Below are positions 1 to 64,000 of a stretch of DNA of 64,000 nucleotides, in pieces; position 1 is the first letter of the stretch, and each line of letters starts with the position of its first letter. The notes beneath the pieces are model-generated. The model searched no databases. It was not told the DNA's origin and saw nothing but the letters and a program-made list of their open reading frames with translations. Source of the DNA: Bacteroidales bacterium. GTDB lineage: Bacteria > Bacteroidota > Bacteroidia > Bacteroidales > F082. The DNA is taken from the NCBI GenBank assembly GCA_900769945.1, contig CAAGIO010000019.1, positions 16,414-80,413 on the forward strand. The letters are read 5' to 3'. The translations under genes and the position numbers were made by a program.

Positions 1-408
1 AAACTCCTTAACAACCCGACAAAGATTCTCGGCTATAAGAACCCTGACGACCCGCGCGACCCGAAGAACGGCTGCGTGGTGGGTATCGAGTGCATCCGTA
101 TGGAGCTCGGCGAGCCTGACGCTAAAGGCCGCCGCCGCCCAATAGAAGTGCCAGGCAGCGAGTTCACAATGGACTGCGACACCGTCATCATGGCTCTCGG
201 CACATCTCCTAACCCTCTCATCAAAGACACAACAAAGGGCCTCGAGGTTAACGACCATGGCGGAATCATCGTCAACGAAGACGCCCTCACCTCAAGAGAA
301 GGCGTATATGCCGGCGGCGATGCCGTGACAGGCGCAGCAACAGTAATCCTTGCAATGGGTGCAGGTAAGAATGCAGCCCGCGCAATAGATGAATACCTTA
401 GCAAATAA
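1..408 (+). CDS. C-terminal part of an FAD/NAD(P)-binding oxidoreductase (glutamate synthase small-subunit / SudA-like); 5' end lies outside the window
   Basis: The frame stays open from position 1. The C-terminus reads ...VYAGGDAVTGAATVILAMGAGKNAARAIDEYL, the typical FAD-binding end of GltD-like pyridine nucleotide-disulfide oxidoreductases. The ORF track only lists the part starting at the internal Met (76). Confidence 0.6.
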   Translation, partial: KLLNNPTKILGYKNPDDPRDPKNGCVVGIECIRMELGEPDAKGRRRPIEVPGSEFTMDCDTVIMALGTSPNPLIKDTTKGLEVNDHGGIIVNEDALTSREGVYAGGDAVTGAATVILAMGAGKNAARAIDEYLSK

Positions 409-477
409 TAAATCATTCTTAATGACTGTTGGCTGTTGGAACCCCAATAGCCAATGGTCATTTTTAAAAGTAATACT

Positions 478-1356
478 ATGAGAATCGCGTTATACGGTAA
501 AGCATTTGAATCAGGAAAAGAGGAGTTCGTTAAGGAAATAATAAATGTTCTTTATGGCGCAGGCGCGGAAATTTCCATTTATAGGCCGTTTATCGGCAAT
601 ATTATTAACTGCCTCGGTGAAGATATAGCCTACCACACTTTCGACGGATACTCACAGCTGAAGGGTAACGCTGACGTGCTCTTCTCCTTCGGCGGCGACG
701 GCACGGTGCTCGACTGTGTCCCACTGGTAAGAGACAGCGAAATACCTGTCTTCGGCATAAACCTCGGCCGCCTCGGATTCCTCTCAAGCGTCTCTTTCGA
801 CGAGACTTTAGACGCAGTGAGGAATATCCTCGACGGCAACTTTGATGTTGAACCTCGCTCAATGGTACAGATTGTCGGCAGCGAGGTGCTTTTCGATGGA
901 ATAAACTACGGTCTGAACGAAGTAAGCATTCTTCACAGGACTTACGACAGCCTTATTGAAGTGCATGTCTTCGTCGATGACAGACTGCTCAATATATATT
1001 GGTGCGACGGCGTGCTGCTGTCAACTCCTACCGGCTCGACAGCCTACTCCCTTAGCGCGGGAGGCCCTATTATGGCACCAAACACTGACAGCTTCCTTAT
1101 CACCCCAATAGCTGCTCATAACCTTAGCATGCGCCCTATCGTCATATCCGACAAAAGCCGCGTCAGGATAAAGGTGGAAGGCCGCTGCGACAACTACGCT
1201 CTTGGCATCGACTCAAGGATAAAACTTGTTGACAAATCCTTCGAGTTCGAGATAATGAAGGCTGATTTCTGCTTTAAGATTGTAAAAATGCACGATAGCG
1301 ATTTCTTCAGCACTGTGAGAAGCAAACTCCTCTGGGGAAATGACGTGAGAAACTAA
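478..1356 (+). CDS. nadK: NAD(+) kinase
   Basis: GGDGTVL motif (FSFGGDGTVLD) and an NEVS-type motif, about 290 aa. The likely start is MRIALYG, downstream of the first ATG of the ORF. Confidence 0.85.
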   Translation: MRIALYGKAFESGKEEFVKEIINVLYGAGAEISIYRPFIGNIINCLGEDIAYHTFDGYSQLKGNADVLFSFGGDGTVLDCVPLVRDSEIPVFGINLGRLGFLSSVSFDETLDAVRNILDGNFDVEPRSMVQIVGSEVLFDGINYGLNEVSILHRTYDSLIEVHVFVDDRLLNIYWCDGVLLSTPTGSTAYSLSAGGPIMAPNTDSFLITPIAAHNLSMRPIVISDKSRVRIKVEGRCDNYALGIDSRIKLVDKSFEFEIMKADFCFKIVKMHDSDFFSTVRSKLLWGNDVRN

Positions 1357-1370
1357 AAACTGTTGTACAA

Positions 1371-2492
1371 TTGAAAATAGCTGTAAATACTCGTTTGCTG
1401 TTGAAAGACAAACTCGAAGGGATAGGCTGGGTCGCCTATGAGACCCTCAGCCGCATAGTGAAGGCTCACCCCGAAGTAGAGTTCTATTTCTTCTTCGATA
1501 GAAAACCTGACCCGAAATTCATATTTGCAGATAATGTCAAGCCTGTCGTTCTTTTCCCTCAAGCTCGACACCCCTTCCTTTATATCATCTTCTTCGAGAT
1601 ATCTGTCGCACGCGCTCTCCGTAAGTTGAAGCCGGACCTATATGTCTCGACAGACGCTTACCTGAGCCTCCGCTCAAAGACTCCTCAACTCGCTGTGTTC
1701 CACGATATTAACTTTGAACACTTCCCTCAAGACTTCCCACGCGTCGCATTATGGCACTATAAGACGTTCTTCCATAGATACGCCAAGAAGGCTAAAGGCA
1801 TCATTACAGTGTCGGAGTTCTCCAAACAAGATATCGTTGATAATTACCATGTTGACCCCGATAAGGTCAGTGTGGTATATAACGGAGCGAACGAGGGCTT
1901 CGTCCCTCTGCCGGAAGAGGAGAAAGCTAAGGTGAGAGATAAATATACCAACGGCAGCCCTTATTTCATGTTCGTAGGCTCCCTGCACCCAAGGAAGAAC
2001 CTCGTCCGCCTGTTCCCCGCCTTCGATACTTTTAAGGAAAGGACAGGCTCCGACGCTAAGCTGCTTATCGTGGGTGAGAAACGCTGGTGGACCAACGAGA
2101 TACAGTCGGCTTACGACTCTTTGAGACATAAGTCAGACGTGGTGTTCACAGGGCACCTCAATATGAAGGAGCTGAACCGCGTGACGGCAGCCGCCCTCGC
2201 CTCGGTGTATGTCTCTTATTTCGAGGGTTTCGGCATCCCTATCATCGAGGCCTACAAATGCGATGTCCCGGTGATAACGTCAAACGTGACGTCAATGCCG
2301 GAGGTTGCCGGCGATGGAGCCCTGCTCGTCAACCCTTTCGATGTGGAGTCGATAGCCGACGGCCTCACCAAGATGCTCGACGCCGATGTGCGACAACACT
2401 ATATTATTAAAGGTAGGAAGAGAAGAGACGACTTCTCATGGGATAAGGCCGCGGAAGGCTGGTGGAAGATAATTAATGATTTAACTATATGA
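1371..2492 (+). CDS. Glycosyltransferase family 4 (GT-B, group 1)
   Basis: C-terminal EGFGIPIIEAYKCDVPVITSNVTSMPEVAGDGALLVNP matches the GT4 EX7E-type region. The stop overlaps the purD start (ATGA). Confidence 0.8.
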   Translation: MKIAVNTRLLLKDKLEGIGWVAYETLSRIVKAHPEVEFYFFFDRKPDPKFIFADNVKPVVLFPQARHPFLYIIFFEISVARALRKLKPDLYVSTDAYLSLRSKTPQLAVFHDINFEHFPQDFPRVALWHYKTFFHRYAKKAKGIITVSEFSKQDIVDNYHVDPDKVSVVYNGANEGFVPLPEEEKAKVRDKYTNGSPYFMFVGSLHPRKNLVRLFPAFDTFKERTGSDAKLLIVGEKRWWTNEIQSAYDSLRHKSDVVFTGHLNMKELNRVTAAALASVYVSYFEGFGIPIIEAYKCDVPVITSNVTSMPEVAGDGALLVNPFDVESIADGLTKMLDADVRQHYIIKGRKRRDDFSWDKAAEGWWKIINDLTI

Positions 2493-3772
2493 AAATTCTT
2501 ATTTTAGGCTCTGGTGGCCGCGAACATGCTCTCGCATGGAAAATAGCTCAAAGTGAAATGGTGTCGGAGGTCTTTGTCGCCCCGGGTAACGCAGGCACCG
2601 CCTCGATAGGTGTTAATGTCCCTATCAATATCGCCGATTTTGACGCAGTGAAGAAGACGGTGCTTGATAATGACATTGATATGGTCGTCGTTGGACCGGA
2701 ACAGCCTCTCGTTGACGGCGTCGTCGATTTCTTCAAGGCAGACCCTCTGCTGAAAGAAAAGAAAATCATAGGCCCTGACAAACGTGGCGCACAGCTTGAA
2801 GGCAGTAAGGCCTTCGCCAAACTCTTCATGGAGAAATACCATATCCCGACAGCCGCCTGCTTTACCGTGACAAAAGACAACCTGCAGGAAGGCGTCAGTT
2901 ACCTCTCCACCCTCAAACCGCCTTTCGTCTTGAAAGCTGATGGCCTCGCCGCCGGTAAAGGCGTGCTGATCATCAACGACCTCGATGAGGCAAAGAAAGA
3001 ACTGTCTGAGATGCTCTCCGGCAAGTTCGGCGACGCCTCGGCAAAGGTAGTGATAGAGACTTTCTTGAAAGGCATAGAGGTGTCGATGTTCGTCCTCACC
3101 GACGGCTCCGACTATGTGATTCTGCCTGAAGCTAAAGACTATAAGCGCATCGGCGATGGTGACCAAGGCCTTAACACCGGCGGCATGGGCGCTGTGTCTC
3201 CTGTGCCTTTCGTTGACTCTGCCTTCATCGAGAAGGTGGAGTCGAGGATTATCAAGCCTACTATCCAAGGACTGAAAGAGGAGAATATCGACTATAAGGG
3301 CTTTATCTTCCTCGGATTGATGAACTGTGGCGGCGACCCTTATGTTATCGAATATAACGTCAGGATGGGCGACCCGGAGACCGAGGGCGTTATGACACGT
3401 ATCAACTCCGACCTCGCTAAGCTGCTGTCCGACTGCGCCGACGGCAAACTACGGGACTCGGAATTCCGTATTAGCCCCGATACCTCCGTCACTGTCATGC
3501 TCGTCTCAGGCGGATACCCCGAACATTATCAGAAAGGCATGGTGATGAGCGGATTAGATGATGTGGAGGATGATGTCGTCCTCGCTCATGCAGGCACTAA
3601 ACTTGACGAGAACGCTGACGTCGTGACCGCTGGCGGCCGTGTCATCGCTGTCACCGCCCTCGGCCCTGACATCACTCAGGCAAGAAAGAAAGCATACGAG
3701 AACGCTGCTAAAATATCTTTCAACGGTGTTTACTACCGCCACGATATCGGTCTCGACCTTCTAAATATCTGA
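2489..3772 (+). CDS. purD: Phosphoribosylamine--glycine ligase
   Basis: N-terminus MKILILGSGGREHALAWKIAQS and ATP-grasp motifs; 427 aa is typical for PurD. Confidence 0.93.
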   Translation: MKILILGSGGREHALAWKIAQSEMVSEVFVAPGNAGTASIGVNVPINIADFDAVKKTVLDNDIDMVVVGPEQPLVDGVVDFFKADPLLKEKKIIGPDKRGAQLEGSKAFAKLFMEKYHIPTAACFTVTKDNLQEGVSYLSTLKPPFVLKADGLAAGKGVLIINDLDEAKKELSEMLSGKFGDASAKVVIETFLKGIEVSMFVLTDGSDYVILPEAKDYKRIGDGDQGLNTGGMGAVSPVPFVDSAFIEKVESRIIKPTIQGLKEENIDYKGFIFLGLMNCGGDPYVIEYNVRMGDPETEGVMTRINSDLAKLLSDCADGKLRDSEFRISPDTSVTVMLVSGGYPEHYQKGMVMSGLDDVEDDVVLAHAGTKLDENADVVTAGGRVIAVTALGPDITQARKKAYENAAKISFNGVYYRHDIGLDLLNI

Positions 3773-4764
3773 TGATAAGATTTTTTCGTCATAGCTATCT
3801 CCAACAGCTGATAGCCATAGTGCTCCTCGTCTTAGTGCTATGGCTCCCGTCCTTTTTTTCTCCTTCATCTGCCGCTGACTTCCTAAACCCGGCAACACCT
3901 CTTTATAATCTCTTCGCAAGATTGCTGGCATTCTCGCCCACGCTGATGAAGGTGTTCGCCTTATTAGTATTCATCGTCTCGGCTTTCTTATTCAACTCAA
4001 TGCTCTCCGTCAACCTTCTCGTGACACGGAACAGCAGCCTCGGCTCCTTGATGTTCACAATTCTCTTATGCTTCACGCCAGAACAATGCGATTTCTATCC
4101 GTTCCTGCTCTCTGTACCACTGATAATGATGGCTATACAGACGATGTGTCTGCTTTATCAGGAGGAAAAGTCGGAGCCATACCTAATGAATTGCGGCGTC
4201 TTCATCTCAATAGCGTCGATGATTTATTTCCCTTCGGCGTTTCTTGTCGTCTGGATGATTCTCGCCATGGTGACGATGAAGTTCAAAAGCGAGCGTCTGT
4301 ACATCATTCCCGTTTTTGGATTCCTGATGCCTTACGCCGTACTTTTCGCAATATGTTATTTCACAAGGACTTTGCCGGATTCCGTTGAAGCCTATACCGC
4401 CGCCTTCTCAAGTTTGTTCTCCGGAATGTCAGGACTTAATACTAAGGATGTGGTGATATTTGCCTTTTTCGGAGTGCTGCTTCTTCTGTCGGTGCCGCTC
4501 ATCAGGTCGGGAAATATTGTGAACTCCATTCAGACGAGGAAGAAATACGGGGTGACGATGATACTCTTGGTGTTCGGCATTGTGATGTTGTTCGTGCCAG
4601 GCCCCGTGTATTGTAACGGGTTGTTTTTCTTTGTGATGGCAGTCATTACTGCTATGGCGTTGTCAGATGTGAAGAAGACGAGGATTGCAGATGCACTGCT
4701 GCTGATAATGATATTGGCGGCTGTCACTAACCAGTATTTGCCATTAATAAAAAAGATGATATGA
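3772..4764 (+). CDS. Polytopic inner-membrane protein of unknown function
   Basis: 330 aa with about 9-10 hydrophobic helices ([25 protein letters not shown], and others). The start overlaps the purD stop (TGATG) and the stop overlaps the rnhB start, which suggests translational coupling. Confidence 0.6.
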
Positions 4765-5357
4765 GTCTGATACCATGTTTTTCTGACGATAAGATTGAGG
4801 CGGGATGTGATGAGGTCGGCCGTGGCTGTATAGCGGGACCCGTTGTGGCGGCGGCAGTGATACTCCCGCGAGGGAAAGACTTCCCGGAATTTAATGACTC
4901 GAAGAAACTCACTGAGCGTCAAAGGGAGAGACTTCGCGGTATTGTCATGGATAATGCTGTTGCATGCGGGATTGGGGTGGTGTCGGCACAGGAGATTGAC
5001 GAGATAAACATCCTCAACGCCTCATTTCTCGCTATGCACCGCGCCATCGACGCGCTGAAGGTGCGCCCCGAAATGCTCCTGATAGACGGCAACCGCTTCA
5101 ACCCTTACAGAGACGTCCCATATAAATGCGTCGTGGGCGGCGACGCAAAATATCAGGCTATAGCAGCTGCCTCGATATTGGCGAAGACCACCCGTGACCA
5201 TATCATGCTGGAACTTGACACTCAATACCCTAACTATAATTGGAAAAAGAACAAGGGATACCCTACCGTCGAACATAAAAAGGCGGTGCACGATTTCGGA
5301 GTCACTCCTTATCACAGGATGACCTTTAATATGTCGATACAACTTGAATTGTTTTAA
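4761..5357 (+). CDS. rnhB: Ribonuclease HII
   Basis: [21 protein letters not shown] is the catalytic-site motif of RNase HII; 198 aa. Confidence 0.9.
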
Positions 5358-5368
5358 AGAAAGAGGAG

Positions 5369-6289
5369 ATGATAGATTTGACTGACGTTTTGGTGGTTGG
5401 AGTCACCGCGAGGGCACTCTTCAATTTGGAGAAAGAGAACGAGATTTTTGAGAGAGAAGGGGTGAGGAGATACCGTGAGTATCAAGATGCGAACCAAGAT
5501 GTCCCGCTTGAGGTGGGCACGGCGTTCTATCTTGTGAAAAGTCTCTTGAACCTTAACAACATAGCCAACAAGCCGGTGGTGGAGGTCGTGGTGATGTCGA
5601 GGAACAGCCCTGAGACGGGGATCCGTATCCTCAAGTCTATTGAGAAGCACGGTCTTGACATCACGCGTCTTGCGTTCACCGGCGGTGAGCCCATGTCGCC
5701 CTATATCGATGCCTTCGGCGTTGACCTGTTCCTCTCGAAAGACGAGAAGAGCGTGCAGGCCGTCATCGACTCGCAAAGCAACTGTGCCGCCGCGCTCATC
5801 TACGAGCCTCCTGTGGGCTTCAACGCTGACGACAACAAGGTTAAGATAGCCTTTGATGCTGACGCTGTGTTGTTCTCGGAAGAGGCCGAGCTGCTGTATA
5901 AGAAGAACGGGATAGAGTTCTTCCACAGGTATGAGGACGAGCATAAAGACGTGCCGCTCCCTGAAGGTCCTTTCGCAAAGCTGCTGATGAAGCTGTCGAA
6001 GATACAGTCGTGCCTCCCCGTCGCCGTGGAGGAGTCGCCGTTGCGCCTCGCCATCGTCTCCGCACGCAGCGCACCCGCCCACATGAGGGTCATCAACACC
6101 CTCAAGAAATGGGGCGTCTATGTCAACGAGGTGTATTTCCTCGGCGGAATGCCGAAAGACAAGGTGCTGAAGGCCTTCGGCGCACAGATCTTCTTCGACG
6201 ACCAAGAGTGCCACCTGCAGTCATCAAGCCGCGTGGTGCCTTCAGGCAGAGTGCCTTACTCCTCCGACTCCCCAATGAATAACCTTTAA
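5369..6289 (+). CDS. Cytosolic 5'-nucleotidase 1A-like (PF06189-type) protein
   Basis: I recognise it as the bacterial 5'-nucleotidase cN-IA family from the LAIVSARSAPAHMRVINTLKKWGV and IFFDDQ motifs; about 300 aa. This is from memory and no search was run. Confidence 0.5.
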   Translation: MIDLTDVLVVGVTARALFNLEKENEIFEREGVRRYREYQDANQDVPLEVGTAFYLVKSLLNLNNIANKPVVEVVVMSRNSPETGIRILKSIEKHGLDITRLAFTGGEPMSPYIDAFGVDLFLSKDEKSVQAVIDSQSNCAAALIYEPPVGFNADDNKVKIAFDADAVLFSEEAELLYKKNGIEFFHRYEDEHKDVPLPEGPFAKLLMKLSKIQSCLPVAVEESPLRLAIVSARSAPAHMRVINTLKKWGVYVNEVYFLGGMPKDKVLKAFGAQIFFDDQECHLQSSSRVVPSGRVPYSSDSPMNNL

Positions 6290-6354
6290 CAGCTTTTTTT
6301 TACAAAACAAAACATATTACGTTTTTTCACGTTCTAAAAATAAATCTTTTCATT

Positions 6355-7911
6355 ATGACTAATGCACGTATCCTCTGGGCCGATGACGAGATAGAACTTC
6401 TCAAGCCCCATATATTATTTTTGGAACATAAAGGCTATGACGTCGTCGTCACAAACAACGGCAGCGACGCCATCGAGCTTGTGAGACAGCAACACTTTGA
6501 TATAGTGTTCCTTGACGAACAGATGCCCGGCATCTCCGGCGTAGAGACATTAGAGAAGATAAAGTCGGACTTCCCTAACCTCCCCGTCGTCATGATAACA
6601 AAAAGCGAGGAGGAAAGCATCATGGAGGACGCTATCGGAAGCAATATCGCCGACTATCTCATCAAACCCGTGAACCCTAACCAGATTCTCCTCTCCCTGA
6701 AACGTAACCTCGAAAATAAAAAACTCGTGGATGAGAAGTCAACATCCAAATACCAGCAGGAGTTCCTGAAGATTGGCATGGACCTTAACAACAACCTCGA
6801 CTTCAACGAGTGGATCTCTGTCTATAAAAACCTTACACGCTGGGAGCTTGAACTCCAGAAAACCGCTGACGAGGGTATCAAAGAGGTGTTCTCCCTTCAG
6901 AAGCAGGAGGCCAACAACATCTTCTCGCGCTATGTGGAACGCAACTATAGCGACTGGGTGTCGGGACGCTGCGAACGCAAACCTGTTCTCTCTCATAACG
7001 TGGTGCGTGAGAAACTCCTTCCTCGTATCACCGACGACAACAAGCCTGTCTTCTTCATCTTGATAGACAACCTTCGTTACGACCAATGGAAGGCTATTCA
7101 GCCGATAGTGGAGAACTATTTCCGTGTGGAAGACGACAGCATCTATTACAGCATCTTGCCTACGACGACACAATATGCGAGAAACGCCATCTTCGCCGGC
7201 CTGATGCCCCTTGAGATTCGACGCCGCTTCCCAGCCTATTGGATTGATGAAGACGACGAGGGCACAAAAAACCAATATGAGGGCGAGCTCCTCGGTGAAC
7301 AACTACGCAGATATGGCAAGAATATCAAATACTCTTATAATAAGGTGCTGAACCTCGCCGCAGGAAAGAAACTCTTCGAACAGATGAACAACCTGATGCA
7401 GAACAAACTCAACGTCATAGTGTATAACTTCGTGGATATGCTCTCTCACGCCCGTACCGAGATGGAGATTATCCGCGAACTCGCAGATGACGAACAAGCT
7501 TACCGCTCACTCATGGTGTCATGGTTCGAACACTCTTCCCTCTTCGATATGATGAAGTTCATCTCACAGAAAGGCTGCGACGTGGTGGTCACTACAGACC
7601 ATGGCTCCGTGTGGGTGAAAAACCCCGTGAAGATCTTAGGCGATAAGGCAGTGAATACCAACCTGAGATATAAATATGGCAAGTCGCTGAAATATAACCC
7701 GAAAGAGATGTTCGAGGTGAAAGACCCGGAGAAAATACTGCTCCCACGATATAACGTATCCACATCCTTCGTCTTCGCACGCTCTAACGACTTCTTCGCC
7801 TATCCTAACAACTATAACTATTATGTCAACTATTATCGGAACACCTTCCAGCATGGAGGCATCTCTATGAACGAGATGTTGATTCCTGTCGCTTATCTTA
7901 AGGCAAAATAA
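6355..7911 (+). CDS. porX: PorX-type response regulator: N-terminal CheY-like receiver plus C-terminal PglZ (alkaline-phosphatase-like) domain; T9SS regulator
   Basis: MTNARILWADDEIELLKPHILFLEHKGYDVVV with a phospho-acceptor in VFLDEQMPGISG (receiver). The C-terminal VVTTDHGSVWV is a PglZ motif. 518 aa, the same length as P. gingivalis PorX. Confidence 0.8.
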   Translation: MTNARILWADDEIELLKPHILFLEHKGYDVVVTNNGSDAIELVRQQHFDIVFLDEQMPGISGVETLEKIKSDFPNLPVVMITKSEEESIMEDAIGSNIADYLIKPVNPNQILLSLKRNLENKKLVDEKSTSKYQQEFLKIGMDLNNNLDFNEWISVYKNLTRWELELQKTADEGIKEVFSLQKQEANNIFSRYVERNYSDWVSGRCERKPVLSHNVVREKLLPRITDDNKPVFFILIDNLRYDQWKAIQPIVENYFRVEDDSIYYSILPTTTQYARNAIFAGLMPLEIRRRFPAYWIDEDDEGTKNQYEGELLGEQLRRYGKNIKYSYNKVLNLAAGKKLFEQMNNLMQNKLNVIVYNFVDMLSHARTEMEIIRELADDEQAYRSLMVSWFEHSSLFDMMKFISQKGCDVVVTTDHGSVWVKNPVKILGDKAVNTNLRYKYGKSLKYNPKEMFEVKDPEKILLPRYNVSTSFVFARSNDFFAYPNNYNYYVNYYRNTFQHGGISMNEMLIPVAYLKAK

Positions 7912-7913
7912 TT

Positions 7914-8342
7914 ATGAATATGGTTTTTGAAATAAATGGTGTGGATCAACTGACACAGGTGTCGGAACTGCTTATCAGCTGGCGCGATAAGTCGGATATC
8001 ATTGCTTTCTATGGACCTATGGGCGCCGGAAAAACCACCCTGATAAAGAACCTGTGCCACCAACTTGGCGTCTCCGACGAGGTGAACAGCCCTACCTTCG
8101 CCCTCGTAAACGAGTATCCTTCCATCAAGGAAAAGTCTATCTTCCACTTCGACTTCTATCGTATTAAGAAACTTGAGGAGGTCTTCGACATTGGTTATGA
8201 AGACTACTTCTATAGCGGTCACCTTTGCCTCATCGAATGGCCCGAGCTTATCGACCCGCTCATGCCGGAGCATTTTATCAAAGTATCTATCTCTTACGGG
8301 AAAAATGATGACGAGCGTGTCATCGAATGCTCTGTCGTCTAA
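7914..8342 (+). CDS. tsaE: tRNA threonylcarbamoyladenosine biosynthesis protein TsaE
   Basis: Walker A FYGPMGAGKTTLIKNL, 142 aa, YjeE family. It starts 3 nt after the porX stop. Confidence 0.85.
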   Translation: MNMVFEINGVDQLTQVSELLISWRDKSDIIAFYGPMGAGKTTLIKNLCHQLGVSDEVNSPTFALVNEYPSIKEKSIFHFDFYRIKKLEEVFDIGYEDYFYSGHLCLIEWPELIDPLMPEHFIKVSISYGKNDDERVIECSVV

Positions 8343-8360
8343 CTGCTTAACCTGACTGTT

Positions 8361-9389
8361 ATGTTGCTGTATCACAATGACTTCGGATACCTTGAAGAAA
8401 TCGTCTCCCGGCATTCGCGAACCTTCTTGCTGATGGACGACAACACCTTCAAGTACTGTCTCCCCATTTTCCTTGAGATGACAAGGGTGAGGGACTTCAT
8501 ACCTGTCGTGATACGGCCGGGAGAGCCATCGAAGAGCCTTGACACCGTCAGTGATGTCTGGCAATGCCTCGTGGAACATTATGCTGATAGGAATGCCTTG
8601 ATAATCAATCTCGGTGGGGGAGTTGTGTCCGATATCGGAGGCTTTGCCGCCTCATGCTATCAAAGAGGTGTTGACTTCGTCAATGTGCCTACCTCGCTGC
8701 TCTCAATGGTTGACGCGTCAATAGGTGGTAAGACGGGTATCGACTTTTGCGGACTGAAGAACCAAATCGGGACATTCTGTGAGCCCGCCGCTGTAATGAT
8801 AGCTCCCGAATTTCTCGATACTCTGCCTACTGAACAGATGCTCTCCGGCCTTGGAGAACTCGCCAAATATGGGTTTATTACCAATAGGTTACGCCTTGAG
8901 CCTTCTCTGCCCTTGGATTTTGAGTTAGTGAGAAACGCCGCCGAGTTTAAGATGGAAATCACATCCGTTGATAGCAAGGATAACGGCGTGAGGAAGGTGC
9001 TTAACTTCGGCCATACCGCCGGTCATGCCTTGGAGAGCATCCTCTCTTGCTCCCCTGCTCAACTGCTTCATGGTGAGGCTGTCGCACTTGGAATAATACC
9101 CGCACTCTTCCTCTCTAACCGCTATCGTGGCCTCGACATAACTCACCTTATTAATTATAGGCGTTATTATTATCGTCTTTTCAGGAAAATAAACCTCGAA
9201 AATATCAATATTGGAAAGCTGTTAGACATTATGCGCCACGATAAGAAAAATATCGATGGTAAAATACGGTTTGTGCTTCTTGAAGGTATCGGCTGCCCCG
9301 TCACTGATGTTGTCGTCACTGATGATGATATTATCGATTCTTTGTGCTATCTTATTGATTCTATGAGAGATGAAGGTTTCGGTCAGTAA
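8361..9389 (+). CDS. aroB: 3-dehydroquinate synthase
   Basis: GGGVVSDIGGFAASCYQRGVDFVNVPTSLLSMVDASIGGKTGIDF is the DHQ synthase NAD-binding signature. Confidence 0.9.
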   Translation: MLLYHNDFGYLEEIVSRHSRTFLLMDDNTFKYCLPIFLEMTRVRDFIPVVIRPGEPSKSLDTVSDVWQCLVEHYADRNALIINLGGGVVSDIGGFAASCYQRGVDFVNVPTSLLSMVDASIGGKTGIDFCGLKNQIGTFCEPAAVMIAPEFLDTLPTEQMLSGLGELAKYGFITNRLRLEPSLPLDFELVRNAAEFKMEITSVDSKDNGVRKVLNFGHTAGHALESILSCSPAQLLHGEAVALGIIPALFLSNRYRGLDITHLINYRRYYYRLFRKINLENINIGKLLDIMRHDKKNIDGKIRFVLLEGIGCPVTDVVVTDDDIIDSLCYLIDSMRDEGFGQ

Positions 9390-10596
9390 GCGTTCTTTCG
9401 ATGTGGAAGTCAACCTGCCGGGAAGCAAGAGTGAGAGCAATCGCGCCCTGATGATATGTTATTACGGTGGCTTCTCACCTGAAATACAGTGTCTTTCCCA
9501 TGCTGATGACACCGTGCTTCTTCAGAAAGTGCTGTCCGGTCTGAAGTGCGGGACGTCTGTCATCGATTGTGGTAACGCCGGCTCCGTCTGCAGGTTCGTC
9601 CTCACCGCTCTCGCTATGCGTGACACTGACACTCTCCTGACGGGAAGCGAACGTATGTTCAAACGCCCTATAGGTGGCTTAGTCAAGGTGCTGATGTCGC
9701 TTGGCTCGGATATATCTTATTGTAAGTCAGAGGGTTTTCTGCCTCTCTCTGTAAGAGGAGGAACACTCAGAGGAGGCGAGGTGTCTGTTGACGTGAGCGA
9801 GAGTTCACAGTTCGTCTCTTCCATAATGCTCGCCGCACCAATGCTCAACGGTGGGCTAAAGATTCATCTTGAAGGCCTAATATCTTCCCTACCTTATATT
9901 GATATGACCGCTGAAGTGATGCGCAGATACGGCGCAAAGGTTGAACGTGTGGGAAGAGAGGTCGTTGTTCATGGTGAGCCATATACAAACTGCCGTTATT
10001 CCGTTGAGCCTGACTGGAGTGCGGCGTCTTATTGGTTCGAGGCGGTGGCTCTCAGCAGGGGAGGACGGGCGTTGTTGAAGAACCTTGACACTGACACTTC
10101 CCAAGGTGACTCGGTGTTGACGGACATCTTCAGTGGTCTCGGAGTGAGTAGCAGGATGTGTGAAGGCGGCCTGCTGATAGAAAACAACGGCGCACCACTT
10201 GATTCTGTCTTCCGTTTTGATTTCTCTGATAATCCTGACTTGTTCCCTGCCGTTGCTGTTACCTGCGCGGGGTTGCAGGTGGAGGCGGTGTTTGAAGGGC
10301 TGCGAAACCTTTCAATAAAGGAGTCGGACAGGACCACGGTGATGATGGAGGAGCTGTCAAAGATTGGGGTGGAGATGGAGCGTTGTTCTGCCGATAGGCT
10401 GATTATCAAACCTCTCAGCTCTTTGCCTTATTTCACTGACGAAAGAGCTGTTGTCTTCGACTCCCATGATGACCACCGTATCGCAATGGCGTTGGCTCCT
10501 CTGTCGTTGAAGATAGGTTCCGTTGAGATAACGAATGCTGAAGCCGTATCAAAGTCTTATCCCGACTATTTTGATGAGTTAAGCAAGCTCGTCTAA
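9370..10596 (+). CDS. aroA: 3-phosphoshikimate 1-carboxyvinyltransferase (EPSP synthase)
   Basis: LPGSKSESNRALM motif, 408 aa. It overlaps the aroB 3' end by 20 nt. Confidence 0.9.
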   Translation: MKVSVSKRSFDVEVNLPGSKSESNRALMICYYGGFSPEIQCLSHADDTVLLQKVLSGLKCGTSVIDCGNAGSVCRFVLTALAMRDTDTLLTGSERMFKRPIGGLVKVLMSLGSDISYCKSEGFLPLSVRGGTLRGGEVSVDVSESSQFVSSIMLAAPMLNGGLKIHLEGLISSLPYIDMTAEVMRRYGAKVERVGREVVVHGEPYTNCRYSVEPDWSAASYWFEAVALSRGGRALLKNLDTDTSQGDSVLTDIFSGLGVSSRMCEGGLLIENNGAPLDSVFRFDFSDNPDLFPAVAVTCAGLQVEAVFEGLRNLSIKESDRTTVMMEELSKIGVEMERCSADRLIIKPLSSLPYFTDERAVVFDSHDDHRIAMALAPLSLKIGSVEITNAEAVSKSYPDYFDELSKLV

Positions 10597-11337
10597 TTCC
10601 CAGCCTGCAGTGAGTACGTCGGCAATATGTATTGTCTTGACGGGGATGTTCTGTTTCCTTGCGTATGATTCGAGGTGCATGAGGCAAGACATGTCGTTAG
10701 TGATGATGTATTCTGCGCCGGCATCTATGGCATCTTTGAATTTCTGGTCGGCTAATGAAGAGGATATTGCCTCATGTTGAACGGAGAAGAGCCCGCTGCC
10801 AAAACCGCAGCACACCTCCGGTTTCTTGAGTTCTAACAGTTCAAGCCCGTTGACTTTCGACAGAAGCCGCTGTCCCTCGTCCTTAAGCCCAAGCTCGCTT
10901 GAAGACGAGCATGACTGCATATATACGGCTTTATGTGGGAAGACGGCACCGAAATAGTCTTTCCCTAAAACGTTGATGAGGAAGTCGGTGAGCTCGTAAA
11001 TGTTGCTGACAAATCGTTTGTATTCGAGGTGTGAGGCGGTGTTGTAGAAGAGGTCCTTGTATCTTGTTTTGATGAAGCCCACGCAGGAGGCGTTGATGCC
11101 TACGACGGTATGCCCGGAGCTGATGTCGGTAAGCAGTTTGTTGCCGAGTTTTTTGGCCTCCTCGACATATCCGCTGTTATATGCGAACTTGCCGCAGCAT
11201 GTCTGTTCCGGATTGTATTCAATATCAATGTTTAATGATTTTAGAAGTTTGACAACGTTCATCGCGGTCAAAGGGTACATCTGGTCGATGATGCAGGAGA
11301 CAAAGAGTTCAACGGTCATGTTAATGATATTTTGCAA
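10579..11337 (-). CDS. (Fe-S)-binding protein with two cysteine-rich CCG domains (LutA / glycolate oxidase GlcF-like)
   Basis: CCGFGSG and TNDMSCLMHL CCG-type motifs, 252 aa. No lutB/lutC-like neighbours are visible in the window. Confidence 0.7.
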   Translation of the reverse strand: MQNIINMTVELFVSCIIDQMYPLTAMNVVKLLKSLNIDIEYNPEQTCCGKFAYNSGYVEEAKKLGNKLLTDISSGHTVVGINASCVGFIKTRYKDLFYNTASHLEYKRFVSNIYELTDFLINVLGKDYFGAVFPHKAVYMQSCSSSSELGLKDEGQRLLSKVNGLELLELKKPEVCCGFGSGLFSVQHEAISSSLADQKFKDAIDAGAEYIITNDMSCLMHLESYARKQNIPVKTIHIADVLTAGWELDELA

Positions 11338-11443
11338 TGATAAGGTTTCTAAGAGGAAGGTGTCCTAATATCGATACATCTAATATTTTCAGATAAGAGA
11401 TGAAGAGAAAATAGGGCACCTTCTTTATAATGTGATTATGGTT

Positions 11444-13560
11444 TTATTTTAGGCCATGACGTTTAAGGAAAGGCTCAGTGCTTGGTTCCTGGCCTCTGAA
11501 TTTGATATACTGGACCATTCCGTCATCGTTGCCGCATTCTTGCAGGCAGTTGATTCTGAATGAGTTTGCGAGTTCTTTATTAAAGATGTCGCCAGATTGT
11601 TTGAAATAGTCGAAGGCGTCGCTGTCGAGCACTGCTGCCCAGTAATACACATAGTATCCGGCGGCGTAGGAGCCGGCGAAGATATGACCGAAATATGTGC
11701 TGCGGTAGCGTGGAGCTATTTCATTAATAAGTCCAATCTTGTCCATGGCGGCTTTTTCGAAGGCGTTGACGTCGATGTCCGATACTTCCGACATCTTGTG
11801 GTATTCCATGTCGAGGATGGCGGCGGCGAGGAACTCCACAGTGGCGAAGCCTTGGTTGAAGAGGCTGCTGTTCTTCATCTTAGCGATGAGGCTGTCGGGC
11901 ATAGGCTCGCCAGTCTGGTAGTGTTTAGCGAAGAGTCGTATCACAGAAGGCTCGTTAGCCCAGTTCTCCATAATCTGTGATGGGAGCTCCACGTAGTCGC
12001 GAGGGACGTTGCCGCAAGTCCTTGTGTACAGCCCGTCGGAGAAGAAGGCGTGGAGGCTGTGCCCGAACTCATGCCACATCGTCTCTGTCTCTTCCCATGA
12101 AAGAAGGGCAGGGCAGTCGGCTGTTGCAGGGGTGAAGTTCATGACGAGTTGCACGAGTGCCGGGATACGTTGTCCGTTGATGTCGTAGCCTTTTTCGCGG
12201 AAGGAGGTGCACCATGCGCCCGTGCCTTTGCTTGCGCGCGGATAGAAGTCGAGGTAAAGCAGTCCGAGGACGGAGCCGTCGTTGTCTCTCACCTCAAAGG
12301 TCTCAACGCCATTGAAATACACGGGGATGTCATGACGCTGGCTGAAGGTGATGCCGTAAAGCTTGTTGGCGGCGAGGAACATGCCGTCACGTACGTTGTC
12401 TATTGAGAGGTATGGCTTCAGCAGGTTCTCGTCGAAGTCGTATTTCTCCTTGCGCACCTTCTCGGCATAGTACCACCAGTCCCATGCCTCAAGCTTAATG
12501 CCGGCGTTCTCTTTGTCGGCTATGGCCTGCATCTCTGCCAGCTCGTCCTTTGCCACCTCAAGGGCGGGCACGAACAGCTCGTTGAGGAATTTGTCAACGT
12601 TGGCGGTGTTCTTCGCCATGTTGTCGGCGAGGACGAAAGAGGCATAGTCGTCGTATCCGAGGAGCTTGGCCTTCTGCACTCTAAGGTTCACAACCTCAGA
12701 GACGATGTCCTTGTTGTCATTAGCGTTGTCGTTGTTGGCGCGCATGGTGTATCCGCGGTACATCTTCTCGCGTAGTGCGCGGTTGTCGGCATATTGGAGG
12801 AAGGGTATAAGGCTTGGCTTTGCCGTGGTGAAGACGTATTTCCCGGGCATGCCTTTTTCGGCAGCCATCTCGGCGGCGGCATCGATGCTGCTTTGCGGAA
12901 GCCCTGACAAGTCGCTGGCGTCGTCAACGACCATCATGAAGGCGGCGTTCTCGGCAAGCATGTTCTGGTTGTACTGCAGGTTGAGGAGTGACAGCCGCTC
13001 GTTGATGCCGCGTAAAGTCTGCTGGTCTGCTTCGTTGAGACCCGCCCCCGACCTGATGAAATCGTCATAATATTTCTCCACGACCCTCTTCTGTTGCGCG
13101 TCGAGGCTCATGTTGTCACGGTTGTCGTAAACGTATTTTATCCTCTCAAAAAGCTCAGGCTTCATGGCGATGTCGTCACCATGGGCGGAAAGGAGAGGAG
13201 AGACTTCTTCTGCAATGTTAAGCATCTCCTCGTCGCTCATGCACTCCATGAGGTTGAAGAAGACGCCGCTGACCTTGTTGAGCATCTCACCCGCCTTGTC
13301 GAATGCCAATATTGTGTTCTCGAAAGTAGGAGCCGCGGTGTTGTTGCAGATGCTTTCAATCTCCGCCTTATGCTGGCGCATGCCCTCTTTGAAGGCCGGC
13401 ATGTAATGCTCCGTCTTTATCTTGTCGAAAGCCGGCGCCTCGAATGGTGTCCCGTAATCGGAGAAGAACGGGTTTTGTTCGCTGCCCGCATTGTCGCCGC
13501 AGCAGCTGTATAGACCAATAATGCTCATTGTGATGATAATTAAAATGTTTTTAATAGTCA
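11444..13560 (-). CDS. dcp: M3-family metallopeptidase (peptidyl-dipeptidase Dcp / oligopeptidase A-like), lipoprotein
   Basis: HEFGHSLH zinc-binding HEXXH motif. The N-terminus after the chosen start is MTIKNILIIITMSIIGLYSCC, a lipoprotein signal. The longer upstream ORF extension is AT-rich and unlikely to be real. Confidence 0.85.
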
Positions 13561-13688
13561 TAGTGATATGTGTTTTGTTATTTTTTGCAAAAGTAGTGCA
13601 AAATGTTGGAAAAAATACTTTTATTTTCAGAATAATATTTATAAATTTGCACATTCGTTTTTGAAAGTAAAACTTAATATGGATAATC

Positions 13689-15698
13689 ATGGCATATATT
13701 TCTTTTGATAAACAGCAGCTGGTGAATCTTGAGTTTACTATGAACAAGGAGATTCTCCGGTCGAACAGGTCGGGGGCGTTCTATAATACCACTATAATAG
13801 GGTGTAACACAAGGAAATACCACGGTCTGCTCGTCGTTCCCCAGCCTCAGTTGGACAATAACAACCATGTGTTGTTGTCGTCTATTGATGAGACCATCAT
13901 AGCTAACAAGGAGGAGTTTCATCTTGGTGTCCATGAGTATAGGGACGGTACGGTGGCTCCGCGCGGGCATAAGTATCTGAGGGCGTTCACTGCCGAGCCT
14001 ATCCCGAAGCTTGTGTTCCGTATTGGCAGCTCTGTCCTTTCAAAGGAGTATATCTTTGCTGAGAAGGAGCCGCGCATCCTGATACGATACACTCTTGAGG
14101 AGGCCGCGCAGCCGATAAGGCTCAGGCTGATGCCATTCCTCGCCTTCCGCAATGTGCACATGCTTACCCATGAGAACTACGCTGCGAAGAGGAGGTATGT
14201 CCCCCTGAAGAACGGCGCCGCATGGCAGATGTATGACAACTACGACACTCTATGCTTCCAGATGTCCAAGTCGCCTGAATACACGCACTGCCCTGACTGG
14301 TATAAAGATGTCTTCTATATCAGGGAGTTTGAGCGCGGATATGACGCGGTGGAAGACCTCTACGTCCCTGGGTTCTTTGAGGTGACGATGAGTGCGGGAG
14401 AGAGCGTGGTGGTATCGGCAGGCCTTGAAGAGAAGACACCTTCCACTTTCAAGCATCAGTTTGAGAGCCAGATAGAACAGCGTATCCCACGCGACAGCTT
14501 CGTGCATTGCCTCCAGAACTCTGCGGAACAGTTTATTATTAAGGAGAAGAACGGCACACGTATGTTCGCCGGCTTCCCGTGGTTCGGCTCCTGCAGCCGC
14601 GACACCTTCCTCTCTCTGCCGGGTATCTGCCTCGCTAATGGCGATGAGAAGACGTTCAAAGAGATGCTCGAATACCTCATAAAAAGGATGCAGGGCGCGT
14701 TCTTCCCACATAAATACTACCAGCAGAACCTCTACTATACCGCCGTTGACTCGCCCCTCTGGTTCTTCATGAACCTCCAGAAATATGAGTCGATGCTGAA
14801 AAAGAGCAGAAGACAGATATGGCGCGAGTATGGCGATGTGATGACAAGGATTCTCGACAGCTATATCGAAGGCACCGACTTCAATGTGAGGGCTTGCGAG
14901 AACGGACTCCTCTATGCCGGGAACGAGAACCTCGCCCTGACATGGATGAACGTGTTCTGTGACGGTAAGCCGTGGACCCCGCGCTATGGCTTCGCCATCG
15001 AGGTCAATGCGCTGTGGTATAACGCGCTGCGCTATGGTGTGGAGCTGCTGAAGTGCGCCGACACCAAGAACCCTCACCTGAAGGTCTGGCAGGAGATGGC
15101 TGACAAGATAGAGACGTCGTTTGTTGAGACGTTCTATGATGAGGATAACGACAGCTTCTTCGACTTCGTCAACGAAAGGGAGAGGAATGCCATGGTGCGT
15201 CCGAATATGATGATTGCGGGAGCGTTGCGCTACTCGCCACTGAAGGACACGCTGAAGAAGAGGATACTTGACATCACGCGTTCCGAGCTGCTGACAAGCA
15301 GGGGTCTGCGCTCGCTGTCGCCGAGAGACGAGAGCTATAAGGGCGTCACCATCGGCAACCATAAGGACAGGGAGCGTGCTTACCACATGGGCACGGTGTT
15401 CCCGTGGCTCATCATGCCTTACACCGACTTGTGCGTGAGGCTCTACAGAAGCACCGCGCTGCCTTACCTGCAAGACATGTATGACGGCTTTGAGAACGCC
15501 ATCTTCGAGAGCGGCATCGGGAGCATATCCGAGATTTACGACGGCAACCCGCCTCACGAGAGCAGAGGGTGTATCTCGCAGTCAACGAGCGTGGCAGCAC
15601 TGCTATACCTTAAATATGTCATAGATATTATTAGGAAATACGGCGATGACTGCTTGTCACGCCTTGATACCGATAACAAAAAAATTAATGCGTTATGA
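13689..15698 (+). CDS. Glycogen debranching enzyme-like protein (N-terminal GDE domain plus amylo-alpha-1,6-glucosidase six-hairpin domain)
   Basis: GFPWFGSCSRDTFLSLPGI and a C-terminal (alpha/alpha)6-type region; 669 aa. It is the first gene of a glycogen gene cluster. Confidence 0.75.
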   Translation: MAYISFDKQQLVNLEFTMNKEILRSNRSGAFYNTTIIGCNTRKYHGLLVVPQPQLDNNNHVLLSSIDETIIANKEEFHLGVHEYRDGTVAPRGHKYLRAFTAEPIPKLVFRIGSSVLSKEYIFAEKEPRILIRYTLEEAAQPIRLRLMPFLAFRNVHMLTHENYAAKRRYVPLKNGAAWQMYDNYDTLCFQMSKSPEYTHCPDWYKDVFYIREFERGYDAVEDLYVPGFFEVTMSAGESVVVSAGLEEKTPSTFKHQFESQIEQRIPRDSFVHCLQNSAEQFIIKEKNGTRMFAGFPWFGSCSRDTFLSLPGICLANGDEKTFKEMLEYLIKRMQGAFFPHKYYQQNLYYTAVDSPLWFFMNLQKYESMLKKSRRQIWREYGDVMTRILDSYIEGTDFNVRACENGLLYAGNENLALTWMNVFCDGKPWTPRYGFAIEVNALWYNALRYGVELLKCADTKNPHLKVWQEMADKIETSFVETFYDEDNDSFFDFVNERERNAMVRPNMMIAGALRYSPLKDTLKKRILDITRSELLTSRGLRSLSPRDESYKGVTIGNHKDRERAYHMGTVFPWLIMPYTDLCVRLYRSTALPYLQDMYDGFENAIFESGIGSISEIYDGNPPHESRGCISQSTSVAALLYLKYVIDIIRKYGDDCLSRLDTDNKKINAL

Positions 15699-16987
15699 GA
15701 GTCTTGATGTTCGGGTGGGAGTTCCCCCCACATATCACCGGCGGACTGGGGACAGCGTGCTTCGGCATGACAAAAGGTCTCGCTAAAAACGGTGTGGAGG
15801 TTCTTTTCGTGGTGCCTAAGGCTCATGGCGATGAGGACCAGTCAAGTGTGCGCCTGCTTAATGCGAGCGAGGTGACGGTCAATATCGACCACGAGGCTGA
15901 CAGGAGCTATTGGGACCGGGTGCAGTATATGGAGATAGGCTCTAACATCATCCCATACGTCGGGCCGGAACAATACTCGTCGATGGTGGAGGAGTACCGG
16001 CACGCTACCAAGGGATTCCATAGCTCGGTGTTCGCCCCACGCTACGAGTTCTCCGGTAAATACGGCGCTAACCTCATGGAGGAGGTCGCCCGCTATGCCC
16101 TCGTCGGCTCGTCTCTCGCCACAAAATACGACTTCGACATCATACATGCCCACGACTGGCTCACCTATTCCGCCGGCGTGGCCGCCAAAGAGACCACAGG
16201 CAAGCCCCTCGTGGTGCACATGCACGCCACCGAGTTCGACAGGTCCGGAGAGAATATTAACACCGACGTGTTCGCTATAGAGAAACGCGGCATGGAGATG
16301 GCCGACATGGTCATCACCGTCAGCGACTGGACAAAGAAGATTGTGGTTGAGAAGTACGGCATCAACCCTAATAAGATTGTCACCGTACATAACGCCGTGG
16401 AACCGAGCGACAAGTCGTTGGACGAATATGAGCGCAGCGGATTGAAAAACAAAGTCGTGACCTTCCTCGGCAGGATAACATACCAGAAAGGACCGGAATA
16501 CTTCGTGGAGGCAGCACATAAAATCCTTCAGGTTGACCCCGACATACACTTCGTCATGGCAGGCACCGGCGATATGCTGAACAAGATGGTACGACGCGTC
16601 GCACAACTCAAGATGGGCGCAAACTTCCATTTCACCGGCTTCCTGAAAGGTAACGACGTGGACCAGATGTTCGCCATGACAGATGTGTTCGTAATGCCGT
16701 CAATATCAGAGCCTTTCGGCATAGTGCCCCTCGAAGCCATGCGCCTCAACGTACCCGTAGTGATTTCTAAACAGTCAGGAGTGTCCGAAGTGGTGAAACA
16801 CGCCCTCAAAGTGGACTTCTGGGATATCAACGGTCTCGCCGACGCCATCTATGGACTGTGCAAATATAAGGCGGTAAGCGATATCTTCCGTAAAGAAGGC
16901 AAAGAAGAGGTGGATAACCTTAAATGGGAATACGCCTCCAAGAAAATTAAAGCCGTTTATAATAATGTATTGAGTAATAACGATTAA
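15695..16987 (+). CDS. Glycosyltransferase family 4 (glycogen-cluster GT4)
   Basis: MRVLMFGWEFPPHITGGLGTACFGMTKGL N-terminal GT-B motif and a C-terminal SISEPFGIVPLEAM E-X7-E region. The start overlaps the preceding gene (ATGA). Confidence 0.8.
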   Translation: MRVLMFGWEFPPHITGGLGTACFGMTKGLAKNGVEVLFVVPKAHGDEDQSSVRLLNASEVTVNIDHEADRSYWDRVQYMEIGSNIIPYVGPEQYSSMVEEYRHATKGFHSSVFAPRYEFSGKYGANLMEEVARYALVGSSLATKYDFDIIHAHDWLTYSAGVAAKETTGKPLVVHMHATEFDRSGENINTDVFAIEKRGMEMADMVITVSDWTKKIVVEKYGINPNKIVTVHNAVEPSDKSLDEYERSGLKNKVVTFLGRITYQKGPEYFVEAAHKILQVDPDIHFVMAGTGDMLNKMVRRVAQLKMGANFHFTGFLKGNDVDQMFAMTDVFVMPSISEPFGIVPLEAMRLNVPVVISKQSGVSEVVKHALKVDFWDINGLADAIYGLCKYKAVSDIFRKEGKEEVDNLKWEYASKKIKAVYNNVLSNND

Positions 16988-16993
16988 AAAACA

Positions 16994-18127
16994 ATGAATA
17001 TGAGATCTGTTTGCTTCTGCTTCCAAGTGCACCAGCCATATAAACTCCGCACATACCGCTTCTTCGAGATTGGCAAACGCCACCAATACTACGACGATTA
17101 TTTCAACCGTATCACTATGCAGCGCGTGGCAGAACACTGCTACCTCCCAATGAATAACCTCATGCTGAAGAAAATAAACCAACTCGGAGAAAGATTCAAC
17201 TTCTCCATCTCTTTCTCCGGCATTGGACTGGAACTGATGCAGATGTTTGCCCCTCAGGCCTTGGAGAGCTTTAAAAACCTTGTCTCCACCAGTAACGTCG
17301 AGGTGCTCGCCGAGACATACTCACACTCCATCTCATCTCTCATGAATAAACAGGCTTTTAAGATGGAAGTGAATGAACATAAGAACCTTATGAAGGAACT
17401 GTTCGGTGTCAGACCTAAGACTTTCCATAATACCGAGCTGATATATTCTAACGAGATAGGTGCCGACGTGGCTGAAATGGGTTATAAGATGATGATAACC
17501 GACGGCGCAAAACATATTCTCGGATGGAAAAGCCCTAACTACCTATATACCAACGCGATAAACCCGAAGCTGAAGATAATGCTGCGTAACTATAAGCTCA
17601 GCGACGTCATCGCCCTGAAGTTCGGAAAGGAGCCTGTCACCGTTGACGACTTTATTGGATGGCTTAACGCTATCCCCGCCGATGAGGATGTGGTGAACAT
17701 TTTCCTCGATTATGAGACCTTCGGAGAGTATAAAGATGCATCGACGGGTATCTTCGACTTTATGGACTACCTGCCTGACGCTATTTTGAAATATACTGAC
17801 TTCCAAATAGTTACACCTTCGCAGATAATGAATCAGCTGCAACCTCTCGGAGTGTTCGACGCCCCAGTACCTCTCTCATGCCGCGACGAGGAACGTGACG
17901 TCTCTACTTGGATGGGTAACGATATGCAGGACGACGCCCTCGCCTCCTTGTACTCCTGCTTCAAGAAAGTGAAGTCATCGAAAGACCCGGAGCTGAAGAG
18001 AGACTGGAGATGCCTGCAGTCAGCCGAATATTTCGCATCAATGTGTACCAAGAACCCTAACGGCACCCCTTATGACACCTATATTAATTATATGAATATC
18101 TTAACAGACTTTAAAACACGAATTTAA
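16994..18127 (+). CDS. Glycoside hydrolase family 57 protein (alpha-glucan-acting)
   Basis: FCFQVHQPYKLRTY is the GH57 HQP signature; 377 aa. Confidence 0.75.
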   Translation: MNMRSVCFCFQVHQPYKLRTYRFFEIGKRHQYYDDYFNRITMQRVAEHCYLPMNNLMLKKINQLGERFNFSISFSGIGLELMQMFAPQALESFKNLVSTSNVEVLAETYSHSISSLMNKQAFKMEVNEHKNLMKELFGVRPKTFHNTELIYSNEIGADVAEMGYKMMITDGAKHILGWKSPNYLYTNAINPKLKIMLRNYKLSDVIALKFGKEPVTVDDFIGWLNAIPADEDVVNIFLDYETFGEYKDASTGIFDFMDYLPDAILKYTDFQIVTPSQIMNQLQPLGVFDAPVPLSCRDEERDVSTWMGNDMQDDALASLYSCFKKVKSSKDPELKRDWRCLQSAEYFASMCTKNPNGTPYDTYINYMNILTDFKTRI

Positions 18128-18166
18128 TCATCGCATGCTCATACAACATGCAATAATGTAGAATAT

Positions 18167-21100
18167 ATGAAGAATCCGAATTATATCTTTGAGACAAGCT
18201 GGGAAGTATGTAACATGATAGGCGGCATCTATACCGTGCTGTCAACAAAAGCAGAGGAGCTGACGCAACTGCTTGGCGACCACTATATTACCGTTGGTCC
18301 CGACATTGTGAAGGAATCTCATGAGACGTTATACTTTATTGAGGACAGCAACCTTTTCCAAGAATGGCGCGAGAAAGTGGCATCAAATTTAGGAATAAAG
18401 GTTAGGGTGGGAAGATGGAAGATTTCCGGTAACCCTATCGCGGTGCTCGTTGACTATACGTCACTTTATCCTATTAAAAACGAGATACTTGGACATCTGT
18501 GGGAACAATATCAACTTGACTCAATACAAGGACAGTGGGACTATATCGAGCCTGTGATGTTCGGTTTCGCCGCCGGCAAGGTGATAGAGAGCTTCGTGGA
18601 CTGGTGCGTCGGCGTTGACGATACCGTGGTGGCACAGTTCCATGAGTGGATGACAGGCGCCGGCGTCCTTTATCTTAAAGAACACTGCCCTCATATCTCC
18701 ACCGTCTTCACAACGCATGCCACATATCTCGGAAGGGCTATAAGTGGAAACGGCCTCCCTCTCTACGGGAAATTAGACTCTTATAATCCTCAGACTATGG
18801 CAAGCCGCTTCAACATTGTCTCTCAACAGTCGATGGAGTCGAAGTCAGCTCAGAACGCCGATGTGTTCACCACCGTGAGCGATATCACCGCTCAAGAATG
18901 CGAGTGCTTCCTAAACCGTAAGCCTGACTTCATCACTATCAACGGCATAAATAGCGACTCCGTTGTTGATGGCAAGGAGAAAGAACGCCTTCGCGCGATG
19001 AGCAGAGAGAAGGTCTTCGCCGTGGCTGATGCCATCTGCGGAAAAAAAGTGCCCCGTGACTCTTTCCTGATTCTTAACAGCGGACGCTATGAGTTCCATA
19101 ATAAAGGTATCGACCTGTTTATCAAGATGTTGGCAAACCTGAATAAGGAACAGTCTCTGCAACGCGACATTGTCGCCGTCATAGCAGTGCCGGGCAATAT
19201 CTCCGGCCCTTATGACGAGCTCGCACACCGCCTCAATAAGACATGGGACTTCGCTAAAGACAATGTTGAAACCACTACCGAGTACCCTATTACTCACCAT
19301 CTCTTCGACTTCCAATACGACAGTGTGCTTAACGCCTTGCGCGACAACGGCTTGAATAACGCCGAGAACGACAAGGTTAAAGTGATGTTCGTCCCTGCCT
19401 ATCTCAATGGCGACGATGGCATCTTTAATATTAAATATAGTGACTTCCTCTTCGGCTTCGACCTCACGGTGTTCCCATCTTATTATGAACCATGGGGATA
19501 CACCCCGCTCGAGAGTATCTCGCACGGAATACCAACCGTGACTACAGACGTGGCTGGCTTCGGAAAATATATCCTTGAGAACTACTTCAACACTGAGGCC
19601 GTCACCGTAATACATCGTACCGAAAATGACTCTAACAATGTGGCGCGCGAACTCACTGATGTGGTTCTCGACATCGCTTCACTCAACACAATGAAATATA
19701 ACGAGATAGCTGATAACGCTTTCGAGATAGCCAAGACCTTCGTTTGGAAAAAACTGATTGTCAACTATCTCAAAGCCTACGATATGGCCGTCGGTAAGTC
19801 GGCAGGTAAAGACTATCTCAAGAAAACGAAGAAATATTCTGAGGTGCTCAGGGTGTTCGATTATAAGAAACAAGACAGCCCAACATGGAAGAAAATGCTC
19901 GTCGAACCGGCATACTCAAAAGAGATGAAGAAACTCCAAGAGCTCGCCAACAACGTCTGGTGGTGCTGGAACATCGACGCAGTGGAGCTGTTTGAATACA
20001 TTGATGCAGAAGCGTTTGAACGTCTTGAACAGAACCCCGTCGCCTTGATAAAGAACCTTACCAAGTTCCAAATAGAAAGCCTTGAGCAGGATAAGGAGTT
20101 TGTCGCGAAACTTGACAAGGTTTATGATAAGTTCGTGAAGTATATGTCGCAGAAGCCTTCTGATGATAACAAGATAGCCTACTTCAGCATGGAATACGGC
20201 TTGCTCAAGTCGCTGAAGATTTATTCAGGCGGACTTGGAATCCTTGCTGGCGACTATCTGAAACAGGCCTCCGACTCGAACGCCAACATGCTTGCTATCG
20301 GACTCCTATACCGCTACGGCTACTTCAACCAGGCTCTCTCGGTGTCGGGAGAACAGCTGTCGCAATACCTGCCACAGAAGTTCTCCGAGTTGCCTCTCGA
20401 ACCCGTGCGCGACGACGATGGCAACTGGGTGACGATAAGCATCGCTTTCCCAGGAAGGATAGTGTATGCCAAGGCTTGGAAAGTGAATGTCGGACGCGTC
20501 AGCCTCTATCTGCTCGACACCGACATACAGCAGAACTCACCTCAAGACCGCGCCATCACCGGCCAACTGTACGGCGGCGATAACGAGATGCGTATCAAAC
20601 AAGAGATGTTCCTCGGTATTGGCGGTATCCGACTCCTTAACGCATTGAATATCAAACCGACAATCTATCACTGCAACGAAGGTCATGCCGCCTTCTGCGG
20701 ACTTGAGCGTTTGAGCAACTACGTCTCAAACAATAATCTCGACTTCGACGTTGCCAAAGAGCTTGTCAGAGCCTCAACATTGTTCACGACACACACACCT
20801 GTTCCCGCCGGCCATGACGCCTTCGAGGAACATCTCATGAGGACATATCTCCCTCATTACGCTAACAGGATTAATATCTCATGGGAAGACTTCATGAGCC
20901 TCGGACGTATTCGTAAAAAAGACCCTAACGAGAAATTCTCCATGAGCGTCCTCGCTACAAACCTTAGCCAAGAAGTCAACGGCGTGAGTAGGATTCACGG
21001 GCGGGTGAGCCGTGAGATGTTCCAGAAAATGTGGCCGGGATACTTCGCGGAAGAAAACCATATCGGCTATGTTACTAACGGAGTGCACCTCCCTACATGG

Positions 21101-22411
21101 ACTGACAGAAACTGGCAGAGACTGTACTCTGAGGTCTTTGGCGAGAACTATATCGATAACCAATCGGACCCTGCTGTGTGGGAGAAGATAAAAGATGTAA
21201 AGGACGAGGTGATATGGGGCATACGTAAGAAGTTGAAACATAACCTTATAGAGTTCCTCAAAGTGAAGATAGCCGATGATATGCAGAACCGTTCCGAAAG
21301 CCCGCGCCTCATCTTGGATACCATTGAGAACCTTAATGAGAACGCACTCATCATAGGCTTCGCACGTCGCTTCGCCACATACAAACGTGCCCATCTTCTC
21401 TTCACTAACATCGAACGCCTCTCGAAAATCGTCAACGATGTCAACCGCCCCGTGATATTCCTCTTCGCAGGAAAAGCACACCCTAACGATAAGGCTGGAC
21501 AAGACCTTATAAAGAATATCATTGAGGTGGCAAGACGTAAGGACTTCGTGGGTAAAGTGCTGTTTGTCAATAATTATGATATGGAAATCGGTAAACTCCT
21601 CACCTCAAGCGTCGATGTGTGGATGAATACCCCTACACGCCCTCTCGAAGCATCAGGCACATCAGGAGAGAAAGCCGTCATGAACGGGACTCTCAACTTC
21701 TCGGTGCTCGACGGCTGGTGGGCAGAAGGCTACCGCCCGAACGCAGGCTGGGCTATTAAAGAAGAACGCACCTACTCCGACCAAAGATACCAAGACGAAC
21801 TCGATGCCGAGACAATTTATAATACCCTCGAAAACGAAATTATCCCTCTGTATTTCAATAGAGATGAAGATAATGTCCCTTCCCAATGGATTTCATTCAT
21901 GAAGAACAACCTAACAGGCATCGCCCCGTTCTATACCATGAAACGTATGCTCGACGACTATTTCAACCAGTATTATCTCAAGTTGATTGAACGCACGAAT
22001 ATCTTGCGTACTGACAAGTATAAGAAGGCTTTAGAGATTGTCGAGTGGAAGAGGAATGTTAACGCTAACTGGGATAAGATTGAGGTGGAATCGATAAAGG
22101 TACCTGACCCGGATGTGAGACCGCTCACCTTCGGCGACGAGTTCGTGGCTGAGATAACCCTCAAGACCCCCGGCCTCAAGAAAGGCGATGTGGGCGTAGA
22201 GATACTCTTTGCTGATAAGGTTAACGATGTGATTGACAAGCTTATTAGCGTCAAACCTCTCGATCTGGTTGACTACGGCGAAGGCTGGGCTCGCTACTAT
22301 ATCAGCATGCCTGTCCAATATTCAGGTGTGTTCAACTACACCTTCCGTATCTTCCCGACCAATGCCGACCTCCCTCACCGTCAAGACCTGCCTTTGGTGA
22401 AATGGATTTGA
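18167..22411 (+). CDS. Fusion protein: N-terminal GT3 eukaryotic-type glycogen synthase plus C-terminal GT35 alpha-glucan phosphorylase (with DUF3417-like N-terminal extension)
   Basis: N-terminal ETSWEVCNMIGGIYTVLSTKA resembles the GT3 glycogen synthase start. The C-terminal half has the DUF3417-like WWCWNIDAVELFEYIDAEAFERL, the phosphorylase region DRAITGQLYGGDNEMRIKQEMFLGIGG, and the PLP-site motif EASGTSGEKAVMNGTLNFSVLDGWW. It is a single uninterrupted 1414-aa ORF. Confidence 0.8.
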   Translation: MKNPNYIFETSWEVCNMIGGIYTVLSTKAEELTQLLGDHYITVGPDIVKESHETLYFIEDSNLFQEWREKVASNLGIKVRVGRWKISGNPIAVLVDYTSLYPIKNEILGHLWEQYQLDSIQGQWDYIEPVMFGFAAGKVIESFVDWCVGVDDTVVAQFHEWMTGAGVLYLKEHCPHISTVFTTHATYLGRAISGNGLPLYGKLDSYNPQTMASRFNIVSQQSMESKSAQNADVFTTVSDITAQECECFLNRKPDFITINGINSDSVVDGKEKERLRAMSREKVFAVADAICGKKVPRDSFLILNSGRYEFHNKGIDLFIKMLANLNKEQSLQRDIVAVIAVPGNISGPYDELAHRLNKTWDFAKDNVETTTEYPITHHLFDFQYDSVLNALRDNGLNNAENDKVKVMFVPAYLNGDDGIFNIKYSDFLFGFDLTVFPSYYEPWGYTPLESISHGIPTVTTDVAGFGKYILENYFNTEAVTVIHRTENDSNNVARELTDVVLDIASLNTMKYNEIADNAFEIAKTFVWKKLIVNYLKAYDMAVGKSAGKDYLKKTKKYSEVLRVFDYKKQDSPTWKKMLVEPAYSKEMKKLQELANNVWWCWNIDAVELFEYIDAEAFERLEQNPVALIKNLTKFQIESLEQDKEFVAKLDKVYDKFVKYMSQKPSDDNKIAYFSMEYGLLKSLKIYSGGLGILAGDYLKQASDSNANMLAIGLLYRYGYFNQALSVSGEQLSQYLPQKFSELPLEPVRDDDGNWVTISIAFPGRIVYAKAWKVNVGRVSLYLLDTDIQQNSPQDRAITGQLYGGDNEMRIKQEMFLGIGGIRLLNALNIKPTIYHCNEGHAAFCGLERLSNYVSNNNLDFDVAKELVRASTLFTTHTPVPAGHDAFEEHLMRTYLPHYANRINISWEDFMSLGRIRKKDPNEKFSMSVLATNLSQEVNGVSRIHGRVSREMFQKMWPGYFAEENHIGYVTNGVHLPTWTDRNWQRLYSEVFGENYIDNQSDPAVWEKIKDVKDEVIWGIRKKLKHNLIEFLKVKIADDMQNRSESPRLILDTIENLNENALIIGFARRFATYKRAHLLFTNIERLSKIVNDVNRPVIFLFAGKAHPNDKAGQDLIKNIIEVARRKDFVGKVLFVNNYDMEIGKLLTSSVDVWMNTPTRPLEASGTSGEKAVMNGTLNFSVLDGWWAEGYRPNAGWAIKEERTYSDQRYQDELDAETIYNTLENEIIPLYFNRDEDNVPSQWISFMKNNLTGIAPFYTMKRMLDDYFNQYYLKLIERTNILRTDKYKKALEIVEWKRNVNANWDKIEVESIKVPDPDVRPLTFGDEFVAEITLKTPGLKKGDVGVEILFADKVNDVIDKLISVKPLDLVDYGEGWARYYISMPVQYSGVFNYTFRIFPTNADLPHRQDLPLVKWI

Positions 22412-22545
22412 TGTCTTGTGATGTGGGGATTGTATTCCGAACATGATGATAATCAATGTTTGACTAATAATCTGATATGTATATTGCCGAGTGCCGATTC
22501 TTTTTGGAGTCGGCACCGGTATGAAAAAAATATGACAAAAAAACG

Positions 22546-23121
22546 ATGGCTGATAAACCAAAAATAATATATATACATGGTTTCGGAGGCTCACCTAATT
22601 CTCAGACAGTGGGCTTCTTGAATCAATGTTATCCTGAGATAGAGTGGTGCGCCCTCGAAGTGGACCACCATGTCGCGTCGTCTGTCAACCTTATCAACGA
22701 CTATGCAAGAAAGAACGGCGTGCTTGCAATGACTGGCACATCCCTCGGCGGTTTCTATGTGCTGTGCTCCGACTTTACGGGTCCAAAACTTGTTATTAAC
22801 CCTGTCATTGAACCGATGAAGTCTCTGAAGAAAAATGTTGGAACGGTGCAGTACCACAGCCGTAGGAGCGACGGCGCAAAATCGTTCAAGTTCACAATGC
22901 AGGACCTGTTCGAGTTTAAGAAGTTCAAGTTCAATGCTGGAGATAATGTCACCTGTCACTATACCGAACATGATAATGTGCTTGGTGATGACATAAAACG
23001 CGACTACGAGAAGTTGTTTGCTAACCGAAAGATGTGTTCAAAGAAGACGTTGCCTTCGCATATCATTAGCGAGAGCTACATACGTCATGACCTTGGGGAG
23101 TGGATAGCCAGTTTGTTATGA
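22546..23121 (+). CDS. YqiA-family alpha/beta-hydrolase esterase (UPF0227)
   Basis: KIIYIHGFGGSPNS and a GTSLGG nucleophile elbow; 191 aa. Confidence 0.7.
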   Translation: MADKPKIIYIHGFGGSPNSQTVGFLNQCYPEIEWCALEVDHHVASSVNLINDYARKNGVLAMTGTSLGGFYVLCSDFTGPKLVINPVIEPMKSLKKNVGTVQYHSRRSDGAKSFKFTMQDLFEFKKFKFNAGDNVTCHYTEHDNVLGDDIKRDYEKLFANRKMCSKKTLPSHIISESYIRHDLGEWIASLL

Positions 23122-23155
23122 TGTGATGGGCTGGCGTTGGCATGAGGCTGCTGCG

Positions 23156-23716
23156 CTATCGTCGTCTGAACACTTCAAGAGCGATGTGTGCGCACGCCTC
23201 CGCATCCGCCAATGCGTGATGATGCTTCGTGAGGTCGTACCCGCACTGCGCCGCCACTGTCTGTAACTTGTGGTTCTCCAAATCGGGAAACACCACCTCC
23301 GACGCCTTGTGCGTGCAATATATCTTGAATTTCCTGCCCCGCATCCTATAATGCTCGAAAAGCGCTTTCAAACAACGCTCCTCGAACGACTTGCCGTGCG
23401 CCACAAACGCTAACCCTCCTATCATGCCCTTGACCTGATTCCATACCTGTGGGAATAATAGCGCGTTGTCGGTGTCCTGCTTCTTTATCCCGTGTATCTT
23501 GGTGGTCCAGAAATCATAATAGTTTGGGGTCGGCTTGATGAGGCTGTAATATGAGCCGACAATTATCCGGTTCCTGACAATGACAATGCCTACGCTGCAT
23601 GCACTCGTGATGTTGCCGTTGGCTGCCTCAAAGTCTATCGCCGCAAAATCGTCAAGCACAGGTAATACTATCTCGCCTGCTTTTTCCCCGACAGTCGTCT
23701 CTTTGACTGTAATCAT
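23156..23716 (-). CDS. DEDDh 3'-5' exonuclease (DnaQ-like) domain protein
   Basis: Exo I motif AAIDFEAANGN and Exo III motif HHALADAEACAHI; 186 aa standalone exonuclease domain. Confidence 0.75.
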   Translation of the reverse strand: MITVKETTVGEKAGEIVLPVLDDFAAIDFEAANGNITSACSVGIVIVRNRIIVGSYYSLIKPTPNYYDFWTTKIHGIKKQDTDNALLFPQVWNQVKGMIGGLAFVAHGKSFEERCLKALFEHYRMRGRKFKIYCTHKASEVVFPDLENHKLQTVAAQCGYDLTKHHHALADAEACAHIALEVFRRR

Positions 23717-23734
23717 CTTTATATCAAATAGTTA

Positions 23735-24064
23735 CTATTCCTTTATCTCTGCATAATAAATGTCAATGCCGTCGTCATCGAACATCGACTCGCTCAAACA
23801 GTATTGTCCGGGCTTTCCTTCCTCCTGAAATAAGTATATCGATGCCTTGTGAAATGTTATTGGCTCTTGGTTCATGGATAACTTCTGTACTTTCTCGTAA
23901 GAAATGCCCTCGATCTTTAGTAGTCGAAGCAGGGCCGCCAAGTCAAGGTCGATGTTTAAAAACATGTCTTGTCCGCCTTCTCTCCACGCAATGCTGATTA
24001 TTCCCGTGGTGAACAACTCAAAATCTCGAATCTCAATCTTTTTCATCTCATAAAATTTGCGCAA
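23735..24064 (-). CDS. Small hypothetical cytoplasmic protein (109 aa), co-directional and 18 nt upstream of the exonuclease gene
   Basis: An ORF with a plausible start and compact spacing to the downstream gene. I recognise no motif. Confidence 0.4.
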   Translation of the reverse strand: MRKFYEMKKIEIRDFELFTTGIISIAWREGGQDMFLNIDLDLAALLRLLKIEGISYEKVQKLSMNQEPITFHKASIYLFQEEGKPGQYCLSESMFDDDGIDIYYAEIKE

Positions 24065-24135
24065 ATATACGTATTTTATATTATTGTCGGACGATTTGTT
24101 TTTATTATCTTTGCTGCAAGAAAAATATTCGTGGT

Positions 24136-25932
24136 ATGAAGAAAGTTTTGTCGATAATTTTGGTGTTTTTTTCTGTAAATATGCTTTATTCGCAGATTGT
24201 TGTTGAGCCTACATGGGAGTCTATTAACGAGCGTGGGTATCCGCAATGGTTTTCTGATGCGAAGCTCGGCATTTTCATTCACTGGGGCGTTTATTCCGTC
24301 CCGGCATACGCAAGTAAGGAGGGCTATGCCGAATGGTATTATAGAGGTCTGATGACGCGCGACTCGGCGAGGATGGCGTTCCATAACCGCGTTTATGGCG
24401 AAGAATTCGACTATAAAAGCTTTGATTGTCAATTTAAAGCAGAGCTCTGGAACCCGGACCAATGGGCGGCGTTGTTCAAAAATAGTGGCGCGAAATATGT
24501 CCTGCTCGTCGCCAAACATCACGATGGATATTGCCTCTGGGACAGCAAATATGCCCCCGGTTGGAATAGCGTGGAGGGAGGCCCGAAACGCAATATCGTG
24601 GCAGAGCTGACAGAGGCGGTGCGCTCTCAAGGAATGAAGATGGGCCTGTATTACTCTTTGCCCGAATGGACGAGCAAAATACATACATGGTGCGTCGATG
24701 ACCCTAATACTATAGGCGAATACGTTGACACTCACATGATTCCGCAATTTAAGGAACTCGTCTCCACTTATAGGCCGTCCATCGTCTTCACCGACGGGGA
24801 ATGGTGGAACACCGCTGAACAATGGCACGCCGCAGAACTCATCTCATGGTATTACAATCTCGTCGGTGACGACGCAATCGTCAATGACAGGTGGGGGAGC
24901 GGGGCAAACCATGGGTTCCGCACCCCGGAATATAGCTCCGGCATCGTCAATACCGACAGACCTTGGGCTGAATGCCGCGGTCTCGGCCGTTCCTTCGGAC
25001 TGAACAGGAATGAACCGCTGTCGAACTATCTGACCTCTGACGAGTTGATCCGACATTTCGTACAGCTTGTCTCTGCCGGTGGCGGAATGACTCTTAACGT
25101 GGGCCCCGCACCTGATGGCTCTATCCCTCTTTTACAGCAGGAACGCCTCCTCGACCTCGGCAGATGGCTTGAGATGAATGGTGAGGCGATTTACTGCTCC
25201 CACCCTTACTTTCTCCCTTCCAACAATGTTGATACTCCGAAGTTTAACGAGATGAAGAAGGTCTCTCTGTCGCGCCATGACGAAACTATCGACTTTAACT
25301 GGGTCAGGAACTCGCCCGATAAAACTATCAGCTACGATAACTTCGATGCCCAATGGACTGCATCCTTCACCCCTGAGTTTACCGATACCTATCGCTTTGA
25401 TGTGGAAGTAGATGATAATGTGAGAGTTATAATAGGTGATGATGTCGTTATTGATTACTACAAAAATGCTCCCGAAGAATCACAGAGTAATGCTGAAGAG
25501 GCTGAAAACCATAATGTTACAACGGCAAATGTGAAACTGAAGAAAGGTGTCACCTATCCCGTCAAGGTGTATTATCAGGAGAAAGATGTGGAGGCGATGA
25601 TTCGTCTTTTTATCTCTTCAAAGAAAATGGAAAGGAGGATTTTCGTGCCTGACAACGGTTTTGACGCCGAATATTCCTGCATGCAGCCTTATGTGTGCTA
25701 CACCGTCCGTGATGGAGCGCTCTATGCTATTGCTATTGAATATCCTCAAGATGAGCTGGTCCTGAATATCCCGCAGCCCTCTTCTGAAACTCAGGTCACA
25801 ATGTTGGGTTATGATGCCGATTTCCCTTGGAGCTATGTTGACGGTAAGATGATTATCGATACAAGACAGTTGAAATACAACGACTTGAAGTCAACTGCCG
25901 CATGGACGTTTAAGATTTGTGAACCGAAATAA
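24136..25932 (+). CDS. Alpha-L-fucosidase (GH29) with a PA14-like module and an extra C-terminal beta-sandwich domain; secreted
   Basis: Signal peptide MKKVLSIILVFFSVNMLYSQ. The GH29 core reads AKYVLLVAKHHDGYCLWDSKYAPGWNSVEGGPKRNIVAELTEAVRSQGMKMGLYYSLPEW. The PA14-like region is FDAQWTASFTPEFTDTYRFDVEVDDNVRVIIGDDVVIDYY. Confidence 0.8.
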   Translation: MKKVLSIILVFFSVNMLYSQIVVEPTWESINERGYPQWFSDAKLGIFIHWGVYSVPAYASKEGYAEWYYRGLMTRDSARMAFHNRVYGEEFDYKSFDCQFKAELWNPDQWAALFKNSGAKYVLLVAKHHDGYCLWDSKYAPGWNSVEGGPKRNIVAELTEAVRSQGMKMGLYYSLPEWTSKIHTWCVDDPNTIGEYVDTHMIPQFKELVSTYRPSIVFTDGEWWNTAEQWHAAELISWYYNLVGDDAIVNDRWGSGANHGFRTPEYSSGIVNTDRPWAECRGLGRSFGLNRNEPLSNYLTSDELIRHFVQLVSAGGGMTLNVGPAPDGSIPLLQQERLLDLGRWLEMNGEAIYCSHPYFLPSNNVDTPKFNEMKKVSLSRHDETIDFNWVRNSPDKTISYDNFDAQWTASFTPEFTDTYRFDVEVDDNVRVIIGDDVVIDYYKNAPEESQSNAEEAENHNVTTANVKLKKGVTYPVKVYYQEKDVEAMIRLFISSKKMERRIFVPDNGFDAEYSCMQPYVCYTVRDGALYAIAIEYPQDELVLNIPQPSSETQVTMLGYDADFPWSYVDGKMIIDTRQLKYNDLKSTAAWTFKICEPK

Positions 25933-25941
25933 AAGGATGAG

Positions 25942-27270
25942 TTAAATCTTTCGTTTCTGCCATTTTGCAAATCTCACGAAGAGATACGACACTATAGCGA
26001 TAAGCGCGCCATAGACGTATTCGGCTAACCACACATGTTCGATATGTGTGCTGAGGTGTGTCATCGCGTAAATGAATGCGATGTAAATCAACAGTATTCC
26101 GAACTCTAAATAGAGAGCCGCGTTGGTGCTTCCCGTGCCTGACACAGCTTCGAAATACACCGAGCCTATGCCTTGGAAGATGATGGCTCCACAGATGACA
26201 TAAATCGTCGGTGTTGCTGCCCCAATCAATGTGATGTCGTCAGTGTATATCCTCATCACATATTCAGGGAAGATGGCGCACACCGCAATAAGTGGAAGGC
26301 AACATAATATGCAGTTAAGAGTTATTTTTAGTATTGTTGGCAACACCATCTCACCTTGTCCGGCTCCTATTAGCCTGCTTGTCAAGGTGTTAGATGTGGA
26401 GAGGAACCCAAAAACGGGGATGAACAGAATCATATAGACGCTCCTAACTATTGATGAGATGCCAATGGCTTCCTCACCCATTTTTTCAATTAAAACGAAA
26501 AAGATAAACCACGCGCTGAATGAGAAGAGCTTCTGGAACATGGTGGGTGTCGCAAGTTTGAAGATGCTTGCGGTCAAGTACTTGTCGAACCTGTGACGTG
26601 AAAACAGCCCGTATCCCGCCTTGCCGATGGTGAGGTATGTGTAAATTGTGAAGAAGACGGTGGTGCAGACCTCAGCGATAAATGATGCCAATGCCGCGCC
26701 GCCAATGCCCATCTCCGGAAGACCTATCTTGCCGAAAATCAAGCCGTAATCCAACACTATGTTTGTCACAGCCATTATCAAGGTGGAGTATGTTATGACC
26801 TTAGTGTTCGACAACCCTATATAAAGGGCGCGGTATAAATAGTTGAAACACACGAATATTATCCCGTACTGACGATAATCTATATATTCCATCGCCGCCG
26901 AATAAATGTTCCCCGAATCAATGATGAAGTCAAGGAGGTGTGTAGATAAACTCTTGATTATCAGGAATAACAATAGTCCGATGAGGAAGATGAACAAGGC
27001 TCCGTGCTGGAAGATGCTCCCTATCTTCGAGAACTCCTTCTCACCGTAACGCCTCGCTATAATTATCTGTATCCCAATGGCAAAGCCCATCGCCATGGTG
27101 GTGAAGACGAAATAATAAAGCCCCGCCATCATCGACGCGCCTAACTCCACTATGCCAAGATGTCCGAGGAAGGCCGTGTCAGTGAATGATATTAATGTCT
27201 GCGCAAGATTGCCGGCCATGATAGGTACTGCAATCTTCCATATTGTCTTCGTTGTTACTGACGTCTCCAT
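25942..27270 (-). CDS. MATE-family efflux transporter
   Basis: 442 aa with 12 predicted TM helices. The N-terminal WKIAVPIMAGNLAQTLISFTDTAFLGHLG is a MATE signature. Confidence 0.85.
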   Translation of the reverse strand: METSVTTKTIWKIAVPIMAGNLAQTLISFTDTAFLGHLGIVELGASMMAGLYYFVFTTMAMGFAIGIQIIIARRYGEKEFSKIGSIFQHGALFIFLIGLLLFLIIKSLSTHLLDFIIDSGNIYSAAMEYIDYRQYGIIFVCFNYLYRALYIGLSNTKVITYSTLIMAVTNIVLDYGLIFGKIGLPEMGIGGAALASFIAEVCTTVFFTIYTYLTIGKAGYGLFSRHRFDKYLTASIFKLATPTMFQKLFSFSAWFIFFVLIEKMGEEAIGISSIVRSVYMILFIPVFGFLSTSNTLTSRLIGAGQGEMVLPTILKITLNCILCCLPLIAVCAIFPEYVMRIYTDDITLIGAATPTIYVICGAIIFQGIGSVYFEAVSGTGSTNAALYLEFGILLIYIAFIYAMTHLSTHIEHVWLAEYVYGALIAIVSYLFVRFAKWQKRKI

Positions 27271-27384
27271 TTTTCAAAATATTGGGCGCAAAAATACAAA
27301 AAAATGCTGCACCCTTAAAAATAAATGTTATATTTGTAGATTGAAAACCGAAAGAGAAAAGATGGTTTTCGTTTATGTAAAATA

Positions 27385-28680
27385 TTGAAAACTAATACTA
27401 TTACTATGGATAGGAAAGAATTTCTTACTGCGATGGGAGGCTTGGCCCTTTTCACTATTGTGCCAAGTAAGGTCCTCGGAGGCGAGAGGCATATAGCACC
27501 AAGCGACCAGCTGACAAAAGGAATAATAGGCGTTGGGGGGATAGGCAGGACGTCGCTTCATTTCACCAATGACGAGGCATGCCGTCTCACCGCTATATGT
27601 GACGTGGATTCAAAGCACCTTGATGCGGCCAAGCGACAGGCGAAGGAAAAGTTAGGCATAGAGGTGAACACATATCATAACTATAGGGACCTTATTAACG
27701 ACCCGAATGTTGACATAGTGCATATCGCTACGCCACCTCATTGGCACGGCGTGATGGCTGTGGAGGCTGCGATGGCTGGGAAAGACATCATGTGCGAGAA
27801 GCCGATGACCCGTACAATAGGGGAGGGCAAGAAGGTGATGGAGGCCGTAAGGCAGAACGGCAGGATATTCCGCCTCGACACATGGTTCCGTTTCAAAGAT
27901 ACTTTCTATGGCCTCGGCACCACAGTCGAGCCCCTCAAGAAACTCGTTGACAGCGGCCTGCTCGGTTGGCCTCTTAAAGTCACCATATCCGGCTTCACGG
28001 GCTTCAACTGGAAGTTCTTCTGGGTAGGGAAGGAAGACCTTGTGCCTCAACAGGTGCCGGCAAACCTCGACTACGACATGTGGCTCGGACCAGCACCGTT
28101 CAAACCTTATAACGAACATCGTACACACCAGACCTTCAGAGGCTACTGGGATTACGACGGCGGCGGCCTCGCTGACATGGGACAGCATTATATCGACCCC
28201 GTCCAATATATTCTCGGTAAAGATAACACCTCGCCTATTTCCGTTGAGATTGACGCTCCACAACAACATCCCGACGCTGTGGGCACTTGGAGGACAATAA
28301 AATATACTTACGAGGACGGCTGCCAGATTATTCTCGAAGGCGAAGATAACGGCGACCCTAACGCCCCCTATATCGAAGGCCCGAAAGGAAAACTGTATAA
28401 GGGATTCCAATGCTCTATCCCTAATATCATGCAGCGTCTTAACGACTTCCCAGACCCGGAACCACAGAACACTGACTTCCTCGACTGCGTGCGTAACCGT
28501 AAGAAGTTCGCTCTCAACGAAGAAAACGGATTCCGCTCCTCCACAATAGTGAATATGGGCGTCTGCGCTCTCCGCCTCGGACGAAACCTCCGCTTCGACC
28601 CCGTAAAACTACAATTCATTAACGATGATGCCGCTAACCGCCTTATTAACCAACCAATGCGCTCACCATGGATTATCTGA
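27385..28680 (+). CDS. Gfo/Idh/MocA-family NAD(P)-dependent oxidoreductase with a Tat-type signal peptide
   Basis: N-terminal DRKEFLTAMGGLALFTIV looks Tat-like. The Rossmann motif is GIIGVGGIGRTSL, and the Gfo/Idh/MocA C-terminal domain is present. The true start may be the internal MDRKEFL. Confidence 0.8.
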   Translation: MKTNTITMDRKEFLTAMGGLALFTIVPSKVLGGERHIAPSDQLTKGIIGVGGIGRTSLHFTNDEACRLTAICDVDSKHLDAAKRQAKEKLGIEVNTYHNYRDLINDPNVDIVHIATPPHWHGVMAVEAAMAGKDIMCEKPMTRTIGEGKKVMEAVRQNGRIFRLDTWFRFKDTFYGLGTTVEPLKKLVDSGLLGWPLKVTISGFTGFNWKFFWVGKEDLVPQQVPANLDYDMWLGPAPFKPYNEHRTHQTFRGYWDYDGGGLADMGQHYIDPVQYILGKDNTSPISVEIDAPQQHPDAVGTWRTIKYTYEDGCQIILEGEDNGDPNAPYIEGPKGKLYKGFQCSIPNIMQRLNDFPDPEPQNTDFLDCVRNRKKFALNEENGFRSSTIVNMGVCALRLGRNLRFDPVKLQFINDDAANRLINQPMRSPWII

Positions 28681-28697
28681 CTCTAAAACATTTCACT

Positions 28698-31505
28698 ATG
28701 AAAAACATTATCTTCACTATATTTTTGGCATCTATGATGCTCCTCAATGCCACACAACAGATGTCTGCCCAAGTGGATGACAGAAACAGGCTGGCATCAA
28801 CAATTGTAGCCGACGTCCTCAACGAACTGCCGGCAAAAGACGATGAAACTTTCGACAGGCTGATGTCTGAAATAATAAGCCCGGACTTCGACAGGACTTT
28901 TGAGATACTTATGCTTTTGCAGCCTGATGAAGATGGCAGCAACGCTAAGGTGGAATATGCCTTGCAAGGTGTCGCCAACTACGTCTCACGCCCCGATAAG
29001 CTCCATGAAAGACAAAGGTTTAGAGTCGCAATACGAAAATATATAGAGAACCCAGAAGTGAATGGAGATAAGCTCTTTGTCATCTCCCTGTTTCAGGCTT
29101 TTGGTGATATGCCGGATGCCGAGATGCTTCTCTCTTGGGTCAATGACGAGATAATAGGTGACGCCTCGGTGAGGGCACTGGCCTCAATAACGCCCTCAAA
29201 AGCCTTGGTTGAGACTTATTTGCAAGAGAACGAGATAAAAACCACCCAGCGCGGCTCTTTCGCCTACGTCGTGGGACAACTCGGATTATCTCAGATGGAG
29301 GATCTGCTTCTCTCTTGGAGAAAAAATGCCGATGACGCTACCTTGGCAGAGATTTATAACGCCTTGTCGTTGATGGGCAGCAAGAAAAAATCTATGCCCG
29401 TGCTCGCAAAAGCAGCCAAACGCGCACAATACTCCCTCGACTCTAAAGGCTCTACAACGGCCTACTTCGGAATGCTCGACAGGTTTGCCTCCGAGAAAGA
29501 TACTGCCACAGTAGTAAAAGCCGCCACTAAGCTTCTGAAAGTCAAGAAGTCTAACGTAAAGTCGGCAGGCATGAACCTCCTCGTGGCAGTGGAAGGCGAA
29601 AAGGCATTGCCTTACCTTATTAAAATGCTTGGCGATGATGACAGACAGGTGCGTAACGAGGCGCTCCGTCTTATGGTGCCCTACTCGAACGAAGAGCTGT
29701 GCGCCACCGTGGTTCAGTCGTGCGTGAAATCGAACTCAATTATTGATGCAGTGCGCTGGCTCGCCGAAGTGAACGACCAATCACAAATACAATTCGTCAT
29801 CGACCAACTGTCTTCTGATAACCCTGAACTCGTTGAAACAGCTATTTACGCCTTGGTATCTATTGATAATCATGATGGTATGATGGCTCTCGCTCCTTTC
29901 TTCTCCGGAAAATATCAAGATGTCGTCCTCGACGCAATGAAATCGTATAAAGGTAAACTCGGCGATGTCCTTAACGAGGTGATAAAAGGCTCTGTGAAAC
30001 AAAAGCTTGCAGTGATGGACCTCCTCCAATACCGCTCCTGCTACGAGATGTATTATTTTATTAACAGTAATGTTAAAAATAATGATATTAAAACCGACTT
30101 CGACAAGATGCTCAAAGAATCTGCTTTTAAAGCTCTTGTTGGCGTGGTGAGGTATGTTCATGTGGATTATCTGAAGACTCTTCTCGAAACATGTGATAAC
30201 CAATATGTTGAGTCGGTTCAGAACGCCTTGGTGAAAGCCATGTATAAGGCAACTCCCGAACAATGTGACGAATTTGTCTATCTGCTCAAGAATGTTAGAG
30301 ACGAGGTTCTCCCACGTTATTACATGGTCTTCGCACATCTCGGAAATGAAAAAGGCGTTAACAAAATTATTGACGGTTACTTCTCTGGCAAAGGTAAAGA
30401 GGAAGCTCTCAATGCTTTGCTGTCAATAGATGATTATAATATCGCTTCTGTTCTGTATGATATTGCTGTAAAAGACATGGATAACCGTGACGCCATCCTT
30501 CAACGTTATGCCGAGCTTGTAAAAAAATCGGATATTAACGTAATCGACAAGGTGACCGCTTATCGTAATATCCTCGGATTAGGCCCTGACGTTGAGATAG
30601 TTAACTATACCCTTCGCGCTATCGAGGCGACGCAGACTTATCAGGGAATAATGATGGCGAGCCCTTATCTCAACGATGAGAACACGGCGCAGGCGGCAGC
30701 AAACACTATTCTTAATATAGCGACAAAACACCCCGAATATAACGGTAAGGAGATTGTCTCACTCCTCCTTAAAATAAAAGACACTCTCAACGATGATGAC
30801 GCAATCTATAAGCGTACTCAGATTGACCAGCATCTCTCGCTGCTTGCGCAGAACGCCACGTCTGTCCTCTCTGAGGAGGAGGCCGCCGAAGGCTTCGTGC
30901 TTCTCTTCGATGGCACTAACCTCGACTATTGGCAGGGTGATAAGACCGACTATATTGTACAGAACGGAAACATCTATGTCACAGCAAATTACGGCGATGA
31001 GGGTAACTTATATACCGAGAAGGAATATGGCGATTTCATCTTCCGTTTCGAGTTCTGCTTCACCCGTCCGGGAGTGAACAATGGCGTGGGTATCAGGACC
31101 CCGATGCATGCCGATGCGGCGTATTATGGTATGGAAATCCAAATCCTCGACCATGACGCACCTATTTATAAAGGCCTCCGCGACTATCAGGTGCATGGCT
31201 CCGTCTATGGCGTTATCCCGGCAAAACGCCTCGTCTTCCCTGAACTTGGCACATGGAACACCGAGGAGATTTATGCCAAAGGCGACCATATCAGGGTGAC
31301 AGTGAACGGAGAAGTCATCCTCGACGGCGACATCAGAAAGGCTTGCAACGGCAGAAATATGGCGCCGGAAGGAAAGAAAGGAGCCGTGTCAGGCACCATC
31401 GACCATAACAACCACCCTGGCCTCTTTAACAAAAAAGGTTATATCAGCTTCTGCGGTCACGGCGAAGGCCTGCTCATCAGAAACGTCAGGATAAAAGAAC
31501 TGTGA
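28698..31505 (+). CDS. Secreted HEAT/ARM-repeat protein with C-terminal DUF1080 (3-keto-disaccharide hydrolase-like, LamG-type jelly-roll) domain
   Basis: Signal peptide MKNIIFTIFLASMMLLNATQQMSAQ. About 750 aa of alpha-helical repeats follow. The C-terminal 200 aa (GFVLLFDGTNLDYWQG...NGNIYV...GVGIR...HGSVYG...NHPGLFNKKGYISFCGHGEGLLIRNVRIKEL) matches the DUF1080 pattern. Confidence 0.7.
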   Translation: MKNIIFTIFLASMMLLNATQQMSAQVDDRNRLASTIVADVLNELPAKDDETFDRLMSEIISPDFDRTFEILMLLQPDEDGSNAKVEYALQGVANYVSRPDKLHERQRFRVAIRKYIENPEVNGDKLFVISLFQAFGDMPDAEMLLSWVNDEIIGDASVRALASITPSKALVETYLQENEIKTTQRGSFAYVVGQLGLSQMEDLLLSWRKNADDATLAEIYNALSLMGSKKKSMPVLAKAAKRAQYSLDSKGSTTAYFGMLDRFASEKDTATVVKAATKLLKVKKSNVKSAGMNLLVAVEGEKALPYLIKMLGDDDRQVRNEALRLMVPYSNEELCATVVQSCVKSNSIIDAVRWLAEVNDQSQIQFVIDQLSSDNPELVETAIYALVSIDNHDGMMALAPFFSGKYQDVVLDAMKSYKGKLGDVLNEVIKGSVKQKLAVMDLLQYRSCYEMYYFINSNVKNNDIKTDFDKMLKESAFKALVGVVRYVHVDYLKTLLETCDNQYVESVQNALVKAMYKATPEQCDEFVYLLKNVRDEVLPRYYMVFAHLGNEKGVNKIIDGYFSGKGKEEALNALLSIDDYNIASVLYDIAVKDMDNRDAILQRYAELVKKSDINVIDKVTAYRNILGLGPDVEIVNYTLRAIEATQTYQGIMMASPYLNDENTAQAAANTILNIATKHPEYNGKEIVSLLLKIKDTLNDDDAIYKRTQIDQHLSLLAQNATSVLSEEEAAEGFVLLFDGTNLDYWQGDKTDYIVQNGNIYVTANYGDEGNLYTEKEYGDFIFRFEFCFTRPGVNNGVGIRTPMHADAAYYGMEIQILDHDAPIYKGLRDYQVHGSVYGVIPAKRLVFPELGTWNTEEIYAKGDHIRVTVNGEVILDGDIRKACNGRNMAPEGKKGAVSGTIDHNNHPGLFNKKGYISFCGHGEGLLIRNVRIKEL

Positions 31506-31525
31506 TATTAATATACAGATAACCA

Positions 31526-32359
31526 ATGTTTTACAAGATGCGCATTACCATTGTAAAATTGTTGTTGACGCTTGTAGTCCTGCTCTCTGTCAACACCTTT
31601 GTCAAAGGGCAGGACGATGGCTCTCCTCTCGACACCATCGACTTCACCGATAACACCCTCGTCGATAGCGAGCTGCTGCGTGTCGCCATATCCGATTTCT
31701 TGACAAACGCACAGGACTTCTCCCAGCCGGAGCAACGCCAGATGTATGACCTTATTCTCGCAGCCGATAACGTGCTGTCAAGATGTGTCTCTTCTTTCGA
31801 GATGTATAGGTTCGTCTATCATTTCATGATCACCGGATTCACAGAAATGGGAGCTACCCTCGTGGTGGATTATATGATGCGTATGCCTTATATCGAGTAT
31901 CTTGACGCTACAAAGGAACAACGTGCCGAGCTCTATGACCTCGCCGAACAGTTCAATAGGGTCAAAATAGGCTCTGTCGCACCGGATATTAATGCGTTGA
32001 CTATCAAAGGTGATACCTTCTCACTTCATGATGCTGAATCGCATTTTTTTGTGATTCTGTTCTGGTCTTACTCTTGCCCTCATTGTAGGGAAATGTTAAA
32101 AGAACTTGCTTCCCTGTCAAAAAACGACGATGTTATGATAATAACGGTCAATGTGTCGGGGAAGAAGAAAAAGGTTAATAGGCTGTTGCGCTCTCTGAAG
32201 GTCAACGGCATAAACATTTGTGACGGCCTTGGCTGGGAATCGCCCGTCGTTGGTGATTTCGCCGTCAATATGACGCCATCGCTGTTCGTTTTAGATAATG
32301 ATAAAAAAATTGTCGCCCGTCCATTCGGGATAAATGAAATAATGGAGATTGTTAGGTGA
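31526..32359 (+). CDS. TlpA-like thiol-disulfide oxidoreductase (thioredoxin fold), secreted
   Basis: Signal or anchor sequence. C-terminal thioredoxin domain with a CxxC active site (ILFWSYSCPHCREMLKEL). Confidence 0.65.
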   Translation: MFYKMRITIVKLLLTLVVLLSVNTFVKGQDDGSPLDTIDFTDNTLVDSELLRVAISDFLTNAQDFSQPEQRQMYDLILAADNVLSRCVSSFEMYRFVYHFMITGFTEMGATLVVDYMMRMPYIEYLDATKEQRAELYDLAEQFNRVKIGSVAPDINALTIKGDTFSLHDAESHFFVILFWSYSCPHCREMLKELASLSKNDDVMIITVNVSGKKKKVNRLLRSLKVNGINICDGLGWESPVVGDFAVNMTPSLFVLDNDKKIVARPFGINEIMEIVR

Positions 32360-35238
32360 TGAAAAAAGTATTCCTTTCGTTTTTTGTGTTATTCTTGTCG
32401 TTTGTAGTAAAGTCGCAGAATGAGGAGGACCGATGGGTTGATTCGGTGTATAACTCTCTGACCTTGGAGCAGCGTGTAGGCCAGCTTATTAATGCAAGGG
32501 CGAACTATCCGAATAAGATGTGCCCACAGGATTTGTTCGAACTCGTTGAGAATTATAATATTGGCGGTATCACCTTCTTCCGTACCGATGCTCTGCCGCT
32601 TCTGCAGCAGACCAATGCGTTGCAGTCGTTGGCACAGACGCCAATGATGGTGAGTATCGATGGGGAATGGGGTCTCGGTATGCGCCTCAACGATGCTATC
32701 TCTTACCCGTATCAGATGACACTCGGCGCAGTGCAGAATGTGCAGCTTATCGGCGAGATGGGAAGACAAATTGCCGAGCAGTGCCGCCGCCTTGGGATAA
32801 ATGTCGATTTCGCCCCCGATATTGACGTCAACAACGAGCCTCATAACCCCGTGATAGGCATGAGGAGCTTCGGTGAAGACCCCTTCAATGTGGCAGTGCG
32901 TGGCACCCAATACGCCTTGGCTCTTCAGAATAATAACGTCCTGCCTTCGATGAAACATTTCCCCGGACATGGCGACACAAAGACTGACTCGCACGAGACC
33001 CTGCCCGTGGTTCATAAGCCTTTAGAAGAGGTACGTAAGACGGAGCTGTTCCCTTTTCAATACCTTATTAATAAAGGTGTTAACTCCGCCATGGTCGGGC
33101 ATCTCTATATCCCGGCAGTGGAGCCGATACCAAACACCTCGTCCTCAATGTCGTATAACGTTGTGACAGAGCTACTTAAAAAAGACCTCGGCTTCGATGG
33201 CATTGTCTTCACTGATGCTCTCGAGATGAAAGGTGCTTATAATAATATCCATACTGATAGTGTGGGACTTCACGCCCTCCTCGCTGGAAATGACGTGCTT
33301 CTGATGCCATTGAACCCTATTAAGACTATTGAGATAATCGTCGGCGCAGCTGATGACAGCGTCGTGTATCGCAGAATAGAGGAGAGCTGTAGGAAAATCC
33401 TTAGAATCAAGTACCGCATTGGTCTTCACCATTACTCGCCCCAGATAGAGCTCGGCCTTGATAACGATTTGAAACAGTCGAGATACTATAACCTTCGCCA
33501 ACAGCTTTATAATGAGGCTGTTACAATGCTGAAAAATAATAACGAGGCTCTCCCGCTCGATAAGGAGCTGAGTTATGCCGTGGTGACTTTCAGTGATGAC
33601 GATAACGTGGCGCGACAGTTGAAAAAACAAGGATACCTCGTAAAGTCTATTATGGTGGGTAAAGATGTCTCCGCAAGAGATTGTAATATGATTGTCAAAG
33701 AGTTAAAGGCATACGACTGCGTGATTGTGAATATTCAGAACACCTCGATATTCGCTTCAAAAGCTTATGGCGTAACAGATAATATGAAACGTTTTGTGAA
33801 GGAGTGTAGTAAGCATAAAAACCTGATTTTCAATCTCTTTGCCTGCCCTTACGCATTAGATATGTTCGATTTTAAGAAAGAACCGCAAGCAGTAATCATT
33901 GGTTATGAGGATAAGCAAGATGCCGTCAATGCTGTTGTTGATGTCATGCTTGGCAAAATCAATCCAAAGGGAAAGCTGCCTGTCACTGTGAATAAAAAAT
34001 ATAGGATTGGCTGTGGCATGGGTTTTCCGGGTATGCTTACTCCTGAGACCTTGCCTGTGTCGTTGATAAACAACGATTTCACGCGCAAGATAGACTCTAT
34101 CGCTCTTAATGGAATAGAAATTAAGGCTTTCCCCGGCTGCCAGATTTTTGCAATGAAAGATGGTAATGTCATCTATGACAAATGCTTCGGGAGCTTCACC
34201 TATTCCGGCGAACATGAGGTGCGTGCCGATGACGTCTATGACCTTGCCTCTCTCACCAAGGTCTTCGCAAGCACTTTGGCGATAATGAAACTCTATGATG
34301 AAGGTAAAATCAGCCTCGAATCTCGTCTAAAAGACTTTTTCCCTTATCTTAATTCAACAGAGAAGGGAGATTTGCGCCTGATTGAGATTATGACACATCA
34401 GGCTGGCCTAACACCTTGGATTCCAATATATACCGTGACGATGAAGGACGGAAAACCTAACCCGGAACTGTTCAGGTCCTTCATTGATGAGGATCATACA
34501 GTGAAAGTGGCTGACAAGATGTTTATAGAGAATGACTTCAGTTATTTCATCTTCGATACTGTGATGAGGTCAAGCATGATTGAAAAGAAGTACAAATACA
34601 GTGATTTGGGATTTTATTTCTTCCCTGCTATTGTTGAAATGGTTACTAATCAGCCGTTTGAGACTTTTCTGTATGAGAATTTCTATAAGCCGTTGAACCT
34701 TAGTCATATCTTTTTCAAGCCATTGAAGCATATCGCATTAGAGAAGATCGCTCCAACCGAGAACGACACGGTCTTCAGGATGCAGCAGCTTCAGGGCTAC
34801 GTTCATGACCAGTGCGCTGCTTTGCTTGGCGGAGTGTCGGGGCATGCCGGCTTGTTTGGCAACGCCCGTGACATCGCTGTGCTTCTCCAGCTCCTTCTCG
34901 ATGATGGATTCGCTAATAACAGGCAGTTCTTGTCAAAACACACTATTAATAAATTCACCTCTGCACCGTTTGCCGACAATATGAATCGCCGTGGCATAGG
35001 GTTCGACAAGCCGGAGATAGACCCTTCCGTGGAATATTACACCCCTGCCTTGCAGTCCTCGCCCCGAAGCTTCGGTCATACAGGCTTCACCGGCACCTTC
35101 GCTTGGGCAGACCCCGATAATGACCTTATTGTGGTCTTCCTGTCCAACAGGGTCTTCCCCGACGCATCAAATAACCTGATTTCCAAACTCGATATCAGGA
35201 CAAATATCCATGAACTGTTCTATGAGGCCGTCAAATAA
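32356..35238 (+). CDS. Bifunctional GH3 beta-N-acetylhexosaminidase (NagZ-like) / serine beta-lactamase-family hydrolase, secreted
   Basis: Signal peptide. The GH3 NagZ motif is KHFPGHGDTKTDSH. The C-terminal part has an SxxK active site (DLASLTKVF) and HTGFTG (a KTG-like motif) of penicillin-binding/beta-lactamase-fold serine hydrolases. 960 aa. The start overlaps the upstream stop. Confidence 0.8.
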   Translation: MMKKVFLSFFVLFLSFVVKSQNEEDRWVDSVYNSLTLEQRVGQLINARANYPNKMCPQDLFELVENYNIGGITFFRTDALPLLQQTNALQSLAQTPMMVSIDGEWGLGMRLNDAISYPYQMTLGAVQNVQLIGEMGRQIAEQCRRLGINVDFAPDIDVNNEPHNPVIGMRSFGEDPFNVAVRGTQYALALQNNNVLPSMKHFPGHGDTKTDSHETLPVVHKPLEEVRKTELFPFQYLINKGVNSAMVGHLYIPAVEPIPNTSSSMSYNVVTELLKKDLGFDGIVFTDALEMKGAYNNIHTDSVGLHALLAGNDVLLMPLNPIKTIEIIVGAADDSVVYRRIEESCRKILRIKYRIGLHHYSPQIELGLDNDLKQSRYYNLRQQLYNEAVTMLKNNNEALPLDKELSYAVVTFSDDDNVARQLKKQGYLVKSIMVGKDVSARDCNMIVKELKAYDCVIVNIQNTSIFASKAYGVTDNMKRFVKECSKHKNLIFNLFACPYALDMFDFKKEPQAVIIGYEDKQDAVNAVVDVMLGKINPKGKLPVTVNKKYRIGCGMGFPGMLTPETLPVSLINNDFTRKIDSIALNGIEIKAFPGCQIFAMKDGNVIYDKCFGSFTYSGEHEVRADDVYDLASLTKVFASTLAIMKLYDEGKISLESRLKDFFPYLNSTEKGDLRLIEIMTHQAGLTPWIPIYTVTMKDGKPNPELFRSFIDEDHTVKVADKMFIENDFSYFIFDTVMRSSMIEKKYKYSDLGFYFFPAIVEMVTNQPFETFLYENFYKPLNLSHIFFKPLKHIALEKIAPTENDTVFRMQQLQGYVHDQCAALLGGVSGHAGLFGNARDIAVLLQLLLDDGFANNRQFLSKHTINKFTSAPFADNMNRRGIGFDKPEIDPSVEYYTPALQSSPRSFGHTGFTGTFAWADPDNDLIVVFLSNRVFPDASNNLISKLDIRTNIHELFYEAVK

Positions 35239-35242
35239 CCCG

Positions 35243-35833
35243 TCAGTTGTCATTCGGGTTGAGAGGAAACTTTGACCAAAGCTGGTATTGCTTCCCCGTG
35301 GCTTTCGTGAACGTCTCCCACATCACCTTCGGATTCGTCATGGTGATGGCTTTAGTGCTCATCTTGCCTACAATCCATGAGTTGCGCCTTAACTCATCTC
35401 TCAGCTGTCCGGCGTCCCAACCGCAGTATCCTAAGAAAAACCTGATGTCAAATCTTGTGACTAATCCGCATCTAATCAACGACTTGATGACGTTGAAGTT
35501 GTTGCTCCAATACAGTCCCTTGCATATCTCCGTCGATTCCGGAACCATGTTGCCCAAGGTGTGTGTGAAAAAGACATTGTCGTTCTTCACAGGACCTCCA
35601 ATATAAACGTCGGCATCGAACATAGGAAAGTCATCTACCACATCGTTGATTGTCACAGGTATCCGCTTGTTGATTATTATCCCGCATGTGCCGTCTTCCT
35701 CGTTATGGTCCATTATCAACACCACCGCACGACTGAAATACATGTCAAGCAAAAATGGCTCCGATAGCAATACGTCCCCAGGGTTTACCTCTAATGTGTT
35801 ACTTTTTATCTGAAATAATTCTTCTTTATCCAT
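35243..35833 (-). CDS. YqgE/AlgH-family protein (UPF0301/DUF179)
   Basis: LLSEPFLLDMYFSRAVVLIMDHNEEDGTCGIIINK resembles the YqgE consensus. The start was chosen at MDKEEL, because the upstream extension of the ORF is AT-rich leader sequence. Confidence 0.7.
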   Translation of the reverse strand: MDKEELFQIKSNTLEVNPGDVLLSEPFLLDMYFSRAVVLIMDHNEEDGTCGIIINKRIPVTINDVVDDFPMFDADVYIGGPVKNDNVFFTHTLGNMVPESTEICKGLYWSNNFNVIKSLIRCGLVTRFDIRFFLGYCGWDAGQLRDELRRNSWIVGKMSTKAITMTNPKVMWETFTKATGKQYQLWSKFPLNPNDN

Positions 35834-35881
35834 CTTTTGTGACGAAAATTTTTTTTCTGACAATGATAATAATACATAAAT

Positions 35882-37279
35882 ATGCGTAATTTTGTGCGCA
35901 AAATCTTTAATTCTCAAATAATGTCAAACCAAGCAAAATTTGATTCACTTAGAGAGACATTCTCGTTTTTTTGCTTCCAAAAATACAATTATTTTGTTGA
36001 AAATGGCGATTTTTTTGCCGAATTTTCCTTTTCTTTAGATGATAAGGTGATTTTCAAGCCCAAATTCACCATCCCGGCAAGGAGTTTTTATCAATGGGAT
36101 AGCCTCCCGAAGCATCTGCTGGAACTCCTCGTCTTCAATATCGGAATGATTGAGCTTGTTAGCTATTGGAAGATAGCATGCCCGCGTAAGGTTGTTGTGA
36201 AGCCCTTCTCTCTTGACGAGAATCAGGTGAGATGGTGGAAGAAACTGTATTTCAATGGTCTCGGAGAGTTTTTCTATGTTAACGGCATTGTCACTAACAT
36301 CGATGACTTCATGGAAATAGAGAGTTCGGGTGAGAGCTCGCGTATCACTGATGGCTGTGGCGTTATCTTGTCTGACACCACTTTGGTGCCTGTCGGCGGA
36401 GGAAAGGACTCCGTTGTGTCTCTTGAGATTCTGAAAGCCGGGAGGCCGGTCATACCCTTCATCATCAACCCTCGTGGCGCTACACGTGATTGTGTGGCTA
36501 CATCTGGATTCTCGGAGGACCGTACCGCAGTGGTGCACCGTTCCTTGGACCCTACTATGTTGAAAATGAACGCCGAGGGTTATCTTAATGGGCATACGCC
36601 TTTCTCAGCCCTGCTCGCTTTTTATTCTTTACTCGTCGCCTTCGCCTCTGGCAGCAGTTTCATTGCGCTGTCAAACGAGTCGTCAGCAAACGAACCTACC
36701 GTGCCTGATACCGAAATAAACCACCAATATAGTAAGTCGTTGGCTTTCGAGAATGATTTCAGACGCTATGTGAAATTATATATTAATCCTGATATTCAAT
36801 ATTTTAGCTTCCTGCGCCCTTTGAATGAACTTCAAATAGCAATGCTTTTCTCAAAATTAGATGAAGACTTTAGAACGGTGTTCAAAAGCTGTAATGTCGG
36901 CTCAAAAACTGACTCGTGGTGCGGAAAATGCCCGAAATGCCTCTTCACTTGGCTGGCGATGTCACCTTTTATTAATAGGAAGAATCTGACATCGGTGTTC
37001 GGGAAGGACTTGCTGAAAGACGTCGCCTTGAAACCGATTCTCGACGAACTTGACGGCGAAACGGAAGTGAAACCCTTTGAATGTGTTGGAACAGTAGGGG
37101 AGGTGAGAGCTTGTGTTAACCATATCTTGCTGAACGATAACGATTTAGATGGCTCCTTGTTAAAAGATACCGCCATTTTTAATTCTCCTTCGGTAGATGA
37201 TTTTCTTTCTCAATTTGATGTGAATAATAATCTTCCTGATAGTTTTGCTTTATTATTAAAGGAGGCCTTATATGGTTAG
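35882..37279 (+). CDS. PP-loop ATP-pyrophosphatase-like protein; candidate UDP-MurNAc-L-Ala-L-Glu epimerase (MurL-like)
   Basis: PVGGGKDS is an SGGxDS-type PP-loop, and there is a C-terminal CGKCPKC. 465 aa. The 3' end overlaps by 8 nt the start of a MurD-like ligase gene, which is the gene context described for murL/murD2. The assignment is an inference, not a search result. Confidence 0.45.
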   Translation: MRNFVRKIFNSQIMSNQAKFDSLRETFSFFCFQKYNYFVENGDFFAEFSFSLDDKVIFKPKFTIPARSFYQWDSLPKHLLELLVFNIGMIELVSYWKIACPRKVVVKPFSLDENQVRWWKKLYFNGLGEFFYVNGIVTNIDDFMEIESSGESSRITDGCGVILSDTTLVPVGGGKDSVVSLEILKAGRPVIPFIINPRGATRDCVATSGFSEDRTAVVHRSLDPTMLKMNAEGYLNGHTPFSALLAFYSLLVAFASGSSFIALSNESSANEPTVPDTEINHQYSKSLAFENDFRRYVKLYINPDIQYFSFLRPLNELQIAMLFSKLDEDFRTVFKSCNVGSKTDSWCGKCPKCLFTWLAMSPFINRKNLTSVFGKDLLKDVALKPILDELDGETEVKPFECVGTVGEVRACVNHILLNDNDLDGSLLKDTAIFNSPSVDDFLSQFDVNNNLPDSFALLLKEALYG

Positions 37280-38540
37280 TGAAAATTCTATCTTTGAACG
37301 CCTGAAAGGGAAGAAGGTTCTTGTCTTAGGCTTTGGCAGGGAAGGCCGCTCGTCTTTCTCTTTTATTAACAATAATATCCCTGTGGCAGAGTTGGCTGTC
37401 GCAGATAGAAATGCCGCGGCCCTCACTGATGTTCCCGTCACCTCGTTCTCTGGCGAACACTATTTAGATGCCTTGAATGATTACGATGTGGTTATTAAGA
37501 CTCCCGGTATCTCATTGAAAGACATTGATGTTGATATTAGTAAGATAACGTCGCAAACAGATTTGTTCCTTGAAGCGTTTCATTCTCAGATAATTGGCGT
37601 CACTGGCACAAAAGGGAAAAGCACTACATCTTCCCTGATACATCATCTTCTTCAGTCGTCGGGAAGGAAGTCTTTTCTCGTTGGAAATATCGGTGTTCCG
37701 GTTTTTGAGATAATGGACAAGGTGACAAGCGATTCTATCATCGTATTTGAACTCTCGGCGCATCAGCTTCAGTTTATCCACCGTAGCCCTCATGTCGGTA
37801 TCTTGTTGAATATCTTTGAGGAGCATCTTGACCATTTCGGGACCTTCGAGGCGTATTCAGAAGCGAAGAAGAATATTATTGCAAAGATGACTGCTGACGA
37901 TTGGGCTGTTACAAGCGGCGAGCTCATTGGCAGCGTGTCCCATATTCCTCATATTGTGAATTATGAGTCGTATCCTCTTGATGAAGACTTCGGTGAGATG
38001 CCATTGAAGGGAGAGCATAATAGGAATAACGTCAGGGCGGCCTTGTGTGCCTGCCATTCGTTCGGTGTCCCCGTCGTTGAACTTCTGCCCTCGCTGAAAA
38101 CGTTTAAGCCGTTGGAACACAGGCAGGAACCCGTCGGTACTTTCCACGGAGTATCGTTCTATAATGATAGCATCTCCACTATCCCGCAGGCTACTATTGC
38201 CGCCAACGAGACGATAAAAGATGTCACATTCCTCCTTCTCGGTGGCTATGACCGTAATATTGATTATTCTCCTTTAGTCGAGTATTTGTTGAAAAAGAAG
38301 GTGCCGCATCTTTTGTTCACAGGAAAGGCTGGGCAGCGTATCATGATGATGCTCAAGGAGAAACATTATGATGGCGATGTCGATGTCTTTGAAAACCTTG
38401 ATGAGGCCTTCGACATTATCAGGAGGAAAGCGTCGGTCGGAGACGTGTGCCTTCTTTCTCCGGCGGCAGCGAGCTATGATAGATATAGGAACTTTGAAGA
38501 AAGAGGCTCCGTGTTCAAGTCGTTAGCCCGCGCCTTCTGA
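37272..38540 (+). CDS. Mur-ligase family protein, MurD-like; candidate UDP-MurNAc-L-Ala--L-Glu ligase MurD2
   Basis: N-terminal Rossmann-like VLVLGFGREGRS, the Mur ligase P-loop GVTGTKGKSTT, and a C-terminal Mur ligase domain. 422 aa. It lies outside any dcw cluster and is translationally coupled to the PP-loop gene. Confidence 0.7.
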   Translation: MVSENSIFERLKGKKVLVLGFGREGRSSFSFINNNIPVAELAVADRNAAALTDVPVTSFSGEHYLDALNDYDVVIKTPGISLKDIDVDISKITSQTDLFLEAFHSQIIGVTGTKGKSTTSSLIHHLLQSSGRKSFLVGNIGVPVFEIMDKVTSDSIIVFELSAHQLQFIHRSPHVGILLNIFEEHLDHFGTFEAYSEAKKNIIAKMTADDWAVTSGELIGSVSHIPHIVNYESYPLDEDFGEMPLKGEHNRNNVRAALCACHSFGVPVVELLPSLKTFKPLEHRQEPVGTFHGVSFYNDSISTIPQATIAANETIKDVTFLLLGGYDRNIDYSPLVEYLLKKKVPHLLFTGKAGQRIMMMLKEKHYDGDVDVFENLDEAFDIIRRKASVGDVCLLSPAAASYDRYRNFEERGSVFKSLARAF

Positions 38541-38561
38541 CAAGAGCCTCCCACAATTCTC

Positions 38562-39308
38562 TTATTCAACGACATCGTGAAATGGTAATGTCGCCTTTCT
38601 TGGCTTCAAGGCAGTCTTTTCTGCATTGTCAAAGTAGAAAAGGCATAAGTCACCCCACTGGTTGTAGTCGTAAATCTTCCCACAGACAACGTTCTGGCTG
38701 ATATTGTTGTGATACATATACACCATGGTCGAGTCGTTAGCATGGAAAATAGAGTCAAAAGAGAAATAGTCGCTAAGGTATTTGTTTACAAGGGCTTCGT
38801 AGTTGCTCCTGATATAGACGTCGGACTGAATGTAGGTGTTGTCCTTTAAGAAGAAGTCCATCTGCCAGCAGGCTTTTGAGTAGCCGGGGTCATGTGCGCC
38901 ATAGATGAAGATGCTGTCCCCGAAGTTGTAGTCGGGATTGCCGAATAACGACTTGATATGCATGCCTGTACAACCGAAATCGAATGTCGGCTCCTCAAAA
39001 AGAATGACTTCCACGTTAATCTCATGCTTCTGGTACCCGTTGTTGAATGATATTGTCGCGTTACCAATACTTTTGGCCTCTATCTCGCCATTGCTGTGGC
39101 ATGCCACAATATATTCGTTACTCGATTTATATGTCACGTCATAGTCTGACTCGACGTTGAGTTTCTTCTTGTTGCCGAAAACCATCACGATGCTGTCTTC
39201 TCCATTGTAAGTCAAATCGGTTGTAAGAATGTTATCCTTATTTTTCTTATTACAAGCAGAAAATGAGAATAAAAGAGCTGTTAATGCGATTAGGATTGTA
39301 TTTCTCAT
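38562..39308 (-). CDS. Lipoprotein of unknown function
   Basis: MRNTILIALTALLFSFSACNKKNKDN is a lipobox with Cys. 248 aa, Tyr/Asn/Asp-rich beta-type composition. No recognisable catalytic motif. Confidence 0.5.
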   Translation of the reverse strand: MRNTILIALTALLFSFSACNKKNKDNILTTDLTYNGEDSIVMVFGNKKKLNVESDYDVTYKSSNEYIVACHSNGEIEAKSIGNATISFNNGYQKHEINVEVILFEEPTFDFGCTGMHIKSLFGNPDYNFGDSIFIYGAHDPGYSKACWQMDFFLKDNTYIQSDVYIRSNYEALVNKYLSDYFSFDSIFHANDSTMVYMYHNNISQNVVCGKIYDYNQWGDLCLFYFDNAEKTALKPRKATLPFHDVVE

Positions 39309-39368
39309 AAATTTACATTTATGGTTGCAAAAATATAAAAAAAGTTGTTTAGTTTTGAGAAAAAAATA

Positions 39369-39376
39369 TAAATTTG
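39369..39376 (+). promoter_or_regulatory. Bacteroidetes sigma-A -7 box (TAAATTTG matches TAnnTTTG) upstream of gcvP
   Basis: Exact consensus match about 38 nt upstream of the gcvP ATG, in an AT-rich divergent intergenic region. Confidence 0.35.
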
Positions 39377-39413
39377 CAAATCTTGAAATAAATACTAATT
39401 AATACATATCTAT

Positions 39414-42281
39414 ATGATTAACAATAACTTCATTAAGCGTCATAATGGACCTACAGAAGCAGATGAAAAGAAAATGCTTGAGGTTATAGGCGTTAATTCT
39501 ACAGAACAGCTTGTAGATGAGATCATTTCTCCTGATATTCGTCTTGACCATGAACTCAATATTGGTCGTGGATTGAATGAATATGAATGCATTAGCCACC
39601 TTAAGGAGCTTGGGGCAAAGAATAAGCAGTACAAGTCGTTTATCGGAATGGGATATTATAATGTCATTACACCGGGTGTTATCACTCGTAATATTCTTGA
39701 GAATCCGGGTTGGTACACGGCATATACTCCATATCAGGCAGAGATTTCACAGGGACGTCTTGAGGCTTTGTTTAATTTCCAAACTGTCATTAGCGATTTG
39801 ACATCTATGCCTCTTGCGAACGCGTCGTTGCTTGATGAGGCCACTGCGGCTGCAGAGACAATGATAATGTTCTACCATGAACGCACCCGTGCGCAGGTCA
39901 AGGCTGGCGTGAACAAGATTTTCGTTGCTGACGACATGTTCCCTCAGACTATAGAGGTTATCAAGACAAGGGCTCACTTCCTCGGAATAGAAGTTGTTGT
40001 TGATGACATAAAGAACTTCACGGCAGGTGAGGAGTATTTCGGCGTCTTGGTCCAGAATCCTAACCAATATGGTCGCATTATCGACTATCGTGAGGATGTT
40101 AAGGTGTGGAAAGAGAAGGGCATGCAGGTGGGTGTCGCCTCTGACCTGATGAGCCTCGCCTTGATAGCTCCTGCCGGCGAATGGGGTGCTGACGTGGTGT
40201 TCGGCTCGAACCAGCGCTTCGGTCTCCCAATGGGCTTCGGCGGTCCTCACGCAGGATTCTTCGCAACGACAGAAGCCTACAAACGCAGCATGCCGGGCCG
40301 TATCATCGGTCTCTCAAAAGATGCCCTCGGCAACCCAGCATACCGCCTCGCTCTGCAGACACGCGAACAGCATATCAAACGCGAGAAAGCTACCTCGAAT
40401 ATCTGCACCGCACAAGCTCTCCTCGCTATCATGTCGGGATTCTATGCCGTGTATCATGGACAAGAAGGCATAAGGGAAATAGCAAGACATATCAATATCC
40501 TGACTTGCGTGCTTGATAAAGAGATGCGTAAGATTGGTGTTAAACAGCTTAACGATTATTATTTCGATACTCTGTACTTCGAGCTTCCTGAAAATGCTTG
40601 CACCTGCGCTCTCAATGAGAAGGCTCTCGAACATAAGATGAACTTCCGTATCATCGACAAACAACACTTCGGAATAAGCTTGGACGAGACAACAACTCTT
40701 GAAGATGTTAACGAGATTGTAGGCCTCACCGCCGAATTGCTCGGTGTCGCTCACGAAGATTATGTCTGCTGCCCAAAATGCTGCCAAGAACTCAACGGTA
40801 TCCAAGAAGGCATGCGTCGTACCTCAGCCTATCTCACAGCCCCTGTGTTCTCAAAATATCGCAGCGAGACAGACATGATGCGCTATATGAAAAAACTTGA
40901 GGACCGTGACCTCGGACTTAACCGCTCAATGATTCCTCTCGGCTCTTGCACCATGAAACTTAACCCAGCAACGGCAATGTTCGCCCTCAGCTGGCCTGAA
41001 TTTGGCAATATACACCCATACGTTCCTGAAAACCAAGTAGAAGGCTACCTAGAAATGATTAATGAACTTGAGAAAGACTTGTGCGAGATAACAGGCTTCA
41101 AGGGAATGTCATTCATGCCTAACTCAGGTGCAAGTGGTGAGTACGCCGGATTGCTTACTATACGCCGTTATCAGGAGTCGTTAGGTCAAGGCCATCGTAA
41201 TATCTGCCTCATCCCGGCTTCTGCTCACGGTACAAACCCTGCATCAGCAGCAATGGCCGGACTACAAGTGGTTGTCGTGAAATGCGATGAGAACGGTAAC
41301 ATCGACCTCGCAGACGCAAAGGCTAAAGCAGCACAATATAAGGATAACCTCGCCGCATTTATGGTCACTTATCCTTCTACACACGGTATCTATGAGGACG
41401 GCATCCGCACCCTCGTGGCAGCAGTCCATGAGAATGGCGGCCAAGTGTATATGGACGGCGCTAATATGAACGCTCAGGTCGGTCTCACCTGCCCAGGCTT
41501 CATCGGCGCTGATGTGTGCCACCTTAACCTCCACAAGACTTTCGCTATCCCTCACGGCGGCGGCGGTCCAGGCGTTGGCCCAATAGGTGTGGCAGCTCAC
41601 CTCGTTCCTTTCCTCCCAAGCCACGTCTGCTTCCATACAGGCGGCTCAGAACAAAAAGGCGCAGTGTCAGCAGCTCCTTTCGGTAGCGCACAAATCCTCA
41701 CTATCACCTACTGCTATATCAAGATGTTGGGCGGTGAAGGCCTTAAGAAAGCTACAATGGGTGCTATACTTAACGCTAACTACCTGAAAGACAGATTGAA
41801 AGACTACTACCCAATACTCTATACAGGCAATAACGGCCACGTGGCACACGAAATGATTCTCGACATCAATCAAATCAGACGCACAACGGGCATCGCCGCC
41901 ATCGACATCGCAAAACGACTGATGGACTATGGCTTCCACGCCCCAACAGTGGCATTCCCTGTTCATGAGACACTGATGGTCGAACCTACTGAAAGCGAAC
42001 CTCTCGCCGAACTCGACCGCTTCGTTGACGCCATGATTAAAATTAGACAGGAAATAAAGGATATCGAAGATGGTAAAGCCGCCCAAAACGACAATATCAT
42101 CACTCACGCTCCTTATACCGCCGAAATGCTTATGGCTAACGACTGGAACTTCTCGTTCTCTCGCGAAGAAGCCGGATTCCCTCTCAAATCTGATGTCCAA
42201 GATAAGTATTTCCCTCACGTGACAAGAATCGATGACGCTTATGGCGATAGAAACCTTGTCTGCAGAATAGTTGAAGACTAA
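39414..42281 (+). CDS. gcvP: Glycine dehydrogenase (decarboxylating), glycine cleavage system P protein
   Basis: 955 aa single-chain GcvP with two PLP-dependent domains. The assignment rests on this architecture and on overall similarity to known GcvP recognised by eye. Confidence 0.93.
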   Translation: MINNNFIKRHNGPTEADEKKMLEVIGVNSTEQLVDEIISPDIRLDHELNIGRGLNEYECISHLKELGAKNKQYKSFIGMGYYNVITPGVITRNILENPGWYTAYTPYQAEISQGRLEALFNFQTVISDLTSMPLANASLLDEATAAAETMIMFYHERTRAQVKAGVNKIFVADDMFPQTIEVIKTRAHFLGIEVVVDDIKNFTAGEEYFGVLVQNPNQYGRIIDYREDVKVWKEKGMQVGVASDLMSLALIAPAGEWGADVVFGSNQRFGLPMGFGGPHAGFFATTEAYKRSMPGRIIGLSKDALGNPAYRLALQTREQHIKREKATSNICTAQALLAIMSGFYAVYHGQEGIREIARHINILTCVLDKEMRKIGVKQLNDYYFDTLYFELPENACTCALNEKALEHKMNFRIIDKQHFGISLDETTTLEDVNEIVGLTAELLGVAHEDYVCCPKCCQELNGIQEGMRRTSAYLTAPVFSKYRSETDMMRYMKKLEDRDLGLNRSMIPLGSCTMKLNPATAMFALSWPEFGNIHPYVPENQVEGYLEMINELEKDLCEITGFKGMSFMPNSGASGEYAGLLTIRRYQESLGQGHRNICLIPASAHGTNPASAAMAGLQVVVVKCDENGNIDLADAKAKAAQYKDNLAAFMVTYPSTHGIYEDGIRTLVAAVHENGGQVYMDGANMNAQVGLTCPGFIGADVCHLNLHKTFAIPHGGGGPGVGPIGVAAHLVPFLPSHVCFHTGGSEQKGAVSAAPFGSAQILTITYCYIKMLGGEGLKKATMGAILNANYLKDRLKDYYPILYTGNNGHVAHEMILDINQIRRTTGIAAIDIAKRLMDYGFHAPTVAFPVHETLMVEPTESEPLAELDRFVDAMIKIRQEIKDIEDGKAAQNDNIITHAPYTAEMLMANDWNFSFSREEAGFPLKSDVQDKYFPHVTRIDDAYGDRNLVCRIVED

Positions 42282-42304
42282 GATATACTGCACATAAGTT
42301 TTTG

Positions 42305-42337
42305 GGGTCTCTTCTTTTGAAGAGACCTCTTTTTTTA
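42305..42337 (+). terminator. Rho-independent terminator of gcvP
   Basis: GGTCTCTTC-TTTT-GAAGAGACC, a perfect 9-bp stem with a 4-nt loop, followed by TCTTTTTTT. Confidence 0.7.
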
Positions 42338-42437
42338 CCACCGCCAATTATCTAATCAAAAATAATATGGGAGACATTTTCTGCTCCCATATTTCACAAT
42401 TATTTCCTAATAATTCTTATGCTTTATCTTAAGCATC

Positions 42438-42956
42438 TTATTTTTTGAGTAATAAATATGTGAGATAAATGATAATCAACGTTAACCCGAAAAGCAGGAA
42501 CCTCGGGAAAATAAGCGACATCACTAATAACACTAAGAGGAAATTGAGTATTATCACCACAATCTTCTTGGTCGGCGGTAGCGTCATCCACAAATATAGA
42601 AGCTTCATCTTCGTCTTTTTCCACCAGCTCATTGAATGGCTGCTCCCGCTATATGCACGACCGTCGTTAACCGTTTCGGCATTGATAACCTCCATCTCTT
42701 TCACCTTAACCTTTATGGTCTTCGACGCCTCCTTCCCGTTATATAACGCTATGATTGTCAACTTCGTCTTGCCTTTTGAACGGTTTAACCTGAATCGTTT
42801 GATTCCCGATGCCTCAACGTCTATGGTGTTCGTCTTAAACCCGTTGTCAATAATAAGTCTAACACTATCAGCGGGATTACAACTCCATTGAATACTAATG
42901 ACATCACCCTCTGTTACCGTGTCGGTGTCTGTTGTAAATGTGATTTGTGGCTTCAT
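42438..42956 (-). CDS. Small tail-anchored membrane protein (N-terminal soluble beta-rich domain, two C-terminal TM helices), unknown function
   Basis: Start chosen at MKPQITF. The C-terminus IVVIILNFLLVLLVMSLIF...GLTLIIIYLTYLLL is strongly hydrophobic. There is no signal peptide. Confidence 0.45.
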   Translation of the reverse strand: MKPQITFTTDTDTVTEGDVISIQWSCNPADSVRLIIDNGFKTNTIDVEASGIKRFRLNRSKGKTKLTIIALYNGKEASKTIKVKVKEMEVINAETVNDGRAYSGSSHSMSWWKKTKMKLLYLWMTLPPTKKIVVIILNFLLVLLVMSLIFPRFLLFGLTLIIIYLTYLLLKK

Positions 42957-43101
42957 TATCTTTTTTTGCAAAATTACTGTTACTACATGAATTTTTCCAC
43001 GCTTTTCAAGAATTATGCCATTTTGCTCAATGAAATCTTTTTTTTTATAAAGAAGCACTCGCGTATAGATAAAATAGGCTATCTTTACAAAAATTTTCAA
43101 G

Positions 43102-43929
43102 ATGATACCTTCTGCTGTTTATAAGATATTTTTTAGTGCCACGGGAACCACTGAACGCGTCGTTGATGCTGTTGCTGATGGCATTGCCTCTGTCATCGAT
43201 ACGGCTCATGTCAGGAAATACGATTTCACACTTCCTAAGGCTCGTCTCTCTTTCCCAATACTACGCCCCGATGAGCTTGTGATTTTCGGAGTGCCTACAT
43301 ACGCAGGGCGCGTGCCTAACGTCTTGCTGAAATATCTTGATACGATAAATGGAAATGGTGCCTTCGCCGTCCCTGTAGTGACTTTTGGAAACCGCGCCTT
43401 TGACAACTCTCTCATTGAACTGAGAAACATCCTTGAAAATAAAGGGTTTAGGACTATCGCTGCCGCCGCGTTCTCTTGTGAACACTCCTTCTCTCTCTCG
43501 CTCGGCGCCGGTCGTCCCGATGCTGATGATTTCGCTTTCGCAGCGAAATTCTCTTCTCTGCTACTTGAAAAAATGAAGAATATCGACATCGAATCCTATT
43601 CACATTCACCAATCAGTGTTGACGGTGATGCTTGCGCCGGTTATTTCCAGCCAACTACTGATGAAGGAAAAGCTATTGATATTCGTAAAGTTAAGCCTAA
43701 GACTTCGGATAAATGCGACAATTGTGCTCTCTGTGCCAATCTGTGTCCTATGGGTTCTATCTCGCCTGACAACTGCAGCTCTATTACTGGAATATGTATC
43801 AAATGTGGGGCGTGCATAAAGAAATGCCCTAAAGGTGCGAAGTATTTTGATGATGAGGATTTCCTGTTCCATAAGTGCCAGATAGAACGCGACTATCAGC
43901 GGAGGGCGCAGAATAAACTCTTTGTGTGA
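43102..43929 (+). CDS. EFR1-family ferredoxin (flavodoxin-like domain plus 2x[4Fe-4S] dicluster domain)
   Basis: N-terminal KIFFSATGTTERV flavodoxin-like start. The C-terminus has CDNCALCANLCP and CIKCGACIKKCP cluster motifs. Confidence 0.7.
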   Translation: MIPSAVYKIFFSATGTTERVVDAVADGIASVIDTAHVRKYDFTLPKARLSFPILRPDELVIFGVPTYAGRVPNVLLKYLDTINGNGAFAVPVVTFGNRAFDNSLIELRNILENKGFRTIAAAAFSCEHSFSLSLGAGRPDADDFAFAAKFSSLLLEKMKNIDIESYSHSPISVDGDACAGYFQPTTDEGKAIDIRKVKPKTSDKCDNCALCANLCPMGSISPDNCSSITGICIKCGACIKKCPKGAKYFDDEDFLFHKCQIERDYQRRAQNKLFV

Positions 43930-43960
43930 TAACATCATTTTTATGAAGGATGAATAAATG

Positions 43961-43999
43961 AAAAAGGCAGGTGCCTCGAATTGAAACACCTGCCTTTTG
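43961..43999. terminator. Bidirectional rho-independent terminator between convergent genes
   Basis: AAAAA-AGGCAGGTG-(13-nt loop)-CACCTGCCT-TTTT, a perfect 9-bp stem flanked by an A-run and a T-run. It sits between the EFR1 gene (+) and the giant T9SS gene (-). Confidence 0.65.
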
Positions 44000-44018
44000 A
44001 TTGTTGTACCGTAAGTGA

Positions 44019-47000
44019 CTATCTCTCAACGATGACCTTCACGTTCTTTACAAAACTGTTGTTGTATGTTCTGACGATGTATGCGCCATTTCTTAAGTCG
44101 TGATTGATGATGTTGTCACCGGTTGAAATAGTCTGTCTGATTACAGGCTGACCAGCGATGTTATATACCGCCATCTCAAGACTGCCGTTTGTGTTGTTCT
44201 TGACAATGAATGAGTTGCGAACGCTTATTATTACTAAGTCTGACTCGCTTTCTTCATCGATGCTTAAGGTCTCTTTTACTTCACCTGATAACGACACCAT
44301 GGTTTCTACTCCTGAGGCAGCAATAGCCACTTCACTTTCGTATGTGTTAACATCAAGGGCGTTAAGTCTTACATAGATTGTAGTAGGTTCGATAGTGCCG
44401 TTTTCAAATGGCAACTCAATGCTTGTCGAGAATGTTGTCTCGTCTAATGACATCTCGAAATCGTTCTGAGTGTTGATGTTGAGTGTTATCATGCCGCTGT
44501 CGGAGCCGTCTTCGCCAACGAGGTTTCCGGCTGTGAGAACGAATTGCTGTACCTCTGAAGGTCCATCACCATAGAAATACTCGAAACCGTTGAGCGAGTT
44601 TGGTGTTACGGTGATGTACGGGTCAGTGCTGAGGCTTGCATAAAGCATGATGTCGTCAACTTCCCAAGCTGCTGCTCCATCTGTAGCGCTGCTTGTATAT
44701 TTGAATGCGATATAGCAAATCATGCCGGAGAAAGCGTTAAGTGAGATCTCTCCTGACTCAACCCACTCATAGTTTCCTTCTGACATGTTGAATGTCAACG
44801 GCTGCCATGTTGCTGATGAAATGTCTTGACCATCGAAGTCGTTTGAGAAGAATAACTCAAGAGCCGGTCCCTCGAACTTGGTGGCGTTCATAAATGACAA
44901 GATGACATTCTGTCCAGCATATTCCGAAAGGTTGAACTCCGGCGAGATGCACCATTGCTCATTATCTACATCGTCACCATAACCATTTGCATTGGCATAT
45001 TTGTTGCCTGCGTAAGTAGCAATTGTCCATGGCTTGTTGCCGTTTACTGTGACAAACGACCAGCCGTTCATCTCACCTTCCCAATCTTGACTGAATATCA
45101 CGTCAACATCGGTGATGACATTGTAGTAAGCTGATGCCACGTTGCTGTCGGTATAACCGTCCTTTATTGCTATTGCCTTGATAGTCATCTCTGAATCGAT
45201 ATGTATTGCCTCGGTATAAACCTCTGATTCTGAAGAAGGCTCGCTGCCGTCAGTCGTATAGTAGATGGTGGCGTCTTCTGTCGCGCAAGCAATCTCAACG
45301 TCTATCTCGTTGTAATATGTTCCTGATGCCATGCTGAATGTTGGGGTTGCGACTGTTGGTGTCACTGAGCCGCCTTGTACGAACAGGTCGAGGAAGAAGT
45401 TGTAGTCTGATGAAGCGATGTTTGTCGTTGAATATGCGCCGAACTTGTTTGAAGCGTTCATGGCGATACCTCTTGTGTCGTAGTCGGTGTTTCTGAAGAC
45501 GAAGCCTGAGTAGTTAGGAATCATAGCGTTAGCCTCTGAAGTCTCGTATGCAACAGTCCATTGTGAGTATTGGTTGCCAGCGAAGTTGGTGCTGCTTCCT
45601 GCGTATCCGAGGGCATCGCCATTGGTGTTGGTGAGTGTGATAAGCCCGTCTTCAACAGTGACGTTCCAGAGATATGTGGCGGCATCGTCGGCTATTGCAG
45701 AAGGCAGTTTCTCAATGCCACCGTTGATTTCTGATGAGAATAACACGCCGTCTGGCTTGCCTGACACCACCGCCGGCATTGCATAATAACCGTTGCCTGT
45801 CGTCTCATCATAACGTGCCGCGAGTATTACTTGTGAGCCATTGGCAAGCTCGTTGACGGAATAAATCTTATTCCAATCTTCGCCCTGCTCAACAACGTTT
45901 CCACTTAATGAAACAGTAATTTCATCGAGTTGTGAGTCGATGCTGACGCTGCCGTCGTAGGTGTTTACAGCGAGGTCTGCTGCCATTCTGAAATACACTG
46001 TCTGTTCAATGCTTCCGGCAACAGGGGTGAGGGTTATTGTAGATTGTGCCACGAAAGCCTCTCCTGATGTGAGTGACATCTCGAATGATGTGCCGGCAAG
46101 TGTTATGACGACGTCTTCATTCAGGTTGATAGCTGAAATGTTGACGGATTGCTCTGATGATGGACCATTGCCCTCTGTATAGCTGAAGTTGAGGCTTGTA
46201 GGGGTGACGTTGATGTTAGGGGCAGAGGTGAAGCCGAGAAGGATGATGTCGTCAATCTCCCAGCTTGCCGCTTCTGTCTCTGTTGAGGTGTATTTGAAAC
46301 CGATATGGCAGTTGTCTCCGCTATATCCGTCCAAAGAAATGACACCCGACTCAACCCATTCGTAGTTACCTGCTGATAATGTGAATGATAATGGCTGCCA
46401 TGTCGCTGTGGCAGGATTCTGCCCGTCATAATTGTTTGAAATCATGAGTTCAAGTGCCGGACCGGTGAATTTTGTAGCGTTCATGAATGTCAATGAGACG
46501 TTGCTGTAGCTGTCGATGTTGAAGGCAGGGGAGATGCACCATTGCTCGTTTACGCCGCCGTTATAACCGTTTGCGTTAGCGTATTTGTTGTTGTTGTATG
46601 ACGCTATTGTCCATGCATTGCTGCCCTCTACTGATACGAACGTCCAACCGTTCATTTCTCCTTCCCAATCCTGACTGAAGATTGTAGTGGCTCCAAGGAT
46701 GATGGTGTATTCCGCTGTGGCGATATTGCTGTTAACGAATCCATCTTTTATTGCTAATGCCTTGATAGTCATGCTTTCTTCAACAACGATAGGCTCTGAA
46801 TATACTGATGAGCTTGTTGTAGGCTCTGTTCCATCTGTAGTGAAGTAGATGGTGGCGTCAGGTGTTGCAGTGGCGATAGTAACTGTCTGTGCCTCAAAGT
46901 ATGTGCCGGCTTCTGGTGTGAATGTAGGCATTGCAACGGTAGGTGTGCCGCCTGCCTTAACAAACATGTCGATGTAGAAGTTGTAGTTGGCAGCGTTAGC

Positions 47001-50000
47001 TCCTGTCATATTTGTCTTGGAATAGGCACCATAGCTGTGATAGTTGCTGTTGATAGCGAATGCCCTGCCGTCTTTGTTGTGGTTAGTAATAACGAATGCG
47101 CCGTAGCTTGCAACCATTGCCGCCTCATCTGAAACGCCGTATTCAATGCTCCACTCTGTGTTGTCACCTCCTGTAGCGAAGTCGGTGCCGCTGCCACCGT
47201 AACCAAGGACATCACCGTTGTTGTTGGTGAAGATGAAACCGTTGGCTGTTGCCGTAGCTGTCCATGCGTATGTGTCTTCATTGTCAAGAACCTCACTTGA
47301 TACCGTCTCGCCATTGTCGCCTTCCTCACTTGTGAATAAGAATCCCGCCGGCTTGCCCGATGTAGTGGCTGTCATGGCATAATATGAGTTCGTCTCCTCA
47401 TTGTGTCGTGCCGCAAAGATGATTTGTGAACCATCTTCCACACCCGAAATGTCACTGATACGCACATATTCAGGGTCGGTAGCTGCTCCCTGCTCTTTGA
47501 CCTCTCCTGTCACATGAACGTAAACGTCCTCAACTCCTTCTGATTCAAGTCGTAATGAGTCGGCATATACTCCAAGTGGAAGGTCTGCCTTGAGGCGTAC
47601 ATATATGCTGATGTCGTGGAAACAACCGTATGCGCCGTTAACCTTGATTCTGTTTTGTGACACGAAGTTGTCATCTCCTGTTGATGAAATCTCAAAGTTC
47701 TCCGAACGATATATCTTTAACGCTCCGTTGAGGTATGAGCCTCCAACACTCAATACTTTTGATTCAGATGGTCCGTTTCCAACCTCGTATTTTATGCCTG
47801 TAAGGTTTGTAGTGCTTGTGATGATTGTTGGAACATGCTGGTACTGAATGTCTTCTGCGCTAAATACTCGCATCTGTAATGTGTTGTAACAGCTGATGAT
47901 ACCTGTAACGGTGACCATGTCTGTCGTCATCATTCCGTTGACAACAGGCATCTTGTATATGTTAAGGGCGTTATCACCTTGGCTGATGACGGTGTTGCCG
48001 TTGTTGTTGATGTCACCAACAATAGCGTCTGTAATCTGAACGCGTGTCGATTGTAACATGTTGTCACCGGCGAAGTCAGCGTTGATTTCCTCTATCGTCT
48101 TGACTGCTAAAGGAAGCTCGTTGTTACTTGATGTGATGATTATTGTGCCGTTATTTGCGTTAACGCCAGTCAACTCAACAAGTCCTTTGTAGTCGCTTCT
48201 CTTTCCGTATGCCTTTACCTCGTCTCCGATAGCAAGTCCTGCAGGGGCAGCGTTCTTGTCAACGTAAACTACAATAGCTGCAGTGGCGTCTTGTACGTAG
48301 ATGTTACGTCCATCGATAAAGGTTACAATGCCGCTAACACAAGCGTACTCGTTGACATCTAATGCTCTAACAGTTGCGATGGCAGTTATTTCCGGGAATG
48401 TGTATGTTGCCGTAGCGATATTGCTGTTGTTCATTCCTGCCATCACCGCCATGGCTTTGATTGTTGTGGTCTCGTCTATGTTGATGGCGTCGGTATATAC
48501 GTTGCTTGCTGTTGTCGGCTCGCTGCCATCTGTTGTGTAATAGATGGTTGCGCCTTCTGTTGCACTGCTTATCGCAACAGCCTGTGGAGTGATGTATGTC
48601 CCTGCGGCAGGTGTGAATGTCGGTATTGCTGCTGACGATGCTTCTGTTACTGTTCCGGAAGCACTGATGGTCGCTGTTGTTTCTCCATTCTTTGCCGTTA
48701 TGCTTCCTGAATATGTGCCTTCAGCAAGGTCTGCCTTCATTCTTGCATAAACGATGGCATTCACCGTACCGTCTGTCGCTGCTACTGAAATGGTGTCGCT
48801 GAAAATACCGCTGTCTGTAGCACACAACTCAAATCCTTCCGATGCTGCTATCTCGATGCTCCCGTTGATGTATTCGCCGAAAACATTGATTGCCTCAGCT
48901 GTCGATGGACCGTTAAGCTCTTGGTATTCAAATGTTAATGATGCTGGTGATAATGTTATCTGTCCGGGTACAAGTGTGATGTCTCCTTCTTGTGCAACGC
49001 GAATCTGTACTGTGTTGAAACAACTGATGACGCCGATGACGTTAACATTATTTCCTTCAGAGATCTCACTTAATGCAGGTACTTTGTAGATGATGGTGCT
49101 GCTTTCTCCTTGTGACAGAGTGGTGTTCCCTGTAGTGTTTATCTCTCCTATCACTGCATTCTGTATCATTACGCGTGTTGATTGGAGGCTGTTGCTTCCT
49201 TCAAAATCGCTGAGTATCTCTGATATGGTCTTTACAGCTAATGGGAGTTCGTTGCCGCTCGATATTATTGAGAATTGTGCCTCATCGCTTCCATTGATGC
49301 CTGACAACTCTATGAGTCCTTTGTAAACAGCTTTCTTTCCGTATGCTGACACTTTGTCGCCAATCATTAGCTCTGATGGCACTGTGTTGCTGTTCAAGAA
49401 CAAATCGATACCGGCTGTCTCGTCCTGAATGTAGATGTTCCTACCGTCGATGAATGTGACAACGCCTTCTACTAATGCGTACTCGTTTGTGGCAAGTGCC
49501 TTGGCCTCGGCAATCGTTGATTTCTCAATCTTGGTGAATGTCGCTGATGCCACATCGCTTTCTGTAAAGCCTTCTTTATACGCCTTTGCCATCACTGTTG
49601 TGGTTGACGTTATTGTTAATGGCTCGGAATAGACGCTGCCTGCATCTGTAGGCTCAGTCCCATCAAGAGTGTAATATATTGTGGCTCCGTCTGTTGCACA
49701 TGTTATCGTCACTTCTTGTGTGTTGAAGAATGTGCCTCCGTTAGGAGTGATAGATGGTGTTGACACCGTCTCAATGGTTCCGCCGCCACCGCCTTCTACC
49801 TTCTTGTAAAGCTGAACCGGCTGCTGGCCAGTGTATGACGTTGACTTGAAATAACGGAATCGCATCTGGTTTGATGCATTGTTGAACCTCATCACTGATG
49901 TGTTCGATGTTATCAGCACCTCTGATTCTGAATAAGTCAAGGTGTTCAGCACTTCGGTGGTTCCAAAATTTAGTTTGTTACTATTTTTAGTGCCGGAAAT

Positions 50001-50312
50001 GTATTTGCCGTCGTTAGTGCTGCCATTGACTTTGATTGAATAGCCTCCAGTCATTGGGGCAATGGTGATTGTCACTGCATCTGTAGCGGTGATTTTGCCA
50101 TCGCTGATTGCGTATTGCGAATATCCGTTGGCGGCATCAAGACCATTCCACGAGTATGCGTCACCCGCATCTTCATACACGAGAAGATATTCACCCGACC
50201 AGTCCGCTGGTTCTGATGTGACCTTCTCGTAAGTTGTCTGACCAAATGCAATGTTGGCATTTGCCATGAGCAGCATGATGGCTGCAATCAAGAAAGTAAA
50301 CTTACGTCTCAT
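44019..50312 (-). CDS. Giant (2097 aa) T9SS-secreted multidomain surface protein with four chitobiase/hexosaminidase C-terminal-type domains, two choice-of-anchor-J-like domains and other duplicated modules
   Basis: Signal peptide MRRKFTFLIAAIMLLMANANIAFGQ. The C-terminal ~75 aa (AVYNIAGQPVIRQTISTGDNIINHDLRNGAYIVRTYNNSFVKNVKVIVER) is a T9SS sorting domain. Four TFTPxAGTY...ATIYYTTDGSEPT modules are present, and FSQDWEGEMNGW...EQWCISP occurs twice. Confidence 0.8.
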   Translation of the reverse strand: MRRKFTFLIAAIMLLMANANIAFGQTTYEKVTSEPADWSGEYLLVYEDAGDAYSWNGLDAANGYSQYAISDGKITATDAVTITIAPMTGGYSIKVNGSTNDGKYISGTKNSNKLNFGTTEVLNTLTYSESEVLITSNTSVMRFNNASNQMRFRYFKSTSYTGQQPVQLYKKVEGGGGGTIETVSTPSITPNGGTFFNTQEVTITCATDGATIYYTLDGTEPTDAGSVYSEPLTITSTTTVMAKAYKEGFTESDVASATFTKIEKSTIAEAKALATNEYALVEGVVTFIDGRNIYIQDETAGIDLFLNSNTVPSELMIGDKVSAYGKKAVYKGLIELSGINGSDEAQFSIISSGNELPLAVKTISEILSDFEGSNSLQSTRVMIQNAVIGEINTTGNTTLSQGESSTIIYKVPALSEISEGNNVNVIGVISCFNTVQIRVAQEGDITLVPGQITLSPASLTFEYQELNGPSTAEAINVFGEYINGSIEIAASEGFELCATDSGIFSDTISVAATDGTVNAIVYARMKADLAEGTYSGSITAKNGETTATISASGTVTEASSAAIPTFTPAAGTYITPQAVAISSATEGATIYYTTDGSEPTTASNVYTDAINIDETTTIKAMAVMAGMNNSNIATATYTFPEITAIATVRALDVNEYACVSGIVTFIDGRNIYVQDATAAIVVYVDKNAAPAGLAIGDEVKAYGKRSDYKGLVELTGVNANNGTIIITSSNNELPLAVKTIEEINADFAGDNMLQSTRVQITDAIVGDINNNGNTVISQGDNALNIYKMPVVNGMMTTDMVTVTGIISCYNTLQMRVFSAEDIQYQHVPTIITSTTNLTGIKYEVGNGPSESKVLSVGGSYLNGALKIYRSENFEISSTGDDNFVSQNRIKVNGAYGCFHDISIYVRLKADLPLGVYADSLRLESEGVEDVYVHVTGEVKEQGAATDPEYVRISDISGVEDGSQIIFAARHNEETNSYYAMTATTSGKPAGFLFTSEEGDNGETVSSEVLDNEDTYAWTATATANGFIFTNNNGDVLGYGGSGTDFATGGDNTEWSIEYGVSDEAAMVASYGAFVITNHNKDGRAFAINSNYHSYGAYSKTNMTGANAANYNFYIDMFVKAGGTPTVAMPTFTPEAGTYFEAQTVTIATATPDATIYFTTDGTEPTTSSSVYSEPIVVEESMTIKALAIKDGFVNSNIATAEYTIILGATTIFSQDWEGEMNGWTFVSVEGSNAWTIASYNNNKYANANGYNGGVNEQWCISPAFNIDSYSNVSLTFMNATKFTGPALELMISNNYDGQNPATATWQPLSFTLSAGNYEWVESGVISLDGYSGDNCHIGFKYTSTETEAASWEIDDIILLGFTSAPNINVTPTSLNFSYTEGNGPSSEQSVNISAINLNEDVVITLAGTSFEMSLTSGEAFVAQSTITLTPVAGSIEQTVYFRMAADLAVNTYDGSVSIDSQLDEITVSLSGNVVEQGEDWNKIYSVNELANGSQVILAARYDETTGNGYYAMPAVVSGKPDGVLFSSEINGGIEKLPSAIADDAATYLWNVTVEDGLITLTNTNGDALGYAGSSTNFAGNQYSQWTVAYETSEANAMIPNYSGFVFRNTDYDTRGIAMNASNKFGAYSTTNIASSDYNFFLDLFVQGGSVTPTVATPTFSMASGTYYNEIDVEIACATEDATIYYTTDGSEPSSESEVYTEAIHIDSEMTIKAIAIKDGYTDSNVASAYYNVITDVDVIFSQDWEGEMNGWSFVTVNGNKPWTIATYAGNKYANANGYGDDVDNEQWCISPEFNLSEYAGQNVILSFMNATKFEGPALELFFSNDFDGQDISSATWQPLTFNMSEGNYEWVESGEISLNAFSGMICYIAFKYTSSATDGAAAWEVDDIMLYASLSTDPYITVTPNSLNGFEYFYGDGPSEVQQFVLTAGNLVGEDGSDSGMITLNINTQNDFEMSLDETTFSTSIELPFENGTIEPTTIYVRLNALDVNTYESEVAIAASGVETMVSLSGEVKETLSIDEESESDLVIISVRNSFIVKNNTNGSLEMAVYNIAGQPVIRQTISTGDNIINHDLRNGAYIVRTYNNSFVKNVKVIVER
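44250..49770 (-). repeat. Intragenic tandem duplications inside the giant gene: two A-type units of about 375 aa and two B-type units of about 530 aa (about 1.59-kb DNA period)
   Basis: DNA at about 44700-45100 is near-identical to about 46290-46690, for example ...gactcaacccactcatagtttcc... against ...gactcaacccattcgtagttacc.... At protein level the paired blocks NEYALVEGVVTFIDGRNIYIQD/NEYACVSGIVTFIDGRNIYVQD and GKPAGFLFTSE/GKPDGVLFSSE are duplicated. Confidence 0.75.
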
Positions 50313-50372
50313 TTTTTTTTGTTATTTAAGTTTTTTATTAAGTTATTAAATATCAAAGAATTAAAACAACGA

Positions 50373-50396
50373 ACCGAATGCGTAACTACATTCGGT
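50373..50396 (-). terminator. Hairpin (8-bp stem ACCGAATG/CATTCGGT) downstream of the TIGR02757-like gene; possible terminator or 5'-UTR structure of the giant gene
   Basis: A perfect inverted repeat with an 8-nt loop. On the minus strand it is followed by a moderately U-rich stretch (UUCGUUGUUUUAA). Confidence 0.35.
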
Positions 50397-50405
50397 ATCA
50401 TTTTG

Positions 50406-50413
50406 CAAATATA
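50406..50413 (-). promoter_or_regulatory. Candidate -7 box (TATATTTG on the minus strand) for the giant T9SS gene
   Basis: Matches TAnnTTTG about 95 nt upstream of the ATG at 50312, in a very AT-rich 150-bp intergenic region. Confidence 0.3.
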
Positions 50414-50464
50414 AGTAATATATGTAAATATGATTAATAAATAATTATTAAAAAATGATTAAAT

Positions 50465-51205
50465 TCACATTAATTCAACTCCGAACAAGGCGAAGTCATA
50501 TTTTATCGGGTCGTCGTTGTCGAATTCGCGCAGCTTGTTTGTCAGGGCTTCAACTGTCTGTCTGTCATTGCTTTTCCTATCTATCAGGTTCAGTTCTCTC
50601 GATACCCGTGCCACATGTACGTCTAAAGGTATCATAAGGTCTTTGGGTTCTAAATGTTTCCATATTCCGAGGTCAACGATGCCGTCATTTCTTACAAGCC
50701 ATCTCAAAGCCATGTGCAGCCTCTTGCATGCTGAGCCTTTCTTCGGCTCTTGGCAGCAGGGGTTAGAGATGTGTTTGCTTGTCGCACCGTTGGCGTCGGC
50801 TATCTCGTCTCTAAATCTCTGTATTCCCTCCCATGGGTCGTGGCTTGCAAACAACTCTTCAATGCTGCTGTGTTGTAAATAAATGTGCCTTAGTCCGTTG
50901 CAGTAATAAATAAAGTCTCTGTTGAAGAAAGTGCGATGCACGCATTTGTCGGGTTCAAGGGTGTTGTATCCTTGCGACATGATATAGTCGTAAGGCGATT
51001 GCCCCATTGTGCCAAGCATCTTTTCTGCATTGTTCAGAATCATTTTCCTGTTTCCCCATGCTATTGTGGCGACAAGGAACGAGACTATCTCTATGTCGTG
51101 TTTTTCGTTGTATCTGTGTGGGAATTGTACGGGGTCGTCTTTAATGAACGCCTCGGTGTTGTTTTTCTCGACCAAGGAGTCCAAATATCCTTTCAGATCA
51201 TCCAT
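50465..51205 (-). CDS. TIGR02757/DUF2400-family protein
   Basis: I recognise the family from the IVSFLVATIAWGNRKMI and LDVHVARVSRELNLI blocks. The start was chosen at MDDLKGYLD because the upstream ORF extension lacks coding character. Confidence 0.5.
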   Translation of the reverse strand: MDDLKGYLDSLVEKNNTEAFIKDDPVQFPHRYNEKHDIEIVSFLVATIAWGNRKMILNNAEKMLGTMGQSPYDYIMSQGYNTLEPDKCVHRTFFNRDFIYYCNGLRHIYLQHSSIEELFASHDPWEGIQRFRDEIADANGATSKHISNPCCQEPKKGSACKRLHMALRWLVRNDGIVDLGIWKHLEPKDLMIPLDVHVARVSRELNLIDRKSNDRQTVEALTNKLREFDNDDPIKYDFALFGVELM

Positions 51206-51290
51206 ATTGCTTTGTAGTGTGCTTGTTGTGTTGTGTTTAGAAAAAAAATAAGCCCCAAAATGGGGCTTATTATAATGTTTTGATGTTGTA

Positions 51291-53189
51291 TTATTTAACA
51301 ACAACTTTCATTGTCTGGTTGTTAGCGTTAACGAAGTAAACACCGGCTTCGAGGTTGACATTGATTTCTTTTACATTGCTGTAAGTCTTAACCAACTGAC
51401 CAACAGTGTTGTAGATGTTAACGTCTGATTCGTTTGAAAGTGTTACGTTGAATGCGCCGTTTGCTGGGTTAGGATAGACGTTCATTGTAGCAACTGTCAT
51501 ATCGTTTTCTTCAACTGCCATGTAGTCGATATATACTTTAACTGCACGGTAGAAGTTGTTGTCACCAGCTGACTCGTCTGACTGTACGAATGTGCCAGGC
51601 TCTTGGTCGTTCTGGTAGCAAACGAAGATGAATTCACCTTCTGCGTCTGAATATACGTATGGGATAACTTGTTCATAAACCATCTCATCGTATGTGTTCA
51701 TGAAGTTGGTGAGGACCTGCTGTGTCTGATTCCATGTGTTGCCACCGTCGTCTGAAACTTTGCAGAATAATCTGAAGTAGTGCATTGTACCGTCGAAGTA
51801 CATTGTCTCGCTATCACCTGCGATCTGTGACCAGAAAGCGAATACTCTGTTGCCGTCTGCGAACATTGTTGGGAAGCCGGCTTTACCGCAGTTGTATTTT
51901 CCGTGCTCTGTCCAGAGTTCTGTGTTTGGCCAGTAACCTTCTGTTGCGTCGTGTGGAAGGACATTACCCTCAGCATCAACGATTTCGAGTGTACCGATGT
52001 GCTCTGGGAGCAGTTCGTGGTTAGCGTCTGACCAGTACCAGTCTGATGCGTAAAGGTCTTGGTAGATGTAAGTTGTATCGATGATGAAACCGTCACCATT
52101 CGGGATACCGCCGATGCAGAGTGAGTTCAATGGGAGATCTTCTCTCCAGTAGGCGATTGAGCCCATAGCTGGGTAGTAGTTGCCATCTCCACCTGCTGCG
52201 CCTGTGCAGCCGTTCCATTCATAAAGGACGTTGAGTTTGCCATTAGCATCGAAGAATGATGATGATGTACGTGGGTACCACATCTGTGTCTCGAAGTTTC
52301 CGAATGGGTTAGGATGCTGGAAGAACACTTTCTCGCTCCATGTTGCACCGTTGTCTTCTGAAATGACAACCTTGCCGTCACCCCATGAGCTGTTGACCAT
52401 GAAAGAAACGCGGTTTGGTGTCTCTGGGTTGTAAAGGAGGAAGTATGTGACGTTTGAGCCGTAGTCTAAGCAGTGTGTCTCATCGAGGAGTGGAAGAAGC
52501 TCGTGCTCAACCTCGAATGAACCGTTTGACCAACGTGAGTAGAGGATAGGGTCGCTGATGCCGTTGATAGCGATAGCGTTGTTTGTGTAAAGAAGGTGAA
52601 CGATGTCAAGGTTCTCGCCTGAACACATAACCACTGGCCAGCATGGATCGTGCTGTGCGTCTGATGTTAATGTCACACTCTCCCATGTTGTTCCACCGTT
52701 TCTGAAATCTTCGTTGATCCAGAATCTCAAATCGCTTGCTGTGTGAGCTGCGACAACGAGACCGTTCTCTTTGTAACGTGCGATTGAACCGAAGCCTGTC
52801 TTTACATCCTCAACGCGCTCGTCGTTGTATGTCCATTCACCAACTGCTGGGTCATAAACTGCAAGACCTGTTCCACGGTCTGAGAAGTCTGCGCTCTGAG
52901 CCATTGTGTAGCACATTACTGCGTATCCGTCAGGCCATACTGCGACATGATTCCTCTGACCTGAGTTTGACTGCCAGTCATAGTATGTCTGTGCGAGTTC
53001 TGTCTCTTCCGGATCAACTAAAATGCTTCTTGTTGATGCTGGGAAGTTGGCGTTGATATCCTCAAGACCTGTGTAAACCTGAACCTGTGCGGCCTCTTTT
53101 GATACGGTCTTGTGTGATAAGCCCTTAACTTGAGCAAATCCAGTGACGGCCATGGCCATCGCTAATGCAAATGTAAATGCTTTCTTCAT
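51291..53189 (-). CDS. T9SS cargo protein with BNR (Asp-box) repeats, sialidase/beta-propeller-like
   Basis: Signal peptide MKKAFTFALAMAMAVTGFAQ. Asp-boxes ISEDNGATWS and VSDDGGNTWN. The C-terminal YPNPANGAFNVTLSNESDVNIYNTVGQLVKTY...MKVVVK is a T9SS sorting domain. Confidence 0.7.
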   Translation of the reverse strand: MKKAFTFALAMAMAVTGFAQVKGLSHKTVSKEAAQVQVYTGLEDINANFPASTRSILVDPEETELAQTYYDWQSNSGQRNHVAVWPDGYAVMCYTMAQSADFSDRGTGLAVYDPAVGEWTYNDERVEDVKTGFGSIARYKENGLVVAAHTASDLRFWINEDFRNGGTTWESVTLTSDAQHDPCWPVVMCSGENLDIVHLLYTNNAIAINGISDPILYSRWSNGSFEVEHELLPLLDETHCLDYGSNVTYFLLYNPETPNRVSFMVNSSWGDGKVVISEDNGATWSEKVFFQHPNPFGNFETQMWYPRTSSSFFDANGKLNVLYEWNGCTGAAGGDGNYYPAMGSIAYWREDLPLNSLCIGGIPNGDGFIIDTTYIYQDLYASDWYWSDANHELLPEHIGTLEIVDAEGNVLPHDATEGYWPNTELWTEHGKYNCGKAGFPTMFADGNRVFAFWSQIAGDSETMYFDGTMHYFRLFCKVSDDGGNTWNQTQQVLTNFMNTYDEMVYEQVIPYVYSDAEGEFIFVCYQNDQEPGTFVQSDESAGDNNFYRAVKVYIDYMAVEENDMTVATMNVYPNPANGAFNVTLSNESDVNIYNTVGQLVKTYSNVKEINVNLEAGVYFVNANNQTMKVVVK

Positions 53190-53316
53190 AGTTTAATGAA
53201 TTTGGTTTAATTTTATGTTAATTAATACTTTGTTTTTCCAAAAACATATTCGGAGCAAAAATACAAAATATTTTTATATGTTGAGTCAAAACATGATGGA
53301 TTATTTTATTTTTTTT

Positions 53317-53324
53317 TATTTTTG
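53317..53324 (+). promoter_or_regulatory. Candidate -7 box TATTTTTG upstream of the 53351 gene
   Basis: Matches TAnnTTTG 27 nt upstream of the ATG, in a divergent AT-rich intergenic region. Confidence 0.3.
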
Positions 53325-53350
53325 CGCCACTTTTATTAGTTAAAATTATC

Positions 53351-54127
53351 TTGATGAAAAGAAATGTTACTTTTTTACGCGCTCTTATTACATCGTCGCT
53401 TATCTTTATTTCATTCTTGTCTTTTTCCCAATCTGTTGATAATGAAGTGATAATGAACCTCGGCTTTGAGAGGTGGGTCTCCGATGGTCCCTTCAAGGGT
53501 GAGCCGGAACACTGGCATGGCATCTCTTCTGCATCAGGCACTTATAAAGGGCTGCTCACCAAGCCTCAGATGGAGATGTCCCGTATTACACGTCCCGGTT
53601 CTGACGGGAATTATAGCGTGAGGCTCTTCCCACGAAGCATTTTCGGCGTTGTGGTCAACGGCACCTTCACTAACGGCCGCGTCAACGCTGGCAGCATGAT
53701 TCCTGACAATAAGGAAGACAACTACGCCTACACCTGCCGTGTCTCTCCCGATTTCTCTACACCTATTAATATAGTCCCCGACTCTGTAGCCCTATGGGTG
53801 TGCTTCCGTGCAAAAGAACAGTCATCGGAGGCTAATTTCGTCGCCGTGGTCCATGGTGACGCCGACTTCCGCTATTCGGGACCGGGTTACTCCTCCCCGG
53901 AGGACTCAGTCTGCGCTGTCGCCGGCCCATGCCATTTTACCCGCTCCTCACCAGCTAATTCCAACGAGTTCAAATGGAAAAGGATTTCCATCCCTTTTGT
54001 GAAAAATTACGATGTCGAACCACGCTATATCCTGTTCCTCTTCTCTACAAACAAAACAGCAGGTGGAGGCTCCTCCAAGGACGAGCTGTTTATCGATGAC
54101 ATCGAGTTGATTTATAATAAAAAATAA
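53351..54127 (+). CDS. Secreted hypothetical protein (signal peptide, beta-rich)
   Basis: N-terminal LRALITSSLIFISFLSFSQ signal; 258 aa. No catalytic motif recognised. It is followed after 63 nt by kdsA. Confidence 0.45.
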   Translation: MMKRNVTFLRALITSSLIFISFLSFSQSVDNEVIMNLGFERWVSDGPFKGEPEHWHGISSASGTYKGLLTKPQMEMSRITRPGSDGNYSVRLFPRSIFGVVVNGTFTNGRVNAGSMIPDNKEDNYAYTCRVSPDFSTPINIVPDSVALWVCFRAKEQSSEANFVAVVHGDADFRYSGPGYSSPEDSVCAVAGPCHFTRSSPANSNEFKWKRISIPFVKNYDVEPRYILFLFSTNKTAGGGSSKDELFIDDIELIYNKK

Positions 54128-54190
54128 CTTGGTGATAGGTCTTGCACCTTCATGAAAATGTAGTATCTTTGCAAACTGAAAAATATTGTA

Positions 54191-55009
54191 ATGAATATCG
54201 GTGATTATAACTTTCTGAAAGACCTTAGGCCAGACAGGTTCTTCCTTCTCGCCGGACCTTGCGTTATTGAAGATGAGCATTCTCCCTTCACTATAGCAGA
54301 GGCTTTGGTGAAGATTACCAAGAGCCTCGACATCCCTCTCGTCTTCAAAGGCTCCTATCGTAAGGCTAACCGCTCCCGTCTCGACTCCTTCCAAGGCATC
54401 GGTGACGAGCGCGCTCTTAACGTGTTGAGGATTATCTCCAAGGAACTCGGAGTCCCTACCGTCACTGATATCCATTCTTGTGAGGAAGCCGCAATGGCCG
54501 CTGAATATGTTGACATCCTTCAAATACCAGCCTTCCTCTGCCGCCAGACCGACCTGCTCGTGGCAGCCGCAAAAACAGGGAAGTCCGTCAACATCAAGAA
54601 AGGTCAGTTCCTGTCCGGCGAGTCGATGCGCTTCGCAGTCGAAAAAGTTCAACGCTCCGGCAACAACTCCGTGATGCTCACCGACAGAGGCAACTTCTAT
54701 GGATATAACGACCTTGTGGTGGATTACCGTAATATCTATGAGATGCAGAAATGTGATGTCCCCGTCATCATGGATGTCACACACTCTCTTCAACAGCCTA
54801 ACCAGTCGAATGGCGTGACTGGCGGGAAACCAGAACTTATAGGGCTGATTTCCAGAGCCGCCATCGCCGCAGGTGCTGACGGCATCTTTATGGAGACACA
54901 CCCTGACCCGTCAAAGGCGAAGTCGGACGGCGCCAATATGCTCCGCCTCGATCTCGTCGAACCTCTTCTGACACAACTTGTGAGAATAAAAGAATCTATT
55001 ATAAACTAA
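54191..55009 (+). CDS. kdsA: 3-deoxy-8-phosphooctulonate synthase (KDO8P synthase)
   Basis: LLAGPCVIEDE, FKGSYRKANRS, QIPAFLCRQTDLL and DVTHSLQ align with the conserved blocks of E. coli KdsA; 272 aa. Confidence 0.85.
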   Translation: MNIGDYNFLKDLRPDRFFLLAGPCVIEDEHSPFTIAEALVKITKSLDIPLVFKGSYRKANRSRLDSFQGIGDERALNVLRIISKELGVPTVTDIHSCEEAAMAAEYVDILQIPAFLCRQTDLLVAAAKTGKSVNIKKGQFLSGESMRFAVEKVQRSGNNSVMLTDRGNFYGYNDLVVDYRNIYEMQKCDVPVIMDVTHSLQQPNQSNGVTGGKPELIGLISRAAIAAGADGIFMETHPDPSKAKSDGANMLRLDLVEPLLTQLVRIKESIIN

Positions 55010-55027
55010 ATTAAAACTATCAACAAA

Positions 55028-56959
55028 ATGAAAAAACACTTATTTTTTGTTTTCGCTCTGATGCTGGCGCTTAATATTTCAGCACAGACCCCCGGTACAC
55101 CTGTTGAATCGTTCGGAACAGAAGGTATCGTCCTCTTCGATGTCAACCCTTCTTATGATGAGGCAAGAGACGTCCTCGTGCAGCCAGACGGATGCATCAT
55201 CTCTTTAGGCTCAACTCGCGTTGGCAACAGCTATCACGCCTTCATCTCACGCCACGACGCTAACGGCATGATTGATGAGACTTTCGCTACTAACGGTATC
55301 TGGGAATATCCTATCTCAGGACACCAATCATACGGCGGAAGAGGCTCACACCTCTATGAAGACGGCAAAATCCTCATGGGTATCCACGACTATAACCCAA
55401 GTAACAACGACTGCGAATCGTACTTGGTGAAATTCAACCCAGACGGAAGCCTCGACACATCATTCGGTGACGGCGGTATCTTCCACTACCAAGATAATGG
55501 CAACAGCACCGCCCTTAAAGAACTCGTCGTCCTTAATAACGGTAAAATCAACCTTATCACCTTCTATAACAATGGTGTCGGCGGCGACAAGATCGCCCTC
55601 GTTCAAGTTAATGAGAACGGTACTCTTGACACTTCCTATGGTGATAATGGTATCAAAGTCCTCAACATCACCTATACTTATGAAGGCACTACAGCCGAAT
55701 TTTACGGCCATGACGCCCAGAGAGCAGTGGTACAGCCTGACGGCAAAATCCTCATCATGGGATTCGCTGACACTTATATGACTCCTTATGAAGGTATGTA
55801 TCTCGGTATGCTCCTCAGACTTAATGAAGACGGTTCATTAGACTCTTCTTTCGGAGATAACGGCATGGCACTGTGGAATATGAGTGAAGGCTATGACTTC
55901 GGTATGTGCGTCGCTATGCAGTCAGACGGAAAGATTATCGCCGGTGGTCATATCTGGAAAGACCAGACTATCGCTCTTCACACCGCTGTCGTCGTGACAC
56001 GCTACAACTCTAACGGTACAATTGACAACACCTTCGGTACAAACGGTTCTGTCGAGGTGGAATGGTGCGAAGGTAACCAGAACTACGCAGCTAACGTTAT
56101 TGTTGACGCTAACGACAACATCTCTCTCGTCGGCCACTCATACGATAACAACGCCGCTGTTGACATCTTCGTTCTCAACATTCTGAAAGATGGCGACATC
56201 AACACCAACTACGGACCTACAGGTATGTTCCAAGTATGCAAAAACAACCGCCAGAACCAAGCCTACGATATCGCTTTCGAGAATGGCGACGGTGGAAACC
56301 TTATCATCAGCGGACAGTCAGCATACGAGGACTACAGCGGAAGAAACATGCTTATCGGCAAATTCTACAGCGATTGCGCAAGCTCAGAACCTACACTCAC
56401 TGTTAATCCAAGCACTATCAGCTTCCTCTTTGAAGGTGGCGATGTCGAGACAAAGTCTTACAACATCTCTGGCGTAAACCTCGAAGGCTCAGGCAATATC
56501 GAGATTGCTGTTGAAGGTGAATACACAATCTCCCTCGACAACACAAACTTCTCATCATCATTGAATGTCGCTTACGCTGATGGCGAACTCGCTCAGACTG
56601 AAGTGTTCGTCCGTATGAATGAAAACCTCGAAAACGGCACTTACAACGGCACCATCACAAATGTTGGCGGCGGCGCTTCAGCAACAGTGTTCCTCTATGG
56701 CACTGTCGAAGTTGATGCTATCTCTGAGACTCTCAATGCTAACGTGAACGTTTGGGGCGATAACGGCAGCATAATGGTTGAGAACATTTCTGAAATGAAT
56801 GCTTTCGTCTCTGTGTATAATGTAGCTGGCCAGCCTGTCGCAGTCGAGACTGTTGGTATGGGCTCAACACGTATCAATGCTGCTCTTAACTCGGGCCTTT
56901 ACATTGTAAAGGTTGTTTGCGGAAGCAAAGAAATGGTTCAGCGCGTTGTCGTAAAATAA
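55028..56959 (+). CDS. T9SS cargo protein with delta-60 repeats (beta-propeller-like)
   Basis: Signal peptide MKKHLFFVFALMLALNISAQ. S/TFGxxG motifs recur about every 60 aa (SFGTEG, TFATNG, SFGDGG, SYGDNG, SFGDNG, TFGTNG, NYGPTG). The C-terminal VYNVAGQPVAVETVGMGSTRINAALNSGLYIVKVVCGSKEMVQRVVVK is a T9SS sorting domain. Confidence 0.75.
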   Translation: MKKHLFFVFALMLALNISAQTPGTPVESFGTEGIVLFDVNPSYDEARDVLVQPDGCIISLGSTRVGNSYHAFISRHDANGMIDETFATNGIWEYPISGHQSYGGRGSHLYEDGKILMGIHDYNPSNNDCESYLVKFNPDGSLDTSFGDGGIFHYQDNGNSTALKELVVLNNGKINLITFYNNGVGGDKIALVQVNENGTLDTSYGDNGIKVLNITYTYEGTTAEFYGHDAQRAVVQPDGKILIMGFADTYMTPYEGMYLGMLLRLNEDGSLDSSFGDNGMALWNMSEGYDFGMCVAMQSDGKIIAGGHIWKDQTIALHTAVVVTRYNSNGTIDNTFGTNGSVEVEWCEGNQNYAANVIVDANDNISLVGHSYDNNAAVDIFVLNILKDGDINTNYGPTGMFQVCKNNRQNQAYDIAFENGDGGNLIISGQSAYEDYSGRNMLIGKFYSDCASSEPTLTVNPSTISFLFEGGDVETKSYNISGVNLEGSGNIEIAVEGEYTISLDNTNFSSSLNVAYADGELAQTEVFVRMNENLENGTYNGTITNVGGGASATVFLYGTVEVDAISETLNANVNVWGDNGSIMVENISEMNAFVSVYNVAGQPVAVETVGMGSTRINAALNSGLYIVKVVCGSKEMVQRVVVK

Positions 56960-57023
56960 TCTGAAAATCAAAGGGCGTTTATAATTTCGTCCTATAATGT
57001 AAGTTTGGTTTTTTATAAGTGTT

Positions 57024-57060
57024 GTATGAGCTTGATGTGATATCAGGCTCATACTTTTTT
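57024..57060 (+). terminator. Rho-independent terminator after the delta-60 T9SS gene
   Basis: GTATGAGC-(15-nt loop)-GCTCATAC followed by TTTTTT. Confidence 0.6.
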
Positions 57061-57443
57061 CCCCATTTGATACATCTATTTTATAAGCGCCGGCTCTTCT
57101 CGAAAGACATTGGGAAATACATTGCCGCTTTGCTGTCCGAAATCATTAATATCACTAACAATCTGATAATCAGAAGAAATTTGATGTATAGAACAATGTT
57201 TTGTGAATTATTATAGAGCAGGGCACACTAACATCTTCAGTCATGAAATCTCTTTCTTGTCCCATAAATCATAATTCCCATACACCTTTCCCCGTTGACT
57301 TTTGACTATAGACCATGGTCGATGATTCACCGGGCAGCAATACAAGGTTGATTCACTGAAAAAAAGCGAACCACTGCTGCCAATAAGGTAGTAAAAATTG
57401 GGATTGTAATCCTTTGAGTTGTGATTGATTTATAATGAGTTTG

Positions 57444-58220
57444 TTATATTTCTATAATTAACTTCTTGTATTCGGCGCTCCCGTCGCCCCAGTTGCCGAC
57501 GAGAGAGTTCTCGTTTGTGAGGTTCTTCAGTAATTTGATAAAGTCTTTTCTAGGGATAGGGGAGGCACCTAATCTTTTCAGGTGTCCAGTCTCCTGCTGT
57601 GCGTCGATAAGCTCGAAGTTGTTACGTATCAGGAATTGGCAGAGGTTGTAGAATGCGATTTTTGACGCGTCGGTCTTGGTGTGGAACATCGACTCGCCGC
57701 AGAACACTTTCCCTATGGAGACGCCGTAAAGCCCGCCTACTAACTCGTTGTCGAGGTATGTCTCAACGGAGTGTGCGAACCCTAATTCGTGCAGCTCGCA
57801 ATATGCGTGAATCATGTCCTCTGTTATCCATGTGGTCGGCTCGTCATCTGGCTTCGATGCATCTTCGTCGCTCCGTGGCACTGTGGCGCATGCTCTTATG
57901 ACACCCTCGAAGTTTGTGTCAAAAGAACATGAGAACTTGTTGGATTCTATTGTTTTTTTTAATGATTTAGTGATTTTCATGTCGGAAGGCTTCATCACCA
58001 TCCTTGGGTCGAGCGACCACCACAAAATAGGCTCACCTTCGCTATACCATGGGAAAATCCCTGAAGAATATGCGAGAAGCAGCCTCTCAGGTGACAAGTC
58101 TCCTCCGATAGCAATCAGTCCGTCTTTTGTCGCATGACTTACCGGTGGAAAATCAAAAACCTCATCTTCAAGCATGTATATCGGCATAGTGTGAAATTTT
58201 GGAATTAATTTTCCCGACAA
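57444..58220 (-). CDS. aat: Leucyl/phenylalanyl-tRNA--protein transferase
   Basis: LLAYSSGIFPWYSEGEPILWWSLDPRMV and the GESMFH region are L/F-transferase signatures. The start may be the internal MPIYML. Confidence 0.85.
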   Translation of the reverse strand: MSGKLIPKFHTMPIYMLEDEVFDFPPVSHATKDGLIAIGGDLSPERLLLAYSSGIFPWYSEGEPILWWSLDPRMVMKPSDMKITKSLKKTIESNKFSCSFDTNFEGVIRACATVPRSDEDASKPDDEPTTWITEDMIHAYCELHELGFAHSVETYLDNELVGGLYGVSIGKVFCGESMFHTKTDASKIAFYNLCQFLIRNNFELIDAQQETGHLKRLGASPIPRKDFIKLLKNLTNENSLVGNWGDGSAEYKKLIIEI

Positions 58221-58276
58221 AGTTAAAAAATATTACTTTACAATACATATTTTTTTTACTTTTGCACCAATTTTTT

Positions 58277-59029
58277 ATGAAAAGATACTTTTTACACCTT
58301 GCATATAACGGGAAAGCGTATCACGGTTGGCAGGTTCAGCCGGGCGATACCACTGTACAGGGTGTGCTTGAACACTGCCTTAGCCTGAAACTGAAGCAGC
58401 CCGTCTCACTGATAGGGTGCGGGCGTACCGACACCGGCGTCAATGCCCGTAACTTCTACGCACACTTCGATTCTGAGCCTATCGCTGACACCGCTGAGCT
58501 CGTCCACCGTCTGAATGTCTTCCTCCCAAACGACATCACGGTGTTCTCGTGCTGGCAGGTGGCCCCCGACTTCCATGCCCGTTTCGACGCCCTGTCAAGG
58601 ACATACCATTATTACGTCACTCGTAAGAAAAACCCGTTCCATATCGATGACGCATTATACCTCTATGGTGATATTGATGTCGAACGAATGAACGAGGCGG
58701 CTCAGATATTGTTTGAATACTCCGACTTCACCAGCTTCTCAAAACTGCATACTCAGGTGAAAACCAACAACTGCAGTATTATGGAGGCTCGCTGGCTTGA
58801 AACCGACGATCTGCTTGTGTTCCGTATCAAGGCGGACAGGTTCCTCCGCAATATGGTCCGGGCTGTCGTTGGCACTCTGCTCGAAGTGGGGAAGGGGAAG
58901 ATGGACCTCGCAGGATTCCGCTCCGTCATAGAGAAGAAAGACAGATGCTCCGCCGGCACCTCAATGCCTGCCCACGCCCTCTTCCTTGAAGAGGTGTCGT
59001 ACCCTCTTGATAAGTTTAATGGTGTCTGA
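58277..59029 (+). CDS. truA: tRNA pseudouridine(38-40) synthase
   Basis: MKRYFLHLAYNGKAYHGWQVQP and GCGRTDTGVNA (catalytic Asp). The start is taken at MKRYF. Confidence 0.9.
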   Translation: MKRYFLHLAYNGKAYHGWQVQPGDTTVQGVLEHCLSLKLKQPVSLIGCGRTDTGVNARNFYAHFDSEPIADTAELVHRLNVFLPNDITVFSCWQVAPDFHARFDALSRTYHYYVTRKKNPFHIDDALYLYGDIDVERMNEAAQILFEYSDFTSFSKLHTQVKTNNCSIMEARWLETDDLLVFRIKADRFLRNMVRAVVGTLLEVGKGKMDLAGFRSVIEKKDRCSAGTSMPAHALFLEEVSYPLDKFNGV

Positions 59030-59045
59030 CCTAATACTGTTCGCT

Positions 59046-59600
59046 ATGCCTACACTTGAAGAGAGAATCACCCGTTTGGAAAATATTGAGGCCATACGCT
59101 GCCTCCAAGCTAAATACCAGCGCTGCCTCGACACCCGCGACTTCGACGGGCTCGCTGAATGCTTCGACGATGACGTGACTTCATCTTACGGAAACGGTGA
59201 CATGTCATATTTCGGAAAGGACTCCGTAATACAGTTCCTTTGCTCCGTCATGACCCTCGATATGCCGTCAACTCATCTCATTCACGGCGGAGAAATAATT
59301 GTCATAGATGATGATAACGCCACCGCTAAATGGTATCTCGAAGACCACCTCCTTCACCAGAAATACTTGATGAAACTTCATGGAGCAGCAATATATGACG
59401 TCACTTATTGTAGAAAAAATGAGACGTGGCTCATCAAATCTATTGGATATAAGAGATGTTACGAATATTTTGAATTCCGCGGACTCCTAAATATTCTTAC
59501 TCTCAGAAAAAAAACCTTCTTCGATGAGGTGAAGAAAAAGAACCCTGACGAGCTTGGAACTTACGGACGACTCTTCAGAAAATTTTTTAGCAAGAAATAA
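59046..59600 (+). CDS. SnoaL-like/NTF2-fold protein
   Basis: N-terminal EERITRLENIEAIRCLQAKYQRCLDTRDFDGLAECF is typical of the SnoaL-like/DUF4440 fold. The start is taken at MPTLEE. Confidence 0.5.
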   Translation: MPTLEERITRLENIEAIRCLQAKYQRCLDTRDFDGLAECFDDDVTSSYGNGDMSYFGKDSVIQFLCSVMTLDMPSTHLIHGGEIIVIDDDNATAKWYLEDHLLHQKYLMKLHGAAIYDVTYCRKNETWLIKSIGYKRCYEYFEFRGLLNILTLRKKTFFDEVKKKNPDELGTYGRLFRKFFSKK

Positions 59601-59601
59601 T

Positions 59602-60516
59602 GTCATGGCGAATAATCATGAAAAATGTCTGCTGATTTATTATACAGGTACTTTCAACACAAAATATGTTACGGGTATTTTGAAGAAACGACTTGAAGAT
59701 GCCGGTGTTTGCGTCGATGTGTATGAGATAGACCCACTTAACACCGAGCGCATCGACCTCTCACCTTACTCCTTGATTGGCCTTGGCTACCCAATATACG
59801 GCTATAACGCCCCTTGGCCTTTCCTGAAATTCATCAATCATCAGCAGTTTCCGGAAGGTGTCCGTACCTTTATCTATAAGAACTCTGGCGAGACCGAACA
59901 TGCTAATGACGCCTCGTCATTGTTCGTGAGACGTAAATTAAAACGCTGTAAGGCCGTCCTGCAGAACGAATACCATTTCCTGATGCCTTATAATATCCAC
60001 TTCCGCTTCGATGATAACCTTGTGAAAGAGATGCTGGAGATGGACGAAAAACTATACGATATCCTTGTTTACGAGGTTACTAACCGAATTCCTAATATTA
60101 AAAGGTATAAACTCTGGCCTGTCATAGTGACCATCGTGGTGGCAATACAGTTCATAGGCGGTGATGTCAACTCCTTCTTCTATAAAGTGAGGAAAGACAA
60201 ATGTGTTGACTGCGGGCTTTGCATTAAACGATGCCCGACGAAGAACATCTATAAGAATAGGAAAGGTGAAATCGCTTTCCATCATCACTGCCTGATGTGT
60301 ATGCGCTGCTCCTTTTTCTGTCCAACGGCCGCTATTGATATAGGATTCCTCCAAGGCTGGAAAGTGAACGGAAGGTACGATTTTGACCAGATTCGGGAAA
60401 TAAAGCTTGAGAACCCCGTCATCACTAAGGATACTAAGGGGTTCTTCAAATGCTATATCGAGACTTACGACTATATCAACTCCAGATATGAGGAGCTCTT
60501 TGGAGAGAAGAAGTAG
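59602..60516 (+). CDS. EFR1-family ferredoxin (flavodoxin-like plus 2x[4Fe-4S]); paralog of the gene at 43102
   Basis: CLLIYYTGTFNTKYV flavodoxin-like start. CVDCGLCIKRCP and CLMCMRCSFFCP cluster motifs. It overlaps the 3' end of the SnoaL-like gene. Confidence 0.65.
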   Translation, partial: VMANNHEKCLLIYYTGTFNTKYVTGILKKRLEDAGVCVDVYEIDPLNTERIDLSPYSLIGLGYPIYGYNAPWPFLKFINHQQFPEGVRTFIYKNSGETEHANDASSLFVRRKLKRCKAVLQNEYHFLMPYNIHFRFDDNLVKEMLEMDEKLYDILVYEVTNRIPNIKRYKLWPVIVTIVVAIQFIGGDVNSFFYKVRKDKCVDCGLCIKRCPTKNIYKNRKGEIAFHHHCLMCMRCSFFCPTAAIDIGFLQGWKVNGRYDFDQIREIKLENPVITKDTKGFFKCYIETYDYINSRYEELFGEKK

Positions 60517-60540
60517 CCTCTTTGGGAGAAATACCTTGAA

Positions 60541-62535
60541 TTATTTGCTCTCTATCACTATCAGTGCGCCTCCGCCTTGCTTCATGCTGACGGTTATGGT
60601 GTTGTCAATAATAGGAATCTCCTTCCTGATGTAGTCTTCGCCATTCCTGCCGGCGTTAGCTCCGTCAAGGAAAGCCGTGCATCTCTCGGCATTGACTGAA
60701 AGCCCCGACAAATCAATGGTTATCGTCCTTTCTTCCCAATCGGTTATCGCTCCAATATACCATTTGCCATCGGCAAACCTCGCTATCGCCGCATATTCAC
60801 CTACCTTGCCGTCTAACGCAACGGTCTTCTCCCAAACCGTAGGAACCGATGCAATCATGTTTGTACACTCCTCATTCTCAATATAATTGCTTGGGGAGTC
60901 GCACATCATGTTTAATGGTGATTCGTAAATGACGTATTGGGCGAGCTGCCTGCAACGCGTCCCCTGGCTCATTGGGCTTGAGTAAACAGCCCTGTAGTCG
61001 TTCCTGCTTGCGTTGACCATCGCTCCTTGTGTGTAGTCGAGGAAGCCTGCTACCATCCTGATAAACGGTATCGTGACCTCATAATCCACCTGCTCCGTCG
61101 AGCCATCCCACTTGGTGTTCTCAAGGCCATATACGCCCTCGAAGTTCAGGACGTTGGGATATGTTCGGCACATGCCTGTGGGCTTGTACGCGCCATGGAA
61201 GTCAACGATGAGGTGGTACTTGGCAGCTGTCTCCGCCATCTTGTAGTAGAACCTTACACACTCTTGGTCGTCACGGTCCATGAAGTCAACCTTGAACCCT
61301 TTGATGCCCATCTCGCTATAGTGCCTGCACACCTTCTCCATGTCTCTCTCCATCGCATAATAGCCTGCCCAAAGAATCAGGCCGACACCTCTTTCCTCCG
61401 CATAAGCACACAGCTCCTCAAGGCTTATCTCCGGAATGACTTGGAACAAATCCGCCTTCTTGTTGACAGCCCAGCCCTCGTCAAGTATCACGTACTCAAT
61501 GTTGTGGGCAGCCGCAAAGTCGATGTAGTACTTGTATGTGTCGTTGTTAACACCCGCCTTGAAGTCAACACCTTTGATGTTCCAGTCGTTCCACCAGTCC
61601 CACGCCACCTTGCCGGGCTTTATCCAACTGACGTCTTTGACCCTTGCTGGCGATGCAAGCTTATAAGCCATGTCGTTGTCCAACAACTCCGTGTCATTGT
61701 CGGAAATAACCATTGCCCTCCATGGGAAGTCACGTGTGCCATCAACTTCCGCAACATAGTCTTCTCTCTCCTTCACCATGAGCTGCAACATGTTATGGCC
61801 GCCTTGCTCTACTACTCTCGGATATTTTGACTGAACCGCCACCAAACTGTTGCCTTCTCCTTTCATGTAGAATGTTCCTGGAAAATCCTCAAGGTCTGAC
61901 TCTATGATTACCACTTTCTTGTTGTCATCTAACGAGACAAGGATAGGTGAAAAGGCTATTCTTTCCTGCTCTATATCTGATAATGGAGCCACTGTGTATC
62001 TGCTTTCAAAAGATGTGAAGAACTGTCGCTCTATCGGGTCGCCATCTTTCTCCCTCGCATTAACAAATGGCATGTAAACTGTGTGGTCGCCATCAAAGTT
62101 GTACGTGACGTTCTCTCTCTTCACAAAAAATGGCTTTTTGAGGCTTGTTGAGAAACGATACGCCACCCCGTCATCGAACGCCCTGAAAGTGAGCTTGTAA
62201 CTGCCTTTGAAATACAGCTCTATCTGGTTGTATTTGTTCCTGACTATCTCCTTCTTATAAAAACACGCCTCGATGTCCTCATCGACAGACGAGCGGACGG
62301 CTTTCCTTAAAGAACACTGTCTGCCGAGTGTCTCGCCTCCCAGTATCTCCATGCTGATAGGCGATTCCTTGATTATCGTTGTGCCACAACGGCTTACTTC
62401 GTATGTGACACTGTCGTCAACGCTTATAGTTACAATAGTTTTCTCGTCGGGAGAAGTGAGAGTGTATCTGCCTTGCGCAAAGACGGAACCTGTCATTAAT
62501 ATTAATAAGGTGTAAAGAAATAATTTAGATTTCAT
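60541..62535 (-). CDS. Glycoside hydrolase family 97 (SusB-like alpha-glucosidase), secreted
   Basis: Signal peptide MKSKLFLYTLLILMTGSVFAQ. GIKGFKVDFMDRDDQ is the GH97 catalytic region. 664 aa. Confidence 0.8.
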   Translation of the reverse strand: MKSKLFLYTLLILMTGSVFAQGRYTLTSPDEKTIVTISVDDSVTYEVSRCGTTIIKESPISMEILGGETLGRQCSLRKAVRSSVDEDIEACFYKKEIVRNKYNQIELYFKGSYKLTFRAFDDGVAYRFSTSLKKPFFVKRENVTYNFDGDHTVYMPFVNAREKDGDPIERQFFTSFESRYTVAPLSDIEQERIAFSPILVSLDDNKKVVIIESDLEDFPGTFYMKGEGNSLVAVQSKYPRVVEQGGHNMLQLMVKEREDYVAEVDGTRDFPWRAMVISDNDTELLDNDMAYKLASPARVKDVSWIKPGKVAWDWWNDWNIKGVDFKAGVNNDTYKYYIDFAAAHNIEYVILDEGWAVNKKADLFQVIPEISLEELCAYAEERGVGLILWAGYYAMERDMEKVCRHYSEMGIKGFKVDFMDRDDQECVRFYYKMAETAAKYHLIVDFHGAYKPTGMCRTYPNVLNFEGVYGLENTKWDGSTEQVDYEVTIPFIRMVAGFLDYTQGAMVNASRNDYRAVYSSPMSQGTRCRQLAQYVIYESPLNMMCDSPSNYIENEECTNMIASVPTVWEKTVALDGKVGEYAAIARFADGKWYIGAITDWEERTITIDLSGLSVNAERCTAFLDGANAGRNGEDYIRKEIPIIDNTITVSMKQGGGALIVIESK

Positions 62536-62625
62536 ATTAATAATTTATGTTGATAAAAAAACAGTCAAAAATATGAAATATTTTATGAAGTAATAAAAAA
62601 AATAGTATTTTTGTAAAAATTTTAT

Positions 62626-63396
62626 TTGAAAATGAGAAATTTGTTATTAATCAGTAATTCGACTAACTTTGGCGAACCATATTTAGCATGGGCGATGACC
62701 CAGCTTGAACAGTTTTTCTATAAGAATAATTTAGGTGAAGACAGCAAGGTTGTCTTCGTTCCTTTTGCCGGTGTCTTTATTGGCGGAAACCCTTATCCAG
62801 CAAGTTATGACGCTTATACTGAGAGGGTTAGGAAAGTGTTCCGTGATAAGCTCAGTGTTCATGATTTCGTTTCCGTTCATGAGGTTGACGACAAGGCTTC
62901 TCTTGTAAAATCCGCTGACTGTGTTGTCGTTGGCGGAGGAAACACCTTCCATCTTGTTGCTGAGCTTCACAAGTACGGGCTTATGGATGTCATCGCAGAA
63001 TGCGCAAACGCTGGCACTCCTTATATAGGGTGGAGCGCCGGCTCAAACATTGCCTGCCCTCAGCTCTGTACGACAAACGATATGCCTATCGTCCAGCCTT
63101 CAAGCTTTAACACATTGAACCTCATACCATTCCAGATAAACCCTCATTATCTTGATCCTCACCCTGAGATTGATAAAATGATAAAACATGGTGGAGAGAC
63201 GCGTCAAGACCGTATCAACGAGTATCTCGCCGTCCGCCAAGAGATGAAGGTCGTAGGCCTTAGAGAGGCTACTGCTATCTGGGTCATCGGGGATAGGTAT
63301 TTCCTGAAGGGTGGTAAGCCGATGATGGTGTTCCAATATGGGAAGGAGGCTCTGTCGGTTGAACCTAATCAGGAGATTACACAATACGTTCTCTGA
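62626..63396 (+). CDS. pepE: Dipeptidase E (peptidase S51, alpha-aspartyl dipeptidase)
   Basis: LLISNSTNFGEPYLAWA and VVGGGNTFHL plus the GWSAGSNI Ser nucleophile region; 256 aa. Confidence 0.8.
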   Translation: MKMRNLLLISNSTNFGEPYLAWAMTQLEQFFYKNNLGEDSKVVFVPFAGVFIGGNPYPASYDAYTERVRKVFRDKLSVHDFVSVHEVDDKASLVKSADCVVVGGGNTFHLVAELHKYGLMDVIAECANAGTPYIGWSAGSNIACPQLCTTNDMPIVQPSSFNTLNLIPFQINPHYLDPHPEIDKMIKHGGETRQDRINEYLAVRQEMKVVGLREATAIWVIGDRYFLKGGKPMMVFQYGKEALSVEPNQEITQYVL

Positions 63397-63404
63397 AGTG
63401 TTAT

Positions 63405-64000
63405 ATGAGAAGGGCTGTGTACATATTATTGGTTCTCTTTGCATTAGCAAATGTTGCGGTGGCTCAGAATCGCGATGCCGATAATATTTTGAATGCACAG
63501 TTCAACGCTCGTATCGGCGGTGTCGCACCTAAAGGGTCGAAAATTCTCGAGATGCGGGTGCGATGCCGAAATATTAATGAGGCCGAAGAGCGCGCAAAAC
63601 GTGACGCTGTGGCGGTATGCCTCCTGAGAGGTCTGCCTGCCTCAACGAAACACAGGCCGTCGCCGGCTATCGTAAAAGAAAGCGTGATAGAAAGTAACGA
63701 GGCCTTCTTTGTTGACTTCCTCGAAATCCCTAAGTCAAAGAAACTCGTGGGGAGATATGCTAAGTTCATAAATTGCTCGGAGCTTGTTGATTATCAGGAA
63801 GTGCCTAACGGTGTCGATGCCGTCGTCTCCGTTCATGTGCTGTATGATAACCTTCTTAACTATATGAAGGACAAGGGTTTCGCAACAGATGTGTCCGAGA
63901 CAATGGTGGGGAAATACCTCAAACCCGTGATTATGGTCGTCCCTTCCGACGTCTATTGCACCGAGATGGATTTCGTGCAGACTTGGACTGATGGGACGGG
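63405..64000 (+). CDS. Secreted hypothetical protein, 3' end outside the window
   Basis: ATG at 63405 followed by a signal peptide MRRAVYILLVLFALANVAVAQ and an open frame to the window end (at least 198 codons). It is absent from the ORF track only because no stop is reached. Confidence 0.4.
   Translation, partial: MRRAVYILLVLFALANVAVAQNRDADNILNAQFNARIGGVAPKGSKILEMRVRCRNINEAEERAKRDAVAVCLLRGLPASTKHRPSPAIVKESVIESNEAFFVDFLEIPKSKKLVGRYAKFINCSELVDYQEVPNGVDAVVSVHVLYDNLLNYMKDKGFATDVSETMVGKYLKPVIMVVPSDVYCTEMDFVQTWTDGT

Follow-up and report, generated by a model that had tools for sequence, protein, structure and literature searches.

A predicted GT3 glycogen synthase and GT35 alpha-glucan phosphorylase fusion in gut Bacteroidales

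A single open reading frame in a gut Bacteroidales bacterium joins a GT3 glycogen synthase, through a short linker, to a GT35 alpha-glucan phosphorylase. We consider it probable (roughly 0.65) that the product is a genuine bifunctional glycogen phosphorylase/synthase, tethered on glycogen, whose net direction would be set by metabolites. In textbooks, glycogen synthase and phosphorylase are the standard example of reciprocal regulation; here the two are joined and the known eukaryotic switches are gone.

The reading frame and its modules

All coordinates are positions on the + strand of the window, that is, the whole 64,000-nt stretch of DNA that was analysed. The fusion ORF (18167..22411) begins with ATG and, in the ORF listing, runs for 1414 codons plus a stop with no internal stop or frame change. 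The original prediction of one in-frame GT3-GT35 polypeptide, free of stops and frameshifts, is borne out by the ORF listing and by the Pfam and NCBIfam profiles. Both motifs that it quoted are also in place, ETSWEVCNMIGGIYTV near the N-terminus of the GT3 module (aa 9-24) and EASGTSGEKAVMNG at the PLP site (aa 1161-1174; 21647..21688).

The GT3 glycogen synthase module (aa 1-547; 18167..19807) has a predicted GT-B fold. The Pfam family Glycogen_syn (PF05693) matches at aa 9-340 (E 2.7e-98; 330.7 bits, cutoff 27) in two stretches that together span both Rossmann halves, and Glycos_transf_1 matches at aa 432-512. This half aligns with the glycogen synthases of C. elegans, human and yeast (E about 1e-76 to 1e-78), reaches a target-normalised Foldseek TM of 0.7-0.8 against the yeast and human enzymes, and has an AlphaFold pLDDT of mostly 80-95. 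The E-X7-E catalytic motif (EPWGYTPLE; 19487..19513) contains E441 and E449, which are conserved in 120/120 close homologs and in 24-25 of 25 distant fused homologs; FHEW, TTHAT and the R and K of GRYEFxNKG are present as well, and all of these motifs are invariant in the close homologs. More specifically, E9, W12, E13, H159, E160, W161, H184, R190, R307, K313, E441 and E449 are found in all 120, and the key residues of this module are conserved in 22-25 of the 25 distant fusions. The lysine of the (N)KVGG(I) motif is replaced by Met17 in the window protein and by Met in every one of the 120 close homologs, while the distant fusions have Lys in 14 cases and Met in 7. This exchange is natural variation within the family and does not exclude membership in GT3.

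The GT35 half (aa 579-1414) opens with a DUF3417, or alpha-helical N-terminal, phosphorylase domain (aa 585-683; 19919..20215; Pfam PF11897, E 6.3e-29), followed by a catalytic core (aa 670-1272; 20174..21982) identified by TIGR02094, alignment with PDB 9L6I and Foldseek. The NCBIfam profile TIGR02094 for alpha-glucan family phosphorylases matches over model positions 1-600 of 600 with 848.8 bits (cutoff 191.7), and Phosphorylase (PF00343) lies at aa 832-1183. The closest reference is ScGP, the Segatella copri glycogen phosphorylase (PDB 9L6I; clade-2 GT35), described in PNAS in 2026 (PMC12912991). Within the PLP-site motif, K1169 aligns with the PLP lysine of ScGP (K609) and is conserved in 120/120 close and 25/25 distant homologs; H876, R1067, R1068 and K1073 correspond to ScGP H316, R507, R508 and K513. 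The set E838, H876, R1067, R1068, Y1072, K1073 and K1169 is complete in the 120 close homologs, and the key residues of this half are conserved in 22-25 of 25 distant fusions. The alignment with ScGP extends into a C-terminal beta-sheet domain of the kind usual in clade-2 phosphorylases (about aa 1290-1414, start approximate; 22034..22408), which is supported by a precomputed Pfam match (PF28476, GlgP_C) on P0001. Profile, active-site residues and domain content all identify the C-half as a predicted alpha-glucan family phosphorylase of GT35 clade 2. In both modules every catalytic residue that was checked is intact and under purifying selection. The Thermococcales maltodextrin phosphorylase equivalog NF041129 was rejected as a label, since its score of 757.8 bits falls below the cutoff of 1500; the window protein is related to that family without being an equivalog.

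The two halves are joined by a tether of about 30 residues (aa 548-578, KDYLKKTKKYSEVLRVFDYKKQDSPTWKKML; 19808..19900), the C-terminal part of which is the counterpart of the N-terminal loop in stand-alone ScGP. Tether length is fixed in 119/121 close homologs and is 53-70 aa in distant ones; Y557, K568, D570, P572, W574 and K575 are invariant in the close clade, as is K576 in 120/121. The AlphaFold model, a monomer of at most 1200 residues, is confident for both halves (mean pLDDT 87, pTM 0.58), with residues 549-578 below 50. Because the halves have no fixed mutual orientation and no defined contact in this monomer, the model does not support allosteric cross-talk. It predicts two independently folding GT-B modules on a short tether of constrained length.

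A glycogen operon ends with the fusion. Its first gene encodes a GH133-type amylo-alpha-1,6-glucosidase of 669 aa (GDE_N plus GDE_C; 13689..15698), whose stop is overlapped by 4 nt by a GT4 glycosyltransferase of 430 aa (15695..16987) with GlgM maltose-1-phosphate synthase and archaeal GlgA as its nearest solved relatives. A GH57 family protein of 377 aa (16994..18127) follows and ends 39 nt before the fusion start. Among the 80 species genomes surveyed the fusion often stands beside GDE-GT4-GH57, and the GH133 debrancher is kept next to it in about 40 related loci.

Distribution and history of the fused gene

The original prediction had allowed that the fusion might be an assembly or sequencing artefact, a stop removed or a frameshift hidden between two adjacent genes, or else an isolated anomaly. 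Split versions in the same gene order do occur elsewhere: in L083 and L084 the GT3 gene ends in a stop and a separate GT35 gene begins about 150 nt later. However, the same ORF is present on a second, independent contig from a gut metagenome, at 99.2% DNA identity, with 29 synonymous and 6 non-synonymous differences and no indels. This contig is colinear with the window over 14.3 kb without a gap, and the junction at about 19850-19990, where a missed stop had been suspected, is identical; the junction is also gap-free across 120 homologs. The best 120 database homologs are all full length at about 1400 aa, 641 sequences belong to the 90%-identity cluster, and both halves share one ORF in 79 of 80 species-level genomes. 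The constant length and invariant residues of the linker likewise argue against an artefact. An artefact is thus refuted, and we assign it a negligible probability.

The fusion family is common in gut and rumen Bacteroidales. The surveyed genomes with both halves in one ORF include Alistipes, Rikenellaceae, Dysgonomonas and Butyricimonas; fused relatives are also found in Chitinophaga, Planctomycetota, Bdellovibrionota, Desulfovibrionaceae and Acidobacteriota, in at least 5 phyla altogether, and fusions of about 1400 aa fall into 30 or more distinct clusters at 50% identity. The genomes nearest to the window come from Ca. Limimorpha and from uncultured Bacteroidales of rumen and gut; they do not belong to Prevotellaceae or Bacteroidaceae. 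The expectation that the two enzymes would be encoded by separate genes holds for some relatives (S. copri, Porphyromonas, L083 and L084), whereas fusion is the rule in the lineage. In Porphyromonas the GT35 gene is stand-alone and does not adjoin GT3. Because the unfused versions of Segatella copri and Porphyromonas are nested within the fused clade, unfused forms are suggested to be later splits of a fused gene. Neighbour-joining trees of the GT3 half and of the GT35 half recover the same major groups, which suggests that the two halves evolved together as one unit. Several lineages have split the gene again, and so the covalent linkage is not indispensable.

Proposed function and alternative readings

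The N-module would add glucose from a nucleotide sugar, probably UDP-glucose by analogy with the GT3 family and Prevotella bryantii, to the non-reducing ends of alpha-1,4 chains, and the C-module would use phosphate and PLP to release the glucose at those same ends as glucose-1-phosphate. Both activities are assigned from sequence because a literature search returned no biochemical study of any fused member. The phosphorylase module may oligomerise and grip the glycogen particle as the stand-alone ScGP pentamer does, which would keep the synthase tethered, in equimolar amount, on a substrate surface common to both modules. Net direction would depend on UDP-glucose supply, Pi/G1P and nucleotides rather than on phosphorylation and G6P, the eukaryotic switches that this protein lacks. 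Such metabolite-set direction would support rapid glycogen turnover. Rumen Fibrobacter is documented to make and degrade glycogen at the same time, and its cycling has been measured (PMC4432691). The original suggestion that a potential futile cycle implies reciprocal regulation or a scaffolding role is a reasonable hypothesis.

Since a GT3 synthase requires a glucan primer and glycogenin is absent from bacteria, the phosphorylase half could instead work mainly synthetically or as a primer holder. The fusion would then be an "initiation plus elongation" synthase in which GT35 binds malto-oligosaccharides, or lengthens them using glucose-1-phosphate, and passes them on to the synthase fused to it; we regard this as unlikely. 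A role in starch initiation has been discussed for the plant plastidial phosphorylase. In cells, the usual Pi/G1P ratio favours phosphorolysis. ScGP also catalyses the reverse, synthetic reaction, for which its Km for G1P is comparatively good, but its kcat in this direction is far below that of other phosphorylases (PMC12912991). Eukaryotic GT3 enzymes need glycogenin-made primers (PMC11046441), and no GT8 glycogenin-like gene was seen within the window; however, phosphorylases themselves need primers, the adjacent GT4 protein, with its GlgM and archaeal GlgA kinship, is a more obvious candidate initiator, and stand-alone homologs are regarded as degradative. It is also conceivable, if distinctly improbable, that the fusion is a dedicated glycogen-cycling module on the particle surface, its cycle not wasteful but a supply of PPi for PPi-dependent glycolysis in anaerobes. 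UDP-glucose pyrophosphorylase and the two fused activities, as the sum of three textbook reactions, give UTP + Pi -> UDP + PPi, and both modules look active and are locked 1:1. For Clostridium thermocellum, it has been hypothesised in print that glycogen cycling supplies PPi (PMC8863071), and the measured cycling in Fibrobacter is in keeping with it, but no gene bearing on PPi metabolism lies within the window. If this were true, what looks like a futile cycle would act as a phosphoryl shuttle that conserves energy and is not waste.

It is very improbable that one of the two halves is a pseudoenzyme, inactive in catalysis and serving as a scaffold or for glycogen binding. At least one distant fused protein, P0157 of Sulfidibacter corallicola, shows degenerate motifs in the GT3 and the GT35 half alike, and the NKVGG lysine is Met throughout the close clade; against this, the other catalytic and cofactor residues are invariant in the 120 close homologs and nearly so in the 25 distant ones. 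Because these residues are conserved in both halves, a pseudoenzyme is not expected. The bifunctional, glycogen-tethered enzyme is the preferred reading. The choice between cycling, tethering and priming bears on how glycogen is started in Bacteroidota without glycogenin or GlgC, and the role of the fusion bears also on the origin of "energy spilling" via glycogen cycling. Cultured carriers, among them Alistipes, Dysgonomonas and Chitinophaga filiformis, and a solved homolog exist, so the fusion is experimentally accessible.

Comparison with known alpha-glucan enzymes

ScGP is an active phosphorylase whose pentamer, built by the DUF3417 or N-terminal helical domain, wraps glycogen particles, and a C-terminal beta-sheet domain has been described for phosphorylases of its type (PMC12912991). 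Both domains are present in the window protein, together with the PLP lysine, the catalytic H/R/R/K and the proximal AMP-site residues. The C-half aligns with ScGP end to end, to the last ScGP residue (927 bits), with a Foldseek E of 8e-70 and 52% identity in the structural alignment. However, ScGP is a stand-alone protein of 852 aa, whereas the window protein bears a 547-aa synthase on the equivalent of the ScGP N-terminal loop. In ScGP the distal AMP-site Arg583 is required for the AMP-induced decamer and drives decamer inhibition (PMC12912991); at this position, the single distal AMP-site residue compared, the window protein has K1143, and the close clade has K (34), S (32), N (25) or G (15). 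Because this residue varies, ScGP regulation is not simply transferable to the fusion.

The eukaryotic GT3 synthases (yeast Gsy2p, human GYS1, C. elegans GSY-1) share with the window protein their Pfam family, their fold and the FExSWE, FHEW, TTHAT, GRYEFxNKG and E-X7-E motifs, but identity to the window module is only 26-30% in structural alignment. The G6P-sensing arginine cluster is missing, human RRQRIIQRNRTER being aligned to MKYNEIADNAFE; the N- and C-terminal phosphorylation tails are also absent, and the alignment with human glycogen synthase extends from human residue 28 to about 618. The region corresponding to the eukaryotic insert at about 371-465, which forms the tetramer interface, is about 42-48 residues shorter in the window protein. 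Eukaryotic GT3 enzymes have glycogenin as a partner and the window fusion does not. With arginine cluster and phosphorylation tails missing, the window protein would not be classed as a eukaryotic-type regulated glycogen synthase. Another eukaryote-type enzyme in Bacteroidota is the putatively stand-alone GT3 synthase of Prevotella bryantii, known from enzyme activities; this organism makes glycogen from UDP-glucose and has no glgC (Lou et al. 1997, as cited in PMC7935935 and PMC4432691).

The fusion architecture is already known as KEGG K16153, "glycogen phosphorylase/synthase [EC 2.4.1.1 2.4.1.11]", a definition quoted in PMC8307300 and PMC11017998. The window protein has GT3 and GT35 in one polypeptide, as K16153 specifies, a likeness that draws on architecture and on the product names of homologs; four of these (P0045, P0273, P0337, P0360) bear the JGI names "phosphorylase/glycogen(starch) synthase" or "glycogen phosphorylase/synthase". 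The novelty of the original prediction was thus overstated, though the in-frame fusion itself stands. Gut-microbiome surveys repeatedly report K16153 as differentially abundant. The literature search returned no experimental paper behind this database label, and the fusion goes unmentioned in the searched text of a review of prokaryotic alpha-glucan enzymes (PMC11046441) and of the ScGP structural paper (PMC12912991). Precedents for two alpha-glucan enzymes in one polypeptide (PMC7935935, PMC11046441) are GlgA-GlgB in Waddliaceae/Criblamydiaceae, TreS-Mak, and GlgB-MalQ in Neisseria. The second domain of GlgA-GlgB is reported to be inactive, whereas both halves of the window fusion look intact. 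More fundamentally, these precedents unite consecutive or same-direction steps, while the window fusion would join opposing activities.

A glycogen synthase and a phosphorylase on one chain

The fusion ORF (18167..22411, plus strand) is listed as a single frame of 1414 codons with an ATG start; the ORFs that overlap it on the other strand are all short and come from mechanical listing. Its Pfam domains are Glycogen_syn (PF05693, E 2.7e-98; residues 9-340), Glycos_transf_1 (432-512), DUF3417 (585-683) and Phosphorylase (PF00343; 832-1183), and the NCBIfam model TIGR02094 'alpha-glucan family phosphorylase' is matched in its entirety over residues 670-1272 (848.8 bits; cutoff 191.7). The N-terminal half aligns to the solved glycogen synthases of C. 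elegans, human and yeast with E values of about 1e-76 to 1e-78, and the C-terminal half, from residue 582 to the last residue, aligns with the 852-residue Segatella copri glycogen phosphorylase (ScGP, PDB 9L6I) at 927 bits. The original prediction of a GT3 glycogen synthase and a GT35 alpha-glucan phosphorylase in one polypeptide is thus borne out by the ORF list, Pfam, NCBIfam and the alignments to solved structures; the two motifs that it quoted are found in the translation where it had placed them, and the observation is confirmed in all details.

The prediction had also allowed that an assembly or sequencing artefact might have removed a stop codon between the halves, and had proposed an inspection of the junction. 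A homologous protein about 99.6% identical to the fusion, P0001 (the representative of 641 sequences clustered at 90% identity), is encoded on an independent gut-metagenome contig with the same four genes upstream as in the window; the two are colinear over 14.3 kb at 99.26% identity with zero gaps. Of the 35 differences between them within the fusion ORF, 29 are synonymous and 6 non-synonymous, and residues 540-600 contain none, a pattern that marks the gene as functional and under purifying selection in both strains. The 120 best database homologs (65-100% identity, 1397-1423 residues, query coverage 100%) all have the identical domain set, and their alignment is gap-free across junction residues 541-600. 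With one genome scanned per species, a GT3 relative is present at 599 loci; each of the best 80 matches residues ~1-700 as a single segment, and by an ORF check 79 of them hold the two halves within a single stop-to-stop frame. The exception is locus L072 (3-3845) of the Bacteroidales MAG ABC2.51, where the fusion ORF ends after 1120 codons and the phosphorylase resumes in another frame; this break looks like a frameshift, which would reflect a pseudogene or an error in sequencing. A missed stop is ruled out by the ORF checks in other genomes, by the lengths of the homologs and by the independent contig, and an artefactual origin is left with virtually no probability. Separate production of the phosphorylase from a conserved internal start was considered and rejected, as there is no conserved methionine near the start of the GT35 module: M577 is valine or isoleucine in most homologs and M587 sits within the first helix.

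The fused form is widely distributed. In a search with one representative per 50%-identity cluster, at least 30 clusters of ~1400-residue proteins align to residues 1-1200 as one stretch, down to 35% identity. The closest genomes for the first 700 residues are those of the uncultured rumen Bacteroidales RUG079 and RGIG8190 (72%) and Ca. Limimorpha (69%). This places the window in an uncultured lineage of Bacteroidales from gut or rumen, outside Prevotellaceae and Bacteroidaceae proper, and the T9SS sorting domain of another protein in the window agrees with Bacteroidota. Carriers include Alistipes spp., Rikenellaceae, Butyricimonas, Dysgonomonas sp. HGC4, Tenuifilaceae, Marinilabiliaceae, Lentimicrobiaceae, Ca. 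Limimorpha, a Flavobacteriales MAG and Chitinophaga filiformis, as well as Desulfovibrionaceae, Planctomycetota, Bdellovibrionota and the acidobacterium Sulfidibacter corallicola.

The fusion is therefore real and was correctly described, and its novelty is low because gut Bacteroidales commonly carry this architecture and databases list it already. KEGG lists it as K16153, 'glycogen phosphorylase/synthase [EC 2.4.1.1 2.4.1.11]' (quoted in PMC8307300 and PMC11017998), an entry that is differentially abundant in microbiome surveys. The JGI product name on homologs is that of K16153; the NCBI name is 'alpha-glucan family phosphorylase' only, and so hides the synthase half. No experimental study or description of the fusion was found in the literature searched. 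The available portion of a 2024 review of prokaryotic alpha-glucan enzymes (PMC11046441) discusses Bacteroidetes GT3 and not the fusion, and the 2026 ScGP paper (PMC12912991) mentions neither glycogen synthase, GT3 nor a fusion.

Gene neighbourhood and evolutionary history

The fusion is the fourth and last of a tightly packed, same-strand group of genes. A GH133-type amylo-alpha-1,6-glucosidase (GDE; 13689-15698, plus strand) is followed with a 4-nt overlap by a GT4 glycosyltransferase (15695-16987, plus strand) and then by a 377-aa GH57 protein (16994-18127, plus strand), after which the fusion starts 39 nt later. This GDE-GT4-GH57 triad flanks the fusion at about 40 of the best 80 of the 599 loci. 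In most Bacteroidales the triad lies upstream; in Alistipes and Rikenellaceae it lies downstream, and the four genes remain linked there despite the changed order. It is found directly 3' of the fusion at loci L043, L050, L052, L061, L063, L065, L069, L073, L074 and L078. [quoted passage not shown] The GH57 protein has no NCBIfam match at E <= 0.01 and no PDB sequence match at E <= 1e-3, and may be a branching enzyme, an amylase or something else. A scan of 13300-23200 for promoters and terminators, with a tool that does not model Bacteroidota promoters, gave counts not above shuffled expectation and no plus-strand terminator within the operon.

Twenty further large ORFs scanned elsewhere in the window include no GH13 branching enzyme, glgC or galU. 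Other genes in the window include a 518-aa protein joining a response-regulator receiver domain to a PglZ domain (6355-7911, plus strand), a 960-aa ORF with GH3 N- and C-terminal domains and a Beta-lactamase-family domain (32356-35238, plus strand), and a 2097-aa ORF with four CHB_HEX_C_1/Fn3_assoc repeats (44019-50312, minus strand) that adjoins a protein with a T9SS Por_Secre_tail sorting domain (51291-53189, minus strand).

Unfused relatives also occur. Stand-alone phosphorylases are known from S. copri (ScGP) and Porphyromonas (858 residues), the latter with no GT3 gene adjoining. On the metagenome contigs L083 (2946-6085) and L084 (837-3127), GT4, GH57 and a 556-aa GT3 gene are followed by a stop, ~150 nt of intergenic sequence and a separate phosphorylase gene in a different frame. 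Neighbour-joining trees of the GT3 and GT35 halves recover identical major groups, so the two seem to have moved as a pair. Root-independent quartet bootstraps, from which the Ca. Limimorpha sequence was left out, place the unfused Porphyromonas phosphorylase with Bacteroidales fusions rather than with those of Chitinophaga and Planctomycetota (99-100 of 100 replicates); in two more quartets unfused GT3 proteins join particular fused lineages (96-100 of 100). Most simply, the genes fused long ago and were split again several times afterwards, a history that is likely rather than proven because these are distance trees with few taxa. A 697-aa GT3 synthase, P0194, carries an unrelated C-terminal extension of ~150 residues where the phosphorylase would be, and could be another type of fusion or a chimeric assembly.

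Catalytic sites, regulatory sites and the linker

Residues named in the ScGP paper were transferred to the fusion through the alignment. The PLP lysine K609 corresponds to K1169, the catalytic H316, R507, R508 and K513 to H876, R1067, R1068 and K1073, and the proximal AMP-site E278 and Y512 to E838 and Y1072. The GT3 half retains FExSWE, FHEW, TTHAT, GRYEFxNKG (R307, K313) and E-X7-E (E441, E449); in the N-terminal NKVGG motif the lysine is replaced by methionine across the fusion's clade. The mapped GT35 residues and the GT3 motifs are present in all 120 close homologs and, among the 25 distant fusions, in 22-25; most of the exceptions come from one or two degenerate sequences. One of these, P0157 of S. 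corallicola (WP_237377747.1), is degenerate in both halves (YEPWGY to YQSWGF; EASGTSG to SATGLSG) and may be a pseudoenzyme form of the fusion. The distal AMP-site R583, which ScGP needs for AMP-induced decamer formation and inhibition (PMC12912991), corresponds to a lysine in the fusion, residue 1143 (nt 21593-21595), and the 120 closest homologs have K, S, N or G there; to judge from this position, ScGP-style AMP control is probably not conserved in the clade.

An AlphaFold2 monomer model of residues 1-1200, built from a 41-sequence alignment, has a mean pLDDT of 87 with each half confident, pLDDT below 50 at residues 549-578 and a pTM of 0.58; the prediction is of two well-folded modules whose mutual placement is undefined. 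The Foldseek matches of the model are ScGP (52% identity, E 8e-70) and the glycogen synthases of yeast, human and worm (target-normalised TM 0.7-0.8, E about 1e-41). Between fixed landmarks the linker spans 58 residues in nearly all close sequences (119 of 121) and 53-70 residues in the distant ones; Y557, K568, D570, P572, W574 and K575 are invariant and K576 is kept in 120 of 121, which points to constraint despite the low pLDDT. Its D-x-P-x-W part is similar to N-terminal sequence in two stand-alone proteins, P0153 (NDPVW) and P0155 (GNPSW), and corresponds by position to the N-terminal loop of ScGP (residues 1-23), a loop that cryo-EM shows to be ordered (PMC12912991). By this match, the freely flexible stretch is probably only about 20 residues long.

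Proposed working and comparison with known systems

Two intact catalytic modules that share their substrate ends, a short tether between them, an operon that also encodes debranching and other alpha-glucan enzymes, and long-term conservation suggest a bifunctional protein in which the phosphorylase ring would hold the synthase on the glycogen particle in a 1:1 ratio, with net direction set by metabolite levels. ScGP is an active phosphorylase whose pentamer wraps glycogen particles and which AMP inhibits (PMC12912991). Prevotella bryantii makes glycogen from UDP-glucose with a eukaryote-type synthase and without glgC, according to a work cited in PMC7935935, and its UDP-glucose pyrophosphorylase is activated by fructose-1,6-bisphosphate, as PMC4432691 states; rumen Fibrobacter synthesizes and degrades glycogen simultaneously (PMC4432691). 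We give this proposal a probability of roughly 0.65; bifunctionality is its firmer part and the tethering rationale its weaker one.

It is unlikely, if the strongest of the alternatives, that the phosphorylase half supplies primer or acts synthetically. Somewhat less probable still is deliberate cycling, with a net conversion of UTP + Pi to UDP + PPi that yields useful pyrophosphate; the literature holds a comparable proposal for C. thermocellum (PMC8863071). That one half is a silent scaffold is improbable; the catalytic residues and motifs of both modules are those found intact throughout the close homologs. The fusion poses a directly testable mechanistic question, namely how opposing enzymes coexist on one chain without the known switches.

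The eukaryotic glucose-6-phosphate and phosphorylation controls cannot set the direction of such a protein, because they are absent from it. The arginine cluster by which eukaryotic glycogen synthase senses glucose-6-phosphate is missing and aligns to MKYNEIADNAFE in the fusion, and nothing in the fusion corresponds to the phosphorylated tails at the N and C termini. The insert at about 371-465 of the eukaryotic enzyme builds its tetramer, and the fusion segment aligned to it is some 42-48 residues shorter; if the tetramer does depend on that insert, the symmetries of tetramer and pentamer would not have to conflict.

Follow-up and report, generated by a model that had tools for sequence, protein, structure and literature searches.

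A translationally coupled murL–murD2-type gene pair as a probable route to peptidoglycan D-glutamate in Bacteroidales

In the stretch of Bacteroidales DNA analysed here (64,000 nt; hereafter, the window), a translationally coupled murL–murD2 operon very likely provides the D-Glu found at position 2 of the stem peptide by a path that bypasses free D-glutamate, and it is probably the sole route to this residue. The MurL/MurD2 reading of the pair, first proposed in a preliminary description, is supported by sequence comparison, and neither of the two sequence outcomes named there as refuting it was observed. The published range of MurD2/MurL comprises Xanthomonas-like bacteria, a few Alphaproteobacteria and rare actinomycetes. 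Xanthomonas MurL (2017) has been reviewed (PMC8788868, PMC5808125), and the characterised enzyme consumes ATP and releases AMP. No report of MurL/MurD2 in Bacteroidota was found in the literature searched. The Xanthomonas sacchari murL–murD pair and the NF041275 model served as the reference set, standing in for the X. oryzae proteins.

Two ORFs of 465 and 422 aa lie on the forward strand with exactly the coordinates first given (Table 1). The 8-nt overlap between the MurL stop and the ligase start is present, and the junction (AGGAGGCCTTATATGGTTAG) carries AGGAGG, a Shine-Dalgarno-like motif, ahead of the ligase ATG. The motifs cited for the two proteins, PVGGGKDS, WCGKCPKC and GVTGTKGKSTT, were all retrieved. 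The existence of the first gene was thus upheld, but not its start at 35882. Translation probably begins at ATG 35921, giving 452 aa, because close homologues are mostly 450–460 aa long among the matches listed, the nearest named homologue (P0002) has 452 aa and the N-terminus MSNQAK, and a candidate -7 promoter box lies 3' of ATG 35882. This box is located in the 87-nt gap between murL and a divergent DUF179 gene starting at 35833. Its motif type, which we take to be the Bacteroides -7 consensus, was counted 50 times in the window, where 34 occurrences were expected, and frequently stands just 5' of genes. A scan for sigma-70 promoters and terminators gave no useful information for a genome of Bacteroidota, its 'terminators' falling within coding sequence. 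A conserved gene upstream of the pair encodes a NagZ-like/PBP4B-like fusion. The source genome is that of a gut or rumen Bacteroidales.

Table 1. Features of the murL–ligase locus, in window positions
Feature	Position	Strand	Basis or remark
MurL ORF as first read	35882-37279	+	465 aa
Candidate Bacteroidetes-type -7 promoter box TAATTTTG	35887-35894	+	Motif match; weak
murL, MurL homologue (probable start)	35921-37279	+	NF041275, X. sacchari MurL match, Pfam on relatives
MurL_N domain, approximately residues 1-145	35921-36355	+	Includes invariant SYWK
SYWK motif of MurL_N	36161-36172	+	Invariant
PP-loop variant P-V-G-G-G-K-D-S, ATP pyrophosphatase phosphate-binding loop	36389-36412	+	Conservation, fold
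Four-Cys cluster S-C-N-x8-W-C-x2-C-x-K-C, within SCNVGSKTDSWCGKCPKC	36887-36940	+	C324, C334, C337, C340
K-P-F-E-C-V-G with C388	37070-37090	+	Candidate proton-transfer residue
Coupling junction	37260-37279	+	AGGAGG 37260-37265, ligase ATG 37272-37274, MurL stop TAG 37277-37279
Ligase ORF	37272-38540	+	422 aa; TIGR01087 murD
N-terminal GFGREG of ligase	37329-37346	+	Motif reading
GVTGTKGKSTT of ligase	37596-37628	+	Motif reading
F-E-E-H-L-D-H, Glu at E. coli MurD Asp182 / MurD2 Glu197	37815-37835	+	Alignment
N-D-S-I-S-T-I, Ile at E. coli MurD Lys319	38163-38183	+	Alignment
G-G-Y-D-R-N, Arg at E. coli MurD Lys348 / MurD2 Arg358	38241-38258	+	Alignment

By sequence, the 465-aa protein is a clear homologue of MurL, as had been suspected. 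The NF041275 profile matched it with an E value of 3.7e-73 and 246.5 bits (residues 25–414 on positions 5–392 of 447), and BLASTP to the annotated X. sacchari MurL gave 32% identity over 389 aa (E 2e-60). The score lies below the equivalog cutoff of NF041275 (700 bits). This NCBIfam model takes its name from Xanthomonadales and is tuned to that order; missing its cutoff bars automatic naming, not homology. The Pfam domains MurL_N (PF26299) and MurL_epimerase_C (PF26298) were assigned to the window protein through 80–99% identical relatives, in which they are precomputed (P0001, 99% identical; P0002, 80%), and all 120 homologues among the matches listed have the same architecture. An 80% identical MurL is encoded in GCA_051875555.1 (Ca. 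Limimorpha sp.). Window MurL keeps each of the 33 residues that are invariant across the Bacteroidota, Xanthomonas and Pseudonocardia sequences. An AF2 model was obtained with a pLDDT of 93.3, and a PDB sequence search with MurL returned no solved relative. The protein resembles Xanthomonas MurL in its two domains, its length (452 versus 451 aa), homology over about 85% of that length, its universally invariant residues and the position of its gene directly upstream of, and overlapping, a MurD-type ligase gene; the order is identical in X. sacchari, where the overlap is 20 nt. It differs in the low identity and in a conserved cysteine (C87) that is absent in Xanthomonas. Moreover, its host belongs to a phylum outside the published distribution.

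The guess that the first protein carries a PP-loop was right, and structural matching gives the fold as QueC-like: the PP-loop domain superposes on QueC/Cap9. The GGGKDS motif is identical in 80/80 Bacteroidota MurL sequences and in Xanthomonas MurL, and reads GGGRDS in the Pseudonocardia paralogue. The four clustered cysteines (spacing C-x9-C-x2-C-x2-C) are invariant in all MurL sequences compared and probably form a Zn site. Outside this cluster, C388 is the only universally conserved cysteine (80/80 Bacteroidota, Xanthomonas and Pseudonocardia), and we infer from its conservation a possible catalytic role in proton transfer. It was shortlisted together with the invariant residues Y82, K84, H225, H268, K272 and E387. 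The hallmarks of QueC are SGGxDS and the Zn motif C(x)8CxxCxxC, with ATP-dependent steps on a carboxylic acid; QueC-fold enzymes yield amides and nitriles, not epimers, and the survey of the QueC family does not mention MurL (PMC13329287). In its ATP step MurL would work as QueC does, yet it lies outside the QueC family proper. It has GGGKDS in place of SGGxDS, C-x9 in place of C-x8 and an additional 145-aa N-terminal domain, the reaction proposed for it is an epimerisation, and it gave no match to Pfam QueC (PF06508) at E <= 0.1. In the literature searched, MurL is still described as having no known domains.

As proposed, the ligase is a member of the MurD family and not of MurC/E/F/Mpl/FolC. 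It scored 311.8 bits with TIGR01087 murD (cutoff 211.95) versus 83 bits with the next family, murC; it matched Pfam Mur_ligase_M/C and, weakly, MurD-like_N, and its best PDB matches were all MurD. The catalytic residues K115, N138, E157, H183 and K198 are conserved. Overall similarity does not tell its two possible counterparts apart (BLASTP identity of 30.6% to X. sacchari MurD2 versus 30.2% to E. coli MurD); its assignment as a MurD2 orthologue relies on linkage and a handful of residues. An HMM built from 66 Bacteroidota ligases (65 plus that of the window) scored X. sacchari MurD2 at 252 and E. coli MurD at 235 bits; neither it nor BLASTP was discriminating, and pairwise bit scores vary with search direction.

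These few residues point to L-Glu. At the positions of Asp182, Lys319 and Lys348 of canonical E. coli MurD (EC 6.3.2.9), the window ligase has Glu, Ile and Arg; Glu and Arg thereby occupy the two specificity positions of MurD2. Among the MurL-linked Bacteroidota ligases, Arg348 and Ile319 were each found in 65/65 and Glu182 in 64/65. The motif around position 319 is NDSIST in X. sacchari MurD2, NDSISTI here and NDSKAT in E. coli, and the canonical MurDs of E. coli, S. agalactiae and T. maritima all have Lys at 319. An E197D/R358K double mutation turns MurD2 to D-Glu, and K319T makes E. coli MurD accept L-Glu (PMC8788868). The positions of X. oryzae MurD2 Pro433 and Phe435 are occupied by Ala and Tyr, a mismatch that is not decisive because the MurD2 mutants P433A and F435L retain wild-type specificity (PMC8788868). 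The window ligase is also shorter than X. sacchari MurD2 (422 versus 478 aa), with which it shares the three-domain organisation and the place beside murL. It is most likely a MurD2-type, L-Glu-adding enzyme.

MurL relatives were present in at least 592 species-representative genomes, and the best 80 of these were nearly all Bacteroidota, many from animal gut or rumen. Draconibacterium and Marinifilum are cultured relatives that carry MurL. MurL and the ligase were adjacent (62) or fused (10) in 72 of 80 other Bacteroidota genomes, a pairing far beyond chance. Cluster representatives include fusions with either domain order, and the repeated appearance of fusions argues for consecutive steps on one substrate. 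In the remaining 8/80 genomes, MurL had no neighbouring ligase, and lone MurL-like genes were also found on Pseudonocardia plasmids, so this function need not hold for every member of the family. Two candidate cases of dcw context near MurL, L014 (murG) and L082 (murC), were rejected, the genes being isolated.

The pathway would start with the ligase, which puts L-glutamate onto the cell-wall precursor, and the 452-aa MurL would then bind the ligase product. Judging from homology to characterised MurL, from the fold and from the conserved motifs, the QueC-type PP-loop domain, with GGGKDS and the four-Cys, probably Zn-binding, cluster, would activate the terminal L-Glu by adenylation of its alpha-carboxylate, with release of PPi; the PP-loop fold is compatible with such AMP-forming chemistry. 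The acyl-adenylate would make the alpha-proton acidic, a conserved base or acid, for which Cys388 of KPFECVG is the prime candidate, would invert the centre, and hydrolysis back to the acid would complete the epimerisation.

A QueC/Cap9/QatC-type enzyme, active in 7-deazaguanine metabolism or anti-phage defence and lying beside a Mur ligase by chance, is a most improbable identity for the PP-loop protein. Although Cap9 (type IV CBASS) and QueC are the top structural matches of MurL, this reading is effectively refuted by Pfam, by PADLOC, which matched neither gene nor their neighbours, and by the gene neighbourhood, in which CD-NTase, Cap10, QatABD and queDEF genes were not found. The extra MurL_N domain, the MurL-specific motifs common to Xanthomonas MurL and the recurrent linkage to a ligase also speak against it. 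It is very unlikely that the ligase is a standard MurD which adds D-Glu and has left the dcw cluster, with a PP-loop partner engaged in muropeptide modification or recycling, amidation or other carboxylate activation. Such a reading would be consistent with the murD equivalog cutoff being passed, with pipelines annotating the ligase as MurD, with an overall similarity by which the ligase cannot be told from E. coli MurD and with the amide or nitrile products of QueC-fold enzymes; the NagZ-like/PBP4B-like fusion upstream hints at cell-wall turnover. Arg348, moreover, occurs in some D-Glu MurDs, including those of S. mutans (PMC8788868) and S. agalactiae. Against this stand the combination of Glu182, Ile319 and Arg348 in 64/65 linked ligases, as in Xanthomonas MurD2, the repeated fusions with MurL, and a partner that is homologous lengthwise to an epimerase clade of established biochemistry and retains every invariant residue of that clade.

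The question of a sole or a supplementary route turns on the dcw cluster. As the preliminary description held, the ligase lies outside such a cluster, and the scanned ORFs of the 64-kb window included neither dcw genes nor murI nor a D-amino-acid aminotransferase gene. In related Bacteroidales, 10/10 dcw clusters have only a 170–188-aa Mur_ligase_C ORF between mraY and ftsW, where the spacing is only 549–622 nt in the four clusters measured. Since the murD slot of these relatives holds a C-terminal-domain relic alone, MurL/MurD2 is probably the only route to D-Glu in this Bacteroidales lineage and not a supplement. The data do not show the ligase to be a 'second' MurD-like enzyme, as it was labelled earlier; indirect evidence suggests that this is the only full-length MurD in the lineage, as in Xanthomonas. 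Redundancy, in which the pair is MurL/MurD2 and acts as a supplementary or conditional operon next to a canonical D-Glu MurD and glutamate racemase, is unlikely, if less so than the two preceding explanations. It draws on the fact that the murI and dcw negative covers the window and not the rest of the chromosome, and that the dcw relic and MurL were not found in one assembly by NCBI locus-tag matching, by sample co-occurrence or through a candidate 'NCBI, Logan' MurL. In addition to the missing full-length dcw murD, it is opposed by the published MurD2/MurL organisms, which lack D-Glu-forming genes, and by the strict conservation of catalytic and specificity residues over 65–80 species, a pattern that fits an essential function better than an accessory one.

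More tentatively, much of Bacteroidales, abundant uncultured lineages of the gut and rumen among them, may have swapped the racemase and canonical MurD wholly for MurL/MurD2, with the dcw murD trimmed to a stand-alone C-terminal domain under purifying selection; we regard this broader scenario as possible rather than likely. Purifying selection on the relic would imply a new role, for example as an adaptor that connects the relocated MurD2/MurL pair with the remaining Mur/divisome machinery or, alternatively, as a sensor of UDP-MurNAc-peptide.

As the score of the window MurL falls below the NF041275 cutoff, NCBI names it and its relatives 'hypothetical protein', while pipelines label the ligases MurD (EC 6.3.2.9). 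Reconstructions of uncultured Bacteroidales based on such annotation would wrongly predict D-Glu auxotrophy or a missing step. The QueC-type PP-loop/four-Cys fold and the shortlist of invariant residues provide a concrete, testable mechanism for MurL, and the natural MurL–ligase fusions are ready constructs for structural and channelling studies. With relatives of MurL in so many genomes, the argument about selectivity would change, as would our view of which organisms make D-Glu, and how.

The preliminary description had proposed that two coupled genes form an alternative route to D-Glu, with MurD2 ligating L-Glu and MurL acting as an ATP-dependent epimerase. The pair very probably does work as MurD2/MurL. 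In a Pfam profile search, the only match of the first protein was a sub-threshold one to DUF6395. It scored 246.5 bits with the NCBIfam MurL model NF041275, under a 700-bit cutoff that is tuned to Xanthomonadales. BLASTP against the annotated MurL of X. sacchari gave 32% identity over 389 residues (E 2e-60), bearing out the suggested resemblance. Close homologs number thousands, all in uncultured Bacteroidales; they are recognised by the Pfam MurL families in precomputed domains (PF26299, MurL_N, and PF26298, MurL_epimerase_C), yet every one is named 'hypothetical protein' by NCBI. An exhaustive search of cluster representatives retrieved 2547 MurL-family clusters at 50% identity, and we found no solved structure of any MurL relative.

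Published work describes MurL as requiring ATP and Mg, yielding AMP, operating only from L to D and one that 'lacks known conserved domains'; adenylation of the alpha-carboxyl is a proposal there. According to a QueC-family survey in which MurL goes unmentioned (PMC13329287), QueC uses ATP in converting a carboxylic acid, and its hallmarks are SGGxDS and the Zn motif C(x)8CxxCxxC. MurL has close variants of both, GGGKDS and C324-x9-C334-x2-C337-x2-C340 (residues numbered on the 452-aa protein). The analysis assigns MurL a QueC-type fold, and we met no such assignment in the literature searched. Positions invariant across 80/80 Bacteroidota MurLs, the Xanthomonas MurL and a Pseudonocardia paralog include the PP-loop G, D and S, the four-Cys cluster, Y82, K84, R207, H225, N252, H268, K272, E303 and the only free cysteine, Cys388 (in KPFECVG); the PP-loop Lys is Arg in the paralog. 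A QueC/Cap9-type role in deazaguanine metabolism or defence was excluded by gene context, the lack of a Pfam QueC or PADLOC match and the MurL-specific motifs.

The second protein is a MurD-like Mur ligase, as first described: it reached 311.8 bits with TIGR01087 (murD equivalog, cutoff 211.95), other Mur-ligase families scored far lower, and its top PDB matches were MurD in every case. Overall similarity does not reveal which glutamate isomer it would take: identities are 30.6% to X. sacchari MurD2 and 30.2% to E. coli MurD, and an HMM built from its relatives in Bacteroidota gives them 252 and 235 bits, respectively. The L-Glu specificity of X. oryzae MurD2 is determined by Glu197 and Arg358 (Asp182 and Lys348 of E. 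coli MurD); the E197D/R358K double mutant is a D-Glu ligase, E. coli MurD K319T accepts L-Glu, and mutants of MurD2 Pro433 and Phe435 are unaltered in specificity (PMC8788868). A three-way alignment shows that E. coli positions 182, 348 and 319 are occupied in the ligase by Glu, Arg and Ile, identical to X. sacchari MurD2 at all three; Pro433 and Phe435 are replaced by Ala and Tyr. The catalytic residues K115, N138, E157, H183 and K198 are kept.

Both ORFs, their overlap in the junction DNA and every motif named in the preliminary description were found in the window. T9SS PorX, Por sorting domains and a window GC of ~46% mark the host genome as one of Bacteroidota. Shine-Dalgarno sequences are little used by Bacteroidota, which makes the AGGAGG before the ligase stand out. 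In X. sacchari, murL is also first, its 3' end overlapping 'murD' (MurD2) by 20 nt. Among the ORFs scanned in the window, none was a dcw gene, a murI or a gene for a D-amino-acid aminotransferase. The true murL start is probably ATG 35921, giving 452 aa, because most close homologs listed have 450-460 aa (the nearest named, P0002, has 452 aa and begins MSNQAK) and because of where the candidate -7 box and the divergent gene lie relative to ATG 35882.

Features of the murL-ligase locus and of related loci and proteins
Feature	Position or members	Strand	Remarks
murL ORF	35882-37279	+	465 aa from first ATG
MurD-type ligase ORF	37272-38540	+	422 aa
murL/ligase junction	ligase ATG 37272; murL stop TAG 37277-37279	+	8-nt overlap; AGGAGGCCTTATATGGTTAG
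AGGAGG, perfect Shine-Dalgarno-like motif	37260-37265		6 nt 5' of ligase ATG, within murL coding sequence
Candidate Bacteroidetes-type -7 box	35887-35894		TAATTTTG; 3' of ATG 35882
DUF179/YqgE gene	start 35833		divergent from murL
Natural MurL/MurD-like ligase fusion proteins	P0122, P0124, P0131, P0214		both domain orders
MurL-ligase fusion genome loci	L009, L026, L030, L034, L049, L051, L053, L055, L062, L063
MurL without adjacent Mur ligase	L059, L064, L067, L068, L075, L077, L078, L079		rumen Bacteroidales; all invariant residues kept
C-terminal-only MurD (relic) ORFs	L088:8193-8756, L089:8187-8747, L090:8235-8747, L091:8152-8688; also L099-L104		related gut/rumen Bacteroidales

Upstream of murL, window 31526-35917 shows a synteny conserved in L001, L086, L092 and L093. 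Its genes encode a thioredoxin-like redoxin, a 960-aa protein that joins a GH3 NagZ-like beta-N-acetylhexosaminidase to a domain of PBP4B/AmpH-like beta-lactamase fold and, divergently, DUF179/YqgE. A link to cell-wall turnover is possible. In one Bacteroidales sub-lineage, a solitary murG lies a few kb downstream of murL-ligase, beside rpsA and outside any dcw cluster (L014:15014-16207, L086:10001-11173, L087:10001-11098); a sister lineage, represented by L092, shares this gene order but lacks the murG. A repetitive secreted protein of 2097 aa (44019-50312, minus strand), with a homolog containing repeated CHB_HEX_C/Fn3-associated domains, is also kept beside the MurL locus of Ca. Limimorpha (L001).

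MurL relatives were encoded in at least 592 stretches in a scan of species-representative genomes. The best 80 were essentially all from Bacteroidota, including gut/rumen Bacteroidales MAGs, Lentimicrobiaceae, Marinilabiliales and MAGs assigned to Draconibacterium orientale and Marinifilum. Among these 80, the ligase was directly downstream of MurL in 62 and fused to it in 10; eight had MurL alone, followed by unrelated genes (FKBP/BamJ-like, TrkA/TrkH, RmlD and others). Nearly all of the 65 full-length ligases that are linked or fused to MurL have the signature (E 64/65, I 65/65, R 65/65). About one third of the top 150 MurL-family cluster representatives were proteins of ~900 aa or more. Nine large MurL proteins checked with Pfam all contained a Mur-ligase part, MurD-like in seven or eight, in either domain order; P0181 has a ligase with a MurC/E-type N-domain, and P0126 is a triple fusion with a peptidase M20 domain. 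Such fusions are classic evidence of consecutive pathway steps.

Lone MurL-family genes, 31-32% identical and with no Mur ligase near, were found on Pseudonocardia plasmids (P. alni pPaSha1, L085:5905-7305, and two others), their motifs intact save the PP-loop Lys; this suggests that the family may have roles beyond peptidoglycan precursor epimerisation. A MAG labelled 'Bacillota bacterium' (L082, JAQXGK010000073.1) has a Bacteroidota-like MurL-ligase pair, its MurL 45% identical to that of the window, and an isolated murC next to it; this is horizontal transfer or else an error of binning or labelling. The 508-kb X. sacchari 'plasmid' (L084, NZ_CP010410.1) has murL, murD, a bifunctional aspartate kinase/diaminopimelate decarboxylase gene and ssb, and seems to be a piece of chromosome or a chromid, not a plasmid.

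An ordinary D-Glu MurD beside an unrelated carboxylate-activating enzyme is a highly improbable reading of the pair, as the partner is homologous to MurL over its full length, the ligase has the three-residue signature and the two occur fused. A redundant, supplementary role is somewhat less improbable, although still unlikely. The dcw regions of related Bacteroidales, retrieved via the MurG of a MurL-bearing MAG (L014; MurG 70-72% identical), bear on whether the ligase is a second MurD or the only one. All ten clusters spanning the murD slot (L088-L091, L099-L104) have the order mraZ-rsmH-ftsL-ftsI-murE-mraY-X-ftsW-murG-murC-ftsQ-ftsA-ftsZ, where X is a 170-188-aa ORF with a Mur_ligase_C domain only, in a gap of 549-622 nt in the four measured (L088-L091). 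X matches the MurD C-terminal domain alone (E as low as 7e-18 against E. coli MurD residues 287-437), without the UDP-binding and ATPase domains, and is under purifying selection as its neighbours are (dN/dS 0.06-0.30, with dS near saturation). JGI labels it a full 'UDP-N-acetylmuramoylalanine--D-glutamate ligase', a misannotation; we did not meet such a relic in the literature searched. The functional MurD of such genomes must lie elsewhere, and the same clade holds the MurL-ligase pair in conserved synteny (Redoxin, GH3/beta-lactamase fusion, DUF179, MurL, ligase). The window ligase is therefore likely to be the sole MurD of its lineage, which we infer, with good motivation, rather than observe, because relic and MurL were not found together in one assembly among the loci compared.

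The MurD2/MurL pathway was already known (EC 6.3.2.53 and EC 5.1.1.23; Feng et al. 2017), with a published range of Xanthomonadales, a few Alphaproteobacteria and rare actinomycetes, 'relatively few bacterial genera'. No paper reporting it in Bacteroidota was found in the literature searched. As the pathway is known, its published range is without Bacteroidota and the Pfam families already include these proteins, the pair very probably represents a phylum-level addition, extending the known MurL/MurD2 pathway to Bacteroidota.
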